The notes beneath the pieces are model-generated. The model had not been told where the DNA came from and made no database searches. It worked only from the letters and a program-made list of their open reading frames with translations. 50,229 nucleotides of DNA, taken from the IMG/VR virus record IMGVR_UViG_2718217713_000003; one strand, given 5' to 3'. Both the position numbers and the translations under genes were made by a program. Origin of the DNA: a virus. Taxonomy: Duplodnaviria > Heunggongvirae > Uroviricota > Caudoviricetes. Below are positions 1-50,229 of the stretch, one piece after another. Positions within the stretch are counted from its first letter, which is position 1. Each line of letters opens with the position of its first letter.

Positions 1-19
1 CTATTTGATAAATATTAAA

Positions 20-1315
20 TTAATTTTTCATTGCTTCGTTATGGGGCATGGTTGGGGCAAACTCGCTTAACTGTGTATTTAACAAAGCTACCTGTGCATT
101 ATTGTTTTCAGACATCCATTTTCCGTATACCTTAAATACCATTTGCGCATCTGCATGGCCCATCTGGTTTGCTATAAATGCCGGGTTAGCACCAGCTGTC
201 AGCGACCAGCAGGCATAAGTATGTCTCGACTGATATGATTTTCGATGGCGGAGTCCGGCACGTTTTATCGCTGCGTCCCACATCTGCCTTATTGAGTCAA
301 CGGTAAAATGGTCACCATAATTTTTTACTCTCGCTGACACTTCAGGTTGAAAAACAAAGGTGCATTTTTGTTTTTCTGTTCTGCCATACTCTCTGAGGTG
401 AACATCAATGATATGCTCTTTGCTCAGTCTCGTTAATGTCATCTGACTCCGGAGAGCGTCGATTGCTGGCTTAATAAGATGAATGACCCGATTGGTTCCC
501 GCCTGTGTTTTTGGTACCGTGAAACGGTCTTTTGCTAAATTTCTCCTGATCATCATTGTTCCATTTTTCAGATCTATGTCCTCCCATCCAAGTGCACACA
601 GCTCACCAGGGCGAACGCCAGTATAAACAGAAACACACCATAAATTTTTTGCTTGCTGATTTCTGCACGCATCGATAAGACGGATAAATTCCTCCCGCGA
701 AAGAGGATCCGGAATGGTTCTTGATTCCTTTAATGGCGAGATCCCCTTAAACGGGTTATCTGCCAGGTAACCGTTATCAACACCAAACTGGAACACGGCG
801 TTAAGATTTGTCATGTAATTATTTACAGTTACAGCCGATCTCCCTGGTTGTGTAACAATATAGTTACTTTTGGGGATCTGGTATCCAGTCAGTAGCTCTT
901 TACGAACCTCCAGTAATTTTTCTTTATTAATCGATGAGGCAAGATTTTTTTCACCGATTATGCTCAGGATATTTTTGATGACGGCACGGTATGTGTTGAG
1001 TGATGTTTTTGCGACTTCAGTTTCTTTCAGTGCCAGAAATTTTTCAGCCAGTTCTTTTATGGTTAAATCTTGTCGGGCCTCACCAAATTTTTCCAGATTG
1101 CGTGAGGAGGGAAACTGTTTTGCATAGTCGAAAACACCAGTTTTTATTGCGTAACAAACAGAGGCGCGTAGCTCACCTGCAACGCGCCTGTTTTTTGCTG
1201 TGTCAGGAACCCCCAGGTTTTCCCTGACTCTTACGCCTTTATAAACAAACCAGATACGTAATTTCCCTCCATGGTTTTCCACGCCTGTCGGATATTTCAT
1301 TTCAACTTCTCTCAT
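20..1315 (-). CDS. Phage tyrosine integrase (site-specific recombinase)
   Basis: 431 aa ORF at the prophage left end, with the conserved C-terminal catalytic region typical of tyrosine recombinases (R...HxxR...Y pattern). A second possible start is at the internal Met (MKYPTG, 1300). Confidence 0.85.
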   Translation of the reverse strand: MREVEMKYPTGVENHGGKLRIWFVYKGVRVRENLGVPDTAKNRRVAGELRASVCYAIKTGVFDYAKQFPSSRNLEKFGEARQDLTIKELAEKFLALKETEVAKTSLNTYRAVIKNILSIIGEKNLASSINKEKLLEVRKELLTGYQIPKSNYIVTQPGRSAVTVNNYMTNLNAVFQFGVDNGYLADNPFKGISPLKESRTIPDPLSREEFIRLIDACRNQQAKNLWCVSVYTGVRPGELCALGWEDIDLKNGTMMIRRNLAKDRFTVPKTQAGTNRVIHLIKPAIDALRSQMTLTRLSKEHIIDVHLREYGRTEKQKCTFVFQPEVSARVKNYGDHFTVDSIRQMWDAAIKRAGLRHRKSYQSRHTYACWSLTAGANPAFIANQMGHADAQMVFKVYGKWMSENNNAQVALLNTQLSEFAPTMPHNEAMKN

Positions 1316-1334
1316 TAGTTAGTGTGGCTTTTAG

Positions 1335-1586
1335 TCAAGTAAGATGACGTCTTGGTCTTGCTGATGCCTGGCGCTCAATCCAGCGATCAATTTCTTCCAG
1401 GTTGTAAAAGCATGGACTGTTATCCCATGGCATACCGTCATGAGCGACATGCTTATATTCCCTTCCTTCCATAAACGATTTTTCCCGGGCCTTTTTTAAC
1501 GTACCTTTTTTTATTCCTTTCAGCGCAATTAACTGCTCTTCGGATACCCATTTGCCGGGAGAGACAATCATGATTACTTCGCTCAT
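1335..1586 (-). CDS. Excisionase-like small protein (YdaQ/Xis-like)
   Basis: 83 aa ORF immediately upstream of int on the same strand, the usual xis position. Family assignment is from memory of similar prophage proteins. Confidence 0.55.
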   Translation of the reverse strand: MSEVIMIVSPGKWVSEEQLIALKGIKKGTLKKAREKSFMEGREYKHVAHDGMPWDNSPCFYNLEEIDRWIERQASARPRRHLT

Positions 1587-1658
1587 CGATTTCTTTATCT
1601 CTTACATCAGACGAGCGCCGGTTGCAGAATACCAGTCACAACCGGCGACAGTTGAACA

Positions 1659-4097
1659 TTAAGAATCAGCCTGACTCGGGATCAGTTTTTGCCAGATAAC
1701 TGAAACGTATTTTGCCTGGTAACGGGCGTCATCAAGTGCATTATGGCGCTCACCTTCGAATGGAATAGCCGTTCTGGCATCGAAGTCTATGGCTTTCCCC
1801 AGCTCAACGATTGTGCGTACATCGCGATCGTTGTAGTAACGCCACGGGCAGGGGATCCCCTGCCGTTCGTATGAACGGCGCAAAATCGTGTTGTCGAAGT
1901 TGGCTCCATTTCCCCAGACCTGAACAAAAAATTCACCGGAGTTTTCGTCGATAAATTCCCGCAATTGTAACAGTGCATCATCTAACGGGATTTCATCGGT
2001 CATAATGGCAGATTGCGCTTCGCGTGATTGCTTAAGCCACCATTTAATGGTGTCCCGATCAATAACTCCGCCAGCAGTTTCCAGATCGATAGTCTTACTA
2101 AATTCCGGTCCCATATCTCCGGTTTGCGGATCGAAAAATATTGCACCTATTGAGATGATCGGGGCATCAGGATTTTTTCCCATGGTTTCAAGGTCGATCA
2201 TTAGATGGTCACACGTCCTGCTGGTGGATGTGATTTCGTGATGACCGTTCACATTAATTAAGGGATCTGTCGCCTCGCCAGTTTCATTATCGCTATCGTG
2301 ATGCTGATTGCCGCCAGGGTTCTCCTTGTGTGGATGTTCAGCGCCTTCCATTTCCTCCGGATCATTTTCCTGAACTTCAACCTGATTCTCTTCATTGAAT
2401 GTTTCCTGGTATGTTGCGTCGCCCATCACCACACCACAATCAGGGCAGTTGCCGCCGCCGGTCTGACCGCAGGCGGTACAGACTTTTTCCGGTTCTTGTT
2501 GCTCTTCTGGTTCAGGCTGTTTCGTTTTTGGCTCGTTTTGTAACGCATTTGAGCTGTTTTGTTCCGCTTTCTGGTCGTTCCGTTCCGATTCTTGCTGGTT
2601 CTGGTTCACAGAATCGCGGGTTTCAATCCCCTTCACCCATTTCGGATCATTCGGGTCGCTAATCCCTGCAACAAATTCACCACGTGATGCAGCAAGCAAC
2701 TTATCGGCGTCAGGCTGGTTGATATTGGCTGCCTGCATAATTTTGTTTACTTCGTCAGCGGTGACTTTTACTTGGTTAGCGGAACTCACCTGCGACTGAG
2801 CATCCAGCGACTGCGCGTCCTGGCTATGTTCAGTTGTATCCGGTTCCATTGTTTCAGTTGTTGTCCGTTCACCTGCCATTGCGTCAGATGGTTGTGGTTT
2901 TTCTTCTGTTTCACGCTCAGTAACCACCTCGAGGTTAATTTCTTCCAGGATATCTTTTTCCGGCGTATGCCGGGCAACTGTGAGAGTTTCCTTGCTGGGG
3001 TTCTCGTGATCAGTTTCCGTCAAATAGGCGTTGATATACCCCTGAAGGCGTCCCGGGTAGTGATAAAATTCAGGGTGTGCGCTTCGGATAAGTGCAAAAA
3101 TAGCGGCGCGGGAATAGTCCAGAATACCCGGGGTTGCACGAAGTGCTGCGGACCATTCTTTGAACGGACTTTCTTTTTTCAGGACGACTTCTTTTGCGCG
3201 ACGATAAACGCTGCGCGGAATTTCATAAATATTAAAATCCATCGGAAGTGTGGCTGCTGCAATCTCCACATCCAGTGTGTCGAGGGTGTGTACTAAATTC
3301 GGATTGCGATCGGTTTTGTTCCCGCCACCGGCATTAGCACCGGAAGCCGTGCGGGTGATACGCGAAACACGATTTCCTTTCATCCACTCTTTTGTTAGCA
3401 GACCGCGATCGGTGTAGTCTGCGTCTAGGTATGCTTCGAAAAAAGCAGTCATCGGCCCCAGGCTTGAATTGCCAGGATTAGGGAAAACTTTGTCAGTATC
3501 ACGCACCAGTTTGTGGAGGTCGCGAATCTCCAGCGGGTCGAGCAGGCTGGTTTTGTGGGAAACAGCCAGGGCAGTAACAGCCGGTAGTTCTTCAGCCCGT
3601 GCAATGTGTAATGCCTGGAGTTCGTCGCGTGAAACGTGCGTTACCGGTTTTTTGCTGCCGTGTTGAGCAAGCCAACGAATGGGCAGTTCCTGACCGGAAA
3701 CAGGCAGAAGCATGCTCTCCTCAATCTCAGTCATGTCTTCGCCGTTGATGTTGGTATTGTCAGTGCTGGCTGGTTTGTCCTGAACTGAGGGGGAAGGGCC
3801 GATAAATGTCATTGTGATGCCATCTTTCCCGCCTTTTTCATAGCGGTTGCAGAATTCCGTATCAAACACGCCTTCTGGCGGAAGGTCGTCAACAACGGGC
3901 AAATTGACGCGGACGGGTTTTTTAAAGTCGTCTTCATCATAATCGTTGTCATCCATTGCGGTAATGCAGCGGGAGATTGCAACAGATAATTTTTTTGCTG
4001 TAGTCCAGTAAAAACCACCTTTAATTCCCAGGCGTTTTCTGACTTTGTCATTTTTTGCTTCGCAATATAGTGCAAATTCTTCTTTATCAGTGCTCAT
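1659..4097 (-). CDS. RecE-like (exodeoxyribonuclease VIII N-terminal homology) protein with a C-terminal DnaQ-like DEDDh 3'-5' exonuclease domain
   Basis: 812 aa. The N-terminal two thirds resemble RecE of the Rac prophage ([44 protein letters not shown] zinc ribbon). The C-terminus carries DEDDh exonuclease motifs ([23 protein letters not shown]). No recT/bet follows. Confidence 0.8.
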
Positions 4098-4187
4098 TGA
4101 TAAACCTCATTACAGATTTAAGGGTGAACAAATCTCTGCCATTGCTGACATATAAGAATGAAACTGGATATTTATTACGGTGCTGTT

Positions 4188-4379
4188 TTAAAATCCTGCC
4201 GGGATTTCGTTATTATTCTGGTAAATAACTTTATCGACCGGATAACAGTTGCCTGGAATTTTCTGTTCGGTTGCTGCTGCCATACATTCCTGCATTGTTC
4301 TGTGAACACTGACTGCAATATCAACTGGTTCTCCGGAAACAAGAAAAACCGTCAGAATAAGTGCAAATACTGGATTCAT
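4188..4379 (-). CDS. ydfD: Small membrane lysis protein YdfD
   Basis: 63 aa from the internal ATG (MNPVFALILTVFLVSG...), AGGA Shine-Dalgarno 8 nt upstream, ATGA start/stop overlap with dicB. The tabulated ORF start at 4433 is probably a run-on. Confidence 0.7.
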   Translation of the reverse strand: MNPVFALILTVFLVSGEPVDIAVSVHRTMQECMAAATEQKIPGNCYPVDKVIYQNNNEIPAGF

Positions 4380-4564
4380 TGTGCATATCCTTTTGGCTGC
4401 AGACGTAAACGGGCCAGCATTGAAACAATGCATACTTTATTTAATAGCTCCCGTTCTTGTTTTCTCTTGTTAATGGCATCTTCAGTAAATACTGGGTTAC
4501 TGATAGTGACACCAATTTCAAAACAACCTTCAGACGTATTAACGTTTGGTAATAACGTTTTCAT
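4376..4564 (-). CDS. dicB: Cell division inhibitor DicB
   Basis: 62 aa, MKTLLPNVNTSEGCFEIGVTISNPVF..., matching the remembered DicB sequence. It lies just downstream of dicF, as in Qin. Confidence 0.85.
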   Translation of the reverse strand: MKTLLPNVNTSEGCFEIGVTISNPVFTEDAINKRKQERELLNKVCIVSMLARLRLQPKGYAQ

Positions 4565-4732
4565 TATCGCGTCCTCAACAATGAATTTTGTGATGCAGTG
4601 CCTGGTGCCTCCAGGTGACGTTAACCAGTTAACAATTAACGCCGGATACAGAGAATCCACCCATAACACTGTTTTTGGTTTTAACTGTTCCGCGTGCGCT
4701 CAGCCGCATTCACCACATCACAAAATTCACTT

Positions 4733-4791
4733 TAAAAAGGGCGGCAGAGCAGTCACGGAGTAAAACTGATACCGCCAAACGTCACCAGAAA
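4733..4791 (-). ncRNA. dicF: DicF small regulatory RNA (ftsZ-targeting) with intrinsic terminator
   Basis: Minus-strand sequence TTTCTGGTGACGTTTGGCGGTATCAGTTTTACTCCGTGACTGCTCTGCCGCCCTTTTT read directly. It matches the remembered DicF sequence and ends in a GC stem plus T-run. Confidence 0.85.
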
Positions 4792-5131
4792 ATTGATAAC
4801 AGAGGGCGTTGCAGCGGGGTTGTCACTTAAGCGTATGGTCAACCTGACAACCCGGTGTCCTCAACGGGGAAGAAATAACCCCGCCATACTTACCGCCGCA
4901 CCATTTCGCGGGTTGCCACAACCGGAAGCGCACGGTCGACGAAAATTTAACGACAGGCTATCTATGAACCAGCTACCTCGCCGTGCGCTTTCGCGTTATG
5001 GTCTGACTTTTCAGGGAAATATCCTTTCAGTAAACTGTCAGTGCCGGATGCTCACCCGTGTCCGGCGCACGCACTCCACCTCACCCGTGGAGAACTCCTT
5101 AATTACCAACCTTAGCTTCGTTGGTTAGCTA

Positions 5132-5350
5132 TTAACGCGGGTATGTAATCATTCTGGCAATGCTTAATGCCGCTGCTTTTTCCAGATTGGTGATATCCTG
5201 CTCCAGAGCGGACAGATTTTCAGCCTGCTTAGCCCTGGCTTCATTGGCCCATTTCAGATCCTGCGCTGCATTAATTTTCTGGCGCATCCACTCATAAAGT
5301 TCATCATCGGTATAGTCTGGCGCGATGATGACGGGTTCTCGTTTCTGCAT
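5132..5350 (-). CDS. ydfC: Qin-type small protein YdfC
   Basis: 72 aa ORF (MQKREPVIIAPDYTDDELYEWMRQ...) in the ydfA-ydfB-ydfC-dicF-dicB order. Confidence 0.75.
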   Translation of the reverse strand: MQKREPVIIAPDYTDDELYEWMRQKINAAQDLKWANEARAKQAENLSALEQDITNLEKAAALSIARMITYPR

Positions 5351-5379
5351 ACTGATTCCTCGCGGTGCTGTTTCGCTTA

Positions 5380-5508
5380 TCAGCCGTTAGATTTTGCCGA
5401 ACTGGAAAGCGCCTGTTTAAATTCGTTGAAGCTGAGAGCTTCTTCGCCGTCGGCAAGACCTTCGAAGTATTCTTCGTAAGCCTTTTCCATGATTGTGTCG
5501 AAATCCAT
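5380..5508 (-). CDS. ydfB: Qin-type small protein YdfB
   Basis: 42 aa ORF found by hand translation (MDFDTIMEKAYEEYFEGLADGEEALSFNEFKQALSSSAKSNG). It is below the ORF-track length cutoff and sits between ydfA and ydfC. Confidence 0.7.
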   Translation of the reverse strand: MDFDTIMEKAYEEYFEGLADGEEALSFNEFKQALSSSAKSNG

Positions 5509-5509
5509 A

Positions 5510-5665
5510 TCACTCACCTGAGTTTCTTTCCAGCCAGCGACGGGCACCATTTTCGGTTTTAAACGTTTTGCTTTTGGTATACGTCATCGCGGTGAACGTA
5601 CCGTCCTGGTTTGGAAACACGCCGTACACCAGAGATTCGTTGTTGCCAAGATCGATAGTATCCAT
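5510..5665 (-). CDS. ydfA: Qin-type small protein YdfA
   Basis: 51 aa from the internal ATG (MDTIDLGNNESLVYGVFPNQDG...), with a GAGG Shine-Dalgarno upstream. It is the first gene of the dicB operon. Confidence 0.7.
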   Translation of the reverse strand: MDTIDLGNNESLVYGVFPNQDGTFTAMTYTKSKTFKTENGARRWLERNSGE

Positions 5666-5744
5666 GCTGACCTCATTTCCCCTTAACGCTGGGGTAGCGG
5701 AACTGTTTGCTGAGAACACCGTGCGGTGTGTTGATGCAAACAAG

Positions 5745-5758
5745 ATTAGCCATGACTA
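5745..5758. promoter_or_regulatory. Putative DicA operator upstream of the ydfA-dicB operon
   Basis: 14 bp near-palindrome TTAGCCATGACTAA (TTAGY-N4-RCTAA) between dicA and ydfA. The same half-site pattern recurs twice in the dicA-dicC intergenic region. Confidence 0.45.
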
Positions 5759-5831
5759 ACATATCGGTCAAGTGATTTTGTATGCTATAGCTAACATAAT
5801 TGATGTGGTAAAAGATAACTCATTGATGATG

Positions 5832-6239
5832 TTATCTTTTATTTGTCCGCTGACGGGCTTTTAGTAATTCTTCAAAGAGTTTATTGAAGTTTCTTACTCG
5901 AGCTCGCATTTCGGCGAGCTGGGTATCCTGTTCTGATTCTGGCAGTGCATTAAACAGCTCAAGGAGCTCTAGTTCTTTGGGGGATAAGGCAACTGGCTTC
6001 TCAACAGGTGGTGTTGGTTGCTTGTCTTCATCGCCAAATAGAATCCATGTTGGTGAGCATTGCAATACTTTGCTGAGGGCAAAAAGGTTCTTCCCTGTAG
6101 GTTCACTATCACCCCGTTCCCATTGTGATACAGACACATGGGAGATTTTCAGGGCTTTAGCAAGAGACCTTTGGGTGTGTTTGAGGTTTTTCCGACGATA
6201 CCTGATGCGTTCGCCGATAGTTAAATTTTTTGTTTCCAT
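5832..6239 (-). CDS. dicA: Prophage repressor DicA (HTH_XRE family, cI-like)
   Basis: 135 aa with an N-terminal helix-turn-helix (LKHTQRSLAKALKISHVSVSQWERG). It is divergent from dicC. Confidence 0.85.
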   Translation of the reverse strand: METKNLTIGERIRYRRKNLKHTQRSLAKALKISHVSVSQWERGDSEPTGKNLFALSKVLQCSPTWILFGDEDKQPTPPVEKPVALSPKELELLELFNALPESEQDTQLAEMRARVRNFNKLFEELLKARQRTNKR

Positions 6240-6241
6240 AG

Positions 6242-6305
6242 TTAGCTAATGCTAAATCGTATTGACTATGTTTTTGTTAACATCTATCTTGTTAGTTATG
6301 ACTAA
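6242..6305. promoter_or_regulatory. dicA/dicC divergent promoter-operator region
   Basis: Two 14 bp sites, TTAGCTAATGCTAA (6242-6255) and TTAGTTATGACTAA (6292-6305), in the 83 bp divergent intergenic region. Confidence 0.5.
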
Positions 6306-6322
6306 CAATAAAGGTGTTTTAA

Positions 6323-6553
6323 ATGCTTAAAACTGACGCTCTTTTGTATTTCGGTTCAAAAACAAAACTTGCACAAGCAGCAGGTATTCGTTTGGCTTCG
6401 CTTTATAGCTGGAAAGGGGATTTAGTTCCCGAAGGTCGCGCGATGCGTCTACAGGAGGCATCTGGCGGGGAGCTTCAGTATGATCCCAAAGTTTATGATG
6501 AATATCGTAAGACGAAGCGGGCGGGGCGGTTGAACAATGAAAATCACTCCTGA
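6323..6553 (+). CDS. dicC: Cro-like regulator DicC
   Basis: 76 aa (MLKTDALLYFGSKTKLAQAAGIRLASLYSWKGD...), divergent from dicA. Confidence 0.8.
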   Translation: MLKTDALLYFGSKTKLAQAAGIRLASLYSWKGDLVPEGRAMRLQEASGGELQYDPKVYDEYRKTKRAGRLNNENHS

Positions 6554-7058
6554 ACAGGCTCGTGAGGCTCTGGATGCCTGGATATGTCGACCAGGAATGA
6601 CACAGGAGCAGGCGACGATATTAATCACTGAAGCATTCTGGGCTTTGAAAGAGCGCCCGAACATCGATGTTCAGCGTGTCACAGATGAAGGTGGCGCGGT
6701 TGATCAGCGAGCGCTTGGTGTTAATCGAGTGAAGATATTCGAACGCTGGAAGGCTATCGACACCAGGGATAAGCGTGAAAAGTTCACGGCGCTAGTGCCT
6801 GCGATTATGGAGGCTATCCGGATTAGTGATTTCAGGTTGTATCGTGAAATTACTGACGGAAAAAGCATCACGTGCATGATCGCCGGGTTAAACAAAGAAT
6901 ATGGCGATGTGGTGGAGTCCGGACTGCTTTTTGCTGATCCTGCCGTAGTGGATCGTGAAACTGACGAACTTATAGAAAAAGCAATTGCTTTCAAGCTTGC
7001 GTATCGACAGCAATACCAACAAAAAGCTGGATGGAATTATGAGCCTTCTTTTTGCTGA
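6537..7058 (+). CDS. Hypothetical early protein in the cII-equivalent position
   Basis: 173 aa ORF overlapping the dicC stop and the start of the replication gene. I recognise no family. Confidence 0.5.
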   Translation: MKITPEQAREALDAWICRPGMTQEQATILITEAFWALKERPNIDVQRVTDEGGAVDQRALGVNRVKIFERWKAIDTRDKREKFTALVPAIMEAIRISDFRLYREITDGKSITCMIAGLNKEYGDVVESGLLFADPAVVDRETDELIEKAIAFKLAYRQQYQQKAGWNYEPSFC

Positions 7059-8004
7059 ACGCCCACTGGTTATAAACACGCAGCTGGCAATGAAAATTGG
7101 CTTAAACGAAGCCATTGTTTTGCAACAACTGCACTACTGGTTGAGAGATACCAACTCCGGCATGGAATGTGATGGTGTTCGCTGGATTTATAACACAACG
7201 GAACAATGGCTGGAACAGTTCCCATTCTGGTCAGAGTCAACGTTAAAGCGCGCGTTTGCAAGTCTGAAAACGCTGGGGCTTTTGCGTTGTGAAAAGCTCA
7301 ATAAATCAAAGCGCGATATGACCAATTTCTACACGATCAACTATGGGAGCGAGCTTTTAGATGGTGGCAAATTGAGCGAATCCATCGGTTCAAAATGCGC
7401 CGCTCCATCAGGTCAAAATGACACGATGGAAGAGGTCAAAATGAAACGCTCCATTGGTTCAAAACGACCCAATGTCATCGGGTCAAAATGGCCTGATGAT
7501 CTTACAGAGAATACAACAGAGATTACTACAGAGAATAAAAACACTTTTCGTCCGGAAGCTTCGCAACCGGACCCGCAGACGACTGAACAGGATTTTTTAA
7601 CCCGGAACTCCGACGCGGTTGTGTTTAGTGCGAAAAAACGCCAGTGGGGTAGCAGGGAGGATTTGGCGTGTGCGCAGTGGATCTGGGGGCGGATCGTGGG
7701 TCTCTACGAACAGGCAGCCAGTGATGATGGCGAGATCATGCGACCAAAAGAGCCTAACTGGACTGCCTGGGCCAATGACGTGCGCACAATGCGGATGCTG
7801 GATGGCAGAAGCCACAGACAAATTTGCGAAATGTTTGGTCGGGTTCAGCGAGATCCATTCTGGGTAAAAAACATCATGAGCCCGTCAAAGCTCCGCGAAA
7901 AATGGGACGAACTGGTCATCCGCCTGGGACGTTCACCTGTGCAGCGTTGTGTTAATCATATTTCTGAACCGGATACAGAAATTCCGCCTGGTTTCAGAGG
8001 ATAA
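7039..8004 (+). CDS. Phage replication initiator (O-like replisome organiser N-terminal domain)
   Basis: The N-terminus (MSLLFAERPLVINTQLAMKIGLNEAIVLQQLHYWL) is typical of phage replication initiators, and the gene contains an iteron array. Start taken at the internal ATG 7039; the ORF is open from 6985. Confidence 0.65.
   Translation: MSLLFAERPLVINTQLAMKIGLNEAIVLQQLHYWLRDTNSGMECDGVRWIYNTTEQWLEQFPFWSESTLKRAFASLKTLGLLRCEKLNKSKRDMTNFYTINYGSELLDGGKLSESIGSKCAAPSGQNDTMEEVKMKRSIGSKRPNVIGSKWPDDLTENTTEITTENKNTFRPEASQPDPQTTEQDFLTRNSDAVVFSAKKRQWGSREDLACAQWIWGRIVGLYEQAASDDGEIMRPKEPNWTAWANDVRTMRMLDGRSHRQICEMFGRVQRDPFWVKNIMSPSKLREKWDELVIRLGRSPVQRCVNHISEPDTEIPPGFRG
7385..7491. repeat. Iteron array (putative origin of replication) inside the initiator gene
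   Basis: Five copies of GGT(T)CAAAA(T/C)G at about 23 bp spacing (near 7390, 7412, 7435, 7458, 7481). At protein level they encode the repeated SIGSK/IGSK motif. Confidence 0.6.
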
Positions 8005-8044
8005 GTGTTGATTTCAGGTCATGAGGTAATTTTAAGGGGGACTT

Positions 8045-8467
8045 GTGGCAAAAGTTTTTACACAAGAAGAGCGGGAAAAAATTAAATGGCAGGTGGTGGA
8101 ACTCGTGCGCCAGAGCGGCCGTGAGACGTTACGGCAACTGGAAGCTAAAACAGGTGCGACTAGATATCTGATGAGCGTTCTTGCCAGAGAGCTGGTAGCC
8201 AGTGGCGATGTATACAACTCCGGCTACGGGTTATTCCCCTCTGAACAGGCGCGTAAGGACTGGCAAAACGCCCGCAAAAAACTCTCGAGGGCAAAGGTGA
8301 AGAAACCTGCTGTGGTTGATCCGGACCTTATCTGGTCATCACCTGACGGAGAAATACGTCGCTACGACAGTCGCCTAAACATAATCTGTCGCGAGTGCCG
8401 GAAGAGCGAAGTTATGCAGCGCATACTGGCTTTCTATCAGGGTAATTTTCAGGACGTGGCGCAGTGA
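8045..8467 (+). CDS. Hypothetical protein, translationally coupled to the downstream methyltransferase fragment
   Basis: 140 aa ORF with a GTG start after an AAGGGGGA Shine-Dalgarno. Its stop overlaps the GTG start of the methyltransferase ORF. Confidence 0.5.
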   Translation: MAKVFTQEEREKIKWQVVELVRQSGRETLRQLEAKTGATRYLMSVLARELVASGDVYNSGYGLFPSEQARKDWQNARKKLSRAKVKKPAVVDPDLIWSSPDGEIRRYDSRLNIICRECRKSEVMQRILAFYQGNFQDVAQ

Positions 8468-8820
8468 GTGCACCGGCAACCATTCTTGATATGTGCTGTG
8501 GCAGCCGCATGTTCTGGTTCGATAAGTCTGACGAACGGGCGATATTTAGCGATATCAGAAAAGAAGGATACACATTACGCAATGGGAGACGCTTGATTAT
8601 CAGCCCTGACATTATCGCAGATTTTCGTGCATTATCATTTGCAGACGCATCTTTTTCGATGGTTGTATTAGACCCTCCGCATCTTGAGCGTGTTGGTGAT
8701 AACGCCTGGATGGGAAAGAAATATGGACGGCTGAATAAAGATGCCTGGCGTGATGATTTGCGACAGAGATTTAAAGAAGCTTTTCGGGTGTTGAGGCCGC
8801 ACGGCGTTCTGATTTTTTAA
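8464..8820 (+). pseudogene. DNA methyltransferase fragment (SAM-binding motif and DPPH catalytic motif), cut by an in-frame TAA
   Basis: 118 aa with FxGxG-like MCCGSRMF and an N6/N4-methyltransferase motif IV (VLDPPH). The frame continues for 29 more codons after the TAA at 8818-8820, to 8910. Even the extended product of about 150 aa is too short for a full methyltransferase. Confidence 0.6.
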
Positions 8821-9972
8821 TGGAATGAAACGCAAATACCGGTAAGCCAGATTCTGGCACTGACAGATAGAAAGCCTGTTATCTGTCAACGAACAGGGAA
8901 AAAACGATAAAACCCACTGGATTATTTTTATGAAAGAGGCATCCAGTGAGTAGATTCGTAAGGTTACAGATACGTATATCTGAATAATTAAATTCAGTTC
9001 TGTAAATAAAACTTAATCCTTAACCGGATGGATTTCTGCACCCTCAGAACATCAGGAGGCCGCCCGAAAGGGCGGTAGTGAAATGCGAAAGTTCAAAATT
9101 ATTATTGAAACGGGAATAGCTGGTGGAGATTTTGAGGATGTATTCGAAGTGGACGATGACGCAACACCTGATGAAATTCATGACGGAGCATAAGAAATTT
9201 TCTTTAACTACTGCAATTACTCATACCACGAAATAAAAGACGATGAGGAAGAACAAAGTGGCTGATTTTTGTTCAGCTAAATATAACATCAGTTTTGAAG
9301 AGCGGGATGAACTATTAATGGACTATGGTGAGTTACGCGGTGGAAGTGCTGCTGATGTCGAATCCTAGCGTGATGACTATGAAGCGGGAAAAACTCCGGT
9401 CGAAGCATATTGTGATGAGTGGGGCGATGAATGAGCGAGATTAATTATCAGGAAGGGCATGAAACGGCGGGGCAAGCAAAACCAGTGACATGGCGATATC
9501 GCTACGTGAAAAAAGGCGTTACGGACTTTCAGGGGAAGTAGTGGTCTGGTGACTGGAAATATGTACCGAAAAAAGAGGATTGTAACGACAGGCCGAACTA
9601 TCAAATTCAGGCCTTATTCACTGCCTCACCAGTCCCGGTTACATCAGAAGAATTGGTTAAAGCTGTGCACTTTTATGAACAACTAAAACGCGAAAATCCA
9701 CCAACATCCGGCAACTAGATTAATGGGTTAACTATGTCGGTTAAACGACCAGCCAACTGAAAAAGCGGAAACCTGATTACAGGTTGCCAGATAAGGCAAT
9801 GAGCTACCTGGCGCGGAACGGACTGATAAGTATGGGGAATGTTTTACGATGAACCTTTAGACTAAAGAGTTTGTAACGCTATGTAAGTGATTTTTTCTGG
9901 TTTAGATATTTATATGTCCGGCCAAATTGAGGTGTGTTTAAATGTAATTGCACATTGATTGTAGGAGGAATA

Positions 9973-10152
9973 ATGAAAAACGCATTGCAGTTTTTGTTTG
10001 TTGCGTTCTGGTTGTTCGCATCATGTATGCCCATCATCTTCACAGCAAGGTATATGGAAAAAGTTGATGTTTTGATATTAATATTTGGATATATAAATGC
10101 CCTTTTTTTAGGGGTGTTCATGGCGGTCATGTGCATTGAATACTGGCGGTAA
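9973..10152 (+). CDS. Small hydrophobic (two predicted transmembrane segments) protein
   Basis: 59 aa (MKNALQFLFVAFWLFASCMPIIF...FGYINALFLGVFMAVMCIEYWR) with a consensus AGGAGG Shine-Dalgarno 5 nt upstream of the ATG. Confidence 0.45.
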   Translation: MKNALQFLFVAFWLFASCMPIIFTARYMEKVDVLILIFGYINALFLGVFMAVMCIEYWR

Positions 10153-10486
10153 ATACAGCGAACTCCATTGGTTTAGTTGGATATTTACTGTGCTGGACAA
10201 AAACGGTTTGCGGGGAAATCTTAGTTAAGTAGAATGACTGCGGGTGCTTGAGGCTATCTGCCTCGGGCACGAACACCAACGGCAGGTAGAGAAAAGCCCC
10301 AGTTAACATTACGCGTCCTGCAAGACGCTTAACATTAATCTGAGGCCAATTTCATGCCAGACACATGTAGGTTAGCCTCTTACGTGCCGAAAGGCAAGGA
10401 GAAGCAGGCTATTGTTAACACCAAGCTGTAATGTCCCCTTTGAACCATTCTAAAATGTCCCCAGACAATTCTCTGGGGGATTTTTC

Positions 10487-10858
10487 ATGACCAAAGAAAC
10501 TGTTACGATGAGTCATAAGGAACTCCACCGACTTCAGATTATTCAGGAGTCAATTAATCGACATATTACTCAGGAACAAGCTGCGGCACGCATTGGCATT
10601 TCTATTCGGCAGGTTAAACGTCTGGTGCAACGGTATAGAAATGAAGGGCCTTCTGGTCTGGTTTCCCACCGACGTGGAAAGCGTCCTAATAATTCCTTTT
10701 CTACTGAATTCAGAGCAACAGTAATTTCACTCCTCAAAGGCCGTTACGCTGATTTTGGACCTACGTTTGCGTGCGAAAAATTGCGCGAGATACACGGTTT
10801 ATCTTTATCCGTTGAAACTCTCAGAAAGTGGATGATAGAAGAGGGGGGTATGGCGTGA
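10487..10858 (+). CDS. DDE transposase, N-terminal HTH part (frame-disrupted)
   Basis: 123 aa with a helix-turn-helix (ARIGISIRQVKRLVQRY). The downstream catalytic frame is open from 10839, so the two parts join across a G6 run at 10842-10847. Confidence 0.7.
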   Translation: MTKETVTMSHKELHRLQIIQESINRHITQEQAAARIGISIRQVKRLVQRYRNEGPSGLVSHRRGKRPNNSFSTEFRATVISLLKGRYADFGPTFACEKLREIHGLSLSVETLRKWMIEEGGMA

Positions 10859-11828
10859 ACGCCGTCGTAAAATTGCCCGTATATATCAACGCCGCATGCG
10901 ACGACCATCTTACGGTGAACTGATCCAGATTGATGGCTCACCTCATGACTGGTTTGAAAATCGAGGCCCCAGATGTACACTGATCGTTTTCATTGATGAT
11001 ACCACCAGTGCGTTGATGGCGTTGCGTTTTGTGCCTGCTGAAACAACCCGGGCTTACATGGAAACCCTCCGGGGTTACCTTAATGATCATGGCGTACCGC
11101 TCGCTCTCTACTCTGATAGACACAGTATATTCAGGGTAAATAACCCAGAGCGGGAAGGTGAGCTGACCCAGTTCACTCGTGCGATAAAGACACTGGGCAT
11201 CGAGCCAATCCATGCCAACAGCCCGCAGGCAAAAGGGCGGGTAGAGCGCGCCAATCAGACACTACAGGACAGGCTGGTCAAAGAAATGCGGCTTCAGAAT
11301 ATCAGTGATATTGAAACAGCAAATGCATGGTTGCCGACCTTTATTGAAGCCTATAACAACCGGTTCGCTACGTCGCCTCGTACTACTGATAATGCTCATC
11401 TTGATGTGCACCATTCTGAAGAGGAACTGGGTTATATCTTCAGCCTACAGGCGAAGCGCGTTCTGTCTAAAAATCTCACTTTCCAGTACAAAAGCAGTGC
11501 GTTTCAGGTACGCAGTGAGGGCCGGGGATATCGACTTAGGCATTCGGTTGTTACTGTATGCGAGAACTTTGACGGTGAAATTAACGTTCTGTATGACGGG
11601 AAAGCGCTGGGCTGGGAAAAGTATGTTGATGGCCCGGAGCCTATACCACTGGATGATGAAAAGAGTGTCCATGAACGAGTGGATAATGCCCGTATTGATT
11701 TACGCTCAAAATACTATGTTAAACCTAAAGCTGACCATCCCTGGCTTACGCGCCGAACGCAAAGTCATCAGCAAGTTAAGCCCCCGAAGTTACCTAAAAA
11801 GAAGCCTGATCCCGATAAAAAAGATTGA
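10839..11828 (+). CDS. DDE transposase, catalytic part (retroviral-integrase-like rve fold; IS481-like, ISNCY not excluded)
   Basis: Candidate DDE residues are in IQIDGSPHDW, LALYSDRHSIF and PQAKGRVERANQTLQ. The first ATG in frame is at 10896. Confidence 0.7.
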   Translation, partial: KRGVWRERRRKIARIYQRRMRRPSYGELIQIDGSPHDWFENRGPRCTLIVFIDDTTSALMALRFVPAETTRAYMETLRGYLNDHGVPLALYSDRHSIFRVNNPEREGELTQFTRAIKTLGIEPIHANSPQAKGRVERANQTLQDRLVKEMRLQNISDIETANAWLPTFIEAYNNRFATSPRTTDNAHLDVHHSEEELGYIFSLQAKRVLSKNLTFQYKSSAFQVRSEGRGYRLRHSVVTVCENFDGEINVLYDGKALGWEKYVDGPEPIPLDDEKSVHERVDNARIDLRSKYYVKPKADHPWLTRRTQSHQQVKPPKLPKKKPDPDKKD

Positions 11829-12225
11829 AACCAAGATCGATTCGGTTGAGTGCATATCCATTCATAGGGTAGATTCTTAAGTCGCGTTTCTGGTGTTCAT
11901 TTTCGGGTGGTTTGTTACTTGTTTTACCGGGGATATGCCAGAAACGCGCTGAGTCAGTCTGGGCGGTGCGCGTAATGAGGCGTTATGGTAAATAGCCTAT
12001 GCTAATGTCCGCTAAGAGCAAGAAGCGGAAGTTGGCAGTTTTGTGGACTGTCCCCACAAAAGTGACTACAGAAATAGTTGCAATTCATAATTGATCATGG
12101 GTTGTCAGTTAAACTCGTGGCGATTTAAATAGACTAATTGGGAGTGCGTCCATTACTTATATCTTGTAATGTTAACTATCAGAAATGATACAAAGATAAT
12201 ATGTCTTTAAAGAAAAGGCTGATGG

Positions 12226-12250
12226 CGAAAAGTGGCCCGATGAGGGCCAC
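12226..12250 (-). terminator. Intrinsic terminator downstream of flxA
   Basis: Minus-strand stem GTGGCCCTCATCGGGCCAC followed by TTTT. Confidence 0.5.
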
Positions 12251-12264
12251 AATACGGCTGTCAC

Positions 12265-12597
12265 TTAGACGTAAATATCAATGGTGCCAGCGGTATTTGT
12301 ATCGTCTTTTTTCTCTTCTTTTTTATCAGGCTGAACTGTCGCGTCTTTATTCTTTTTCTCTGCCTGCTGCCTTAACAACTGCTCCAGTTGAGCCCTGAGG
12401 CTTTCAATTTGCTTCTGTACCAATGCAGCCATTTCTTTTTTCTGCTGTGTCGTCATCCCCTCTTCCGATGAGATTTTCCCAAGCTTTTCAGTCAGCACCT
12501 GAATTTGTCTTGTGATTTTGGCTATTTCTGATGTTCCTTCCGGGGCGGAGTTGTTTGAAATAACGGTTGAGGTATTTCCCTGAATTGTGACAGACAT
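12265..12597 (-). CDS. flxA: FliA-regulated protein FlxA
   Basis: 110 aa (MSVTIQGNTSTVISNNSAPEGTSEIAKITRQIQVL...), with an AAGGAG Shine-Dalgarno and a sigma-28 promoter upstream. Confidence 0.8.
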   Translation of the reverse strand: MSVTIQGNTSTVISNNSAPEGTSEIAKITRQIQVLTEKLGKISSEEGMTTQQKKEMAALVQKQIESLRAQLEQLLRQQAEKKNKDATVQPDKKEEKKDDTNTAGTIDIYV

Positions 12598-12620
12598 AGA
12601 TTTCTCCTTTTAAAAAAGCA

Positions 12621-12647
12621 CTATCGGCATGCACAAAAAAATCTTTA
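12621..12647 (-). promoter_or_regulatory. Sigma-28 (FliA) type promoter for flxA
   Basis: Minus strand reads TAAAGATT, 11 nt, GCCGATAG, against the class 3 flagellar consensus TAAAGTTT-N11-GCCGATAA. It lies about 25 nt upstream of the flxA ATG. Confidence 0.7.
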
Positions 12648-12799
12648 ATCGTATTTCTTGTGTCATTAATTGTTTGATGTTCAGATTGTTTTCCTCGCGG
12701 GCTGGCGCGCCTCAGAAAGTAAAGCTTGTTGACAGGGGTAAACGTTCGGCAATAATTTTCTGCCGCATGCGGGTGTTGCATAAAACGTGCTACGTTCCT

Positions 12800-13105
12800 T
12801 TATCGACAGGTCAGGTCACCGCTCACCCGCCGACGAGAAAGCAACACTGACATGCTAAAGCAAAAAATAGATGAATAAGTTGAGTTGTGCATATGTAGCC
12901 TGACCGTCACAAAGTATATGGTGTCTGTACCAGTAAGATGATGGCCGGACTCTTTAAAAACGAGCTGACCTGCACAATACAGGATGGACTTAGCAATGGC
13001 TGCTCCTGGCACAAAGCGGACAGTGATCACCGTTCTTACGACTACTTTCTGACTTCCTTCGTGACTTGCCCTAAGCATGTTGTAGTGCGATACTTGTAAT
13101 GACAT
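12800..13105 (-). CDS. Possible YdfV-like ORF (doubtful)
   Basis: 101 aa ORF in the position where I recall ydfV in Qin. Its composition is odd and its 5' end overlaps the relBE promoter-operator. Confidence 0.3.
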   Translation of the reverse strand: MSLQVSHYNMLRASHEGSQKVVVRTVITVRFVPGAAIAKSILYCAGQLVFKESGHHLTGTDTIYFVTVRLHMHNSTYSSIFCFSMSVLLSRRRVSGDLTCR

Positions 13106-13118
13106 TTGTAATTACAAG
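13093..13118. promoter_or_regulatory. relBE operator (relO-like inverted repeat)
   Basis: CTTGTAATGACATTTGTAATTACAAG, with repeated TTGTAAT and inverted ATTACAA elements, just upstream of relB. Confidence 0.6.
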
Positions 13119-13129
13119 AGGTGTAAGAC

Positions 13130-13369
13130 ATGGGTAGCATTAACCTGCGTATTGACGATGAACTTAAAGCGCGTTCTTACGCCGCGCTTGAAAAAATGGG
13201 TGTAACTCCTTCTGAAGCGCTTCGTCTCATGCTCGAGTATATCGCTGACAATGAACGCTTGCCGTTCAAACAGACACTCCTGAGTGATGAAGATGCTGAA
13301 CTTGTGGAGATAGTGAAAGAACGGCTTCGTAATCCTAAGCCAGTACGTGTGACGCTGGATGAACTCTGA
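13130..13369 (+). CDS. relB: Antitoxin RelB
   Basis: 79 aa (MGSINLRIDDELKARSYAALEKMGVTPSEALRL...). Its stop overlaps the relE start. Confidence 0.9.
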   Translation: MGSINLRIDDELKARSYAALEKMGVTPSEALRLMLEYIADNERLPFKQTLLSDEDAELVEIVKERLRNPKPVRVTLDEL

Positions 13370-13656
13370 TGGCGTATTTTCTGGATTTTGACGAGCGGGC
13401 ACTAAAGGAATGGCGAAAGCTGGGCTCGACGGTACGTGAACAGTTGAAAAAGAAGCTGGTTGAAGTACTTGAGTCACCCCGGATTGAAGCAAACAAGCTC
13501 CGTGGTATGCCTGATTGTTACAAGATTAAGCTCCGGTCTTCAGGCTATCGCCTTGTATACCAGGTTATAGACGAGAAAGTTGTCGTTTTCGTGATTTCTG
13601 TTGGGAAAAGAGAACGCTCGGAAGTATATAGCGAGGCGGTCAAACGCATTCTCTGA
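13369..13656 (+). CDS. relE: mRNA interferase toxin RelE
   Basis: 95 aa (MAYFLDFDERALKEWRKLGSTVREQLKKKL...RLVYQVIDEKVVVFVISVGKRERSEVY). Confidence 0.9.
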   Translation: MAYFLDFDERALKEWRKLGSTVREQLKKKLVEVLESPRIEANKLRGMPDCYKIKLRSSGYRLVYQVIDEKVVVFVISVGKRERSEVYSEAVKRIL

Positions 13657-13727
13657 ACCAAAGCATGACATCTCTGTTTCGCACCGAAGGTGACACTTCT
13701 GCTTTGCGTTGACAGGAGAAGCAGGCT

Positions 13728-13883
13728 ATGAAGCAGCAAAAGGCGATGTTAATCGCCCTGATCGTCATCTGTTTAACCGTCATAGTGACGGCACTGGTAA
13801 CGAGGAAAGACCTCTGCGAGGTACGAATCCGAACCGGCCAGACGGAGGTCGCTGTCTTCACAGCTTACGAACCTGAGGAGTAA
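13728..13883 (+). CDS. hokD: Hok-family small toxic membrane peptide HokD (RelF)
   Basis: 51 aa found by hand translation (MKQQKAMLIALIVICLTVIVTALVTRKDLCEVRIRTGQTEVAVFTAYEPEE). Below the ORF-track cutoff. Confidence 0.8.
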   Translation: MKQQKAMLIALIVICLTVIVTALVTRKDLCEVRIRTGQTEVAVFTAYEPEE

Positions 13884-13951
13884 GAGACCCGGCGGGGGAG
13901 AAATCCCTCGCCACCTCTGATGTGGCAGGCATCCTCAACGCACCCGCACTT

Positions 13952-13978
13952 AACCCGCTTCGGCGGGTTTTTGTTTTT
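13952..13978 (+). terminator. Intrinsic terminator after relBE-hokD
   Basis: AACCCGCTTCGGCGGGTT stem followed by a T-run. Confidence 0.65.
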
Positions 13979-14099
13979 ATTTTCAACGCGTTTGAAGTTC
14001 TGGACGGTGCCGGAATAGAATCAAAAATACTTAAGTAGCGCGCAGGGATAAGAGGGATGGTCCCTTAAAGGGGAGAGCTAATTATCCGGAAGGATTCTG

Positions 14100-14351
14100 A
14101 TGATGAACATCGAAGAACTGCGTAAAATTTTTTGTGAAGATGGCCTCTATGCTGTGTGCGTTGAAAATGGAAATCTTGTTAGTCATTACCGCATTATGTG
14201 TTTGCGAAAGAATGGGGCTGCGTTAATTAATTTTGTGGATGCTCGGGTCACGGACGGATTTATCTTGCGCGAAGGTGAGTTTGTCACTTCATTACAGGCA
14301 TTGAAAGAGATCGGAATAAAAGCTGGCTTTTCTGCTTTTTCAGGAGAATAA
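14100..14351 (+). CDS. rem: Qin-type protein Rem
   Basis: 83 aa ORF (MMNIEELRKIFCEDGLYAVCVENGNLVSHY...) in the Qin-like order after relBE-hokD. Confidence 0.6.
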   Translation: MMNIEELRKIFCEDGLYAVCVENGNLVSHYRIMCLRKNGAALINFVDARVTDGFILREGEFVTSLQALKEIGIKAGFSAFSGE

Positions 14352-14417
14352 ACTCATCTACAATCTTGCGCGGGGCTGAACTCCCGCTGAGTAACACCGT
14401 GCCACCGGAGAAAACCG

Positions 14418-14696
14418 ATGGCACGCAACGCAAAATATTACAATTCTGATAATTCGCCCGTTCTTGCCTGCACGCACGGGCGGTATTCTCACGCATTCAA
14501 GTTTGAATGGTTCCAGCACCCTCCATGCACTGCAGAACAGGCCGAATGGCTGATTCATTCTTACCGCAGGCGCGGGTTCGAGGTTAAGAAAGCTCTCAGT
14601 CTCGACTATCGGCACTGGATAATCTCTGTCAGGCTGCCTTATTCCGAACGCCCACCACGTGCGTCCCGCACTTTCCAGCAACGGATCTGGAGGTAA
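14418..14696 (+). CDS. Hypothetical protein
   Basis: 92 aa ORF whose stop directly abuts the GTG start of ydfU. I recognise no family. Confidence 0.4.
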   Translation: MARNAKYYNSDNSPVLACTHGRYSHAFKFEWFQHPPCTAEQAEWLIHSYRRRGFEVKKALSLDYRHWIISVRLPYSERPPRASRTFQQRIWR

Positions 14697-14697
14697 C

Positions 14698-15747
14698 GTG
14701 CGGGTATTACTTAGACCTGTTCTGGTGCCTGAGCTTGGGCTGGTGGTCCTTAAGCCGGGCCGTGAATCCATACAGATATTTCATAATCCTCGAGTGCTGG
14801 TGGAACCGGAACCAAAAAGCATGCGTAATCTGCCATCCGGAGTCGTTCCTGCCGTTCGCCAGCCGCTGGCGGAAGACAAAACATTGCTGCCGTTTTTTAG
14901 TAACGAACGGGTGATTCGTGCTGCTGGCGGCGTTGGCGCATTGTCCGACTGGCTATTACGTCATGTTACATCCTGCCAGTGGCCTAATGGCGATTACCAT
15001 CACACTGAAACAGTCATTCACCGTTATGGTACCGGCGCAATGGTGTTGTGCTGGCACTGCGACAACCAACTGCGTGACCAGACATCGGAATCACTGGAGC
15101 TGCTTGCTCAACAAAATCTGACAGCATGGGTGATTGACGTCATCCGTCACGCAATAAGCGGTACGCAGGAGCGGGAATTATCTTTGGCTGAATTATCCTG
15201 GTGGGCGGTCTGCAATCAGGTGGTGGATGCACTACCTGAGGCTGTATCGCGTCGTTCGCTGGGATTACCAGCGGAAAAAATCTGCTCGGTGTACCGCGAA
15301 AGCGACATCGTACCGGGAGAGCAGACCGCCACCAGCATATTGAAACAACGCACAAAAAATCTTGCACCGTTGCCTTACGCCCACCAGCAACAAAAATCAC
15401 CACAGGAAAAGACGGTGGTAAGCATCACCGTTGATCCAGAGTCTCCGGAATCTTTCATGAAGCTGCCTAAACGTCGCCGCTGGGTTAAGGAGAAATACAC
15501 ACGTTGGGTTAAGACACAGCCGTGTGCTTGCTGCGGTATGCCAGCCGACGATCCGCATCATCTGATTGGTCACGGGCAGGGCGGAATGGGAACAAAAGCA
15601 CATGATCTCTTTGTGTTGCCTTTGTGCAGAAAGCATCACAACGAGCTGCATACGGATACAGTGGCATTTGAAGATAAGTATGGCTCCCAACTGGAGCTGA
15701 TATTTCGTTTTATCGATCGCGCGCTGGCAATTGGCGTACTGGCGTAA
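14698..15747 (+). CDS. ydfU: YdfU-like protein (DUF968) with a C-terminal Cys/His-rich HNH-like motif
   Basis: 349 aa from the GTG at 14698 (GGAGG Shine-Dalgarno 5 nt upstream). C-terminal motif CACCGMPADDPHHLIGHG...CRKHHNELH. Confidence 0.65.
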   Translation: MRVLLRPVLVPELGLVVLKPGRESIQIFHNPRVLVEPEPKSMRNLPSGVVPAVRQPLAEDKTLLPFFSNERVIRAAGGVGALSDWLLRHVTSCQWPNGDYHHTETVIHRYGTGAMVLCWHCDNQLRDQTSESLELLAQQNLTAWVIDVIRHAISGTQERELSLAELSWWAVCNQVVDALPEAVSRRSLGLPAEKICSVYRESDIVPGEQTATSILKQRTKNLAPLPYAHQQQKSPQEKTVVSITVDPESPESFMKLPKRRRWVKEKYTRWVKTQPCACCGMPADDPHHLIGHGQGGMGTKAHDLFVLPLCRKHHNELHTDTVAFEDKYGSQLELIFRFIDRALAIGVLA

Positions 15748-15760
15748 GTGGAGAACGAGC

Positions 15761-16513
15761 ATGAACCTTGAAGCCTTACCAAAATATTACTCCCCAAAAT
15801 CTCCAAAATTGAGCGATGACGCTCCAGCGACAGGCACCGGTTGTTTAACAATTACGGATGTAATGGCAGCGCAGGGGATGGTGCAGTCGAAAGCACCACT
15901 TGGGTTGGCCTTATTTCTGGCAAAAGTTGGTGTTCAGGACCCTCAGTTTGCGATTGAAGGCCTGCTAAATTACGCGATGGCACTGGATAACCCGACATTG
16001 AACAAATTGAGTGAAGAAATCCGGTTACAGATTATTCCTTACCTCGTGAGTTTTGCCTTTGCTGATTACTCCAGGTCTGCGGCAAGTAAGGCTCGCTGTG
16101 AGCATTGTTCAGGTACGGGATTTTATAATGTATTGCGCGAAGTGGTGAAACACTACAGACGCGGGGAATCTGTAATCAAGGAAGAATGGGTGAAGGAACT
16201 ATGTCAGCATTGCCATGGTAAGGGCGAAACCAGCACAGCGTGCAGAGGGTGTAAGGGTAAAGGGATTGTTCTGGATGAAAAAAGAACCCGGTTTCATGGC
16301 GTACCGGTATATAAGATTTGTGGGCGTTGTAATGGAAACCGGTTTAGTCGTTTACCGACCACGCTGGCACGACGTCATGTCCAGAAGCTGGTACCAGACC
16401 TGACCGATTATCAGTGGTATAAGGGGTATGCGGACGTCATTGGTAAACTGGTAACAAAGTGCTGGCAGGAAGAAGCATACGCGGAAGCGCAATTGAGGAA
16501 GGTGACGAGATAA
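15761..16513 (+). CDS. quuQ: Late-gene antiterminator Q (QuuQ-like)
   Basis: 250 aa from the ATG at 15761, with Cys-rich zinc-binding motifs (CEHCSGTG, CQHCHGKG, CRGCKGKG, CGRCNG). It precedes the late terminator and the lysis genes. Confidence 0.75.
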   Translation: MNLEALPKYYSPKSPKLSDDAPATGTGCLTITDVMAAQGMVQSKAPLGLALFLAKVGVQDPQFAIEGLLNYAMALDNPTLNKLSEEIRLQIIPYLVSFAFADYSRSAASKARCEHCSGTGFYNVLREVVKHYRRGESVIKEEWVKELCQHCHGKGETSTACRGCKGKGIVLDEKRTRFHGVPVYKICGRCNGNRFSRLPTTLARRHVQKLVPDLTDYQWYKGYADVIGKLVTKCWQEEAYAEAQLRKVTR

Positions 16514-16619
16514 ATGATTTTTGCTGAAGATGGCGACATGATGTTTGCATTTTTCAAAAAAATATGGATAAAATTTTTTCAACGATGGGCTTTGTATACC
16601 CGACGTTAAGAAAAAGTAG

Positions 16620-16650
16620 AAAACCCGCTGATGAGCGGGTTTTGTGCTTT
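16620..16650 (+). terminator. tR'-like intrinsic terminator downstream of Q (late promoter region)
   Basis: CCCGCTGATGAGCGGG stem followed by TTTTGTGCTTT, about 110 bp after the Q stop. A candidate late promoter (TTGCAT ... ATAAAAT) lies near 16548-16580. Confidence 0.55.
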
Positions 16651-16935
16651 AAATGGGGCAATGGTAATGTTGAATCTCATCCCGGGACTCATGTCTGTTA
16701 ACTTATTATTTAGCTGGTGACTTGGTTATTTGCCTGATGTTTAAAATGTTTTCTTCCAGTACAATGTCCCTAAACACAATGAGTCTGCTTATTATATTAT
16801 TAGCAGAGCTATTACGGCCAAAGTACAGCATAAGCTTTTAAAGCCAATCAACCAGTCATCAAGACAGACGGGGTTATTCATAAAAACTCTCCATGTGTGA
16901 TCCGATGGGGCCTGAAATTAAAGCTTTAATATAGC

Positions 16936-17148
16936 TCATGAAAGGTAAACATTGGCAGCTGAAGGGCCACGCAGACCATTTATCCGGCAAAATTCCACGC
17001 GTAATCCGGTGGTAATTTCTTCTGCATCGCGGAGATTGAGCGCTGAGACATGAAGCTGGACATCGATACGACCATCGGATGGGGTGATAAGACCCTTGCC
17101 GCTTTTGCCGTCAAAGGTTTTGACAATTCCTGTCATTTTACGGGACAA
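16936..17148 (-). CDS. cspF: Cold-shock-domain protein CspF
   Basis: 70 aa cold-shock-domain protein ([26 protein letters not shown]...). Confidence 0.8.
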
Positions 17149-17448
17149 AAAAATTCCTTAATACTGATAACTTGGCGCACTATACACACGTTCCTGAAGA
17201 AAGCTATAGTTTTTTGATGGGGTTGAAGATGGCTGGATGTCTAAAATAAACATTGCTTCATATGTTCAACTATGCGTTAATGATTGCGTCGGTTTGAAGA
17301 ACAGACGATATACGAAGTAGTTTACTAAAGCAGTTCTCATTTCAGGTGTTATTCACTTATTCCTTCTTTGAGTCTCTCCAATTAAGTACGAAGTCGTTTC
17401 TGTTATGCAAACCATTTATGCCGAAAGGCTCAAGTTAAGGAATGTAGA

Positions 17449-17664
17449 ATGTCAAATAAAATGACTGGTTTAGTAAAATGGTTTAACGCTGATAAAGGTT
17501 TCGGCTTTATTTCTCCTGTTGATGGTAGTAAAGATGTGTTTGTGCATTTTTCTGCGATTCAGAATGATAATTATCGAACCTTATTTGAAGGTCAAAAGGT
17601 TACCTTCTCTATAGAGAGTGGTGCTAAAGGTCCTGCAGCAGCAAATGTCATCATTACTGATTAA
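17449..17664 (+). CDS. cspB: Cold-shock protein CspB
   Basis: 71 aa ([38 protein letters not shown]...), divergent from cspF across a 300 bp region of long 5' untranslated sequence. Confidence 0.85.
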
Positions 17665-17945
17665 AATTCATCGCTCGTCTGTATACGATAACGAAGAAGG
17701 CTGATGCCTGAGTAGAGATACGGACAGAGTAGTGAATATTGGATCTCTTTAATAAAAAGTAAGGAGGTCCAATACATGAAACAATGGCTAGCATATTTGG
17801 CAAAATCTTAATCAGGAAAAGTATGCTAACCATTGTGGTGAAGTGCAGGTTTGCTGCATGAATAGTTTTACAGCAGAAGCTAACTGCTGGCATGGCAAAA
17901 CAAAGTGCGTAAGTGGATGACTCCCACAAAAAGCACCACAATCTC

Positions 17946-17968
17946 AAACCCGCTCAGGCGGGTTTTTT
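17946..17968. terminator. Intrinsic terminator between convergent genes
   Basis: AAACCCGCTCAGGCGGGTTTTTT between cspB and the minus-strand zinc-ribbon ORF. Confidence 0.55.
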
Positions 17969-18027
17969 ATTATCTGCTTTAAATATATTATTAAAATATA
18001 AAAAATACTTGTTACTAATAAAATCAA

Positions 18028-18198
18028 TCAGGCTACAGCTTTAAGATTTGTCTGGAATACTTTGTTGCAATGAGGGCAGATCAAAAGGGCACCTTTTTGT
18101 ACTCTTGAAAAACTGTGTTCTGACTCTTGGGTGCAGTTTGGGCAGGAACATTTAACGAGATAATTACGGCGTGATTTTGAGTTTTTACGTTCTGACAT
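18028..18198 (-). CDS. Small zinc-ribbon protein (YnfQ/YmcF-like?)
   Basis: 56 aa from the internal ATG (MSERKNSKSRRNYLVKCSCPNCTQ...CPHCNKVF), with two CxxC pairs and an AGGA Shine-Dalgarno. Confidence 0.45.
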   Translation of the reverse strand: MSERKNSKSRRNYLVKCSCPNCTQESEHSFSRVQKGALLICPHCNKVFQTNLKAVA

Positions 18199-18417
18199 AG
18201 GCTTTTCCTGTATAAATGGCCGTATACAGTACACTAAATATGAAAACATTTCTCGTATTATTATTTTATATATGACTTTCTTTCAAAATAATTACCCACA
18301 TTTTTAATGTGTATGTTTTTTTAGCGCCGTTGAGAACAACGTGTGCTGTCAAAACTACCCCGTAGACTCCGATCTTTTCAAACATATTGCACCATCCGTG
18401 TACATCGGGGTGAGGAT

Positions 18418-18633
18418 ATGAAATCAATGGATAAGTTAACAACAGGTGTTGCCTATGGCACATCGGCGGGTAATGCTGGTTTCTGGGCATTGCAGTTACT
18501 CGATAAAGTAACTCCGTCACAGTGGGCTGCAATCGGTGTGCTGGGTAGCCTGGTTTTTGGCCTGCTGACGTATCTGACAAATCTTTATTTCAAGATTAAA
18601 GAAGACAGGCGTAAGGCTGCGAGAGGAGAGTAA
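18418..18633 (+). CDS. essQ: Pinholin (phage 21 S21-type class II holin) with dual-start motif
   Basis: 71 aa ([71 protein letters not shown]). The MKSM start allows antiholin and holin isoforms. Confidence 0.85.
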
Positions 18634-18637
18634 TCCA

Positions 18638-18945
18638 ATGACTCAAGACTATGAACTGGTTGTGAAAGGAGTCCGTAATTTTGAGAATAAAGTTACGGTA
18701 ACTGTAGCCTTACAGGACAAAGAACGCTTTGACGGTGAAATTTTTGACCTGGATGTCGCCATGGACCGTGTTGAAGGAGCTGCGCTGGAGTTTTATGAGG
18801 CAGCAGCCAGAAGGAGCGTCCGGCAAGTCTTCCTGGAAGTAGCAGAAAAATTGTCAGAAAAAGTTGAGTCTTATCTGCAGCATCAGTACTCCTTTAAGAT
18901 TGAAAATCCTGCCAATAAGCACGAGCGTCCTCATCATAAATATAT

Positions 18946-18949
<4 letters not shown>
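18638..18949 (+). CDS. ydfR: YdfR-like protein between holin and endolysin
   Basis: 103 aa ORF in the conserved Qin-type lysis cassette order. Confidence 0.6.
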
Positions 18950-19973
<1,024 letters not shown>

Positions 19974-20336
19974 GGTAATATTAAATCGGAACATTTACAT
20001 CGCGGAATGTAAAATTTAAATAAAAAGGACTCTTCCATGAGCCAAAATTCCTGAAATCTTAAGGGTAAGATAAAAGGTCTTAATCAGAATGACACGTTAT
20101 TATTAATAAATAAAGCTATTCTTTCATTGCTGTGTTTTTCTTTACAAAAGTAATCCTTGCTATGGGTGGTTAATCATGCGTTAATGGTGTTCTGGTTTGT
20201 TACAAATTTATCTGAAGCAGTCATTGTTATAATTTTATTATTTGTACCTCTTGAGATTTCCTTGTTGGTTTTTCTCTCTGATATTTTTTTTCGGACCATT
20301 CTGCCCAAGGGCTAATTTCTTCAAAAGGTAATAATT

Positions 20337-20549
20337 ATGTCTAACAAAATGACTGGTTTAGTGAAATGGTTTAACCCTGAAAAAGGTTTTGGTTTCATCA
20401 CGCCGAAAGATGGCAGCAAAGATGTGTTTGTCCATTTCTCAGCAATTCAGAGCAACGATTTCAAAACATTAACTGAGAATCAGGAAGTTGAATTTGGTAT
20501 TGAGAACGGACCTAAAGGTCCTGCCGCTGTTCATGTAGTGGCGCTTTGA
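20337..20549 (+). CDS. cspI: Cold-shock protein CspI
   Basis: 70 aa ([45 protein letters not shown]...). Confidence 0.85.
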
Positions 20550-20820
20550 GGTAGACAATATTACAAACCATATTCACTTTAGATGCCCGTGTTGTCATGG
20601 TTCCCAGTATAGAACATCATCTTTTGATGTTTCTGACATGAATCCTTTCGGGGCAAAATGTATCTTTTGTAAATCAATGATGATTACATTTGATAATATT
20701 TCACAATACTTAAATGCCAGCCGTCTGTCGTTGGATTTAAAAAAGTGAAAATGAAGGCTCCTTCGGGAGCTTTTTTGCTTGGTATCTATTCGATGGATAC
20801 TCACATACTACGGTAACATC

Positions 20821-21051
20821 ATGAAAAAAATCATAGTTTTTTTTAACTCTGAACCTGCAGTGGTAGTGCCAGCGATGACTGGAGTTAACACCATCATGCG
20901 TGAATATCCAAATGGCGAAAAAACACACCTTACTGTAATGGCCGCAGGGTTTCCATCTCTGACCGGAGATCATAAAGTCATTTATGTAGCCGCGGATCGA
21001 CATGTTACTTCAGAAGAAATTCTGGAAGCAGCAATAAGGCTCTTGAGTTGA
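20821..21051 (+). CDS. Hypothetical small protein
   Basis: 76 aa from the internal ATG (MKKIIVFFNSEPAVVVPAMTGV...), downstream of a terminator-like hairpin at 20763-20786. Confidence 0.35.
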   Translation: MKKIIVFFNSEPAVVVPAMTGVNTIMREYPNGEKTHLTVMAAGFPSLTGDHKVIYVAADRHVTSEEILEAAIRLLS

Positions 21052-21222
21052 TTTGATGCTATTGTATTGATAATTCAGGAAAATTTTCTTTGTCTGTTTG
21101 TGTAAAATTTAGACTATCGTATGTTGATTATTGCGATGTTTCATCTTATCTTTTACACGTTTGCACCATATAATCGACTTACTGTGTAACTGGAAAGTCA
21201 TAACAGACTAAAAGAGGAAATG

Positions 21223-21396
21223 ATGAATATTGAAAACTTAAAAACAAAAGCAGAAGCAGATATTTCTGAATATATAACAAAAAAAATTATTGAACTTAAG
21301 AAAAAGACCGGGAAAGAAGTTACCAGTATTCAGTTTACCGCACGGGAAAAAATGACGGGTCTTGAAAGCTATGATGTCAAGATTAATTTAATCTGA
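21223..21396 (+). CDS. gnsB: GnsB (GnsA/GnsB family) small protein
   Basis: 57 aa found by hand translation (MNIENLKTKAEADISEYITKKIIELKKKTGKEVTSIQFTAREKMTGLESYDVKINLI), with an AAGAGGA Shine-Dalgarno. Confidence 0.75.
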   Translation: MNIENLKTKAEADISEYITKKIIELKKKTGKEVTSIQFTAREKMTGLESYDVKINLI

Positions 21397-21547
21397 TGTA
21401 TTCAATAATAAAATTTATCCATAAACCTCGTTTTTACGGGGTTTTGTTATATTTGAATGGTTCCGAATATCTAAATCACAATTGTTGATGGTTTTTATTA
21501 AACCAATGCAGTCCGGCTCAGGAGTGAGAGAAGCCGGACGTTATGGT

Positions 21548-21973
21548 TTAGCGTGGTAAGATCTGTGTAGTTTTCTGGATGCTTTCAGTAAATAGTAATG
21601 AATTATCAAAGGTATAGTAATATCTTTTTTGTTCGTGGATATTTGTAACCCACCGAAAAACTCCTGCTTTAGCAAGGTTTCTTCTGTATTCCTGAAATGT
21701 GATCTCTCTGGATTTCAGCTTATTAGAGGTCGTTTCTATAAGATGCCTATCCTTTGAAAATTTGACAGACACAATGTTTTTTAGGCCCTTTAATAACACT
21801 GTATTATCATTTTTTAATACAATATGAACATTCTCTGTGGCTAAATAGTAAATGTAATGTGAGACATTGTGACGTTTTAGCTCAGAATAAAACCATTGAT
21901 AGTTTAAATCGTTTCGAACTTTATCAAATATTTGTTTAAAAATGACTACCTGATCCATAGATAAACCTTCCAT
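21548..21973 (-). CDS. ydfO: YdfO-like protein (DUF1398)
   Basis: 141 aa ORF in the Qin-like order. Confidence 0.6.
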
Positions 21974-22015
21974 GTGATATGAGGGGGCGTAGTCTGCACG
22001 ATTATCTAAATTGCT

Positions 22016-22249
22016 TCAATCTGGTCTGACCTGTTTTCTGAGCAATTCAGTAATGTCACTCTTTTCTTTGTTTGCTTCAGAAGAAACTCTTTTTTCTGAG
22101 CACAGTCTCCGGCGGCAGGCTTCAATGACCCAGGCTGAGAAATTCCCGGACCCTTTTTGCTCAAGAGCGATGTTAATTTGTTCAATCATTTGGTTAGGAA
22201 AGCGGATGTTGCGGGTTGTTGTTCTGCGGGTTCTGTTCTTCGTTGACAT
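22016..22249 (-). CDS. ynfO: YnfO-like small DNA-binding protein (ribbon-helix-helix-like)
   Basis: 77 aa, basic N-terminus (MSTKNRTRRTTTRNIRFPNQMIEQINIALEQ...). Confidence 0.55.
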   Translation of the reverse strand: MSTKNRTRRTTTRNIRFPNQMIEQINIALEQKGSGNFSAWVIEACRRRLCSEKRVSSEANKEKSDITELLRKQVRPD

Positions 22250-22399
22250 GAGGTTGTCCCGTATTCAGTGTCGCTGATTTGTATTGTCTGAAGTTGTTTT
22301 TACGTTAAGTTGATGCAGATCAATTAATACGATATCTGCGTCATAATTGATTATTTGACGTGGTTTGATTGCGTAGATGCACGTTGTGACATGCAGATG

Positions 22400-22640
22400 A
22401 TAATTATTATCATTTTGCGGGTCCTTTCCGGCGATCCGACAGGTTACGGGGCGGCGACCTCGCGGGTTTTCGCTATTTATGAAAATTTTCCGGTTTAAGG
22501 CATTTCCGTTCTTCTTCGTCGTAACTTAATGTTTTTATTTAAAATACCCCCTGAAAAGAAAGGAAACGACAGGTGCTGAAAACGAGCTTTTGGGCCTCTG
22601 TCGTTTCCTTTCTCTGTTTTTGGCCGTGGAATGAACAATG
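22400..22640 (+). other. cos site: cosN (GGGCGGCGACCT at 22449-22460) with flanking cosQ and cosB
   Basis: Sequence ...CGACAGGTTACGGGGCGGCGACCTCGCGGGTTTTCGCTATTTATGAAAATTTTCCGGTTTAAGG... read directly. It matches the lambda cohesive-end region as I remember it, immediately upstream of Nu1. Confidence 0.85.
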
Positions 22641-23157
22641 GAAGTCAACAAAAAGCAGCTGGCTGACATTTTCGGTGCGAGTATCCGTACCATTCAGAAC
22701 TGGCAGGAACAGGGAATGCCCGTTCTGCGAGGCGGTGGCAAGGGTAATGAGGTGCTTTATGACTCTGCCGCCGTTATAAGATGGTATGCCGAAAGGGATG
22801 CTGAAATTGAGAACGAAAAGCTGCGCCGGGAAGTTGAAGAACTGCGGCAGGCCAGCGAGACAGATCTCCAGCCAGGGACTATTGAGTACGAACGCCATCG
22901 ACTTACGCGTGCGCAGGCCGACGCACAGGAGCTGAAAAATGCCAGAGACTCCGCTGAAGTGGTGGAAACCGCATTCTGTACTTTCGTGCTGTCGCGGATC
23001 GCAGGTGAAATTGCCAGTATTCTCGACGGGATCCCCCTGTCGGTGCAGCGGCGTTTTCCGGAACTGGAAAACCGACATGTTGATTTCCTGAAACGGGATA
23101 TCATCAAAGCCATGAACAAAGCAGCCGCGCTGGATGAACTGATACCGGGGTTGCTGA

Positions 23158-23183
<26 letters not shown>
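22638..23183 (+). CDS. Nu1: Terminase small subunit Nu1
   Basis: 181 aa (MEVNKKQLADIFGASIRTIQNWQEQGMPVLRGGGKGNEVLYD...), matching lambda Nu1. Confidence 0.95.
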
Positions 23184-26864
<3,681 letters not shown>

Positions 26865-26884
<20 letters not shown>

Positions 26885-28184
26885 TCTCCCGCATATTGCC
26901 AGCATGGCTTTTAATGAGCCGCTGATGCTTGAACCCGCCTATGCGCGGGTTTTCTTTTGTGCGCTTGCAGGCCAGCTTGGGATCAGCCGCCTGACGGATG
27001 CGGTGTCCGGCGACAGCCTGACTGCCCAGGAGGCACTCGCGACGCTGGCATTATCCGGTGATGATGACGGACCACGACAGGCCCGCAGTTATCAGGTCAT
27101 GAACGGCATCGCCGTGCTGCCGGTGTCCGGCACGCTGGTCAGCCGGACGCGGGCGCTGCAGCCGTACTCGGGGATGACCGGTTACAACGGCATTATCGCC
27201 CGTCTGCAACAGGCTGCCAGCGATCCGATGGTGGACGGCATTCTGCTCGATATGGACACGCCCGGCGGGATGGTGGCGGGGGCATTTGACTGCGCTGACA
27301 TCATCGCCCGTGTGCGTGACATAAAGCCGGTATGGGCGCTGGCCAATGACATGAACTGCAGCGCAGGTCAGCTGCTTGCCAGTGCCGCCTCCCGGCGTCT
27401 GGTCACGCAGACCGCCCGGACAGGCTCCATCGGCGTCATGATGGCTCACAGTAATTACGGCGCTGCACTGGAGAAACAGGGCGTGGAAATCACGCTGATT
27501 TACAGCGGCAGCCGTAAGGTGGATGGCAACCCCTACAGCCATCTACCGGATGATGTCCGGGAAACATTGCAGTCCCGGATGGATGCAACCCGCCGGATGT
27601 TTGCACAGAAGGTGTCGGCATATACCGGCCTGTCCGTGCAGGCTGTGCTGGATACCGAGGCTGCAGTGTACAGCGGTCAGGAGGCCATTGATGCCGGACT
27701 GGCTGATGAACTTGTCAACAGCACCGATGCGATCACCGTTATGCGTGATGCACTGGATGCACGTAAATCCCGTCTCTCAGGAGGGCGAATGACCAAAGAG
27801 ACTCAATCAACAACTGTTTCAGCCACTGCTTCGCAGGCTGACGTTACTGACGTGGTGCCAGCGACGGAGGGCGAAAACGCCAGCGCGGCGCAGCCGGACG
27901 TGAACGCGCAGATCACCGCTGCGGTTGCGGCAGAAAACAGCCGCATTATGGGGATCCTCAACTGTGAGGAGGCTCACGGACGCGAAGAACAGGCCCGCGT
28001 GCTGGCAGAAACCCCCGGTATGACCGTGGAAACGGCCCGCCGCATTCTGGCAGCTGCACCACAGAGTGCACAGGCGCGCAGTGACACTGCGCTGGATCGT
28101 CTGATGCAGGGGGCACCGGCACCACTGGCTGCAGGTAACCCGGCATCTGATGCCGTTAACGATTTGCTGAACACACCAGTGTAA
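26865..28184 (+). CDS. C: Head maturation protease / minor capsid protein C
   Basis: 439 aa from the GTG at 26865 (VTAELRNLPHIASMAFNEPLMLEPAYARVFF...), matching lambda gpC. The tabulated ORF start at 26730 is a run-on. Confidence 0.9.
27789..28184 (+). CDS. Nu3: Scaffolding protein Nu3 (in-frame internal start within C)
   Basis: 131 aa from the internal ATG preceded by GGAGGG (MTKETQSTTVSATASQADVTDVVPATEG...). Confidence 0.8.
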   Translation: MTKETQSTTVSATASQADVTDVVPATEGENASAAQPDVNAQITAAVAAENSRIMGILNCEEAHGREEQARVLAETPGMTVETARRILAAAPQSAQARSDTALDRLMQGAPAPLAAGNPASDAVNDLLNTPV

Positions 28185-28193
28185 GGGATGTTT

Positions 28194-28526
28194 ATGACGA
28201 GCAAAGAAACCTTTACCCATTACCAGCCGCTGGGCAACAGTGACCCGGCTCATACCGCAACCGCGCCCGGCGGATTGAGTGCGAAAGCGCCTGCAATGAC
28301 CCCGCTGATGCTGGACACCTCCACCCGTAAGCTGGTTGCGTGGGATGGCACCACCGACGGTACTGCCGTTGGCATTCTGGCGGTTGATGCTGACCAGACC
28401 AGCACCACGCTGACGTTCTACAAGTCCGGCACGTTCCGTTATGAGGATGTGCTCTGGCCGGAGGCTGCCAGCGACGAGACGAAAAAACGGACCGCGTTTG
28501 CCGGAACGGCAATCAGCATCGTTTAA
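28194..28526 (+). CDS. D: Capsid decoration protein D
   Basis: 110 aa ([39 protein letters not shown]...), matching lambda gpD. Confidence 0.95.
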
Positions 28527-28545
28527 CTTTACCCTTCATCACTAA

Positions 28546-28568
28546 AGGCCGCCTGTGCGGCTTTTTTT
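28546..28568 (+). terminator. Hairpin plus T-run between D and E (possible attenuator)
   Basis: GCCGCCTGTGCGGC stem followed by TTTTTTT. Confidence 0.4.
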
Positions 28569-28581
28569 ACGGGATTTTTTT

Positions 28582-29607
28582 ATGTCGATGTACACAACCG
28601 CCCAGCTGCTGGCGGCAAATGAGCAGAAATTTAAGTTTGATCCGCTGTTTCTGCGTCTCTTTTTCCGTGAGAGCTATCCCTTCACCACGGAGAAAGTCTA
28701 TCTCTCACAAATTCCGGGACTGGTAAACATGGCGCTGTACGTTTCGCCGATTGTTTCCGGTGAGGTTATCCGTTCCCGTGGCGGCTCCACCTCTGAATTT
28801 ACGCCGGGATATGTCAAACCCAAGCATGAGGTGAATCCGCAGATGACCCTGCGTCGCCTGCCGGATGAAGATCCGCAGAATCTGGCGGACCCGGCTTACC
28901 GCCGCCGTCGCATCATCATGCAGAACATGCGAGACGAAGAGCTGGCCATTGCTCAGGTCGAAGAGATGCAGGCCGTTTCTGCTGTGCTTAAGGGCAAATA
29001 CACCATGACCGGTGAAGCCTTCGATCCGGTTGAGGTGGATATGGGCCGCAGTGCGGCGAACAACATCACACAGTCCGGTGGTACGGAGTGGAGCAAGCGT
29101 GACAAGTCCACGTATGACCCGACCGACGATATCGAAGCCTATGCGCTGAACGCCAGCGGCGTGGTGAATATCATCGTGTTTGATCCGAAAGGCTGGGCGC
29201 TGTTCCGTTCCTTCAAAGCCGTCAAGGAGAAGCTGGATACCCGTCGCGGCTCTAATTCCGAGCTGGAGACAGCGGTAAAAGACCTGGGCGAAGCGGTGTC
29301 CTATAAGGGGATGTATGGCGATACGGCGATCGTCGTGTATTCCGGACAGTACGTGGAAAACGACGTCAAAAAGAACTTCCTGCCGGACAACACGATGGTG
29401 CTGGGGAACACTCAGGCACGCGGTCTGCGCACCTATGGCTGCATTCAGGATGCGGACGCACAGCGCGAAGGTATTAACGCCTCTGCCCGCTACCCGAAAA
29501 ACTGGGTGACCACCGGCGATCCGGCGCGTGAGTTCACCATGATTCAGTCAGCACCGCTGATGCTGCTGGCTGATCCTGATGCGTTCGTGTCCGTACAACT
29601 GGCGTAA
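28582..29607 (+). CDS. E: Major capsid protein E
   Basis: 341 aa from the ATG at 28582 (MSMYTTAQLLAANEQKFKFDPLFLRLFFRESYPF...), matching lambda gpE. Confidence 0.95.
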   Translation: MSMYTTAQLLAANEQKFKFDPLFLRLFFRESYPFTTEKVYLSQIPGLVNMALYVSPIVSGEVIRSRGGSTSEFTPGYVKPKHEVNPQMTLRRLPDEDPQNLADPAYRRRRIIMQNMRDEELAIAQVEEMQAVSAVLKGKYTMTGEAFDPVEVDMGRSAANNITQSGGTEWSKRDKSTYDPTDDIEAYALNASGVVNIIVFDPKGWALFRSFKAVKEKLDTRRGSNSELETAVKDLGEAVSYKGMYGDTAIVVYSGQYVENDVKKNFLPDNTMVLGNTQARGLRTYGCIQDADAQREGINASARYPKNWVTTGDPAREFTMIQSAPLMLLADPDAFVSVQLA

Positions 29608-29648
29608 TCATGGCCCTTCGGGGCCATTTTCTCTCTGTGGAGGAGTCC

Positions 29649-30044
29649 ATGACGAAAGATGAACTGATTGCCCGTCTTCAGGTGCTGGGTGAGCAACTGA
29701 ACCGTGATGTCAGCCTGACGGGGACGAAAGAAGAACTGGTGCTCCGTGTGGCAGAGCTGGAAGAGGAGCTTGATGACACGGATGACGGAGCCGGTCAGGA
29801 CACATCTGTCAGCCCGGAAAATGCGCTGACCGGACATGAAAATGAGGTGGTATCAGCGCAGCCGGATACCGTGATTGATACGGCTGCTCTGGTCACGGTC
29901 GTGGCACTGGTGACGCTGCATACTGATGCACTTCACGCCACGCGGGATGAGCCTGTGGCATTTGTGCTGCCGGGAACGGCGTTTCGTGTCTCTGCCGGTG
30001 TGGCAGCCGAAATGACAGAACATGGCCTGGCCAGAATGCAATAA
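29649..30044 (+). CDS. FI: DNA packaging protein FI
   Basis: 131 aa from the ATG at 29649 (MTKDELIARLQVLGEQLNRDVSLTGTKEEL...), GGAGG Shine-Dalgarno. Confidence 0.9.
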   Translation: MTKDELIARLQVLGEQLNRDVSLTGTKEELVLRVAELEEELDDTDDGAGQDTSVSPENALTGHENEVVSAQPDTVIDTAALVTVVALVTLHTDALHATRDEPVAFVLPGTAFRVSAGVAAEMTEHGLARMQ

Positions 30045-30055
30045 CGGGAGGCGCT

Positions 30056-30409
30056 GTGGCTGATTCCGATAACCTGTTCGATGCTGCCATTGCCCGCGCC
30101 GATGAAACGATACGCGGGTACATGGGAACGTCAGCCACCATGACATCCGGTGAGCTGTCCGGTGCTGTGATACGTGGTGTTTTTGATGACCCTGAAAATA
30201 TCAGCTATGCCGGACAGGGGGTGCGCGTTGAAGGCTCCAGCCCGTCCCTGTTTGTCCGGACTGATGATGTGCGGCAGCTGCGGCGTGGAGACACACTGAC
30301 CATCGGCGAGGAAAACTTCTGGGTGGACCGGATTTCGCCGGATGATGGCGGAAGCTGTCATCTCTGGCTTGGGCGTGGCGTGCCGCCTGCCGTTAACCGT
30401 CGCCGCTGA
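30056..30409 (+). CDS. FII: Head completion protein FII
   Basis: 117 aa with a GTG start (MADSDNLFDAAIARADETIRGYMG...), matching lambda gpFII. Confidence 0.9.
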   Translation: MADSDNLFDAAIARADETIRGYMGTSATMTSGELSGAVIRGVFDDPENISYAGQGVRVEGSSPSLFVRTDDVRQLRRGDTLTIGEENFWVDRISPDDGGSCHLWLGRGVPPAVNRRR

Positions 30410-30420
30410 AAGGGGGATGT

Positions 30421-30999
30421 ATGGCCATAAAAGGTCTTGAGCAGGCCGTTGAAAACCTCAGCCGTATCAGCAAAACGGCGGTGCCTGGTGCCGCCGCAAT
30501 GGCCATTAACCGCGTTGCGTCATCCGCGATATCGCAGTCTGCGTCACAGGTTGCCCGTGAGACAAAGGTACGCCGGAAACTGGTAAAGGAAAGGGCCAGG
30601 CTGAAAAGGGCCACGGTCAAAAATCCGCAGGCCAGAATCAGGGTTAACCGGGGGGATTTGCCCGTAATCAAGCTGGGTAACGCGCGGGTTGTCCTTTCCC
30701 GCCGCAGACGTCGTAAAAAGGGGCAGCGTTCATCCCTGAAAGGTGGCGGCAGCGTGCTTGTGGTGGGAAACCGTCGTATTCCCGGCGCGTTTATTCAGCA
30801 ACTGAAAAATGGCCGGTGGCATGTCATGCAGCGTGTGGCCGGGAAAAACCGTTACCCCATTGATGTGGTGAAAATCCCGATGGCGGTGCCGCTTACCACG
30901 GCGTTTAAACAGAATATTGAACGGATACGGCGTGAACGTCTTCCGAAAGAGCTGGGCTATGCGCTGCAGCATCAACTGAGAATGGTAATAAAGCGATGA
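30421..30999 (+). CDS. Z: Tail completion protein Z
   Basis: 192 aa (MAIKGLEQAVENLSRISKTAVPGAAAMAINRV...), matching lambda gpZ. Confidence 0.9.
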   Translation: MAIKGLEQAVENLSRISKTAVPGAAAMAINRVASSAISQSASQVARETKVRRKLVKERARLKRATVKNPQARIRVNRGDLPVIKLGNARVVLSRRRRRKKGQRSSLKGGGSVLVVGNRRIPGAFIQQLKNGRWHVMQRVAGKNRYPIDVVKIPMAVPLTTAFKQNIERIRRERLPKELGYALQHQLRMVIKR

Positions 31000-31391
31000 A
31001 ACATACTGAACTCCGTGCAGCCGTACTGGATGCACTGGAGAAGCATGACACCGGGGCGACGCTTTTTGATGGTCGCCCCGCTGTTTTTGATGAGGCGGAT
31101 TTTCCGGCAATTGCCGTTTATCTCACCGGCGCTGAATACACGGGCGAAGAGCTGGACAGTGATACCTGGCAGGCGGAGCTGCATATTGAAGTTTTCCTGC
31201 CTGCTCAGGTGCCGGATTCAGAGCTGGATTCGTGGATGGAGTCCCGGGTTTATCCGGTGATGAGCGATATCCCGGCACTGTCAGATTTGATCACCAGTAT
31301 GGTGGCCAGCGGCTATGACTACCGGCGCGACGATGATGCGGGCCTGTGGAGTTCAGCCGATCTGACTTATGTCATTACCTATGAAATGTGA
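30996..31391 (+). CDS. U: Tail terminator protein U
   Basis: 131 aa ([31 protein letters not shown]...), matching lambda gpU. Confidence 0.9.
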
Positions 31392-31398
31392 GGACGCT

Positions 31399-32139
31399 AT
31401 GCCTGTACCAAATCCAGTAATGCCGGTGAAAGGGGCCGGGACCACACTGTGGGTTTATAAGGGGAACGGTGACCCTTATGCGAACCCGCTTTCAGACGTT
31501 GACTGGTCGCGTCTGGCTAAAGTTAAAGACCTGACGCCCGGCGAACTGACCGCTGAGTCCTATGACGACAGCTATCTCGATGATGAAGATGCGGACTGGA
31601 CTGCGACCGGGCAGGGGCAGAAATCTGCCGGAGATACCAGCTTCACGCTGGCGTGGATGCCCGGAGAGCAGGGGCAGCAGGCGCTGCTGGCGTGGTTTAA
31701 TGAAGGGGATACCCGAGCCTATAAAATCCGCTTCCCGAATGGCACGGTCGATGTGTTCCGCGGCTGGGTCAGCAGTATCGGTAAGGCGGTGACGGCGAAG
31801 GAAGTGATCACCCGCACGGTGAAGGTCACCAATGTGGGCCGTCCGTCGATGGCAGAAGATCACAGCACGGTCACAGCGGCAACCGGCATGACCGTGACGC
31901 CTGCCAGCACCTCGGTGGTGAAAGGGCAGAGCACCACGCTGACCGTGGCATTCCAGCCGGAAGGCGCAACCGACAAGAGCTTCCGTGCGGTGTCAGCGGA
32001 TAAAACAAAAGCCACCGTGTCGGTCAGTGGTATGACCATCACCGTGAAAGGTGTTGCTGCAGGCAAGGTCAACATTCCGGTCGTATCCGGTAATGGTGAA
32101 CTTGCTGCGGTTGCAGAAATCAACGTCACCGCCAGTTAA
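31399..32139 (+). CDS. V: Major tail tube protein V
   Basis: 246 aa from the ATG at 31399 ([31 protein letters not shown]...), matching lambda gpV. Confidence 0.95.
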
Positions 32140-32154
32140 TCCGGAGAGTCAGCG

Positions 32155-32577
32155 ATGTTCCTGAAAACCGAATCATTTGAACATAACGGTGTGACCGTCA
32201 CGCTTTCTGAACTGTCAGCCCTGCAGCGTATTGAGCATCTCGCCCTGATGAAACGGCAGGCAGAACAGGCGGAGTCAGACAGCAACCGGAAGTTTACTGT
32301 GGAAGACGCCATCAGAACCGGTGCTTGTGTGGTAGCGATGTCCCTGTGGCATAACCATCCGCAGAAGACGCAGATGCCTTCCATGAATGAAGCCGTTAAA
32401 CAGATTGAGCAGGAAGTGCTTACCACCTGGCCTACAGAGGCAATTTCTCATGCTGAAAACGTGGTGTACCGGCTGTCCGGTATGTATGAGTTTGTGGTGA
32501 ATGATGCCCCTGAACAGGCAGAGGATGCCGGGCCTGCAGAGCCTGTTTCTGCGGGAAAGTGTTCGACGGTGAGCTGA
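32155..32577 (+). CDS. G: Tail assembly chaperone G
   Basis: 140 aa (MFLKTESFEHNGVTVTLSELSALQRIEHLALMKRQ...), matching lambda gpG. The slippery heptamer lies near its 3' end. Confidence 0.9.
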   Translation: MFLKTESFEHNGVTVTLSELSALQRIEHLALMKRQAEQAESDSNRKFTVEDAIRTGACVVAMSLWHNHPQKTQMPSMNEAVKQIEQEVLTTWPTEAISHAENVVYRLSGMYEFVVNDAPEQAEDAGPAEPVSAGKCSTVS

Positions 32578-32993
32578 GTTTTGCCCTGAAACTGGCGCGC
32601 GAGATGGGGCGACCCGACTGGCGTGCCATGCTTGCCGGGATGTCATCCACGGAGTATGCCGACTGGCACCGCTTTTACAGTACCCATTATTTTCATGATG
32701 TTCTGCTGGATATGCACTTTTCCGGGCTGACGTACACCGTGCTCAGCCTGTTTTTCAGCGATCCGGATATGCATCCGCTGGATTTCAGTCTGCTGAACCG
32801 GCGCGAGGCTGACGAAGAGCCTGAAGATGATGTGCTGATGCAGAAAGCGGCAGGGCTTGCCGGAGGCGTTCGTTTTGGCCCGGACGGGAATGAAGTTATC
32901 CCCGCTTCCCCGGATGTGGCGGACATGACGGAGGATGACGTAATGCTGATGACAGTATCAGAAGGGATCGCAGGAGGAGTCCGGTATGGCTGA
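32155..32993 (+). CDS. T: Tail assembly chaperone G-T fusion (programmed -1 ribosomal frameshift at GGGAAAG, 32553-32559)
   Basis: Heptamer G GGA AAG in the G frame. The -1 frame continues as VFDGELSFALKLAREMGRPDWRAMLAGMSSTEYADWHRFY... to 32993. Confidence 0.85.
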
Positions 32994-35565
32994 ACCGGTA
33001 GGCGATCTGGTCGTTGATTTAAGTCTGGATGCGGCCAGATTTGACGAGCAGATGGCCAGAGTCAGGCGTCATTTTTCCGGTACGGAAACTGATGCGAAAA
33101 AAACAGCGGCAGTCGTTGAACAGTCGCTGAGCCGACAGGCGCTGGCTGCACAGAAAGCGGGGATTTCCGTCGGGCAGTATAAAGCCGCCATGCGTATGCT
33201 GCCTGCACAGTTCACCGACGTGGCCACGCAGCTTGCAGGCGGGCAAAGTCCGTGGCTGATCCTGCTGCAACAGGGTGGTCAGGTTAAGGACTCCTTCGGC
33301 GGGATGATCCCCATGTTCAGGGGGCTTGCCGGTGCGATCACCCTGCCGATGGTGGGGGCCACCTCGCTGGCGGTGGCGACCGGTGCGCTGGCGTATGCCT
33401 GGTATCAGGGCAACTCAACCCTGTCCGATTTCAACAAAACGCTGGTCCTTTCCGGCAATCAGGCGGGACTGACGGCAGATCGTATTCTGGCCCTGTCCAG
33501 AGCCGGGCAGGCGGCAGGGCTGACGTTTAACCAGACCAGCGAGTCACTGACGGCGCTGGTGAATGCCGGTGTGCGTGGTGGTGAGCAGTTTGAGGCGATC
33601 AGCCAGAGTGTGGCGCGTTTCTCCTCTGCATCCGGCGTGGAGGTGGACAAGGTCGCTGAAGCCTTCGGGAAGCTGACCACAGACCCGACGTCGGGACTGA
33701 CAGCGATGGCACGTCAGTTCCATAACGTGACGGCGGAGCAGATTGCGTATGTTGCTCAGTTGCAGCGTTCCGGAGATGAAGCCGGGGCATTGCAGGCGGC
33801 GAACGAGGCCGCAACGAAAGGGTTTGATGACCAGACCCGCCGCCTGAAAGAGAACATGGGCACGCTGGAGACCTGGGCAGACAGGACAGCACGGGCATTC
33901 AAATCCATGTGGGATTCGGTGCTGGATATTGGTCGCCCGGACACTGCCCAGGGAATGCTGGAGAAAGCAGAAAAGGCTTTTGATGAGGCGGACAAAAAAT
34001 GGCAGTGGTATCAGAGCCGAAGCCACCGGCGCGGTAAAACCTCAGCATTTCTTGCCAATCTCCGGGGAGCATGGGAGGACAGAGCGAATGCGCAACTTGG
34101 GCTTTCAGCCGCCACGTTGCAGGCCGATCTTGAAAAGGCCAGAGAGATGGCAGCAAAGGACTGGGCCGAGTCTGAGGCATCACGGCTGAAATATACCGAA
34201 GAGGCGCAGAAGGCTTACGAACGCCTGCAGACGCCGCTGGAGAAATATACCGCCCGTCAGGAAGAACTGAACAAGGCACTGAAAGACGGGAAAATCCTGC
34301 AGGCAGATTACAACACGCTGATGGCGGCGGCGAAAAAGGATTATGAAGCGACGCTGAAAAAGCCGAAACAGTCCGGCGTGAAAGTGTCTGCGGGCGATCG
34401 TCAGGAAGACAGTGCTCATGCTGCCCTGCTGACGCTTCAGGCTGAACTCCGGACGCTGGAGAAGCATGCCGGAGCAAATGAGAAAATCAGCCAGCAGCGC
34501 CGGGATTTGTGGAAGGCGGAGAGTCAGTTCGCGGTACTGGAGGAGGCGGCGCAACGTCGCCAGCTGTCCGCACAGGAGAAATCCCTGCTGGCGCATAAAG
34601 ATGAGACGCTGGAGTACAAACGCCAGCTGGCTGCACTTGGCGACAAGGTTACGTATCAGGAGCGCCTGAACGCGCTGGCGCAGCAGGCGGATAAGTTCGC
34701 ACAGCAACAACGGGCAAAACGGGCCGCCATTGAGGCGAAAAACCGGGGGCTTACTGACCGGCAGGCAGCGCGGGAAGCCACAGAACAGCGCCTGAAGGAA
34801 CAGTATGGCGATAATTCGCTGGCGCTGAATAACGTCATGTCAGAGCAGAAAAAGACCTGGGCGGCTGAAGACCAGCTTCGCGGGAGCTGGATGGCAGGCC
34901 TCAGGTCCGGCTGGAGTGAGTGGGAAGAGAGCGCCACGGACAGTATGTCGCAGGTTAAAAGTGCAGCCACGCAGACCTTTGATGGTATTGCGCAGAATAT
35001 GGCGGCGATGCTGACCGGCAGTGAGCAGAACTGGCGCAGCTTCACCCGTTCCGTGCTGTCCATGATGACAGAAATTCTGCTTAAGCAGGCAATGGTGGGG
35101 ATTGTCGGGAGTATCGGTAGCGCCATTGGCGGGGCTGTTGGTGGCGGCGCATCCGCATCAGGCGGTACAGCCATTCAGGCAGCTGCGGCGAAATTCCATT
35201 TTGCAACCGGAGGATTTACGGGAACCGGCGGCAAATATGAGCCAGCGGGGATTGTTCACCGTGGTGAATTTGTCTTCACGAAGGAGGCAACCAGCCGAAT
35301 TGGTGTCGGCAACCTGTACCGCCTGATGCGGGGCTATGCGGAAGGTGGTTATGTGGGCGGTGCCGGAAGTCCGGCGCAGATGCGGCGGGCTGAAGGCATT
35401 AATTTTAATCAGAACAATCACGTGGTGATTCAGAACGACGGTACGAATGGTCTGCCAGGTCCACAGATGATGAAGGCAGTGTATGACATGGCCCGCAAGG
35501 GTGCCCGTGATGAAATTCAGGCACAGATGCGCGATGGTGGTCTGTTCTCCGGAGGTGGACGATGA
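32986..35565 (+). CDS. H: Tail tape measure protein H
   Basis: 859 aa (MAEPVGDLVVDLSLDAARFDEQMARVRRHFSG...), matching lambda gpH. Confidence 0.95.
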   Translation: MAEPVGDLVVDLSLDAARFDEQMARVRRHFSGTETDAKKTAAVVEQSLSRQALAAQKAGISVGQYKAAMRMLPAQFTDVATQLAGGQSPWLILLQQGGQVKDSFGGMIPMFRGLAGAITLPMVGATSLAVATGALAYAWYQGNSTLSDFNKTLVLSGNQAGLTADRILALSRAGQAAGLTFNQTSESLTALVNAGVRGGEQFEAISQSVARFSSASGVEVDKVAEAFGKLTTDPTSGLTAMARQFHNVTAEQIAYVAQLQRSGDEAGALQAANEAATKGFDDQTRRLKENMGTLETWADRTARAFKSMWDSVLDIGRPDTAQGMLEKAEKAFDEADKKWQWYQSRSHRRGKTSAFLANLRGAWEDRANAQLGLSAATLQADLEKAREMAAKDWAESEASRLKYTEEAQKAYERLQTPLEKYTARQEELNKALKDGKILQADYNTLMAAAKKDYEATLKKPKQSGVKVSAGDRQEDSAHAALLTLQAELRTLEKHAGANEKISQQRRDLWKAESQFAVLEEAAQRRQLSAQEKSLLAHKDETLEYKRQLAALGDKVTYQERLNALAQQADKFAQQQRAKRAAIEAKNRGLTDRQAAREATEQRLKEQYGDNSLALNNVMSEQKKTWAAEDQLRGSWMAGLRSGWSEWEESATDSMSQVKSAATQTFDGIAQNMAAMLTGSEQNWRSFTRSVLSMMTEILLKQAMVGIVGSIGSAIGGAVGGGASASGGTAIQAAAAKFHFATGGFTGTGGKYEPAGIVHRGEFVFTKEATSRIGVGNLYRLMRGYAEGGYVGGAGSPAQMRRAEGINFNQNNHVVIQNDGTNGLPGPQMMKAVYDMARKGARDEIQAQMRDGGLFSGGGR

Positions 35566-35891
35566 AGACCTTCCGCTGGAAAGTGAAACCCGGTATGGAT
35601 GTGGCTTCGGCCCCTTCCGTCAGGAAAGTGCGCTTTGGTGATGGCTATTCCCAGCGAGCGCCTGCCGGGCTGAATGCCGACCTGAAAACGTACAGCGTGA
35701 CGCTTTCTGTTCCCCGTTGGGAGGCCACGGCGCTGGAGTCGTTTCTGGCTGAGCACGGGGGCTGGAAAGCCTTTCTGTGGACGCCGCCTTATGAGTGGCG
35801 GCAGATAAAGGTGACCTGCGCAAAATGGTCGTCGCGGGTCAGTATGCTGCGTGTTGAGTTCAGCGCAGAGTTTGAACAGGTGGTGAACTGA
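35562..35891 (+). CDS. M: Tail tip protein M
   Basis: 109 aa (MKTFRWKVKPGMDVASAPSVRKVRFGDGYSQRAP...). Confidence 0.9.
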   Translation: MKTFRWKVKPGMDVASAPSVRKVRFGDGYSQRAPAGLNADLKTYSVTLSVPRWEATALESFLAEHGGWKAFLWTPPYEWRQIKVTCAKWSSRVSMLRVEFSAEFEQVVN

Positions 35892-36589
35892 TGCAGGATA
35901 TCCGGCAGGAAACACTGAATGAATGCACCCGTGCGGAGCAGTCGGCCAGCGTGGTGCTCTGGGAAATCGACCTGACAGAGGTCGGTGGAGAACGTTATTT
36001 TTTCTGTAATGAGCAGAACGAAAAAGGTGAGCCGGTCACCTGGCAGGGGCGACAGTATCAGCCGTATCCCATTCAGGGGAGTGGTTTTGAACTGAATGGC
36101 AAAGGCACCAGTACGCGCCCCACACTGACGGTTTCTAACCTGTACGGTATGGTCACCGGGATGGCGGAAGATCTGCAGAGTCTGGTCGGTGGAACGGTGG
36201 TCCGGCGTAAGGTTTACGCCCGTTTTCTGGATGCGGTGAACTTCGTCAACGGAAACAGTGGCGCCGATCCGGAGCAGGAGGTGATCAGCCGCTGGCGCAT
36301 TGAGCAGTGCAGCGAACTGAGCGCGGTGAGTGCCTCTTTTGTACTGTCCACGCCGACGGAAACGGATGGCGCTGTTTTTCCGGGACGTATCATGCTGGCC
36401 AACACCTGCACCTGGACCTATCGCGGTGACGAGTGCGGTTATAGCGGTCCGGCTGTCGCGGATGAATATGACCAGCCAACGTCCGATATCACGAAGGATA
36501 AATGCAGCAAATGCCTGAGCGGTTGTAAGTTCCGCAATAACGTCGGCAACTTTGGCGGCTTCCTTTCCATTAACAAACTTTCGCAGTAA
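35891..36589 (+). CDS. L: Tail tip protein L
   Basis: 232 aa (MQDIRQETLNECTRAEQSASVVLWEIDLTEVGGERYFF...). Confidence 0.9.
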   Translation: MQDIRQETLNECTRAEQSASVVLWEIDLTEVGGERYFFCNEQNEKGEPVTWQGRQYQPYPIQGSGFELNGKGTSTRPTLTVSNLYGMVTGMAEDLQSLVGGTVVRRKVYARFLDAVNFVNGNSGADPEQEVISRWRIEQCSELSAVSASFVLSTPTETDGAVFPGRIMLANTCTWTYRGDECGYSGPAVADEYDQPTSDITKDKCSKCLSGCKFRNNVGNFGGFLSINKLSQ

Positions 36590-36594
36590 ATCCC

Positions 36595-37338
36595 ATGACA
36601 CAGACAGAATCAGCGATTCTGGCGCACGCCCGGCGATGTGCGCCAGCGGAGTCGTGCGGCTTCGTGGTAAGCACGCCGGAGGGGGAAAGATATTTCCCCT
36701 GCGTGAATATCTCCGGTGAGCCGGAGGCGTATTTCCGTATGTCGCCGGAAGACTGGCTGCAGGCAGAAATGCAGGGTGAGATTGTGGCGCTGGTCCACAG
36801 CCACCCCGGTGGTCTGCCCTGGCTGAGTGAGGCCGACCGGCGGCTGCAGGTGCAGAGTGATTTGCCGTGGTGGCTGGTCTGCCGGGGGACGATTCATAAG
36901 TTCCGCTGTGTGCCGCATCTCACCGGGCGGCGCTTTGAGCACGGTGTGACGGACTGTTACACACTGTTCCGGGATGCTTATCATCTGGCGGGGATTGAGA
37001 TGCCGGACTTTCATCGTGAGGATGACTGGTGGCGTAACGGCCAGAATCTCTATCTGGATAATCTGGAGGCGACGGGGCTGTATCAGGTGCCGTTGTCAGC
37101 GGCACAGCCGGGCGATGTGCTGCTGTGCTGTTTTGGTTCATCGGTGCCGAATCACGCCGCAATTTACTGCGGCGACGGCGAGCTGCTGCACCATATTCCT
37201 GAACAACTGAGCAAACGAGAGAGGTACACCGACAAATGGCAGCGACGCACACACTCCCTCTGGCGTCACCGGGCATGGCGCGCATCTGCCTTTACGGGGA
37301 TTTACAACGATTTGGTCGCCGCATCGACCTTCGTGTGA
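36595..37338 (+). CDS. K: Tail assembly protein K (JAMM/MPN plus NlpC/P60-like domains)
   Basis: 247 aa ORF with an HSHPGG JAMM-like motif and a Cys/His peptidase-like C-terminus. A 199 aa product would start at the internal ATG 36739. Confidence 0.85.
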   Translation: MTQTESAILAHARRCAPAESCGFVVSTPEGERYFPCVNISGEPEAYFRMSPEDWLQAEMQGEIVALVHSHPGGLPWLSEADRRLQVQSDLPWWLVCRGTIHKFRCVPHLTGRRFEHGVTDCYTLFRDAYHLAGIEMPDFHREDDWWRNGQNLYLDNLEATGLYQVPLSAAQPGDVLLCCFGSSVPNHAAIYCGDGELLHHIPEQLSKRERYTDKWQRRTHSLWRHRAWRASAFTGIYNDLVAASTFV

Positions 37339-37907
37339 AAACGGGGGCTGAAGCCATCCGGGCACTGGCCACACAGCTCCCGGCGTTTCGTCAGAAACTG
37401 AGCGACGGCTGGTATCAGGTACGGATTGCCGGGCGGGACGTCAGCACGTCCGGGTTAACGGCGCAGTTACATGAGACTCTGCCTGATGGCGCTGTGATTC
37501 ATATTGTTCCCAGAGTCGCCGGGGCCAAGTCAGGGGGCGTATTCCAGATTGTCCTGGGGGCTGCCGCCATTGCCGGATCATTCTTTACCGCCGGAGCCAC
37601 CCTTGCAGCATGGGGGGCAGCCATTGGGGCCGGTGGTATGACCGGCATCCTGTTTTCTCTCGGTGCCAGTATGGTGCTCGGTGGTGTGGCGCAGATGCTG
37701 GCACCGAAAGCCAGAACTCCCCGTACACAGACAACGGATAACGGTAAGCAGAACACCTATTTCTCCTCACTGGATAACATGGTTGCCCAGGGCAATGTTC
37801 TGCCTGTTCTGTACGGGGAAATGCGCGTGGGGTCACGCGTGGTTTCTCAGGAGATCAGCACGGCAGACGAAGGGGACGGTGGTCAGGTTGTGGTGATTGG
37901 TCGCTGA
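37236..37907 (+). CDS. I: Tail assembly protein I
   Basis: 223 aa ORF (MAATHTLPLASPGMARICLYGDLQRFGRRIDLRV...) with a hydrophobic Gly/Ala-rich C-terminal half. It overlaps the 3' end of K. Alternative start at 37275. Confidence 0.85.
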   Translation: MAATHTLPLASPGMARICLYGDLQRFGRRIDLRVKTGAEAIRALATQLPAFRQKLSDGWYQVRIAGRDVSTSGLTAQLHETLPDGAVIHIVPRVAGAKSGGVFQIVLGAAAIAGSFFTAGATLAAWGAAIGAGGMTGILFSLGASMVLGGVAQMLAPKARTPRTQTTDNGKQNTYFSSLDNMVAQGNVLPVLYGEMRVGSRVVSQEISTADEGDGGQVVVIGR

Positions 37908-37967
37908 TGCAAAATGTTTTATGTGAAACCGCCTGCGGGCGGTTTTATCGTTTATGGAGCATGACGA

Positions 37968-40631
37968 ATGGGTAAAGGCAGCAGTAAGGGGCATACCCCG
38001 CGCGAAGCGAAGGACAACCTGAAGTCCACGCAGCTGCTGAGTGTGATCGATGCCATCAGCGAAGGGCCGGTTGAAGGTCCGGTGGATGGATTAAAAAGCG
38101 TGCTGCTGAACAGTACGCCGGTGCTGGACAGTGAGGGGAATACCAATATATCCGGCGTCACGGTGGTGTTCCGGGCCGGTGAGCAGGAGCAGACACCGCC
38201 GGAGGGATTTGAATCCTCCGGCTCCGAGACGGTGCTGGGTACGGAAGTGAAGTACGACACGCCGATTACCCGGACCATCACGTCGGCAAACATCGACCGT
38301 CTGCGCTTTACCTTCGGTGTGCAGGCACTGGTGGAAACCACCTCAAAGGGGGACCGGAATCCGTCGGAAGTCCGCCTGCTGGTTCAGATACAGCGTAATG
38401 GTGGCTGGGTGACGGAAAAAGACATCACCATTAAAGGCAAAACCACCTCGCAGTATCTGGCCTCGGTGGTGGTGGGTAACCTGCCGCCGCGCCCGTTCAA
38501 TATCCGGATGCGCAGGATGACGCCGGACAGCACCACAGACCAGCTGCAGAACAAAACGCTCTGGTCGTCATACACCGAAATCATCGATGTGAAACAGTGC
38601 TACCCGAACACGGCACTGGTCGGCGTACAGGTGGATTCGGAGCAGTTCGGCAGCCAGCAGGTGAGCCGTAATTATCATCTGCGCGGGCGTATTCTGCAGG
38701 TGCCGTCGAACTATAACCCGCAGACTCGGCAATACAGCGGTATCTGGGACGGAACGTTTAAGCCAGCATACAGCAATAACATGGCCTGGTGTCTGTGGGA
38801 TATGCTGACCCATCCACGCTACGGCATGGGGAAACGTCTTGGTGCGGCGGATGTGGACAAATGGGCGCTGTATGTCATCGGCCAGTACTGCGACCAGTCA
38901 GTGCCGGACGGCTTTGGCGGCACGGAGCCGCGCATCACCTGTAATGCGTACCTGACCACACAGCGCAAGGCGTGGGATGTGCTCAGTGATTTCTGCTCGG
39001 CGATGCGCTGTATGCCGGTATGGAACGGGCAGACGCTGACGTTCGTGCAGGACCGACCGTCGGATAAGGTGTGGACCTATAACCGCAGTAATGTGGTGAT
39101 GCCGGATGATGGCGCGCCGTTCCGCTACAGCTTCAGCGCCCTGAAGGACCGCCATAATGCCGTTGAGGTGAACTGGATTGACCCGGACAACGGCTGGGAG
39201 ACGGCGACAGAGCTTGTTGAAGATACGCAGGCCATTGCCCGTTACGGTCGTAATGTCACGAAGATGGATGCCTTTGGCTGTACCAGCCGGGGGCAGGCAC
39301 ACCGCGCCGGGCTGTGGCTGATTAAAACGGAACTGCTGGAGACGCAGACCGTGGACTTCAGCGTGGGTGCGGAAGGGCTTCGCCATGTGCCGGGCGATGT
39401 CATTGAAATCTGCGATGATGACTATGCGGGGATCAGCACCGGCGGGCGCGTGCTGGCGGTGAACAGCCAGACCCGGACGCTGACGCTCGACCGTGAAATC
39501 ACGCTGCCATCCTCCGGTACCACGCTGATAAGCCTGGTTGACGGAAGTGGCAATCCGGTCAGCGTGGAGGTCCAGTCCGTCACCGACGGCGTGAAGGTAA
39601 AAGTGAGCCGTGTTCCTGACGGCGTTGCCGGATACAGCGTATGGGGGCTGAAGCTGCCGACGCTGCGCCAGCGCCTGTTCCGCTGCGTGAGTATCCGTGA
39701 GAACGACGACGGCACGTATGCCATCACCGCCGTGCAGCATGTACCGGAAAAAGAAGCTATCGTGGATAACGGGGCGCACTTTGACGGCGACCAGAGCGGC
39801 ACGGTGAATGGTGTCACGCCGCCAGCAGTGCAGCACCTGACTGCCGAAGTCACCGCAGACAGCGGGGAGTATCAGGTACTGGCCCGCTGGGACACGCCGA
39901 AGGTGGTGAAGGGCGTGAGTTTCATGCTTCGCCTGACCGTGGCAGCGGATGACGGCAGTGAGCGGCTGGTCAGCACGGCCCGGACGACGGAAACCACTTA
40001 CCGCTTCACACAACTGGCTCTGGGGAACTACAGGCTGACAGTCCGGGCAGTAAATGCGTGGGGGCAGCAGGGCGATCCGGCGTCGGTATCGTTCCGGATT
40101 GCCGCACCGGCAGCGCCGTCGCGGATTGAGCTGACGCCGGGCTATTTTCAGATAACCGCCACGCCGCATCTTGCGGTTTATGATCCGACGGTACAGTTTG
40201 AGTTCTGGTTCTCGGAAAAGCGGATTGCGGATATCAGGCAGGTTGAAACCACAGCACGCTATCTTGGCACGGCGCTGTACTGGATAGCCGCCAGTATCAA
40301 TATCAGGCCGGGCCATAATTATTATTTTTACGTTCGCAGTGTGAACACCGTTGGCAAATCGGCATTCGTGGAGGCTGTTGGTCAGCCGAGTGATGACGCA
40401 TCCGGCTATCTGGATTTTTTCAAAGGCGAGATAGGGAAAACCCATCTGGCTCAGGAGCTGTGGACGCAGATTGATAACGGTCAGCTTGCGCCTGACCTGG
40501 CTGAAATCAGGACATCCATTACGGATGTCAGCAATGAAATCACACAGACCGTCAATAAGAAACTGGAAGACCAGAGTGCAGCGATCCAGCAGATACAGAA
40601 GGTTCAGGTTGATACAAATAATAATCTGAAC
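37968..40631 (+). pseudogene. J: Tail tip host-specificity protein J, N-terminal portion (interrupted by IS insertion)
   Basis: [34 protein letters not shown]... matches lambda gpJ. Homology ends at ...VDTNNNLN (40631). The ORF then reads into the IS and stops at 40670. Confidence 0.9.
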
Positions 40632-40639
40632 TGTAGTGG

Positions 40640-42712
<2,073 letters not shown>

Positions 42713-42730
42713 ATTTTATAACCCAGAACG

Positions 42731-42754
42731 GGCGTCAGAAATGACGCCTTTTTT
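42731..42754 (+). terminator. Intrinsic terminator after J
   Basis: GGCGTCAGAAATGACGCC stem followed by TTTTTT. Confidence 0.65.
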
Positions 42755-42778
42755 ATTGCAGAAAAGCGAGAGGTAATT

Positions 42779-43378
42779 ATGCGTAAACTTTATGCCGCCA
42801 TTTTGTCCGCAGCCATTTGTCTGGCCGTATCCGGTGCGCCTGCATGGGCGTCTGAACATCAGTCCACGCTGAGCGCGGGGTATCTTCATGCCCGGACGAA
42901 CGTTCCCGGCAGTGATGATCTGAACGGGATTAACGTGAAATACCGTTATGAGTTTACGGACACACTGGGGATGGTGACGTCATTCAGCTATGCAGGAGAC
43001 AAGAATCGTCAGCTGACCCGTTACAGCGATACCCGCTGGCATGAAGATTCCGTTCGTAACCGCTGGTTCAGCGTAATGGCGGGGCCGTCTGTGCGCGTGA
43101 ATGAATGGTTCAGCGCGTATGCGATGGCGGGTGTGGCTTACAGCCGTGTGTCGACTTTTTCCGGGGATTATATCCGCGTAACTGACAATAAGGGGAAAAC
43201 GCACGATGTGCTGACCGGAAGTGATGACGGTCGCCACAGCAACACGTCTCTGGCGTGGGGGGCTGGCGTGCAGTTTAACCCGACCGAATCCGTGGCCATT
43301 GATATTGCTTATGAAGGCTCCGGCAGTGGTGACTGGCGCACTGACGGTTTCATCGTGGGTGTCGGTTATAAATTCTGA
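42779..43378 (+). CDS. lom: Outer membrane protein Lom (Ail/Lom family)
   Basis: 199 aa with a signal peptide (MRKLYAAILSAAICLAVSGAPAWA) and beta-barrel-like alternating residues, ending in GYKF. It sits in the lambda lom position. Confidence 0.9.
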   Translation: MRKLYAAILSAAICLAVSGAPAWASEHQSTLSAGYLHARTNVPGSDDLNGINVKYRYEFTDTLGMVTSFSYAGDKNRQLTRYSDTRWHEDSVRNRWFSVMAGPSVRVNEWFSAYAMAGVAYSRVSTFSGDYIRVTDNKGKTHDVLTGSDDGRHSNTSLAWGAGVQFNPTESVAIDIAYEGSGSGDWRTDGFIVGVGYKF

Positions 43379-43404
43379 TTAGCCAGGTAACACAGTGTTA
43401 TGAC

Positions 43405-43430
43405 AGCCCGCCGGTTCAGGCGGGCTTTTT
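43405..43430 (+). terminator. Intrinsic terminator after lom
   Basis: AGCCCGCCGGTTCAGGCGGGCT stem followed by TTTTTT. Confidence 0.65.
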
Positions 43431-43442
43431 TGTGGGGTGAAT

Positions 43443-46400
43443 ATGGCAGTAAAGATTTCAGGTGTACTGAAAGACGGTGCAGGTAAACCGGTACAGAACT
43501 GTACAATCCAGCTGAAAGCAAAACGTAACAGCACCACGGTGGTGGTGAACACGGTGGCCTCAGAAAATCCGGATGAAGCCGGGCGTTACAGCATGGACGT
43601 TGAGTACGGTCAGTACAGCGTTATTCTGTTGGTGGAAGGATTCCCGCCGTCACATGCCGGGACCATCACCGTGTATGAAGATTCCCGACCCGGTACGCTG
43701 AATGATTTTCTCGGTGCCATGACGGAGGATGATGCCCGTCCGGAGGCTCTGCGCCGTTTTGAACTGATGGTGGAAGAGGTGGCGCGTAACGCGTCCGCGG
43801 TGGCACAGAACACGGCAGCCGCGAAGAAATCAGCCAGCGATGCCAGCACATCAGCCCGTGAGGCGGCAACCCATGCGACTGATGCTGCAGATTCAGCACG
43901 TGCAGCCAGCACGTCAGCCGGACAGGCCGCTTCGTCGGCTCAGTCAGCGTCTTCCAGCGCAGGAACGGCATCAACAAAGGCCACTGAAGCCTCAAAAAGT
44001 GCTGCCGCTGCAGAGTCCTCAAAAAGCGCGGCGGCTACCAGTGCCGGTGCGGCGAAAACGTCAGAAACGAATGCGGCAGCGTCACAACAATCAGCAGCCA
44101 CTTCTGCATCCACCGCGACCACGAAAGCGTCAGAAGCTGCCACCTCAGCCCGGGATGCGTCGGCCTCAAAAGAGGCAGCGAAATCATCAGAAACGAACGC
44201 ATCATCAAGTGCCAGTAGTGCAGCTTCCTCGGCAACGGCGGCAGGAAATTCCGCGAAGGCCGCAAAAACGTCTGAGACGAATGCAGATAACAGCGCACAG
44301 GCGGCAGCAGACTCACAAACTGCATCAGCAAACTCCGCGACAGCAGCCAAAAAATCAGAAACCAACGCGAAAAATAGCGAGGCAGCAGCAAAGAGCAGCG
44401 AAACCAACGCTAAAGCCAGCGAAACTAATGCTAAATCCAGTGAAACAAACGCGGCGAAATCTGCGGCGGACGCACTTAATTATCGCAACCAGGCGCAAGT
44501 AATTGTTGGCGATAATATCGGTCTTGGTGAAGTTGCCATGACCTGCACTGATATCTCTGTTGAGCCATCAGGTTATATTGGATTTGTCAGGATTTACATC
44601 TCAGCGAAAGGTTATCCATCAGTAGCGTCTAGTGCCGGTGATAATCTTATTTCTGGTTATATAGTTAGATCAGAAGTGTCAACAAAAAGATATTCCGGTC
44701 TATTTGTTGGTTCAGATACAAAATCATTGTATTCGTACATTTACAGCCAAAGTTCTGGCCCGCAATGGATACGTCATACCCGCAGAGATGAATTAAGCCG
44801 CTTTGGTCAAAATGAATCAACAACTCGTATGTATGGTCCAACTGGTGATCGTTTCTTTGAAATCCATACTAACGGGAGTTGGGGGGTTTATGATTCTTCT
44901 TCTGGACAATGGTCTCCGTTAGGTTTAGCCCAGGGCGGTACTGGTGGAAGAACTATCGAGCAAGCACGTGCGAACTTGCGGGTAATGTATGAGCAAAAAG
45001 CTGGCCTTGCTAATACTGACCTAAACACCCTTACCGGTGAATATTCTGGTTTCTATCAACAACCAACGAGCGCTTACGCAACAGAAGAATTAAATTACCC
45101 AATCGGTCTGGCGGGCGCTTTAATAGTGCTCCAAACGAGAGCCAACACTGCTTCTTCCTGCGTTCAGGTGTACTACCCTTATAATAATCCGGGAATTACT
45201 TATAGACGAATATATGAAGGAGGAAGCGGTACCTGGTCTGAATGGAAGAGAGATGTATCAACAGAAAGGGTTGAAGAGGGAAAAGAAACAACTTACGTAT
45301 ATTCTACGTATTCTTCAGGCGCACCACGCTTACAGGTTTCCAAATCTGGTTTGTGGGGTTGTCATAATGGCACTGGCTGGTTGCCATTAGCTGTTGGGCA
45401 AGGAGGTACAGGTGCGACAACAGTAGAAGATGCGCGAAACAACTTAAGTCTTGGCGAAAGTAGCGCAGTTAAATTTAAAAACCTTACTTTAACCGAAGCG
45501 CTCGACACGACATTAGGACTGCTTACAAAAACAGGACGAGACTGGAACACGCAGCATACTGATAACATTAATAAATTTATACCAATTGCAGGCAGTACAA
45601 ACGGCCCGGCAGGTTCTATGGTTCTTGGCGGCATTCATGTTCAATTTAGTAAAAATTATGCTGTGCAGTTCGGAGGCCGCAATTCCGGTTTTTGGGGAAG
45701 AACAATTGAAAATGGAACGACGCAGGAATGGAAGAAATTACTAACAGTAGACGATCTCAATTCATCTACCGATCTTGCTGTCAGGTCATTAACCACATCT
45801 AACCCGGTAAAATCTGGCGGAGGGCGAATTGATGTCCTTGGAAGCACGTCAGACTATAGCAAAATGGATTGCTTTGTACGTGGGTTTGATAGCACCGGTA
45901 ATTCTCTCGCGTGGGCGTTGGGTTCATCAGTCGGCGTAAGTAAGATGCTGTCGCTAAAAAATTTCTTTAGCGGAGCTGAGATACTGTTAAATGGTAATGA
46001 CGGCGCGGTTCAACTCAAAACAGGTGCTGTTAACGGGGCTAAAGCGCAGGCGCTCACTATCAACAAGGATGAGGTTAACTCAACTGTTGATTTAACTCTT
46101 ACAAAACAAACAGGGACTGGAAATCGTTTTGTTTTACAGAACTTAGGTAATACAGAACTATCATTTGCCGCAAAAGTATGGGGATCAAGTGATCGACAAA
46201 ACGTTTTTGAGGTTGGAACGTCTGCTGCGTATCTGTTTTATGCGCAAAAAACGTCAGCAGGCCAGTTGTTTGATGTAAATGGCGCTATTAATTGCACAAC
46301 GCTGAATCAGTCATCAGACCGCGACCTTAAAGACGATATTCTCGTTATCAGCGACGCGACGAAAGCAATCCGTAAAATGAACGGATACACCTACACGCTC

Positions 46401-46748
46401 AGGGAAAACGGGATGCCTTATGCTGGCGTTATTGCACAGGAAGTAATGGAGGCGATACCAGAAGCTGTGGGATCGTTTACTCATTACGGTGAAGAGTTGC
46501 AGGGACCAACGGTTGACGGCAATGAATTACGTGAAGAAACACGTTATCTGAATGTTGACTACGCCGCCGTGACGGGGTTACTTGTTCAGGTCGCCCGTGA
46601 AACAGATGGTCGCGTTACCGCGCTGGAAGAGGAAAACATAACGCTACGTAAAAATCTGGCAACAGCAGGCACCCGGATCAGCACTCTGGAAAATCAGGTA
46701 AGCGAACTGGTTGCACTTGTCGGGCAGTTAACAGGAAGCGAACATTGA
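43443..46748 (+). CDS. stf: Side tail fibre protein (lambda Stf-like N-terminus, C-terminal peptidase S74 / intramolecular chaperone domain)
   Basis: N-terminus MAVKISGVLKDGAGKPVQNCTIQLKAKRNSTTVVVNTVASENPDEAGRYSMDVEYGQYSVILLVEGFPPSHAGTITVYED matches lambda Stf. The C-terminus (SDRDLKDDILVISDATKAIRKMNGYTYTL...VDYAAVTGLLVQVARE) looks like the self-cleaving chaperone domain of endosialidase and T5-type fibres. Confidence 0.85.
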   Translation: MAVKISGVLKDGAGKPVQNCTIQLKAKRNSTTVVVNTVASENPDEAGRYSMDVEYGQYSVILLVEGFPPSHAGTITVYEDSRPGTLNDFLGAMTEDDARPEALRRFELMVEEVARNASAVAQNTAAAKKSASDASTSAREAATHATDAADSARAASTSAGQAASSAQSASSSAGTASTKATEASKSAAAAESSKSAAATSAGAAKTSETNAAASQQSAATSASTATTKASEAATSARDASASKEAAKSSETNASSSASSAASSATAAGNSAKAAKTSETNADNSAQAAADSQTASANSATAAKKSETNAKNSEAAAKSSETNAKASETNAKSSETNAAKSAADALNYRNQAQVIVGDNIGLGEVAMTCTDISVEPSGYIGFVRIYISAKGYPSVASSAGDNLISGYIVRSEVSTKRYSGLFVGSDTKSLYSYIYSQSSGPQWIRHTRRDELSRFGQNESTTRMYGPTGDRFFEIHTNGSWGVYDSSSGQWSPLGLAQGGTGGRTIEQARANLRVMYEQKAGLANTDLNTLTGEYSGFYQQPTSAYATEELNYPIGLAGALIVLQTRANTASSCVQVYYPYNNPGITYRRIYEGGSGTWSEWKRDVSTERVEEGKETTYVYSTYSSGAPRLQVSKSGLWGCHNGTGWLPLAVGQGGTGATTVEDARNNLSLGESSAVKFKNLTLTEALDTTLGLLTKTGRDWNTQHTDNINKFIPIAGSTNGPAGSMVLGGIHVQFSKNYAVQFGGRNSGFWGRTIENGTTQEWKKLLTVDDLNSSTDLAVRSLTTSNPVKSGGGRIDVLGSTSDYSKMDCFVRGFDSTGNSLAWALGSSVGVSKMLSLKNFFSGAEILLNGNDGAVQLKTGAVNGAKAQALTINKDEVNSTVDLTLTKQTGTGNRFVLQNLGNTELSFAAKVWGSSDRQNVFEVGTSAAYLFYAQKTSAGQLFDVNGAINCTTLNQSSDRDLKDDILVISDATKAIRKMNGYTYTLRENGMPYAGVIAQEVMEAIPEAVGSFTHYGEELQGPTVDGNELREETRYLNVDYAAVTGLLVQVARETDGRVTALEEENITLRKNLATAGTRISTLENQVSELVALVGQLTGSEH

Positions 46749-46922
46749 TATCCTTCAAGCCCTGAAGGAGGCTGTTCCTGGTACGTTCAGACTGTTGTTG
46801 AGCTGGAAATCGCAACGGAGGAAGAAACTTCGTTGCTGGAAGTCTGGAAAAAGTATCGGGTGTTGCTGAACCGTGTTAATACATCAGTAGTACCGGATAT
46901 TGAATGGCCAGCACTGCCGTAG
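46749..46922 (+). pseudogene. 3' remnant of a tail fibre assembly (tfa) gene
   Basis: The frame directly after the stf stop encodes ...[38 protein letters not shown], a typical Tfa C-terminus. No start codon or N-terminal part is present. Confidence 0.55.
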
Positions 46923-47019
46923 GGTAAAACATATAAATTCTATAATTAGATGTATCTTTCCATTTACGGCAAGGAAGGGGGCTTGGAAGACGTAAAGCAT
47001 CTCACACCGAGATTATTTT

Positions 47020-47610
47020 TTATATGTCAGGTGTCTGAAGTTTTGCTTTGGCTCTTAAAATGGTTTGCCGCGAGGTTTTGAATTCCCGGGCAATGGCACT
47101 TATACTTACACCTGACTTAATTCGTTCGAATACCACCTGTTTCTGTTCTTCATTTAACACAGGTGGTCGACCAAAACGTTTCCCTGCGCCGCGGGCTCTT
47201 ACTATCCCGGAATGAGTGCGTTCAAGTAAAAGGTCTCGTTCAAATTCAGCGACTGCTGAAATTACTTGCATCATCATTTTTCCTGTTGGACTGGTCAGGT
47301 CAATGCCACCCAATGCTAAGCAATGCACTCTGATACCTGTTTCGGTCAGTTGTTCCACTGTTTTCCTGATATCCATTGCATTACAACCAAGGCGATCCAG
47401 TTTTGTCACAATCAATTGATCACCACATTTCAGGCGAGCAAGCAACCGGTTAAAACCAGGACGCTCACTGGTTGCTGCTGAGCCGCTAATGTGTTCTTCG
47501 ATTATTTGCTGAGGTTTGATTTTAAAACCTGCACTTTCGATTTCCCGGCGTTGATTTTCGGTGGTCTGATCCAGCGTTGATATCCGACAGTAAGCAAAAA
47601 TTCGAGACAT
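47020..47610 (-). CDS. pinQ: Serine recombinase, Pin-like DNA invertase/resolvase
   Basis: 196 aa with an N-terminal catalytic serine motif ([10 protein letters not shown]), resolvase fold and a C-terminal helix-turn-helix. Confidence 0.85.
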
Positions 47611-47926
47611 AGTGAGACTCTATACGAAATTGGTGTTCATATCATAATGCATCTCAGAAAATAATTATGATTATTTTTGTGCATATTTGTATGTACACGT
47701 TCGAAAATAAACGAATGCGTATGCAACCCCGTAATTTTGGTGAGACCCAAAATCGATTTTGTGAAAAATGGCTTTAACTCGGTTTGTTTTTCGAGTTCCG
47801 GGCGGACTCAAGGAAGAAGAATAGTGTTGCGTGTTATTTTAACCAGATTTCAAGTTGTTTGGTCGTGGAAAAGTGGAGCAAAATGTTGTTAAAGTGGAAA
47901 AATGATAAAAAAGTAAGTTTATTATA

Positions 47927-48160
47927 TTACATTTTACCATTTAAATTTTGGTTGTCTTTAAGAACTGATATCGCTGTTTGTAATAATTCTTTGTTATCCA
48001 GCCATGATTTTTTCTTTATGTTTCCTTCAATGTAATCAAGCAATGTTCTGGTATTGATAGGTCTTCCCTGTTTTGCTACTTCCACTACAGCATCCCCTAG
48101 GATAATTCTTACTTCAGGAAGCTGCGCAGGGAACCACTTTAGGGTGTCTTTTGATTTCAT
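47927..48160 (-). CDS. ydfK: YdfK/YnaE-family cold-shock-induced small protein
   Basis: 77 aa from the internal ATG (MKSKDTLKWFPAQLPEVRIILGDAVVEVAKQGRPIN...). The ORF is open from 48193 (88 aa). It is the last prophage gene before the host junction. Confidence 0.6.
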   Translation of the reverse strand: MKSKDTLKWFPAQLPEVRIILGDAVVEVAKQGRPINTRTLLDYIEGNIKKKSWLDNKELLQTAISVLKDNQNLNGKM

Positions 48161-48945
48161 GAAGATATTCCTTAAAATATTATTGATTTTCATTGCGATA
48201 TTGTATGTCTGATTCAGGATATGTTGACTTATACATCGGTTTTGTCTGGGTTATTGGATATGCCAATCCCTAATTTTATTAGGGCATGACTAAAAATGCT
48301 GAATATGATAAGGAGAGATGTGATTATCAGTATGCTGTTCATATAGCCTCGAATTAGTAATGTGTTATATATGATATAGTTGACAATTTTTATCTTGGGT
48401 GTTCTTAAAGTTCGTAGATAAACATTGTCGTTTCAGGTATACAGGAATGCTAACAGGTGGCAGCAAAAATCAGGCGGTTTATGGCGCAAGCTGAAGCAGC
48501 AACTGCAAACTATCTTATGCAGAGACTCTACACGGATTGGGTTTAAAAGTATACATAGATAACAGTTTTTATCTGAAAAAGAAAAATATCAAGGTGATAT
48601 AGCCTATATGCCTTTGATGCGGAGGAATGAATGTGATGGGAGTGATGTATCTGAATAGTTGAAAAACCGCAGACACGCCTTATGCAAGAACGTGCTGCGG
48701 TTGGCTGGTAAATTTTTCGATAGTGTGAGTATTGAATGATTTCCAGCCGTTCTTGATTTTACGCATAAATCCATGAAAAAACTACTTATCTGTTGGGGAG
48801 TTTTTTTGGGGCATATATGGGACAGAAATAGGCCCCAGATAGACACTGAGATCGAACTTAGGATGCTTTTTAAAAAATGCAACTATCTGAAAAAACCTAG
48901 AAAACGCCAAGGAAACCACAGGATGGGAAAAAACACCTGTGAATT

Positions 48946-50229
48946 ATGGATTTCCAGTTATATTCGCTCGGCGCAGCGTTAGTGTTTCATGAAATATTTT
49001 TTCCTGAATCATCAACGGCAATGGCGTTAATTTTGGCAATGGGAACCTACGGTGCAGGTTATGTGGCGCGTATTGTCGGAGCATTTATTTTCGGCAAAAT
49101 GGGCGACAGAATAGGGCGTAAAAAAGTGCTCTTTATTACCATCACCATGATGGGGATCTGTACCACCTTAATTGGTGTGTTACCGACCTATGCACAGATT
49201 GGTGTTTTTGCCCCCATCTTGCTGGTGACGCTGCGTATTATTCAGGGGTTGGGTGCAGGTGCGGAAATTTCCGGTGCCGGTACGATGCTGGCGGAATATG
49301 CACCAAAAGGTAAGCGCGGAATTATCTCCTCATTTGTAGCTATGGGAACTAACTGCGGAACCTTGAGCGCAACGGCAATCTGGGCCTTTATGTTCTTCAT
49401 TCTCAGTAAAGAGGAACTGCTGGCGTGGGGATGGCGTATACCGTTCCTGGCGAGCGTTGTCGTGATGGTCTTTGCTATCTGGTTACGTATGAATCTGAAA
49501 GAAAGCCCGGTCTTTGAGAAGGTTAATGACAGCAACCAACCCACAGCAAAACCTGCACCTGCTGGTAGCATGTTCCAGAGCAAATCCTTCTGGCTGGCAA
49601 CAGGGCTGCGTTTTGGTCAGGCGGGTAACTCCGGGTTAATTCAGACTTTCCTTGCAGGCTATTTAGTGCAGACGTTATTGTTTAACAAAGCAATTCCAAC
49701 AGATGCATTGATGATTAGTTCGATTCTCGGCTTTATGACCATTCCGTTCCTTGGTTGGTTATCCGATAAAATTGGTCGCCGGATCCCGTATATTATTATG
49801 AATACCTCCGCGATTGTGCTGGCATGGCCAATGCTTTCTATCATTGTAGATAAAAGCTATGCCCCGAGCACCATTATGGTTGCACTGATTGTGATTCATA
49901 ACTGTGCGGTGCTGGGATTATTTGCTCTGGAAAACATTACCATGGCAGAAATGTTCGGCTGTAAAAACCGCTTTACCCGGATGGCTATTTCTAAAGAAAT
50001 TGGTGGTCTTATCGCTTCCGGTTTTGGTCCTATCCTGGCGGGTATTTTCTGCACCATGACGGAATCCTGGTATCCGATCGCCATTATGATCATGGCATAT
50101 TCAGTAATTGGTTTAATCTCTGCGCTGAAAATGCCAGAGGTGAAAGACCGTGATTTAAGTGCGCTGGAAGACGCTGCGGAAGATCAACCGCGTGTTGTAA
50201 GAGCTGCGCAACCTTCCAGAAGTCTGTAA
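48946..50229 (+). CDS. ydfJ: MFS transporter (metabolite:H+ symporter family, YdfJ-like), 5'-truncated; host gene at the prophage junction
   Basis: 427 aa with multiple transmembrane segments and an MFS signature (GKMGDRIGRKKVL). The ORF begins at MDF...FFPE inside the conserved first transmembrane motif, so roughly 20-30 N-terminal codons are missing. Confidence 0.75.
   Translation: MDFQLYSLGAALVFHEIFFPESSTAMALILAMGTYGAGYVARIVGAFIFGKMGDRIGRKKVLFITITMMGICTTLIGVLPTYAQIGVFAPILLVTLRIIQGLGAGAEISGAGTMLAEYAPKGKRGIISSFVAMGTNCGTLSATAIWAFMFFILSKEELLAWGWRIPFLASVVVMVFAIWLRMNLKESPVFEKVNDSNQPTAKPAPAGSMFQSKSFWLATGLRFGQAGNSGLIQTFLAGYLVQTLLFNKAIPTDALMISSILGFMTIPFLGWLSDKIGRRIPYIIMNTSAIVLAWPMLSIIVDKSYAPSTIMVALIVIHNCAVLGLFALENITMAEMFGCKNRFTRMAISKEIGGLIASGFGPILAGIFCTMTESWYPIAIMIMAYSVIGLISALKMPEVKDRDLSALEDAAEDQPRVVRAAQPSRSL

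Follow-up and report, generated by a model that had tools for sequence, protein, structure and literature searches.

What can a RecE-like protein do for its phage when the nuclease at its end belongs to a 3'-5' family and no annealase is encoded beside it? This question is raised by an open reading frame of 812 amino acids plus stop (1659..4097, minus strand), located in a window of 50,229 nucleotides, a term that designates here the whole stretch of viral DNA analysed. In this single ORF, a RecE-family N-terminal region is joined to a DEDDh 3'-5' exonuclease domain. The host element is a Qin/Rac-like lambdoid prophage, and the product of the gene is an early protein in two parts, intact and maintained by selection.

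The operon and the two parts of the protein

The gene lies between the integration genes and a small early operon. Downstream are found the excisionase (1335..1586, minus) and the integrase (20..1315, minus). A ydfD homologue of 63 aa (4188..4379, minus) is immediately upstream, preceded by a dicB homologue of 62 aa (4376..4564, minus) and by the DicF sRNA (4739..4790, minus; Rfam RF00039, 76.7 bits, E 2.8e-15). The ydfC homologue (5132..5350, minus) is followed by the homologues of ydfB (5380-5550) and ydfA (within 5510-5743), and the leftward region opens with a dicA/cI-type repressor gene (5832..6239, minus). No other gene separates dicA from the exonuclease ORF, and no minus-strand sigma-70-like site was detected in this interval with a weak consensus test. 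The gene lacks a recognisable promoter of its own; it would probably be co-transcribed with ydfABC-dicF-dicB-ydfD, from the DicA-repressed leftward promoter, on prophage induction.

The first-pass annotation had described the N-terminal two thirds of the protein as RecE-like, with a CxxC...CxxC zinc ribbon, and this description proved accurate. With BLASTP, residues 50-591 of K-12 RecE align with aa 58-614 (2256..3926, minus) at 59% identity, zinc ribbon included, and the Pfam family PF06630 (Exonuc_VIII) covers aa 57-189 (E 3.9e-36). The ribbon, CxxC-x7-CxxC (aa 540-555; 2433..2480, minus), is built on C540-x2-C543 and C551-x2-C554 and is conserved in RecE, where its counterpart reads CNACGQTGGDNCPDCG. 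The N-terminal head itself (aa 1-395; 2913..4097, minus) adopts a confidently predicted fold, in which small alpha/beta units (aa 1-100) precede a helical domain (aa 123-395); neither solved structures nor viral predicted ones gave a significant match to it. No function has been assigned to the N-terminal domain of RecE, although it boosts linear-linear recombination (PMC11611040).

Homology to RecE stops at the limit of its nuclease domain. The equivalog model of exodeoxyribonuclease VIII, NF007259 (NCBIfam), is matched over positions 1-602 of 877 only, with a score of 928.5 bits that falls below its curated whole-protein cut-off of 1269. The DNA-level match to K-12-type recE stops at about aa 613, and the recombination junction lies at aa ~614-630, inside the linker. 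No BLASTP alignment extends past RecE residue 591 into its PD-(D/E)XK, DUF3799-like nuclease domain (RecE 606-866), and the same domain used as a seed in phmmer and tblastn retrieved nothing in the 50-kb window.

The position of this lost domain is occupied by PF16473 ('Rv2179c-like 3'-5' exoribonuclease'), the family of DexA, EcD and Rv2179c, at aa 631-802 (1692..2207, minus). The match spans profile positions 2-177 of 177, with an E-value of 2.7e-67 and a score of 226.3 bits vs a gathering score of 27. The three DEDDh motifs that had been quoted at first sight were all recovered, DLETMG at aa 635, WGNGANFD at aa 728 and HNALDDA at aa 785, and the claim that the domain is not of the RecB type is upheld by the profile search, which found no PD-(D/E)XK domain. 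Residues D635, E637, D735, H785 and D790 correspond in the alignments to D7, E9, D119, H186 and D191, which are invariant in T4-type DexA, and this pentad, invariant or nearly so among 14 diverse family members, is conserved in 13 of the 14 sequences. The only solved structure matched by sequence among PDB chains is T4 DexA (8KEL, E 1.7e-6); the RNase_T family of Pfam gives a weak match (E 2.9e-4). On the basis of these alignments, the C-terminal domain is a complete DEDDh exonuclease domain of predicted 3'-5' polarity, with its catalytic residues intact.

Both folded parts are under purifying selection, with omega values of 0.10 for the head and 0.09 for the DEDDh domain, while constraint is relaxed (dN/dS ~0.5) in the acidic low-complexity linker (aa 396-625; 2223..2912, minus).

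Absence of an annealase and gene order among related loci

No recT- or bet-like gene had been noticed in the early-left operon, and this absence extends to the entire window. The 265 ORFs that reach 50 aa were all compared by phmmer, and the whole window by tblastn, with RecT, Red-beta, Erf, Rad52-like, Sak4, SSB, lambda Exo and Gam, and nothing was found above chance (E > 0.3). Pfam likewise detects no annealase in ten other ORFs of the early region. An annealase hidden in the unannotated ORFs 4158-4763 (plus), 13112-13492 (minus) and 14358-14771 (minus), or in the O-like ORF 6985-8004, was considered and rejected, as none of them has a Pfam match. The exonuclease gene is directly adjoined by the excisionase gene, at the place where recT separates the two in RecE-type phages.

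A lambdoid Rec module, in the definition of PMC12315714, comprises a nuclease gene contiguous with that of a strand-annealing protein (SAP), to which SSB and anti-RecBCD genes may be added. This contiguity exists for stand-alone homologues of the DEDDh domain elsewhere; here, SAP, SSB and Gam are all lacking from the operon and from the window. The fused protein therefore cannot be one half of a RecET or Red-type pair, given a nuclease of predicted opposite polarity and the absence of recT. The initial statement to this effect holds, which does not mean that the protein is unrelated to recombination. In other prophages, stand-alone copies of the DEDDh domain come directly after genes for Erf-SSB, Rad52-SSB and Sak4, which suggests a link with recombination. 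The window contains 7 Chi sites vs 1.7 expected from shuffled sequences, a count far below the 23 sites given for phage LLS (PMC12315714), so that on this basis there are no grounds to assign the present phage to the 'no Rec module, high Chi' class.

The same association is observed well beyond this window. Enterobacteria of at least 12 genera provided 26 loci where the RecE N-terminal region is fused to the DEDDh domain, and none of these loci (0/26) encodes RecT, Bet, lambda Exo, Gam or the RecE C-terminal domain within 8 kb. Their upstream genes encode only repressors, Rrf2-type regulators, DUF1482, DicB or DUF1391 proteins, DicB accounting for a single one of 90 upstream ORFs. In contrast, behind six out of six diverse genes combining the RecE N-terminal region with DUF3799, and likewise behind K-12 recE, recT lies no more than ~15 nt away and xis-int comes next; the six loci were located by exact-protein look-up of diverse representatives, one of which (P0269) had no record. 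In the loci examined, the exchange of nuclease thus tracks the loss of recT as a strict pattern: the PD-(D/E)XK tail always comes with recT, and the DEDDh tail never comes with an annealase. This strictness ties RecT to the nuclease domain of RecE rather than to its head.

The fusion architecture is already annotated in databases and is neither rare nor unannotated. The exact protein sequence occurs on at least 1000 contigs, the intact ORF is present in 26 species-representative genomes, and the DEDDh domain is found in 75% of complete E. coli genomes, with up to 7 copies. The cluster representatives of the RecE-N family include 17 bearing the DEDDh domain and 20 bearing a nuclease of the RecE type; it is these representatives that provided diversity. 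A protein search with the N-terminal 620 aa gave at least 120 matches, those listed being all at least 99% identical, and viral contigs scanned with the K-12 RecE C-terminal domain yielded Rac copies at least 99% identical and nothing else. The gene is also carried by the viable phages PhiR42_1, Tritos, HannyBb and mEp460. NCBI labels it '3'-5' exonuclease' in many genomes; 'exodeoxyribonuclease VIII', 'RecE family' and 'exoribonuclease' are other labels in wide use, and the abundance of the domain in E. coli makes this mislabelling massive. Literature searches combining RecE with DEDDh, or ydfE with Qin and exonuclease, returned no paper on the fusion and no study of its function.

Stand-alone copies of the DEDDh domain are 45-62% identical to the fused one. 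In enterobacterial prophages they often constitute the last gene of recombination modules, directly after Erf-SSB (L031), Rad52-SSB (L045) or Sak4 (L035). Over the 39 loci with a stand-alone copy, genes encoded nearby include those for SSB (8), AAA_24 (5), ERF (3) and Rad52 (3), and a few loci adjoin YfbR-like 5'-nucleotidase genes. The DEDDh tail is also found behind two different heads, the RecE type and a 'YdfE-type' head. The latter is represented by K-12 ydfE, the IS2-cut remnant of an otherwise homologous exonuclease of 823 aa; ydfE had been considered as a fragment of the 812-aa protein, an identification rejected for lack of any BLASTP match. The recombinants P0060 and P0075 are truncated and devoid of the DxE motif.

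Proposed origin and role of the fused exonuclease

The explanation retained here, which is given about an even chance of being correct, is that of a putative 3'-5' DNA-end-processing exonuclease of the early-left operon, born from the replacement of the recE 3' end and of recT. Judging from the gene orders, a single recombination may have occurred between a '...recE-recT-xis-int' phage and an '...annealase-SSB-DEDDh-xis-int' phage. A crossover in the recE linker would have eliminated the RecE nuclease domain and recT together, and joined the RecE head to the DEDDh gene. Some stand-alone copies are followed by an integrase gene, which fits the proposed crossover. The enzyme would proceed by two-metal DEDDh chemistry involving D635, E637, D735 and D790, with H785 as general base, and would remove nucleotides from DNA 3' ends, on the model of its relatives DexA and EcD, both 3'-5' DNA exonucleases (PMC12153337). 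The head would provide the same targeting or tethering, whatever its kind, as it gives to RecE. Its most likely use would be to process DNA ends when the phage recombines or replicates with no annealase dedicated to the task, for instance by trimming 3' tails or flaps, or by exposing 5' overhangs, and it would depend on host RecA, RecBCD and SSB or on annealases from co-resident prophages. A precedent exists in XthA, a 3'-5' exonuclease of E. coli that generates cohesive ends for RecA-independent joining (PMC6379578).

As the fused form is never found beside an annealase, its link with recombination depends on the gene neighbourhoods of the stand-alone form, a case of guilt by association, and on the head that it has in common with RecE. 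In 2025, lambdoid Rec modules were reported to include DnaQ-like 3'-5' nucleases, and sporadic DnaQ-type genes were noted near int (PMC12315714). Three points from published work nevertheless count against an involvement in recombination. According to the same paper, DnaQ-type genes near int but outside a contiguous Rec module are not counted as Rec proteins, and DnaQ-like 3'-5' exonucleases usually inhibit homologous recombination (PMC12315714). In addition, EcD, the closest relative studied experimentally, was reported to act against phages rather than in recombination (PMC12153337).

This last point raises the possibility of a role in prophage defence or exclusion, by which a HREX-type nuclease like EcD would selectively destroy DNA that carries 5hmC or another modification and enters with superinfecting phages, T-even phages for example. 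EcD, an E. coli DexA homologue of 189 aa, attacks 5hmC DNA and the T4 genome but leaves unmodified dsDNA intact, and its expression from a plasmid confers protection against T4 (PMC12153337). The present domain is closer to an EcD-type sequence (38.8% identity, E 1.6e-38) than to DexA (27-29%), and EcD too is a phage product, encoded in a P2-like early operon. The exclusion-type effects of DicB, encoded in the same operon, count in the same direction. This role appears unlikely, however. At the sites proposed for 5hmC recognition, DexA W152, also Trp in EcD, is replaced here by Tyr, in a column where the Trp varies across the family, and DexA D169, Glu in EcD, by Lys or Ala according to the alignment used. 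The tetramer-forming Asp (D90 in DexA), which EcD has lost (Ala78) in its defining 'dimer-only' state, is kept in both alignments, and the equivalent of S87 is Pro. The identity of EcD is taken in these comparisons from primer sequences and not from an accession, the EcD-type sequence having been rebuilt from the published forward primer, with A78 present as reported. The reverse primer as printed has one A more than the genomic sequence. PADLOC gave no match, and the defence role would leave a RecE head of 600 aa unexplained. Moreover, given its place far inside an early-left operon under repression, and without a promoter-like site of its own, the gene would be silent in the lysogen, which argues against a prophage defence.

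Three further possibilities have to be weighed. The enzyme could degrade host DNA during lytic growth, as T4 DexA turns host DNA fragments into nucleotides; the homology with DexA, whose scavenging role is documented (PMC12153337), and the early lytic expression predicted for the gene are compatible with this. It is improbable all the same, as host-DNA degradation is not known for temperate lambdoid phages, the operon has no endonuclease partner, and the stand-alone homologues cluster with annealase and SSB genes and not with nucleotide metabolism, apart from the few YfbR-like neighbours. The trimming of RNA 3' ends, for instance those of operon transcripts such as the DicF precursor, is evoked by the name of PF16473, taken from the mycobacterial exoribonuclease Rv2179c, by the weak RNase_T match and by the position of DicF 640 nt upstream in the same operon. 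Yet EcD and DexA, the nearest characterised relatives, act on DNA, the stand-alone form adjoins DNA-transaction proteins, and the fused form also exists in genera without dicF or dicB in the operon, DicB being so rare upstream; an RNA substrate is for these reasons quite improbable. The chances are slighter still that the fusion as such was never selected and is a frozen accident, the recombination scar of decaying prophages. The region is admittedly a mosaic hot spot, with two heads before the same tail, truncated P0060 and P0075 and the IS2-cut ydfE. Such an accident can hardly be reconciled with the number of contigs, genomes and genera sharing an intact ORF, with omega values of ~0.1 in both folded parts, with catalytic residues kept in all but one of the diverse sequences or with the carriage of the gene by viable phages.

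Within the end-processing explanation, a bolder proposal can be formulated, although its likelihood is low: the N-terminal ~600 residues of RecE would be an autonomous, nuclease-independent module, working equally well with a 5'-3' or a 3'-5' nuclease. The head could target DNA ends or replication forks, or tether two ends. If so, the DEDDh fusion would be a single-polypeptide, annealase-independent system of end processing and recombination, an XthA-like generator of cohesive ends at phage DNA ends. Most E. coli strains would then possess such a system, and it would offer a handle on the long-unknown function of the RecE N-terminal domain.

Comparison with known systems

The nearest relative of the exonuclease domain among studied proteins, EcD ('HREX', PMC12153337), belongs to the same family PF16473, shares its catalytic residues, is encoded by phages or prophages, and has the identity given above over 183 aa. 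Unlike the fused protein, it stands alone in its P2-like early operon without a RecE head, has Trp and Glu at the proposed 5hmC-recognition sites, and has lost the Asp kept here. T4 DexA (exonuclease A; PDB 8KEL/8KEN) has the same fold family and catalytic pentad. It differs by its lower identity, by extra loops and helices, by a temperature-driven switch between dimer and tetramer, and by its origin, as a stand-alone enzyme, in a virulent phage with hmC DNA. Rv2179c of Mycobacterium tuberculosis matches the same Pfam family, with a full-length profile match, and is described as an exoribonuclease; not being detected by direct sequence search of PDB chains, it is more distant than DexA.

XthA (exonuclease III) is a host enzyme of unrelated fold, that of the AP-endonuclease family, and the analogy is one of mechanism only. 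It is also a 3'-5' exonuclease that exposes complementary 5' overhangs, which anneal without a phage annealase (PMC6379578).

The DnaQ-like nucleases of lambdoid Rec modules, such as that of phage epsilon34, resemble the stand-alone relatives that end Erf-SSB, Rad52-SSB and Sak4 modules; the present domain is instead fused to a RecE head, without annealase or SSB. A fusion of this kind is not described in the main-text sections of PMC12315714, where the 'no Rec module' class amounts to about a fifth of lambdoid phages. The fused protein is a candidate for a hitherto unrecognised DNA-end function in such phages or, alternatively, for an EcD-like anti-phage nuclease of prophages.

The last comparison is that with RecE (exonuclease VIII of Rac) and RecT. 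The N-terminal ~590 residues are 59% identical between the two proteins. The operon slot is the same, after small kil/ydaE/DUF1482-type genes and before xis-int, and so is the prophage type, with YdaS/YdaT-type early-right genes. What distinguishes the fusion is its DEDDh domain in place of the 5'-3' PD-(D/E)XK domain of RecE, the absence of recT and a predicted opposite polarity. Purifying selection thus preserves, next to a nuclease of predicted opposite polarity, a head that has lacked an assigned function for decades. Placed on a RecE scaffold, a 3'-5' exonuclease might become a tool for recombineering or in vivo assembly, and the function of the head becomes experimentally approachable, since two natural chimeras and two natural heads, of the RecE and YdfE types, can be compared.

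Domain architecture of the 812-residue protein

The long ORF at 1659..4097 (minus strand), in the leftward early region of this lambdoid prophage, encodes a modular protein of 812 residues, in which a linker bearing a zinc ribbon joins a RecE head to an intact DEDDh tail; there is no accompanying annealase. Pfam assigns residues 57-189 to PF06630 (Exonuc_VIII) and residues 631-802 to PF16473 (Rv2179c-like 3'-5' exonuclease), the latter as a full-length profile match (E 2.7e-67). As the first-pass annotation had proposed, the N-terminal two thirds are RecE-like: residues 58-614 correspond to residues 50-591 of K-12 RecE at 59% identity, CxxC...CxxC zinc ribbon included. The DNA-level homology to K-12-type recE likewise ends near residue 613, and the comparison against K-12 RecE yielded no alignment with its nuclease domain. 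The crystallised fragment of RecE spans residues 606-866. A review places the RecE nuclease domain at 564-866 (PMC11611040).

The C-terminal part is of the DEDDh and not of the RecB type. The motifs quoted in the first-pass annotation were located at residues 635, 728 and 785, and the aligned counterparts of D635, E637, D735, H785 and D790 in T4-type DexA are its invariant D7, E9, D119, H186 and D191. These catalytic D/E/D/H/D residues are invariant or nearly so among 14 diverse family members, and a sequence search of solved structures reached DexA alone (8KEL/8KEN, E 1.7e-6). The initial observation is thus confirmed in full, on every point that could be checked. The NCBIfam equivalog for exodeoxyribonuclease VIII is matched over the first 602 of its 877 positions with 928.5 bits, below the cut-off of 1269. 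Since the RecE nuclease domain, a score reaching this cut-off and a recT partner are all lacking, the protein lies outside the exonuclease VIII family as defined; it belongs to the DEDDh PF16473/DexA family.

The dicB operon and the search for an annealase

In the leftward region, which is Qin-type, the dicA-like repressor gene (5832-6239) is followed by ydfA, ydfB and ydfC in that order, the DicF sRNA (4739-4790, minus strand; Rfam RF00039, 76.7 bits), dicB (4376-4564), ydfD (4188-4379) and the long ORF, after which come the excisionase (1335-1586) and integrase (20-1315) genes. The whole constitutes a complete Qin-type dicB operon, and the prophage is apparently intact. Escherichia coli strain C11 is 100% identical across the exonuclease gene, and phage PhiR42_1 is about 98% identical over 83% of the first 8 kb of the window. 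Since a promoter scan, a weak test, found no minus-strand promoter-like site upstream of the exonuclease gene, the latter would be transcribed together with the dicB operon upon induction.

Apart from the exonuclease gene, this operon holds only the small genes ydfA, ydfB, ydfC, DicF, dicB and ydfD. Seeds for RecT, Red-beta, Erf, Rad52-like proteins, Sak4 and SSB matched none of the window's ORFs of 50 aa or more, and tblastn across the entire window was equally negative; the same holds for the seeds of lambda Exo, Gam and the RecE C-domain. Ten further early-region ORFs are devoid of an annealase domain, and none is annotated in the near-identical phage PhiR42_1. The absence of a recT/bet-like gene, noted at first for the operon, therefore extends to the whole window.

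Several features of the window can be mentioned besides. The ORF at 6985-8004 (plus strand) is annotated as replication protein O in the near-identical phage, with no Pfam match; it is followed, at 8045-8820 (plus strand), by DUF977 and a small methyltransferase-like ORF. The early-right region showed no helicase-loader gene (P, DnaC or DnaB-like) and is interrupted by an insertion sequence (HTH_28 and rve_3, 10487-11828). Other Rfam matches are the sok antitoxin RNA of hok/sok (10242-10413, plus), two cspA thermoregulator leaders (17288-17680 and 20191-20576, plus) and the Hfq-binding sRNA isrC (41699-41821, minus). The composition is markedly mosaic: the GC content is about 0.35-0.50 over the early and lysis genes (1-22000) and jumps to 0.57-0.60 over those of the lambda-like head and tail (24000-40000). 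Seven Chi sites (GCTGGTGG) are present for 1.7 expected by shuffling, a number reached in 0 of 100 shuffles: five on the plus strand (2220-2227, within the exonuclease gene, 9119-9126, 14739-14746, 14796-14803 and 19364-19371) and two on the minus strand (15329-15336 and 15381-15388). This excess is suggestive of a phage devoid of its own recombination module, but seven sites are far below the 23 quoted for phage LLS in a 2025 study of lambdoid recombination (Rec) modules (PMC12315714).

RecE heads, nuclease tails and their neighborhoods

A scan of one genome per species produced 68 loci with this DEDDh domain. It is fused to a RecE head in 26 loci (641-851 aa, the head being present in all) from at least 12 enterobacterial genera, and stands alone in 39, mostly as proteins of 170-260 aa. 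RecT, Red-beta, lambda Exo, Gam and the RecE C-domain were found within 8 kb of none of the fused or stand-alone loci. The 3.5 kb upstream of the fused genes encode, on the same strand, only HTH repressors, Rrf2-family regulators (17 ORFs) and DUF1482/DicB/DUF1391 proteins, and an integrase-sized ORF typically lies downstream. These 17 Rrf2-family ORFs, of about 370 nt, come from genera other than Escherichia (loci L012-L070), and many of them directly precede the fused gene, as at L021:5934-6305 and L040:5571-5942; in E. coli this place is held by ydfD/DUF1482. When the RecE head carries instead a DUF3799 PD-(D/E)XK tail (827-1089 aa), recT follows within about 15 nt and then xis-int, in six out of six diverse proteins, the recE-recT-xis-int order being also that of the K-12 Rac prophage. 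The remaining genes of these operons (DUF1482, YdaE, KilR, repressor, YdaS/YdaT) resemble those of the fused loci. Exchange of the nuclease domain is therefore accompanied by loss of recT.

Stand-alone genes often close recombination modules, such as Erf-SSB-DEDDh (L031), Rad52-SSB-DEDDh (L045) and Sak4-x-DEDDh (L035); Pfam counts among their neighbors are 8 for SSB, 5 for AAA_24, 3 for ERF and 3 for Rad52, and an integrase gene follows several of them. Some (as at L024:6112-7863 and L057:6121-7979) come after a yfdQ (DUF2303)/ParB-HTH/YfbR-like cluster, which PMC12315714 notes in phages with "no Rec module"; this hints at another recurrent neighborhood of the nuclease. That study counts DnaQ-like 3'-5' nucleases among the components of lambdoid Rec modules but leaves out the sporadic DnaQ-type genes that it reports near int; it also mentions "RecE-2" proteins that lack a nuclease domain and recognises no Rec module in 22% of lambdoid phages. 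The sections of it that were consulted contain no description of a RecE-head::DnaQ fusion.

The N-terminal family, with 260 clusters at 50% identity, is a small one. Of the representatives listed, 17 have a DEDDh tail and 20 a RecE-type nuclease; 45 long ones have neither, 43 of these having no Pfam C-terminal nuclease domain, one a RecT and one a DUF3799 domain, and many are probably partial sequences. A second head is found in an 823-aa "Tritos/O20" form, whose first 245 residues or so differ from those of the window's protein; common to both are only residues ~270-360 (38% identity), the linker and zinc ribbon, and a DEDDh domain that is almost the same. In the K-12 Qin prophage, the pseudogene ydfE (L004:10079-10999) is the IS2-truncated start of this YdfE-type form (L006:5001-7472, minus strand): 256 of 256 residues match WP_001537739.1, which is encoded at the same ynfA/rspA locus. 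Two E. coli proteins of 214-261 aa (P0060 and P0075) join a YdfE-type N-terminus straight to the middle of the DEDDh domain; these recombination or deletion products should be catalytically dead, since the DxE motif is missing.

The exact 812-aa sequence occurs on at least 1000 contigs. Among 5426 complete E. coli genomes, 1266 carry a copy of the gene with at least 80% coverage; the DEDDh-domain DNA, counted by itself, is present in 4047 (75%), with up to seven copies per genome. A contig of a "Veillonella parvula" MAG (JAGZPX010000007.1) bears the same E. coli prophage gene (812-aa ORF, RecE-head E-value 0, DEDDh segment 100% identical at the protein level) and is almost certainly a binning contaminant. 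Database names range from "exonuclease", "3'-5' exonuclease" and "3'-5' exoribonuclease domain-containing protein" to "RecE family exodeoxyribonuclease" and "exodeoxyribonuclease VIII"; the PF06630+PF16473 pair is therefore already on record. A literature search found no paper combining RecE with DEDDh and, as far as we could find, this widespread and often mislabelled protein has received no experimental study. The main value of the present analysis lies in a corrected annotation, in the clean covariation of recT with the type of nuclease, and in the finding that the RecE head is conserved independently.

Origin, role and relation to DexA and EcD

The simplest origin would be a single crossover within the recE linker: a recE-recT-xis-int phage would have recombined with one whose genes end in annealase-SSB-DEDDh-xis-int. 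Homology to DexA and EcD predicts that the protein is a 3'-5' DNA exonuclease. We give about even chances to a role in processing DNA ends, in phage recombination or replication that dispenses with a dedicated annealase: a recombination nuclease has the same head, annealase-SSB modules include the stand-alone domain, and a 3'-5' exonuclease such as XthA can produce ends that anneal (PMC6379578). The same predicted activity could serve host-DNA scavenging, which appears improbable. An RNase role, echoed by the exoribonuclease label in databases, is slightly more doubtful still, the characterized relatives DexA and EcD being DNA nucleases. Relative to the O145 orthologue, residues 1-380 have a dN/dS of 0.10 and the DEDDh domain one of 0.09, against 0.48 in the linker; dS reaches saturation in more distant comparisons, where dN remains at 0.33-0.58. 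Purifying selection acts on both folded parts, the acidic linker is relaxed, as a disordered tether would be expected to be, and a functionless scar is very improbable.

Besides end processing, the protein could act like EcD against modified phage DNA, which we regard as unlikely. The structure of T4 DexA was solved in a 2025 study, according to which EcD, its E. coli homologue, degrades 5hmC DNA and protects against T4, hence the name "HREX" (PMC12153337). An EcD-type protein recovered via the published EcD primer (189 aa, with Ala78 as reported) is encoded at L102:6401-6991 (minus strand) in a P2-like early operon (Cox ... EcD - Dam), where it has DUF4754/DUF4761 genes, themselves downstream of a Cox-like gene, on one side and a Dam methyltransferase gene on the other. 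The gene published as one of "bacterial defence" is thus itself an early gene of a phage. The EcD-type protein shares 38.8% identity with the DEDDh domain of the window's protein, which keeps an Asp that is lost in EcD. The residues proposed for 5hmC recognition are W152 and D169 in DexA and Trp and Glu in EcD, whereas the window's protein has Tyr and Lys or Ala; judged by these residues, it lacks the sequence signatures proposed for HREX specificity.

Follow-up and report, generated by a model that had tools for sequence, protein, structure and literature searches.

The Qin early region and its gene remnants

Sequence identity identifies the window analysed here (a stretch of 50,229 nucleotides) as the cryptic prophage Qin of E. 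coli: a 1.8-kb portion that includes the segment of interest is 100% identical to the chromosome of E. coli IAI1 and to many other strains. Positions 8911-9970 were found at ≥99% identity in 514 records, and at least 80% of this segment was covered in 1,206 genomes. In IAI1, Qin lies beside rspB and carries int/xis, dicB, dicA, dicC, a YdaT-like gene, a replication gene and DUF977, after which the segment follows; on its 3′ side lie IS remnants, ydfW, flxA, relBE, hokD, ydfU, ydfT, cspF/B, essD and rrrQ. The three-gene block described below is located in the early region, 3′ of the replication genes and 5′ of hok/sok.

A preliminary description had reported that 8911-9970 harbours no intact gene. 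This was confirmed, as the longest ORF is 45 aa on the + strand and 75 aa on either strand, and RefSeq/PGAP places only pseudogenes within the identical IAI1 sequence, namely those of the methyltransferase, the DUF7167 gene and the third gene, with 'internal stop' or 'frameshifted' notes. The pseudogene nature of the segment is already known, being labelled in RefSeq, and with these labels in place the segment no longer qualifies as the least explained part of the window, as it had been called. The features of the segment and its left flank are as follows.

8464-8953, + strand: SAM-dependent methyltransferase pseudogene, delimited by alignment with the intact 157-aa O111 homologue; PGAP 'frameshifted; internal stop'
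8980-8997, no strand assigned: inverted repeat CTGAAT-N6-ATTCAG, CTGAATAATTAAATTCAG, with 6-nt arms and a 6-nt spacer
9015-9076, + strand: conserved leader, long form, 62 nt, AATCCTTAACCGGAtGGATTTCTGCACCCTCAGAACATCAGGAGGCCGCCCGAAAGGGCGGT; 181 copies, 58 distinct variants
9027-9045, + strand: hairpin 1, consensus GAGGG-N9-CCCTC
9054-9059, + strand: Shine-Dalgarno (SD) sequence AGGAGG, 23 nt upstream of the ATG at 9083
9059-9076, + strand: hairpin 2, G-CCGCCC-GAAA-GGGCGG-T, a perfect 6-bp GC stem with a GAAA loop
9083-9265, + strand: gene 1, DUF7167 (PF23768 / phrog_1997) pseudogene, 88% identity over 60 aa; PGAP 'internal stop'
9258-9434, + strand: gene 2, pseudogene of a 58-aa gene (phrog_519), 81% identity over 58 aa
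9431-9852, + strand: gene 3, pseudogene of a 171-aa gene (phrog_660), located by tblastn; PGAP 'frameshifted; internal stop'
9853-9972, + strand: intergenic spacer, 97-100% identity to intact relatives
9963-9968, + strand: ordinary AGGAGG, followed after 4 nt by the start (ATG) of a conserved membrane ORF of 59 aa

At this locus, the genes are intact in related prophages of about 88-94% identity. The intact references were strain S12, for the orthologues of 60, 58 and 171 aa, and an O111 strain, for the 157-aa methyltransferase. In S12, the DUF7167 protein (60 aa), the 58-aa protein and the 171-aa protein are encoded by genes that overlap by 8 and 4 nt. When the S12 and O111 proteins were compared with the window by tblastn, they tiled 8464-8935 and 9083-9849 across the stops, with amino acid identities of 81-88% across the tiles and 54% for residues 127-171 of gene 3, which bears out the earlier suggestion of decayed nin-region genes. 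The short ORFs had been seen as lying in shifting frames; the ORFs are real, and most of them share one frame within each gene. Straight-through translation keeps the frame across the single in-frame stops inside each gene, and the frame shifts only between the three overlapping genes and past the 4-bp deletion in the third. A translated search in which the pieces tile one known gene with simple frameshifts, a plain pseudogene, had been named as a refutation of the earlier observation; the search did return plain pseudogenes, though of three genes with nonsense mutations. On these alignments, the 1.1 kb segment almost certainly represents three small early-region Qin genes, each inactivated by a point nonsense mutation. 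The coding remnants leave just two intergenic pieces, 8937-9082 and 9853-9972, unaccounted for. Family searches with the 59-aa membrane ORF that follows the second piece (9973-10152) gave no match.

The lesions could be placed individually. In the methyltransferase pseudogene, residues 1-146 align at 8464-8901, after which the frame changes, with residues 145-157 at 8897-8935; the lesions comprise AAA→TAA at 8818-8820, an additional G at about 8894-8896, and the change of the original stop TAG to GAG at 8934-8936. The left edge of the segment, 8911-8936, is the decayed 3′ end of this pseudogene. In the DUF7167 gene, Lys37 was changed from AAA to TAA at 9191-9193, and translation through the stop reads MRKFKIII...DGA*EIFFNYC...QSG* (9083-9265). 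The ORF starting with MRKFKIII had been pointed out previously at 9084-9191; it exists, and its coordinates are 9083-9193 including the stop. The stop-repaired DUF7167 translation scored 50.7 bits against PF23768 (cut-off 24.4; E=1.9e-13), and the intact S12 orthologue scored 52.1 bits. In the IMG/VR sample, 55 of the 71 copies of this gene are intact at 60 aa, and the stop found in Qin is present in 11 of the 71.

The 58-aa gene, which shares 8 nt with gene 1 and 4 nt with gene 3 and is left unannotated by PGAP in IAI1, has a changed start (ATG→GTG at 9258-9260) and carries a Trp TGG→TAG change at 9366-9368; its read-through translation is ...DVES*RDDYEAG...GDE*, ending at 9434. In the tblastn comparison, the intact proteins of genes 1 and 2 aligned at 9083-9262 and 9258-9431, respectively. 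Gene 3 has TAG stops at 9539-9541 (codon 37) and 9716-9718, a 90-bp in-frame deletion at 9694/9695 that is flanked by AATCCNCCA direct repeats, and a 4-bp deletion at 9749/9750. Its residues 1-91 align at 9431-9703 with 87% identity and residues 127-171, which lie in a different frame, at 9706-9849 with the 54% identity given above, and the read-through translation is MSEINYQ...FQGK*WSGDW...SGN* (9431-9718).

After repair of the stops, the window translations still match PF23768, phrog_1997, phrog_519 and phrog_660. The ancestral products of the three genes belonged to these families of small phage proteins, that is, DUF7167 (PF23768)/phrog_1997, phrog_519 and phrog_660, and the copies in Qin are inactivated, unlike the intact members. 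Searches with the ancestral proteins returned only PHROG/DUF families without assigned function, and no meaningful match in PADLOC, NCBIfam or the PDB; the PDB matches were restricted to designed TIM barrels with E about 1e-4 and were taken as spurious. No paper mentioning DUF7167 was found in a literature search for this domain.

Decay of the segment in the Qin lineage

The lesions are common to every Qin-lineage copy examined (IAI1, PhiR42_1, CFSAN061772 and MEI005), and MEI005 carries extra ones, namely TAG→TAA in the 58-aa gene and a 1-bp deletion in an A-run. The occurrence of added lesions in sister strains fits neutral decay. Since the lesions are fixed across the Qin lineage and are still accruing, this DNA now evolves as non-functional sequence. 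Moreover, several kinds of mutation occur together (A→T, G→A, C→T and indels), and there is therefore no sign of a special mutational process or of recoding. Hardly any evidence speaks against the inactivation of the genes, and hundreds of independent assemblies make assembly errors an unlikely source of the stops. The N-terminal fragment of 36 aa may retain some role, as may the transcript.

The history of gene 3 can be traced further. In intact copies, the variable codon 37 is CAG, CCG, ATG or CTG, and as CAG is among these forms, a single C→T change suffices to produce the TAG of gene 3. Alleles of the TAG-bearing family account for 31 of the 79 copies, and their secondary frameshifts and deletions differ between prophages. 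TAG-bearing gene 3 is an old null allele travelling with mosaic prophages.

It could be argued that the in-frame stops are read through, by suppression or programmed recoding, and that the three genes still function, since genes 1 and 2 each contain exactly one in-frame stop and their flanking codons are otherwise well preserved. We regard this as hardly credible. The stops lie in three different contexts and involve both TAA and TAG, most relatives have sense codons at the stop sites, and no recoding signal is evident; frameshifts and deletions are also present in gene 3, the methyltransferase is also frameshifted, and the further lesions in MEI005 add to the damage.

The same locus (Qin, next to rspB, with dicABC, relBE-hokD and cspB/F) and the same routes of decay, namely nonsense point mutations, deletions, short indels and insertion of IS elements, link these remnants with the pseudogenes of the cryptic lambdoid E. 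coli prophages Qin/Kim, Rac and DLP12. The difference from K-12 Qin is that the segment is deleted there, whereas IAI1-type Qin keeps it as decayed genes. In K-12 the entire segment is missing, and dicC is directly followed by ydfX and ydfW. The absence of the whole segment from K-12 Qin indicates that IAI1-type Qin keeps an earlier stage of decay.

The conserved leader upstream of the DUF7167 gene

The first intergenic piece contains a palindrome and the leader. The palindrome had been reported at 8976-8993; its sequence is present, 4 nt further on, at 8980-8997. Within 8900-10000, 24 inverted repeats of this kind were counted, this one included, and in most relatives, e.g., S12, KKa014 and ETEC-2264, it is imperfect (..TTTAG). 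In S12, KKa014 and ETEC-2264, the TGA with which the upstream gene ends falls within the repeat site. We therefore consider the repeat to be at chance level, as only one of 24 similar repeats and imperfect in most relatives.

The second element in this piece is the leader, copies of which were collected by three differently anchored IMG/VR scans. The long-form variants share 96% mean column identity, and their flanks are unrelated on both sides. A short form of 25 nt was found in 33 copies; it consists only of [A/G]GGAGG and the hairpin and starts 5 nt after the upstream stop codon. The arrangement of AGGAGG, perfect hairpin and ATG that had been noticed previously was confirmed at 9054-9059, 9059-9075 and 9083, and it is conserved before unrelated genes. 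Hairpin 2, whose perfect core GCCGCCCGAAAGGGCGG occupies 9059-9075, lies between the SD and the start codon and is kept in both the long and short forms. Hairpin 1 is absent from the short form and is therefore dispensable; in the Qin lineage, a G→T change at 9029 breaks one of its pairs. Variation within the module falls mostly in the hairpin 1 loop and the spacer, whereas the GGAG core of the SD is invariant in 56 of 56 distinct variants. A GGCA loop variant was also observed, which is not of the GNRA type, as C is not a purine.

The context of the leader changes from copy to copy. Upstream of the long form are roughly 8 or more gene families, and the leader begins 20-86 nt past their stops. 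Downstream, it stands directly before the start codon of at least 6 unrelated families, including DUF7167, DUF4014, Ea22-like 'MTELTKEQ' proteins, and further proteins of 43, 158 and about 172 aa. Some contigs contain two leader copies about 1,064 nt apart, each before a tightly packed gene block. A DUF7167 homologue of a Klebsiella phage has no leader; an ordinary GGAGG lies 7 nt before its ATG, which overlaps the upstream stop. The existence of this leaderless homologue with an ordinary SD suggests that the leader is a replaceable initiation region and not a part of the gene. Among GTDB species representatives, the leader was confined to E. coli and Shigella, apart from one contig of a Collinsella MAG, which is probably contamination; about 2,500 E. 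coli genomes contain it. The leader was absent from K-12, where CPS-53, Rac and Qin were searched. In Qin, the leader now heads a 36-codon fragment only.

Structure predictions were then set against these variants. Hairpin 2, with a GC stem of 6-7 bp and the GAAA loop, appeared in every MFE and centroid prediction, and the z-scores of the leader fold were -1.8 to -2.4. In a covariation test of both hairpins with 56 distinct variants, 95.8% of cells were paired, with one double change, and shuffles equalled the observed value; the RNAalifold covariation term was -0.08. In hairpin 2, 22 one-sided wobble changes were counted versus 16 pair-breaking cells, and a single compensatory event (CCACCC/GGGTGG) was seen; in hairpin 1, 98.6% of cells were paired, and one compensatory change, G-C→U-A, was found in the variant L196. 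With one double change and shuffles that match the observed value, covariation is uninformative on the proposal of a split ribosome-binding site considered below. The SD-hairpin-ATG arrangement is beyond chance because it is kept nearly unchanged before unrelated genes, not because of its fold energy.

Several known RNA elements were compared with the leader. Hairpin 2 is not an intrinsic (Rho-independent) terminator, because no U-tract follows it; the sequence after the hairpin is TAGTGAAATG, and the hairpin was not among the terminator-like sites that the scan picked up. Hairpin 2 is reminiscent of boxB of the lambda nut site in having a short GC stem and a GAAA loop, and the 5′ UCCUUAAC of the leader is loosely similar to boxA. 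The sequence of lambda boxB is GCCCUGAAAAAGGGC. A lambda-type nut site was rejected, since hairpin 2 has a tetraloop and not a pentaloop, no boxA is adjacent to it (about 35 nt and a second hairpin separate it from the string similar to boxA), and the location is wrong, about 2 kb downstream of dicC/pR and past the replication genes. The leader also differs from nut in being repeated before gene blocks and in having a short form without the 5′ part.

The absence of intact ORFs, together with the conserved leader and its hairpin, could also be read as a functional non-coding RNA or regulatory locus that has replaced the genes, and the preliminary description had offered a structured non-coding locus for the whole segment. 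The results argued against this, and we consider it very improbable. An Rfam scan of 8700-10500 at E≤1 found nothing inside 8911-9970, including AgvB, AsxR, STnc100 and Sok; a sok match at 10242-10413 is outside the segment. A promoter consensus scan gave one promoter-like site versus 3.6 expected from shuffles, no terminator follows the hairpins, and overall the promoter and terminator matches were at or below shuffle expectation. The sequence is, moreover, collinear with coding sequence of relatives. The Pas prophage sRNAs (bioRxiv 10.64898/2026.05.13.724894) were rejected as counterparts on architecture and location: they have a 3′ terminator stem-loop with poly-U and lie beside lysis/late genes, whereas the leader has no U-tract and lies in the early region. 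Only the 62-nt leader 5′ of the first gene looks like a conserved element at the RNA level.

A putative split ribosome-binding site and its implications

In the linear sequence, the strong SD lies 23 nt from the ATG, that is, more than 15 nt from the start, with no alternative SD at canonical spacing, since no second SD-like sequence occurs between hairpin 2 and the ATG. Among 124 copies, the distance from the end of AGGAGG to the ATG is 22-27 nt, and it shrinks to 6-11 nt if the 16 nt of the hairpin are left out of the count, so that the hairpin is predicted to restore a spacing within the range of 5-11 nt. A local SD was found in only one downstream family. By analogy with phage T4, we infer that the SD-hairpin-ATG arrangement may be a split ribosome-binding site, a reading to which we give about an even chance. 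In this model, a stable GC hairpin would sit between the strong SD and the start codon, its folding would leave about 7 nt between the SD and this codon, and the three-gene block would be headed by a split-RBS leader of the T4 gene 38/25 kind.

In T4, such hairpins cut the SD-AUG spacing from 22 to 5 nt for gene 38 and from 27 to 11 nt for gene 25 (PMC3014915), and stem mutations reduced translation (Nivinskas et al. 1999; Malys and Nivinskas 2009, reviewed in PMC3014915). In common with these genes, the leader has an SD whose linear distance from the AUG is too long (23 nt, versus 22 and 27 nt in T4), and the two are separated by a stable hairpin that, once folded, would give a spacing of 5-11 nt; the arrangement is likewise conserved among related phages. 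On the other side, there is no sequence relationship between the T4 sites and the Qin leader, the Qin-type unit is portable and is found in temperate prophages of Escherichia before at least 6 genes unrelated to one another, and the long form adds an upstream hairpin and an anti-SD-like UCCU. Furthermore, the T4 sites were shown by mutagenesis and probing, whereas the leader here is known from its sequence and predicted fold. A full-text literature search for the hairpin sequence returned no paper and no description of the leader.

The same leader is reused before many unrelated gene blocks and therefore also coincides with a mosaic recombination joint. This raises the alternative that it is a recombination linker only, i.e., an exchange site of lambdoid prophages that is kept uniform by repeated exchange and whose hairpin has no role as RNA. 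Both flanks are indeed swapped independently (roughly 8 or more families upstream and 6 or more downstream), homology between mosaic relatives starts and stops at the module, successive blocks are headed by two copies in some contigs, and the covariation is not significant. However, a linker alone fails to explain why 6-11 nt always separate the end of the unit from a start codon and why GGAG is invariant; the downstream genes mostly have no other SD, and the 25-nt short form retains exactly the SD and the hairpin. We consider a role as linker alone unlikely, and a linker role and a translation role are not mutually exclusive and can coexist.

A combination of the two roles can be put forward tentatively, in which the SD and GC hairpin, in the 25-nt and 62-nt forms, would be a selected portable initiation cassette that doubles as a recombination joint. 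The unit would head each exchangeable early-region block in the lambdoid prophages of Escherichia and Shigella, and ribosomes would enter a translationally coupled block at the same sequence that is used as the joint when homologous recombination shuffles the blocks. Gating of such a cassette by the upstream UCCU with hairpin 1, or by an RNA-binding protein, would be possible.

The 5′ half of the long form also bears on whether the leader acts as a regulated switch or operator, in which the SD would be masked and freed again by UCCU and hairpin 1, or the GAAA hairpin between the SD and the AUG would be the target of an RNA-binding protein of the phage. In the long-form consensus, both the MFE structure and RNAalifold pair the invariant UCCU (9017-9020) with AGGA (9054-9057) and enclose hairpin 1, and by this pairing the SD would be sequestered rather than presented; CCCUC is able to pair with the SD instead, and the 5′ half of the module is conserved as strongly as the SD. 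Against a switch, the outer helix has only 4 bp with zero covariation, the short form stands before the same kind of gene without the entire 5′ half, and no candidate binding protein was found. A regulated switch is accordingly doubtful in our view, and rather improbable on the whole.

Taken together, a decayed gene block, headed by what may be a split-RBS leader, is very likely the best explanation of the segment. The apparent anomaly is thereby removed and becomes routine gene decay in a domesticated prophage. IAI1-type Qin represents an intermediate stage of decay with four adjacent genes that carry independent knock-outs, and such neighbours are useful for dating and ordering prophage domestication. 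If the leader is a split ribosome-binding site, it would be a temperate-phage example of the kind of site described in T4. It would also illustrate that the same short sequence may act in gene expression and form a mosaic joint, and gene callers may mis-score such starts, which have no adjacent SD.

A deletion in gene 3 and the small ORF that follows it

Comparison of gene 3, the pseudogene of a 171-aa gene (phrog_660), with the related sequence L004 revealed an internal in-frame loss:

Window 9690-9700, against L004 ~3230-3330: 90-bp in-frame deletion in gene 3

In the intact allele the deleted segment is flanked by two AATCC(G/A)CCA direct repeats, and its location between them suggests that the deletion arose by replication slippage or short-homology recombination.

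A short ORF occupies part of the interval from gene 3 to sok:

Window 9973-10152, + strand: hydrophobic 59-aa ORF, MKNALQFLFVAFWLF..., with AGGAGG 4 nt upstream

This AGGAGG is of the ordinary type, and the ORF is 97-100% conserved across all relatives. PGAP annotation of it was absent from the E. coli chromosomes examined, an opposite-strand ORF is annotated at the site instead in the phage record PhiR42_1, and searches against Pfam, PHROGs, NCBIfam and PADLOC gave no match.

The split hok/sok locus

A strong match to sok (RF01794, 99.8 bits) and collinearity with the intact locus of strain S12 defined a hok/sok locus in two parts:

Window 10242-10414 and 13711-13883: hok/sok locus, two parts

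The sok match and the mok/hok leader are collinear with the S12 locus up to ...AGGAGAAGCAGGCTAT|G, at the hokD start codon, beyond which collinearity stops and IS-related DNA begins. The hokD ORF, which opens with the same AGGAGAAGCAGGCTATG, is located ~3.3 kb downstream of this break, behind relBE, and a duplication of ~16 nt is present at both joints. The locus is thus split, and ~3.3 kb, holding the IS remnant, ydfW, flxA, ydfV and relBE, lies between the toxin ORF and its regulatory leader.

Paired SD-hairpin units and related records

In the related sequence L078, two SD-hairpin units (a Shine-Dalgarno sequence and a GC hairpin before an ATG) were found on the same strand at 8279-8306 and 9342-9370, ~1,064 nt apart. 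Such pairs, also found in L024, L047, L072, L121 and L130, run from the short form to the long form, each unit standing directly 5′ of the gene that opens a block of small, overlapping genes, which is the DUF4014 block for the first unit and the DUF7167 block for the second.

The GenBank "complete genome" phage record of Escherichia phage PhiR42_1 (PV340562.1, 48,668 bp), which comes from ECOR13, matches this part of Qin at 99.2% identity and shares all its stops. Broken fragments such as the 36-aa stub are listed in it as ordinary hypothetical proteins. The record thus seems to describe a defective prophage of the Qin type. The same Escherichia-prophage sequence, at 88-96% identity, is contained in PP818812.1, named Actinobacillus phage vB_Apl-pPE4, and in JAIHTM010000290.1, a 3-kb contig assigned to a Collinsella MAG, and host attribution or binning looks doubtful for both.

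Stage of decay relative to K-12 Qin

From 8464-8953 on, the methyltransferase gene and the three genes of 8911-9970 form a row of four, each independently inactivated by mutation. Their neighbours in the same prophage, namely DUF977, the replication genes, dicA/C, relBE and the lysis genes, are intact. In K-12 MG1655 Qin (1647174-1647850), ydfX and ydfW come immediately after dicC, and the whole region that begins with the YdaT-like gene and ends with the IS remnant, 8911-9970 with it, is missing. By this comparison, IAI1-type Qin stands at an earlier stage of decay than K-12 Qin.

Follow-up and report, generated by a model that had tools for sequence, protein, structure and literature searches.

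How does a side tail fibre of the lambda type come to end in a chaperone domain of its own, and why is its gene followed, in the same frame, by a fragment of tfa, the gene of a separate fibre chaperone? The question is raised by positions 43,443 to 46,922 of the DNA analysed here (the window, 50,229 nucleotides; IMG/VR record IMGVR_UViG_2718217713_000003), which belongs to a Qin-type prophage in ydfJ. Based on domain searches, DNA alignments and comparisons with related phages, we propose that the locus very probably encodes a self-chaperoning lambdoid prophage fibre whose distal module entered by one replacement, and that the fragment, here called the stub, is a tfa pseudogene. Domain content, junctions, conservation of the catalytic pair and how widely the module occurs are direct observations, and the match scores for the fibre domains and the stub lie far beyond chance. 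A preliminary description of the locus, made from the letters alone, had named an open reading frame, its N-terminus, its C-terminus and a downstream tfa tail, and all four are in place. The features are as follows.

43443–46748, + strand: intact side tail fibre gene (stf), 1101 aa (open reading frame; RefSeq CDS WP_072025145.1; phrog_6578)
43443–44282, + strand: lambda-Stf-like proximal part, i.e. virion-attachment domain (residues 1–134) and Ala/Ser/Thr 'SETN' shaft (PF08400, lambda orf-401, DNA alignment)
44283–46313, + strand: residues 281–957 of the mature fibre, comprising the distal shaft and a presumed receptor-binding part (mEp460 Stf comparison)
46314–46748, + strand: intramolecular chaperone / Peptidase S74 domain, residues 958–1101, 144 aa, and stop codon (PF13884, homologue alignment)
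46749–46784, + strand: 36-nt spacer after the stf stop (2 of 36 columns vary across seven loci; no tfa homology)
46785–46922, + strand: tfa pseudogene stub, the last 45 codons and TAG, without start codon or N-terminal domain (PF02413, RefSeq)
47020–47610, − strand: pinQ serine invertase gene (PF00239, PF02796, RefSeq pinQ)

A lambda-like stem and a distal S74 module

The stf frame runs from an ATG at 43443 to a TGA at 46746–46748 without interruption over 1101 codons. The preliminary description had the same frame at a length of 1103 residues, counted from a GTG at 43437, whereas RefSeq places the start at 43443. The RefSeq product is named 'prophage tail fiber N-terminal domain-containing protein', and the tail fibre family phrog_6578 matches it along its full length (1247 bits); an NCBIfam scan of the fibre and the stub returned no family at E ≤ 0.01.

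The N-terminal anchoring domain of lambda-type Stf proteins is present, as PF08400 (phage_tail_N) aligns to residues 1–134 along its entire length of 134 positions (E = 4.5e-72; 240.8 bits where 26.6 is the cut-off). The gene position is likewise that of a lambda stf, with J (split by an IS3-family element), lom and stf in a full lambda-like head and tail cluster. Lambda orf-401 is 87% identical to residues 1–284, i.e. the likeness to lambda Stf noted earlier holds, but it extends over ~280 residues and not 70. The Ala/Ser/Thr-rich 'SETN' region lies mostly inside this part, and lambda Stf has such a region too. Swap junctions were placed by DNA alignment against lambda, PhiR42_1 and intact tfa genes; on the left side, homology to the stf genes of lambda and PhiR42_1 stops at ~44282, after ...KTSETN, at residue 280. 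For PhiR42_1 stf the DNA alignment replaced BLASTP, which, among the alignments listed, gave low-complexity matches only and not the expected N-terminal match.

The distal part is a mosaic relative to the Stf of phage mEp460. A first local alignment (residues 1–514) is near-identical to residue ~355 and divergent beyond, no alignment was returned for residues 515–676, and a second (residues 677–1101) is divergent to ~765 and then free of differences over the last ~335 residues. In a profile search against the PDB, residues ~905–955 match a domain of T4 gp34 (E = 2.8e-9), and the domain search detected no enzymatic (sialidase) domain in the fibre.

For the C-terminus, the resemblance to Peptidase S74 proposed in the preliminary description was confirmed by domain search, which returned PF13884 at residues 958–1009 (E = 8.6e-12, 45.6 bits) above the curated gathering cut-off of 22. 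The serine and the lysine five residues on that mark this family are found as S958 and K963 in SSDRDLK; S958, D959, L962 and K963 do not vary among 22 homologues (53–95% identity), and Ser958 is the predicted scissile residue with Lys963 as its predicted activator. The stretch SSDRDLKDDI aligns to SSDRRIKKDI of phage S16 gp37 (PDB 6f45). In T5 pb1, the equivalent pair is Ser1264/Lys1269, the S1264A substitution blocks cleavage, and the chaperone comprises 133 residues (PMC4690869). In the comparison with T5 and K1 fibres that had been suggested, the Ser-Lys spacing is as in pb1, and a phmmer search of the PDB did not reach pb1 or endoNF. An AlphaFold monomer of residues 760–1101, computed with the 22-sequence alignment, has a mean pLDDT of 56, a pTM of 0.27 and values below 50 over the S74 core, a long C-terminal helix being the sole confident part. 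Foldseek of this poor model against the PDB retrieved T4 gp34 only weakly (E = 0.04) and no solved chaperone domain at a significant level. The model counts neither for nor against the chaperone fold, a mixed alpha-beta part with a trimeric coiled coil, which is backed by sequence only.

The tfa stub and the origin of the module

The spacer behind stf, which arrived with the S74 module, contains a hairpin (CCTTCA-AGCCC-TGAAGG, 46752–46768) and an AAGGAGG motif without a start codon downstream; a terminator scan 3' of stf found none. The stf frame continues after the TGA for 57 codons to a TAG at 46920–46922, and the final 45 of these are Tfa. They correspond to positions 87–130 of the 131 in PF02413 (Caudo_TAP; E = 8.5e-18), are 80% identical to residues 147–191 of the 191-aa Tfa of PhiR42_1 and are annotated in RefSeq as pseudogene RG33_RS25445 ('incomplete; missing N-terminus'). 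The stub is hence not a complete Tfa, which would have a start codon and ~190 residues, among them an N-terminal fibre-binding domain; this agrees with the in-frame C-terminal tail lacking its N-terminal part that had been described. Neither of the outcomes that would have spoken against that description, a missing S74 domain or a downstream frame matching something other than Tfa, was encountered. From 46785/46786 onward the DNA is again homologous to complete tfa genes (tfaQ, tfaR, the tfa of lambda), and the stub is ~86–91% identical to thousands of tfa genes.

The distal module is present in 818 of 5426 complete E. coli genomes (~15%) at several integration sites, and the stub is attached to it in ~800 of them (junction covered in 802). 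Across seven loci, the 3' end of stf, the spacer and the start of the stub vary in 4 of 126 columns, whereas the remainder of the stub varies in 40 of 94 and comprises five different tfa-type tails; the flanks downstream of the stub are unrelated. The near-invariant left side of the stub junction and the mosaic 3' part together suggest that the replacement happened once, in an ancestor, and that recombination then took place repeatedly within the stub. The module swap of the preliminary description can be placed on junctions in the DNA, but redundancy and then gradual decay of tfa is not what these alignments suggest. Since one near-invariant junction is common to all copies, a single event is favoured, in which tfa would have lost its 5' three-quarters at the same time as the distal stf was removed. 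Sharing of the stf frame by the stub carries no independent weight, as its prior is one in three and it is inherited from that single junction.

Because the stub is the conserved sequence that comes first after the hypervariable fibre tip, we tentatively consider, as a possibility with the odds somewhat against it, that it acts as a portable right-hand homology arm for swapping S74 and Tfa-dependent cassettes among lambdoid prophages. The five tfa tails in seven loci, set against the near-invariant left junction, are compatible with this role which, if true, would help explain how far the cassette has reached in E. coli. Alternatively, the stub may persist without selection, simply not lost yet.

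Proposed fibre mechanism and competing explanations

We propose that the distal ~820 residues are a foreign module on a lambda Stf stem of ~280 residues, ending in the 144-residue S74 chaperone. The module would have replaced part of an stf-tfa-pin locus, with the left crossover within the KTSETN repeat at ~44283 and the right end joined illegitimately within tfa at 46785. Distal stf and tfa codons 1 to ~146 would thereby have been deleted, leaving 45 promoterless codons without a start, which would later have become a homology patch for recombination owing to their identity with so many tfa genes. In the fibre, the C-terminal chaperone domains would align three chains and template the trimeric distal part, by analogy to K1F endosialidase and T5 pb1. 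After correct folding, Lys963-activated Ser958 would cut between residues 957 and 958, and departure of the chaperone would expose the receptor-binding tip, so that the fibre would fold without a separate Tfa protein. Cleavage, Tfa independence and the order of events are what we infer from the locus. The plaques formed by mEp460, Ayreon and PhiR70_1, which carry such fibres, are no proof of fibre assembly, as lambda PaPa is reportedly viable without side fibres, and Tfa from another prophage may serve the fibre in trans.

Three other explanations were weighed. The IS3-family element in J leaves the prophage defective, so that no infective particles can be made in this strain; rzpQ is also frameshifted, and several genes are pseudogenes. 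The fibre gene could thus be a decaying relic, with an S74 domain that has lost cleavage or a product that has ceased to bind anything. Many copies of the module in other genomes are indeed shortened, annotated as 'tail fiber domain-containing protein' or 'pyocin knob domain-containing S74 family peptidase', and some of these are flagged as pseudogenes. The copy studied here, however, has an unbroken frame of 1101 codons, no differences from mEp460 Stf over its last ~335 residues and predicted catalytic residues that are intact and invariant, which makes the relic reading unlikely. It is very unlikely that the stub is alive, i.e. that the conserved C-terminal oligomerisation segment of Tfa is produced through TGA readthrough or an internal start and aids fibre assembly. 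The stub is in frame with stf, open to the natural tfa stop in seven of seven loci, preceded by the AAGGAGG motif in the spacer and kept in ~800 genomes. Yet no ATG, GTG or TTG lies at a usable distance past that motif and no ORF is listed there, the in-frame state descends from a single junction, and an open frame of 45 codons is expected if the variants came by recombination from working tfa genes. Moreover, a readthrough product would leave together with the cleaved chaperone domain, and what lies downstream of a more distant S74 fibre, located at the Rac site, is a hairpin followed by a T-run and no tfa sequence of any kind.

The third explanation concerns pinQ, which lies 97 nt past the stub on the opposite strand. 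In Gin/Cin/Pin systems, the segment that encodes the C-terminus of the tail fibre is flipped along with tfa-like genes, and pin normally comes after stf-tfa in Qin/Rac-type prophages; the stub could therefore be the remnant of an inverted alternative fibre/tfa cassette in a degenerate Pin-controlled switch. The stub is, however, collinear with stf, in the position and orientation of the intact tfa of PhiR42_1 (order stf-tfa-pin), and mEp460, Ayreon and PhiR70_1 have the stub with no recombinase gene annotated in the 2.5–3 kb examined downstream. A search for gix/pix-like crossover sites with the pattern AAACCNNGGTTT, one mismatch permitted, gave three matches, a count not above chance expectation, none within ~4.7 kb of the stub or pinQ, and positions 43300–47700 contain short, weak inverted repeat pairs but no long ones. 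As the inverted crossover sites flanking fibre/tfa segments that characterize a Gin/Pin-type switch were not found near the stub or pinQ, this idea, which we regard as hardly credible, was dropped; pinQ is an orphan here.

With the self-chaperoning fibre and its tfa pseudogene as the preferred reading, the significance is mostly bookkeeping, with two modest uses in fibre engineering and as a recombination marker. The junctions, at ~residue 280 in the KTSETN repeat and in the conserved tfa 3' end, are natural splice points on the lambda Stf stem and could guide the design of delivery particles derived from lambda that lack a chaperone gene. The stub, in turn, is a clean, datable marker of one replacement and of later prophage recombination.

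Comparison with known tail fibre systems

Both ways of folding a fibre, with an S74 chaperone of its own or with a separate Tfa, are textbook knowledge. The architecture found here and the tfa stub are already known in that RefSeq annotates both parts, including the hybrid as 'prophage tail fiber N-terminal domain and S74 family endopeptidase-containing protein'. Our literature searches found no paper on an S74-type lambdoid Stf or the tfa stub, and an Eligo preprint on lambda Stf chimeras is silent on chaperones. The BASEL paper describes related phages that alternate between intramolecular-chaperone and Tfa fibre types.

The closest systems are the plaque-forming lambdoid phages mEp460 (JQ182728, mEp460_020), Ayreon and PhiR70_1, whose fibres likewise combine a PF08400 N-terminus with a Peptidase_S74 C-terminus and are followed by the spacer and stub, with no annotated tfa. 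The mEp460 fibre is ~100 residues longer, with the middle (~355–765) divergent between the near-identical proximal and the identical C-terminal part, and the two loci differ from the 3' end of the stub onwards, with DinI-like and integrase genes in mEp460 and pinQ here. T5 pb1 and K1F endosialidase share the C-terminal chaperone of ~130–145 residues with its scissile serine and a lysine five residues on, but have no detectable sequence similarity to our fibre beyond this domain and differ in N-terminal attachment domain and phage type. S16 gp37, whose chaperone segment aligns across the cleavage motif, and T4 gp34, a domain of which resembles the 50 residues preceding the predicted cleavage site, are similar in local domains only, being myovirus long tail fibres of another overall architecture. 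The Tfa-dependent Stf of PhiR42_1, in contrast, contains Phage_fiber_2 and Collar domains but none of the S74 type, and is accompanied by a complete tfa encoding 191 aa. In lambda (Ur-lambda stf, orf-401/orf-314; tfa, orf-194), stf follows J and lom as here, and the 3' end of tfa matches the stub. Its distal fibre, however, lacks an S74 domain and relies on Tfa, a separate protein of 194 aa, whereas in the prophage studied here the distal two-thirds have been replaced and 45 codons of tfa are left.

Fibre architecture and the C-terminal chaperone domain

Based on domain searches, DNA alignments and genome comparisons, we propose that this locus encodes a side tail fibre (Stf) with its own chaperone, acquired through an exchange that displaced the gene of the separate tail fibre assembly protein (Tfa). 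According to the domain, junction and linkage results, the preliminary description was essentially right in both observation and interpretation. The locus is organized as follows.

43443-46748 (+): stf, from ATG 43443 to TGA 46746-46748, 1101 aa
46150-46310 (within stf): gp34-like stretch, residues about 905-955, just before the predicted cleavage site
36 nt between the stf stop and the tfa homology: spacer without tfa homology
46785-46922 (+): tfa stub, whose frame runs 57 codons from the stf stop to TAG 46920-46922, in the same frame as stf

Pfam assigns the prophage tail fibre N-terminal domain (PF08400) to residues 1-134 (E 4.5e-72), and residues 1-284 share 87% identity with lambda orf-401 in BLASTP. 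The lambda-like region, described earlier as 70 residues, is thus genuine but four times longer, and includes most of the Ala/Ser/Thr 'SETN' region. PHROGs assigns the full-length protein to phrog_6578 (1247 bits), a family of tail fibres in the same length class. The motif 'W..PL...GGTG......AR.NL' occurs twice, at about 44870-44985 and about 45360-45450 (residues about 478-514 and 640-670); as a single segment of mEp460 Stf aligns to both copies, a shaft or knob unit seems to have been duplicated within the fibre.

The S74-like C-terminus noted previously is confirmed by a match to Peptidase_S74 (PF13884) on residues 958-1009 (E 8.6e-12), which scores 45.6 bits where the gathering threshold is 22. 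The match opens with N955-Q-S-S958-D-R-D-L-K963. When the distal 342 residues are aligned with 21 E. coli homologues (53-95% identity), S958, D959, L962 and K963 do not vary. The Ser-to-Lys spacing is that of T5 pb1, where Lys1269, five residues on, activates the scissile Ser1264, S1264A abolishes cleavage and the released chaperone comprises 133 residues (PMC4690869), compared to 144 (958-1101) predicted here. In phmmer searches of the PDB, SSDRDLKDDI is matched by SSDRRIKKDI in the gp37 fibre of phage S16 (6f45), and a profile from the homologue alignment finds S16 gp37 at E 7.5e-8 as well as a weak match to MYRF, an S74 relative from eukaryotes (E 0.049). By profile, the 50 residues ahead of the cleavage motif resemble a domain of T4 gp34, the proximal long tail fibre (E 2.8e-9). 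Related truncated copies carry the RefSeq label 'pyocin knob domain'. An AlphaFold monomer model has a mean pLDDT of 56, and below 50 across the S74 core, and Foldseek with this low-confidence model returned nothing significant for that part. On sequence grounds, there is good evidence that the S74 domain works.

By analogy with the S74 family members K1F endosialidase and T5 pb1, three C-terminal domains would trimerise and act as a template for the distal fibre, the right fold bringing Ser958 beside Lys963. The chain would then be cut ahead of Ser958, departure of the chaperone exposing the tip, and Tfa would not be required for this fibre.

Junctions of the exchange and history of the stub

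On the left side, the DNA runs collinear with both lambda and PhiR42_1, a phage whose Stf depends on Tfa, until 44282, the end of a K-T-S-E-T-N repeat unit (residue 280), and then departs; mEp460 keeps following the window sequence past this point. On the right side, the sequence becomes homologous to intact tfa genes at 46785/46786, in comparisons with lambda tfa, PhiR42_1 tfa and the tfaQ and tfaR copies of thousands of genomes. Compared with a locus of the lambda type, a segment of about 2.5 kb (44283-46784) stands in for distal stf and the first ~146 tfa codons, in agreement with the module swap initially suggested. The final 45 codons of the post-stf frame match positions 87-130/131 of Caudo_TAP (PF02413; E 8.5e-18) and share 80% identity with the PhiR42_1 Tfa (191 aa) over its residues 147-191, i.e. 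an in-frame Tfa C-terminal tail without N-terminal part, as first reported. The spacer holds a 6-bp hairpin, CCTTCA-AGCCC-TGAAGG (46752-46768), overlapped by AAGGAGG, a strong Shine-Dalgarno-like motif that no start codon follows (whole element 46752-46771). The latter may be the orphaned ribosome-binding site of a donor gene formerly located 3' of the fibre.

Seven loci were compared across the stub: the present one, those of three phages and those of three further prophages inserted at different sites. From 49 nt before the end of stf, through the spacer, to nt 41 of the stub, 4/126 columns are variable, versus 40 in the other 94 nt of the stub, where the tfa-type C-terminal tails and their stop positions are of five different kinds; beyond the stub, the DNA is unrelated from context to context. 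As the left part is near-invariant while the stub remainder and flanks vary, the pattern favours a single replacement event rather than redundancy and slow decay. The swap itself would have displaced tfa, and the deletion through redundancy put forward in the preliminary description is the less favoured course. In the simplest reading of these alignments, one ancestral illegitimate join would have occurred on the left side; later, while the cassette travelled among prophages, the stub would have undergone repeated homologous recombination with the various tfa genes resident there.

The host prophage and alternative readings

Window 43300-47700 is present with 100% identity in the chromosome of a cow strain of E. 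coli, C11 (NZ_CP010133.1), and according to RefSeq annotation one lambdoid prophage in ydfJ (Qin site) makes up nearly the entire window. It carries integrase, exonuclease, dicB/dicA/dicC, relBE, hokD, antiterminator, cold-shock genes and a lysis cassette, and a complete lambda-like head and tail cluster is followed by J, lom, stf, the tfa pseudogene, pinQ, ydfK and the ydfJ 3' part. Window 1-48200 represents a near full-length Qin-type prophage in which the familiar K-12 Qin genes are all present (dicB, dicA, dicC, relBE, hokD, cspB/F/I, ydfK, pinQ). K-12 Qin presumably lacks the intact-looking head and tail genes found here, and this prophage may display the state of Qin prior to decay.

37968-40670: J 5' fragment
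about 40640-41853: IS3-family element splitting J, transposase ORFs on the minus strand
41789-42712: J 3' fragment, still carrying the receptor-binding domain
47020-47610 (-): pinQ, serine DNA invertase gene adjoining the fibre locus

The prophage is defective: several early genes are pseudogenes, rzpQ carries a frameshift, and the split J means that infective particles cannot be made and that the C11 fibre cannot get into a virion. The fibre gene itself may also be decaying in this particular copy, but this is improbable, with an intact stf ORF and zero differences from the mEp460 phage copy across the last ~335 residues.

Similarly, it is unlikely that the stub is translated and functional. 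No usable ATG, GTG or TTG was found near the beginning of its frame, a readthrough product would go away together with the chaperone, and a distant S74 fibre at the Rac site has no stub whatever. That the stub is open and in frame needs no functional explanation, as this state is inherited from one junction and imported working alleles. The neighbouring pinQ raises a degenerate Pin switch as another origin of the locus, yet this too is unlikely, since the intact PhiR42_1 tfa and the stub are collinear, a search for gix-like crossover sites within about 4.7 kb and for long inverted repeats in 43300-47700 found none, and phages with the same stub have no recombinase gene annotated nearby. Rather, pinQ appears to be an orphan recombinase, with neither crossover sites nor an invertible segment detectable in its vicinity.

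Distribution and relation to known fibre loci

Among 5426 complete E. coli genomes, 818 contain a match to the distal module (45750-46790), and in 640 this match extends along 80% or more of the module. A probe of the S74 3' end, spacer and stub is at least 80% covered in 802 genomes, hence the stub is attached almost always. RefSeq gives many copies the name 'prophage tail fiber N-terminal domain and S74 family endopeptidase-containing protein', and all loci opened show the stub labelled 'tail fiber assembly protein, incomplete, missing N-terminus'. Features of this kind are widespread, well understood and covered by existing annotation; we add only the precise junctions, and evidence for the stub as the mark of a single event and, since then, a recombination patch.

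Three sequenced plaque-forming lambdoid phages (mEp460, PhiR70_1 and Ayreon) encode a PF08400 and S74 fibre followed by the same spacer and stub, without annotated tfa. As lambda plaque formation can do without side fibres, it does not prove fibre assembly that mEp460 and its relatives are viable. The distant S74 fibre, a 1611-aa ORF with 52% identity in the distal part from a lambdoid prophage at the Rac site (GCA_032761715.1, locus L012, 1698-6640), has a hairpin with a T-run directly 3', then a host gene, and tfa sequence is absent altogether downstream; it looks like an independent or older version of the self-chaperoning arrangement. In contrast, the Tfa-dependent Stf of PhiR42_1 has Phage_fiber_2 and Collar domains without S74, and a full tfa in an stf-tfa-pin locus. 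All loci examined are consistent in this respect, the S74 tip occurring without tfa and the sole non-S74 comparison fibre with full tfa, and related phages that differ in exactly this way have been described in the BASEL collection paper.
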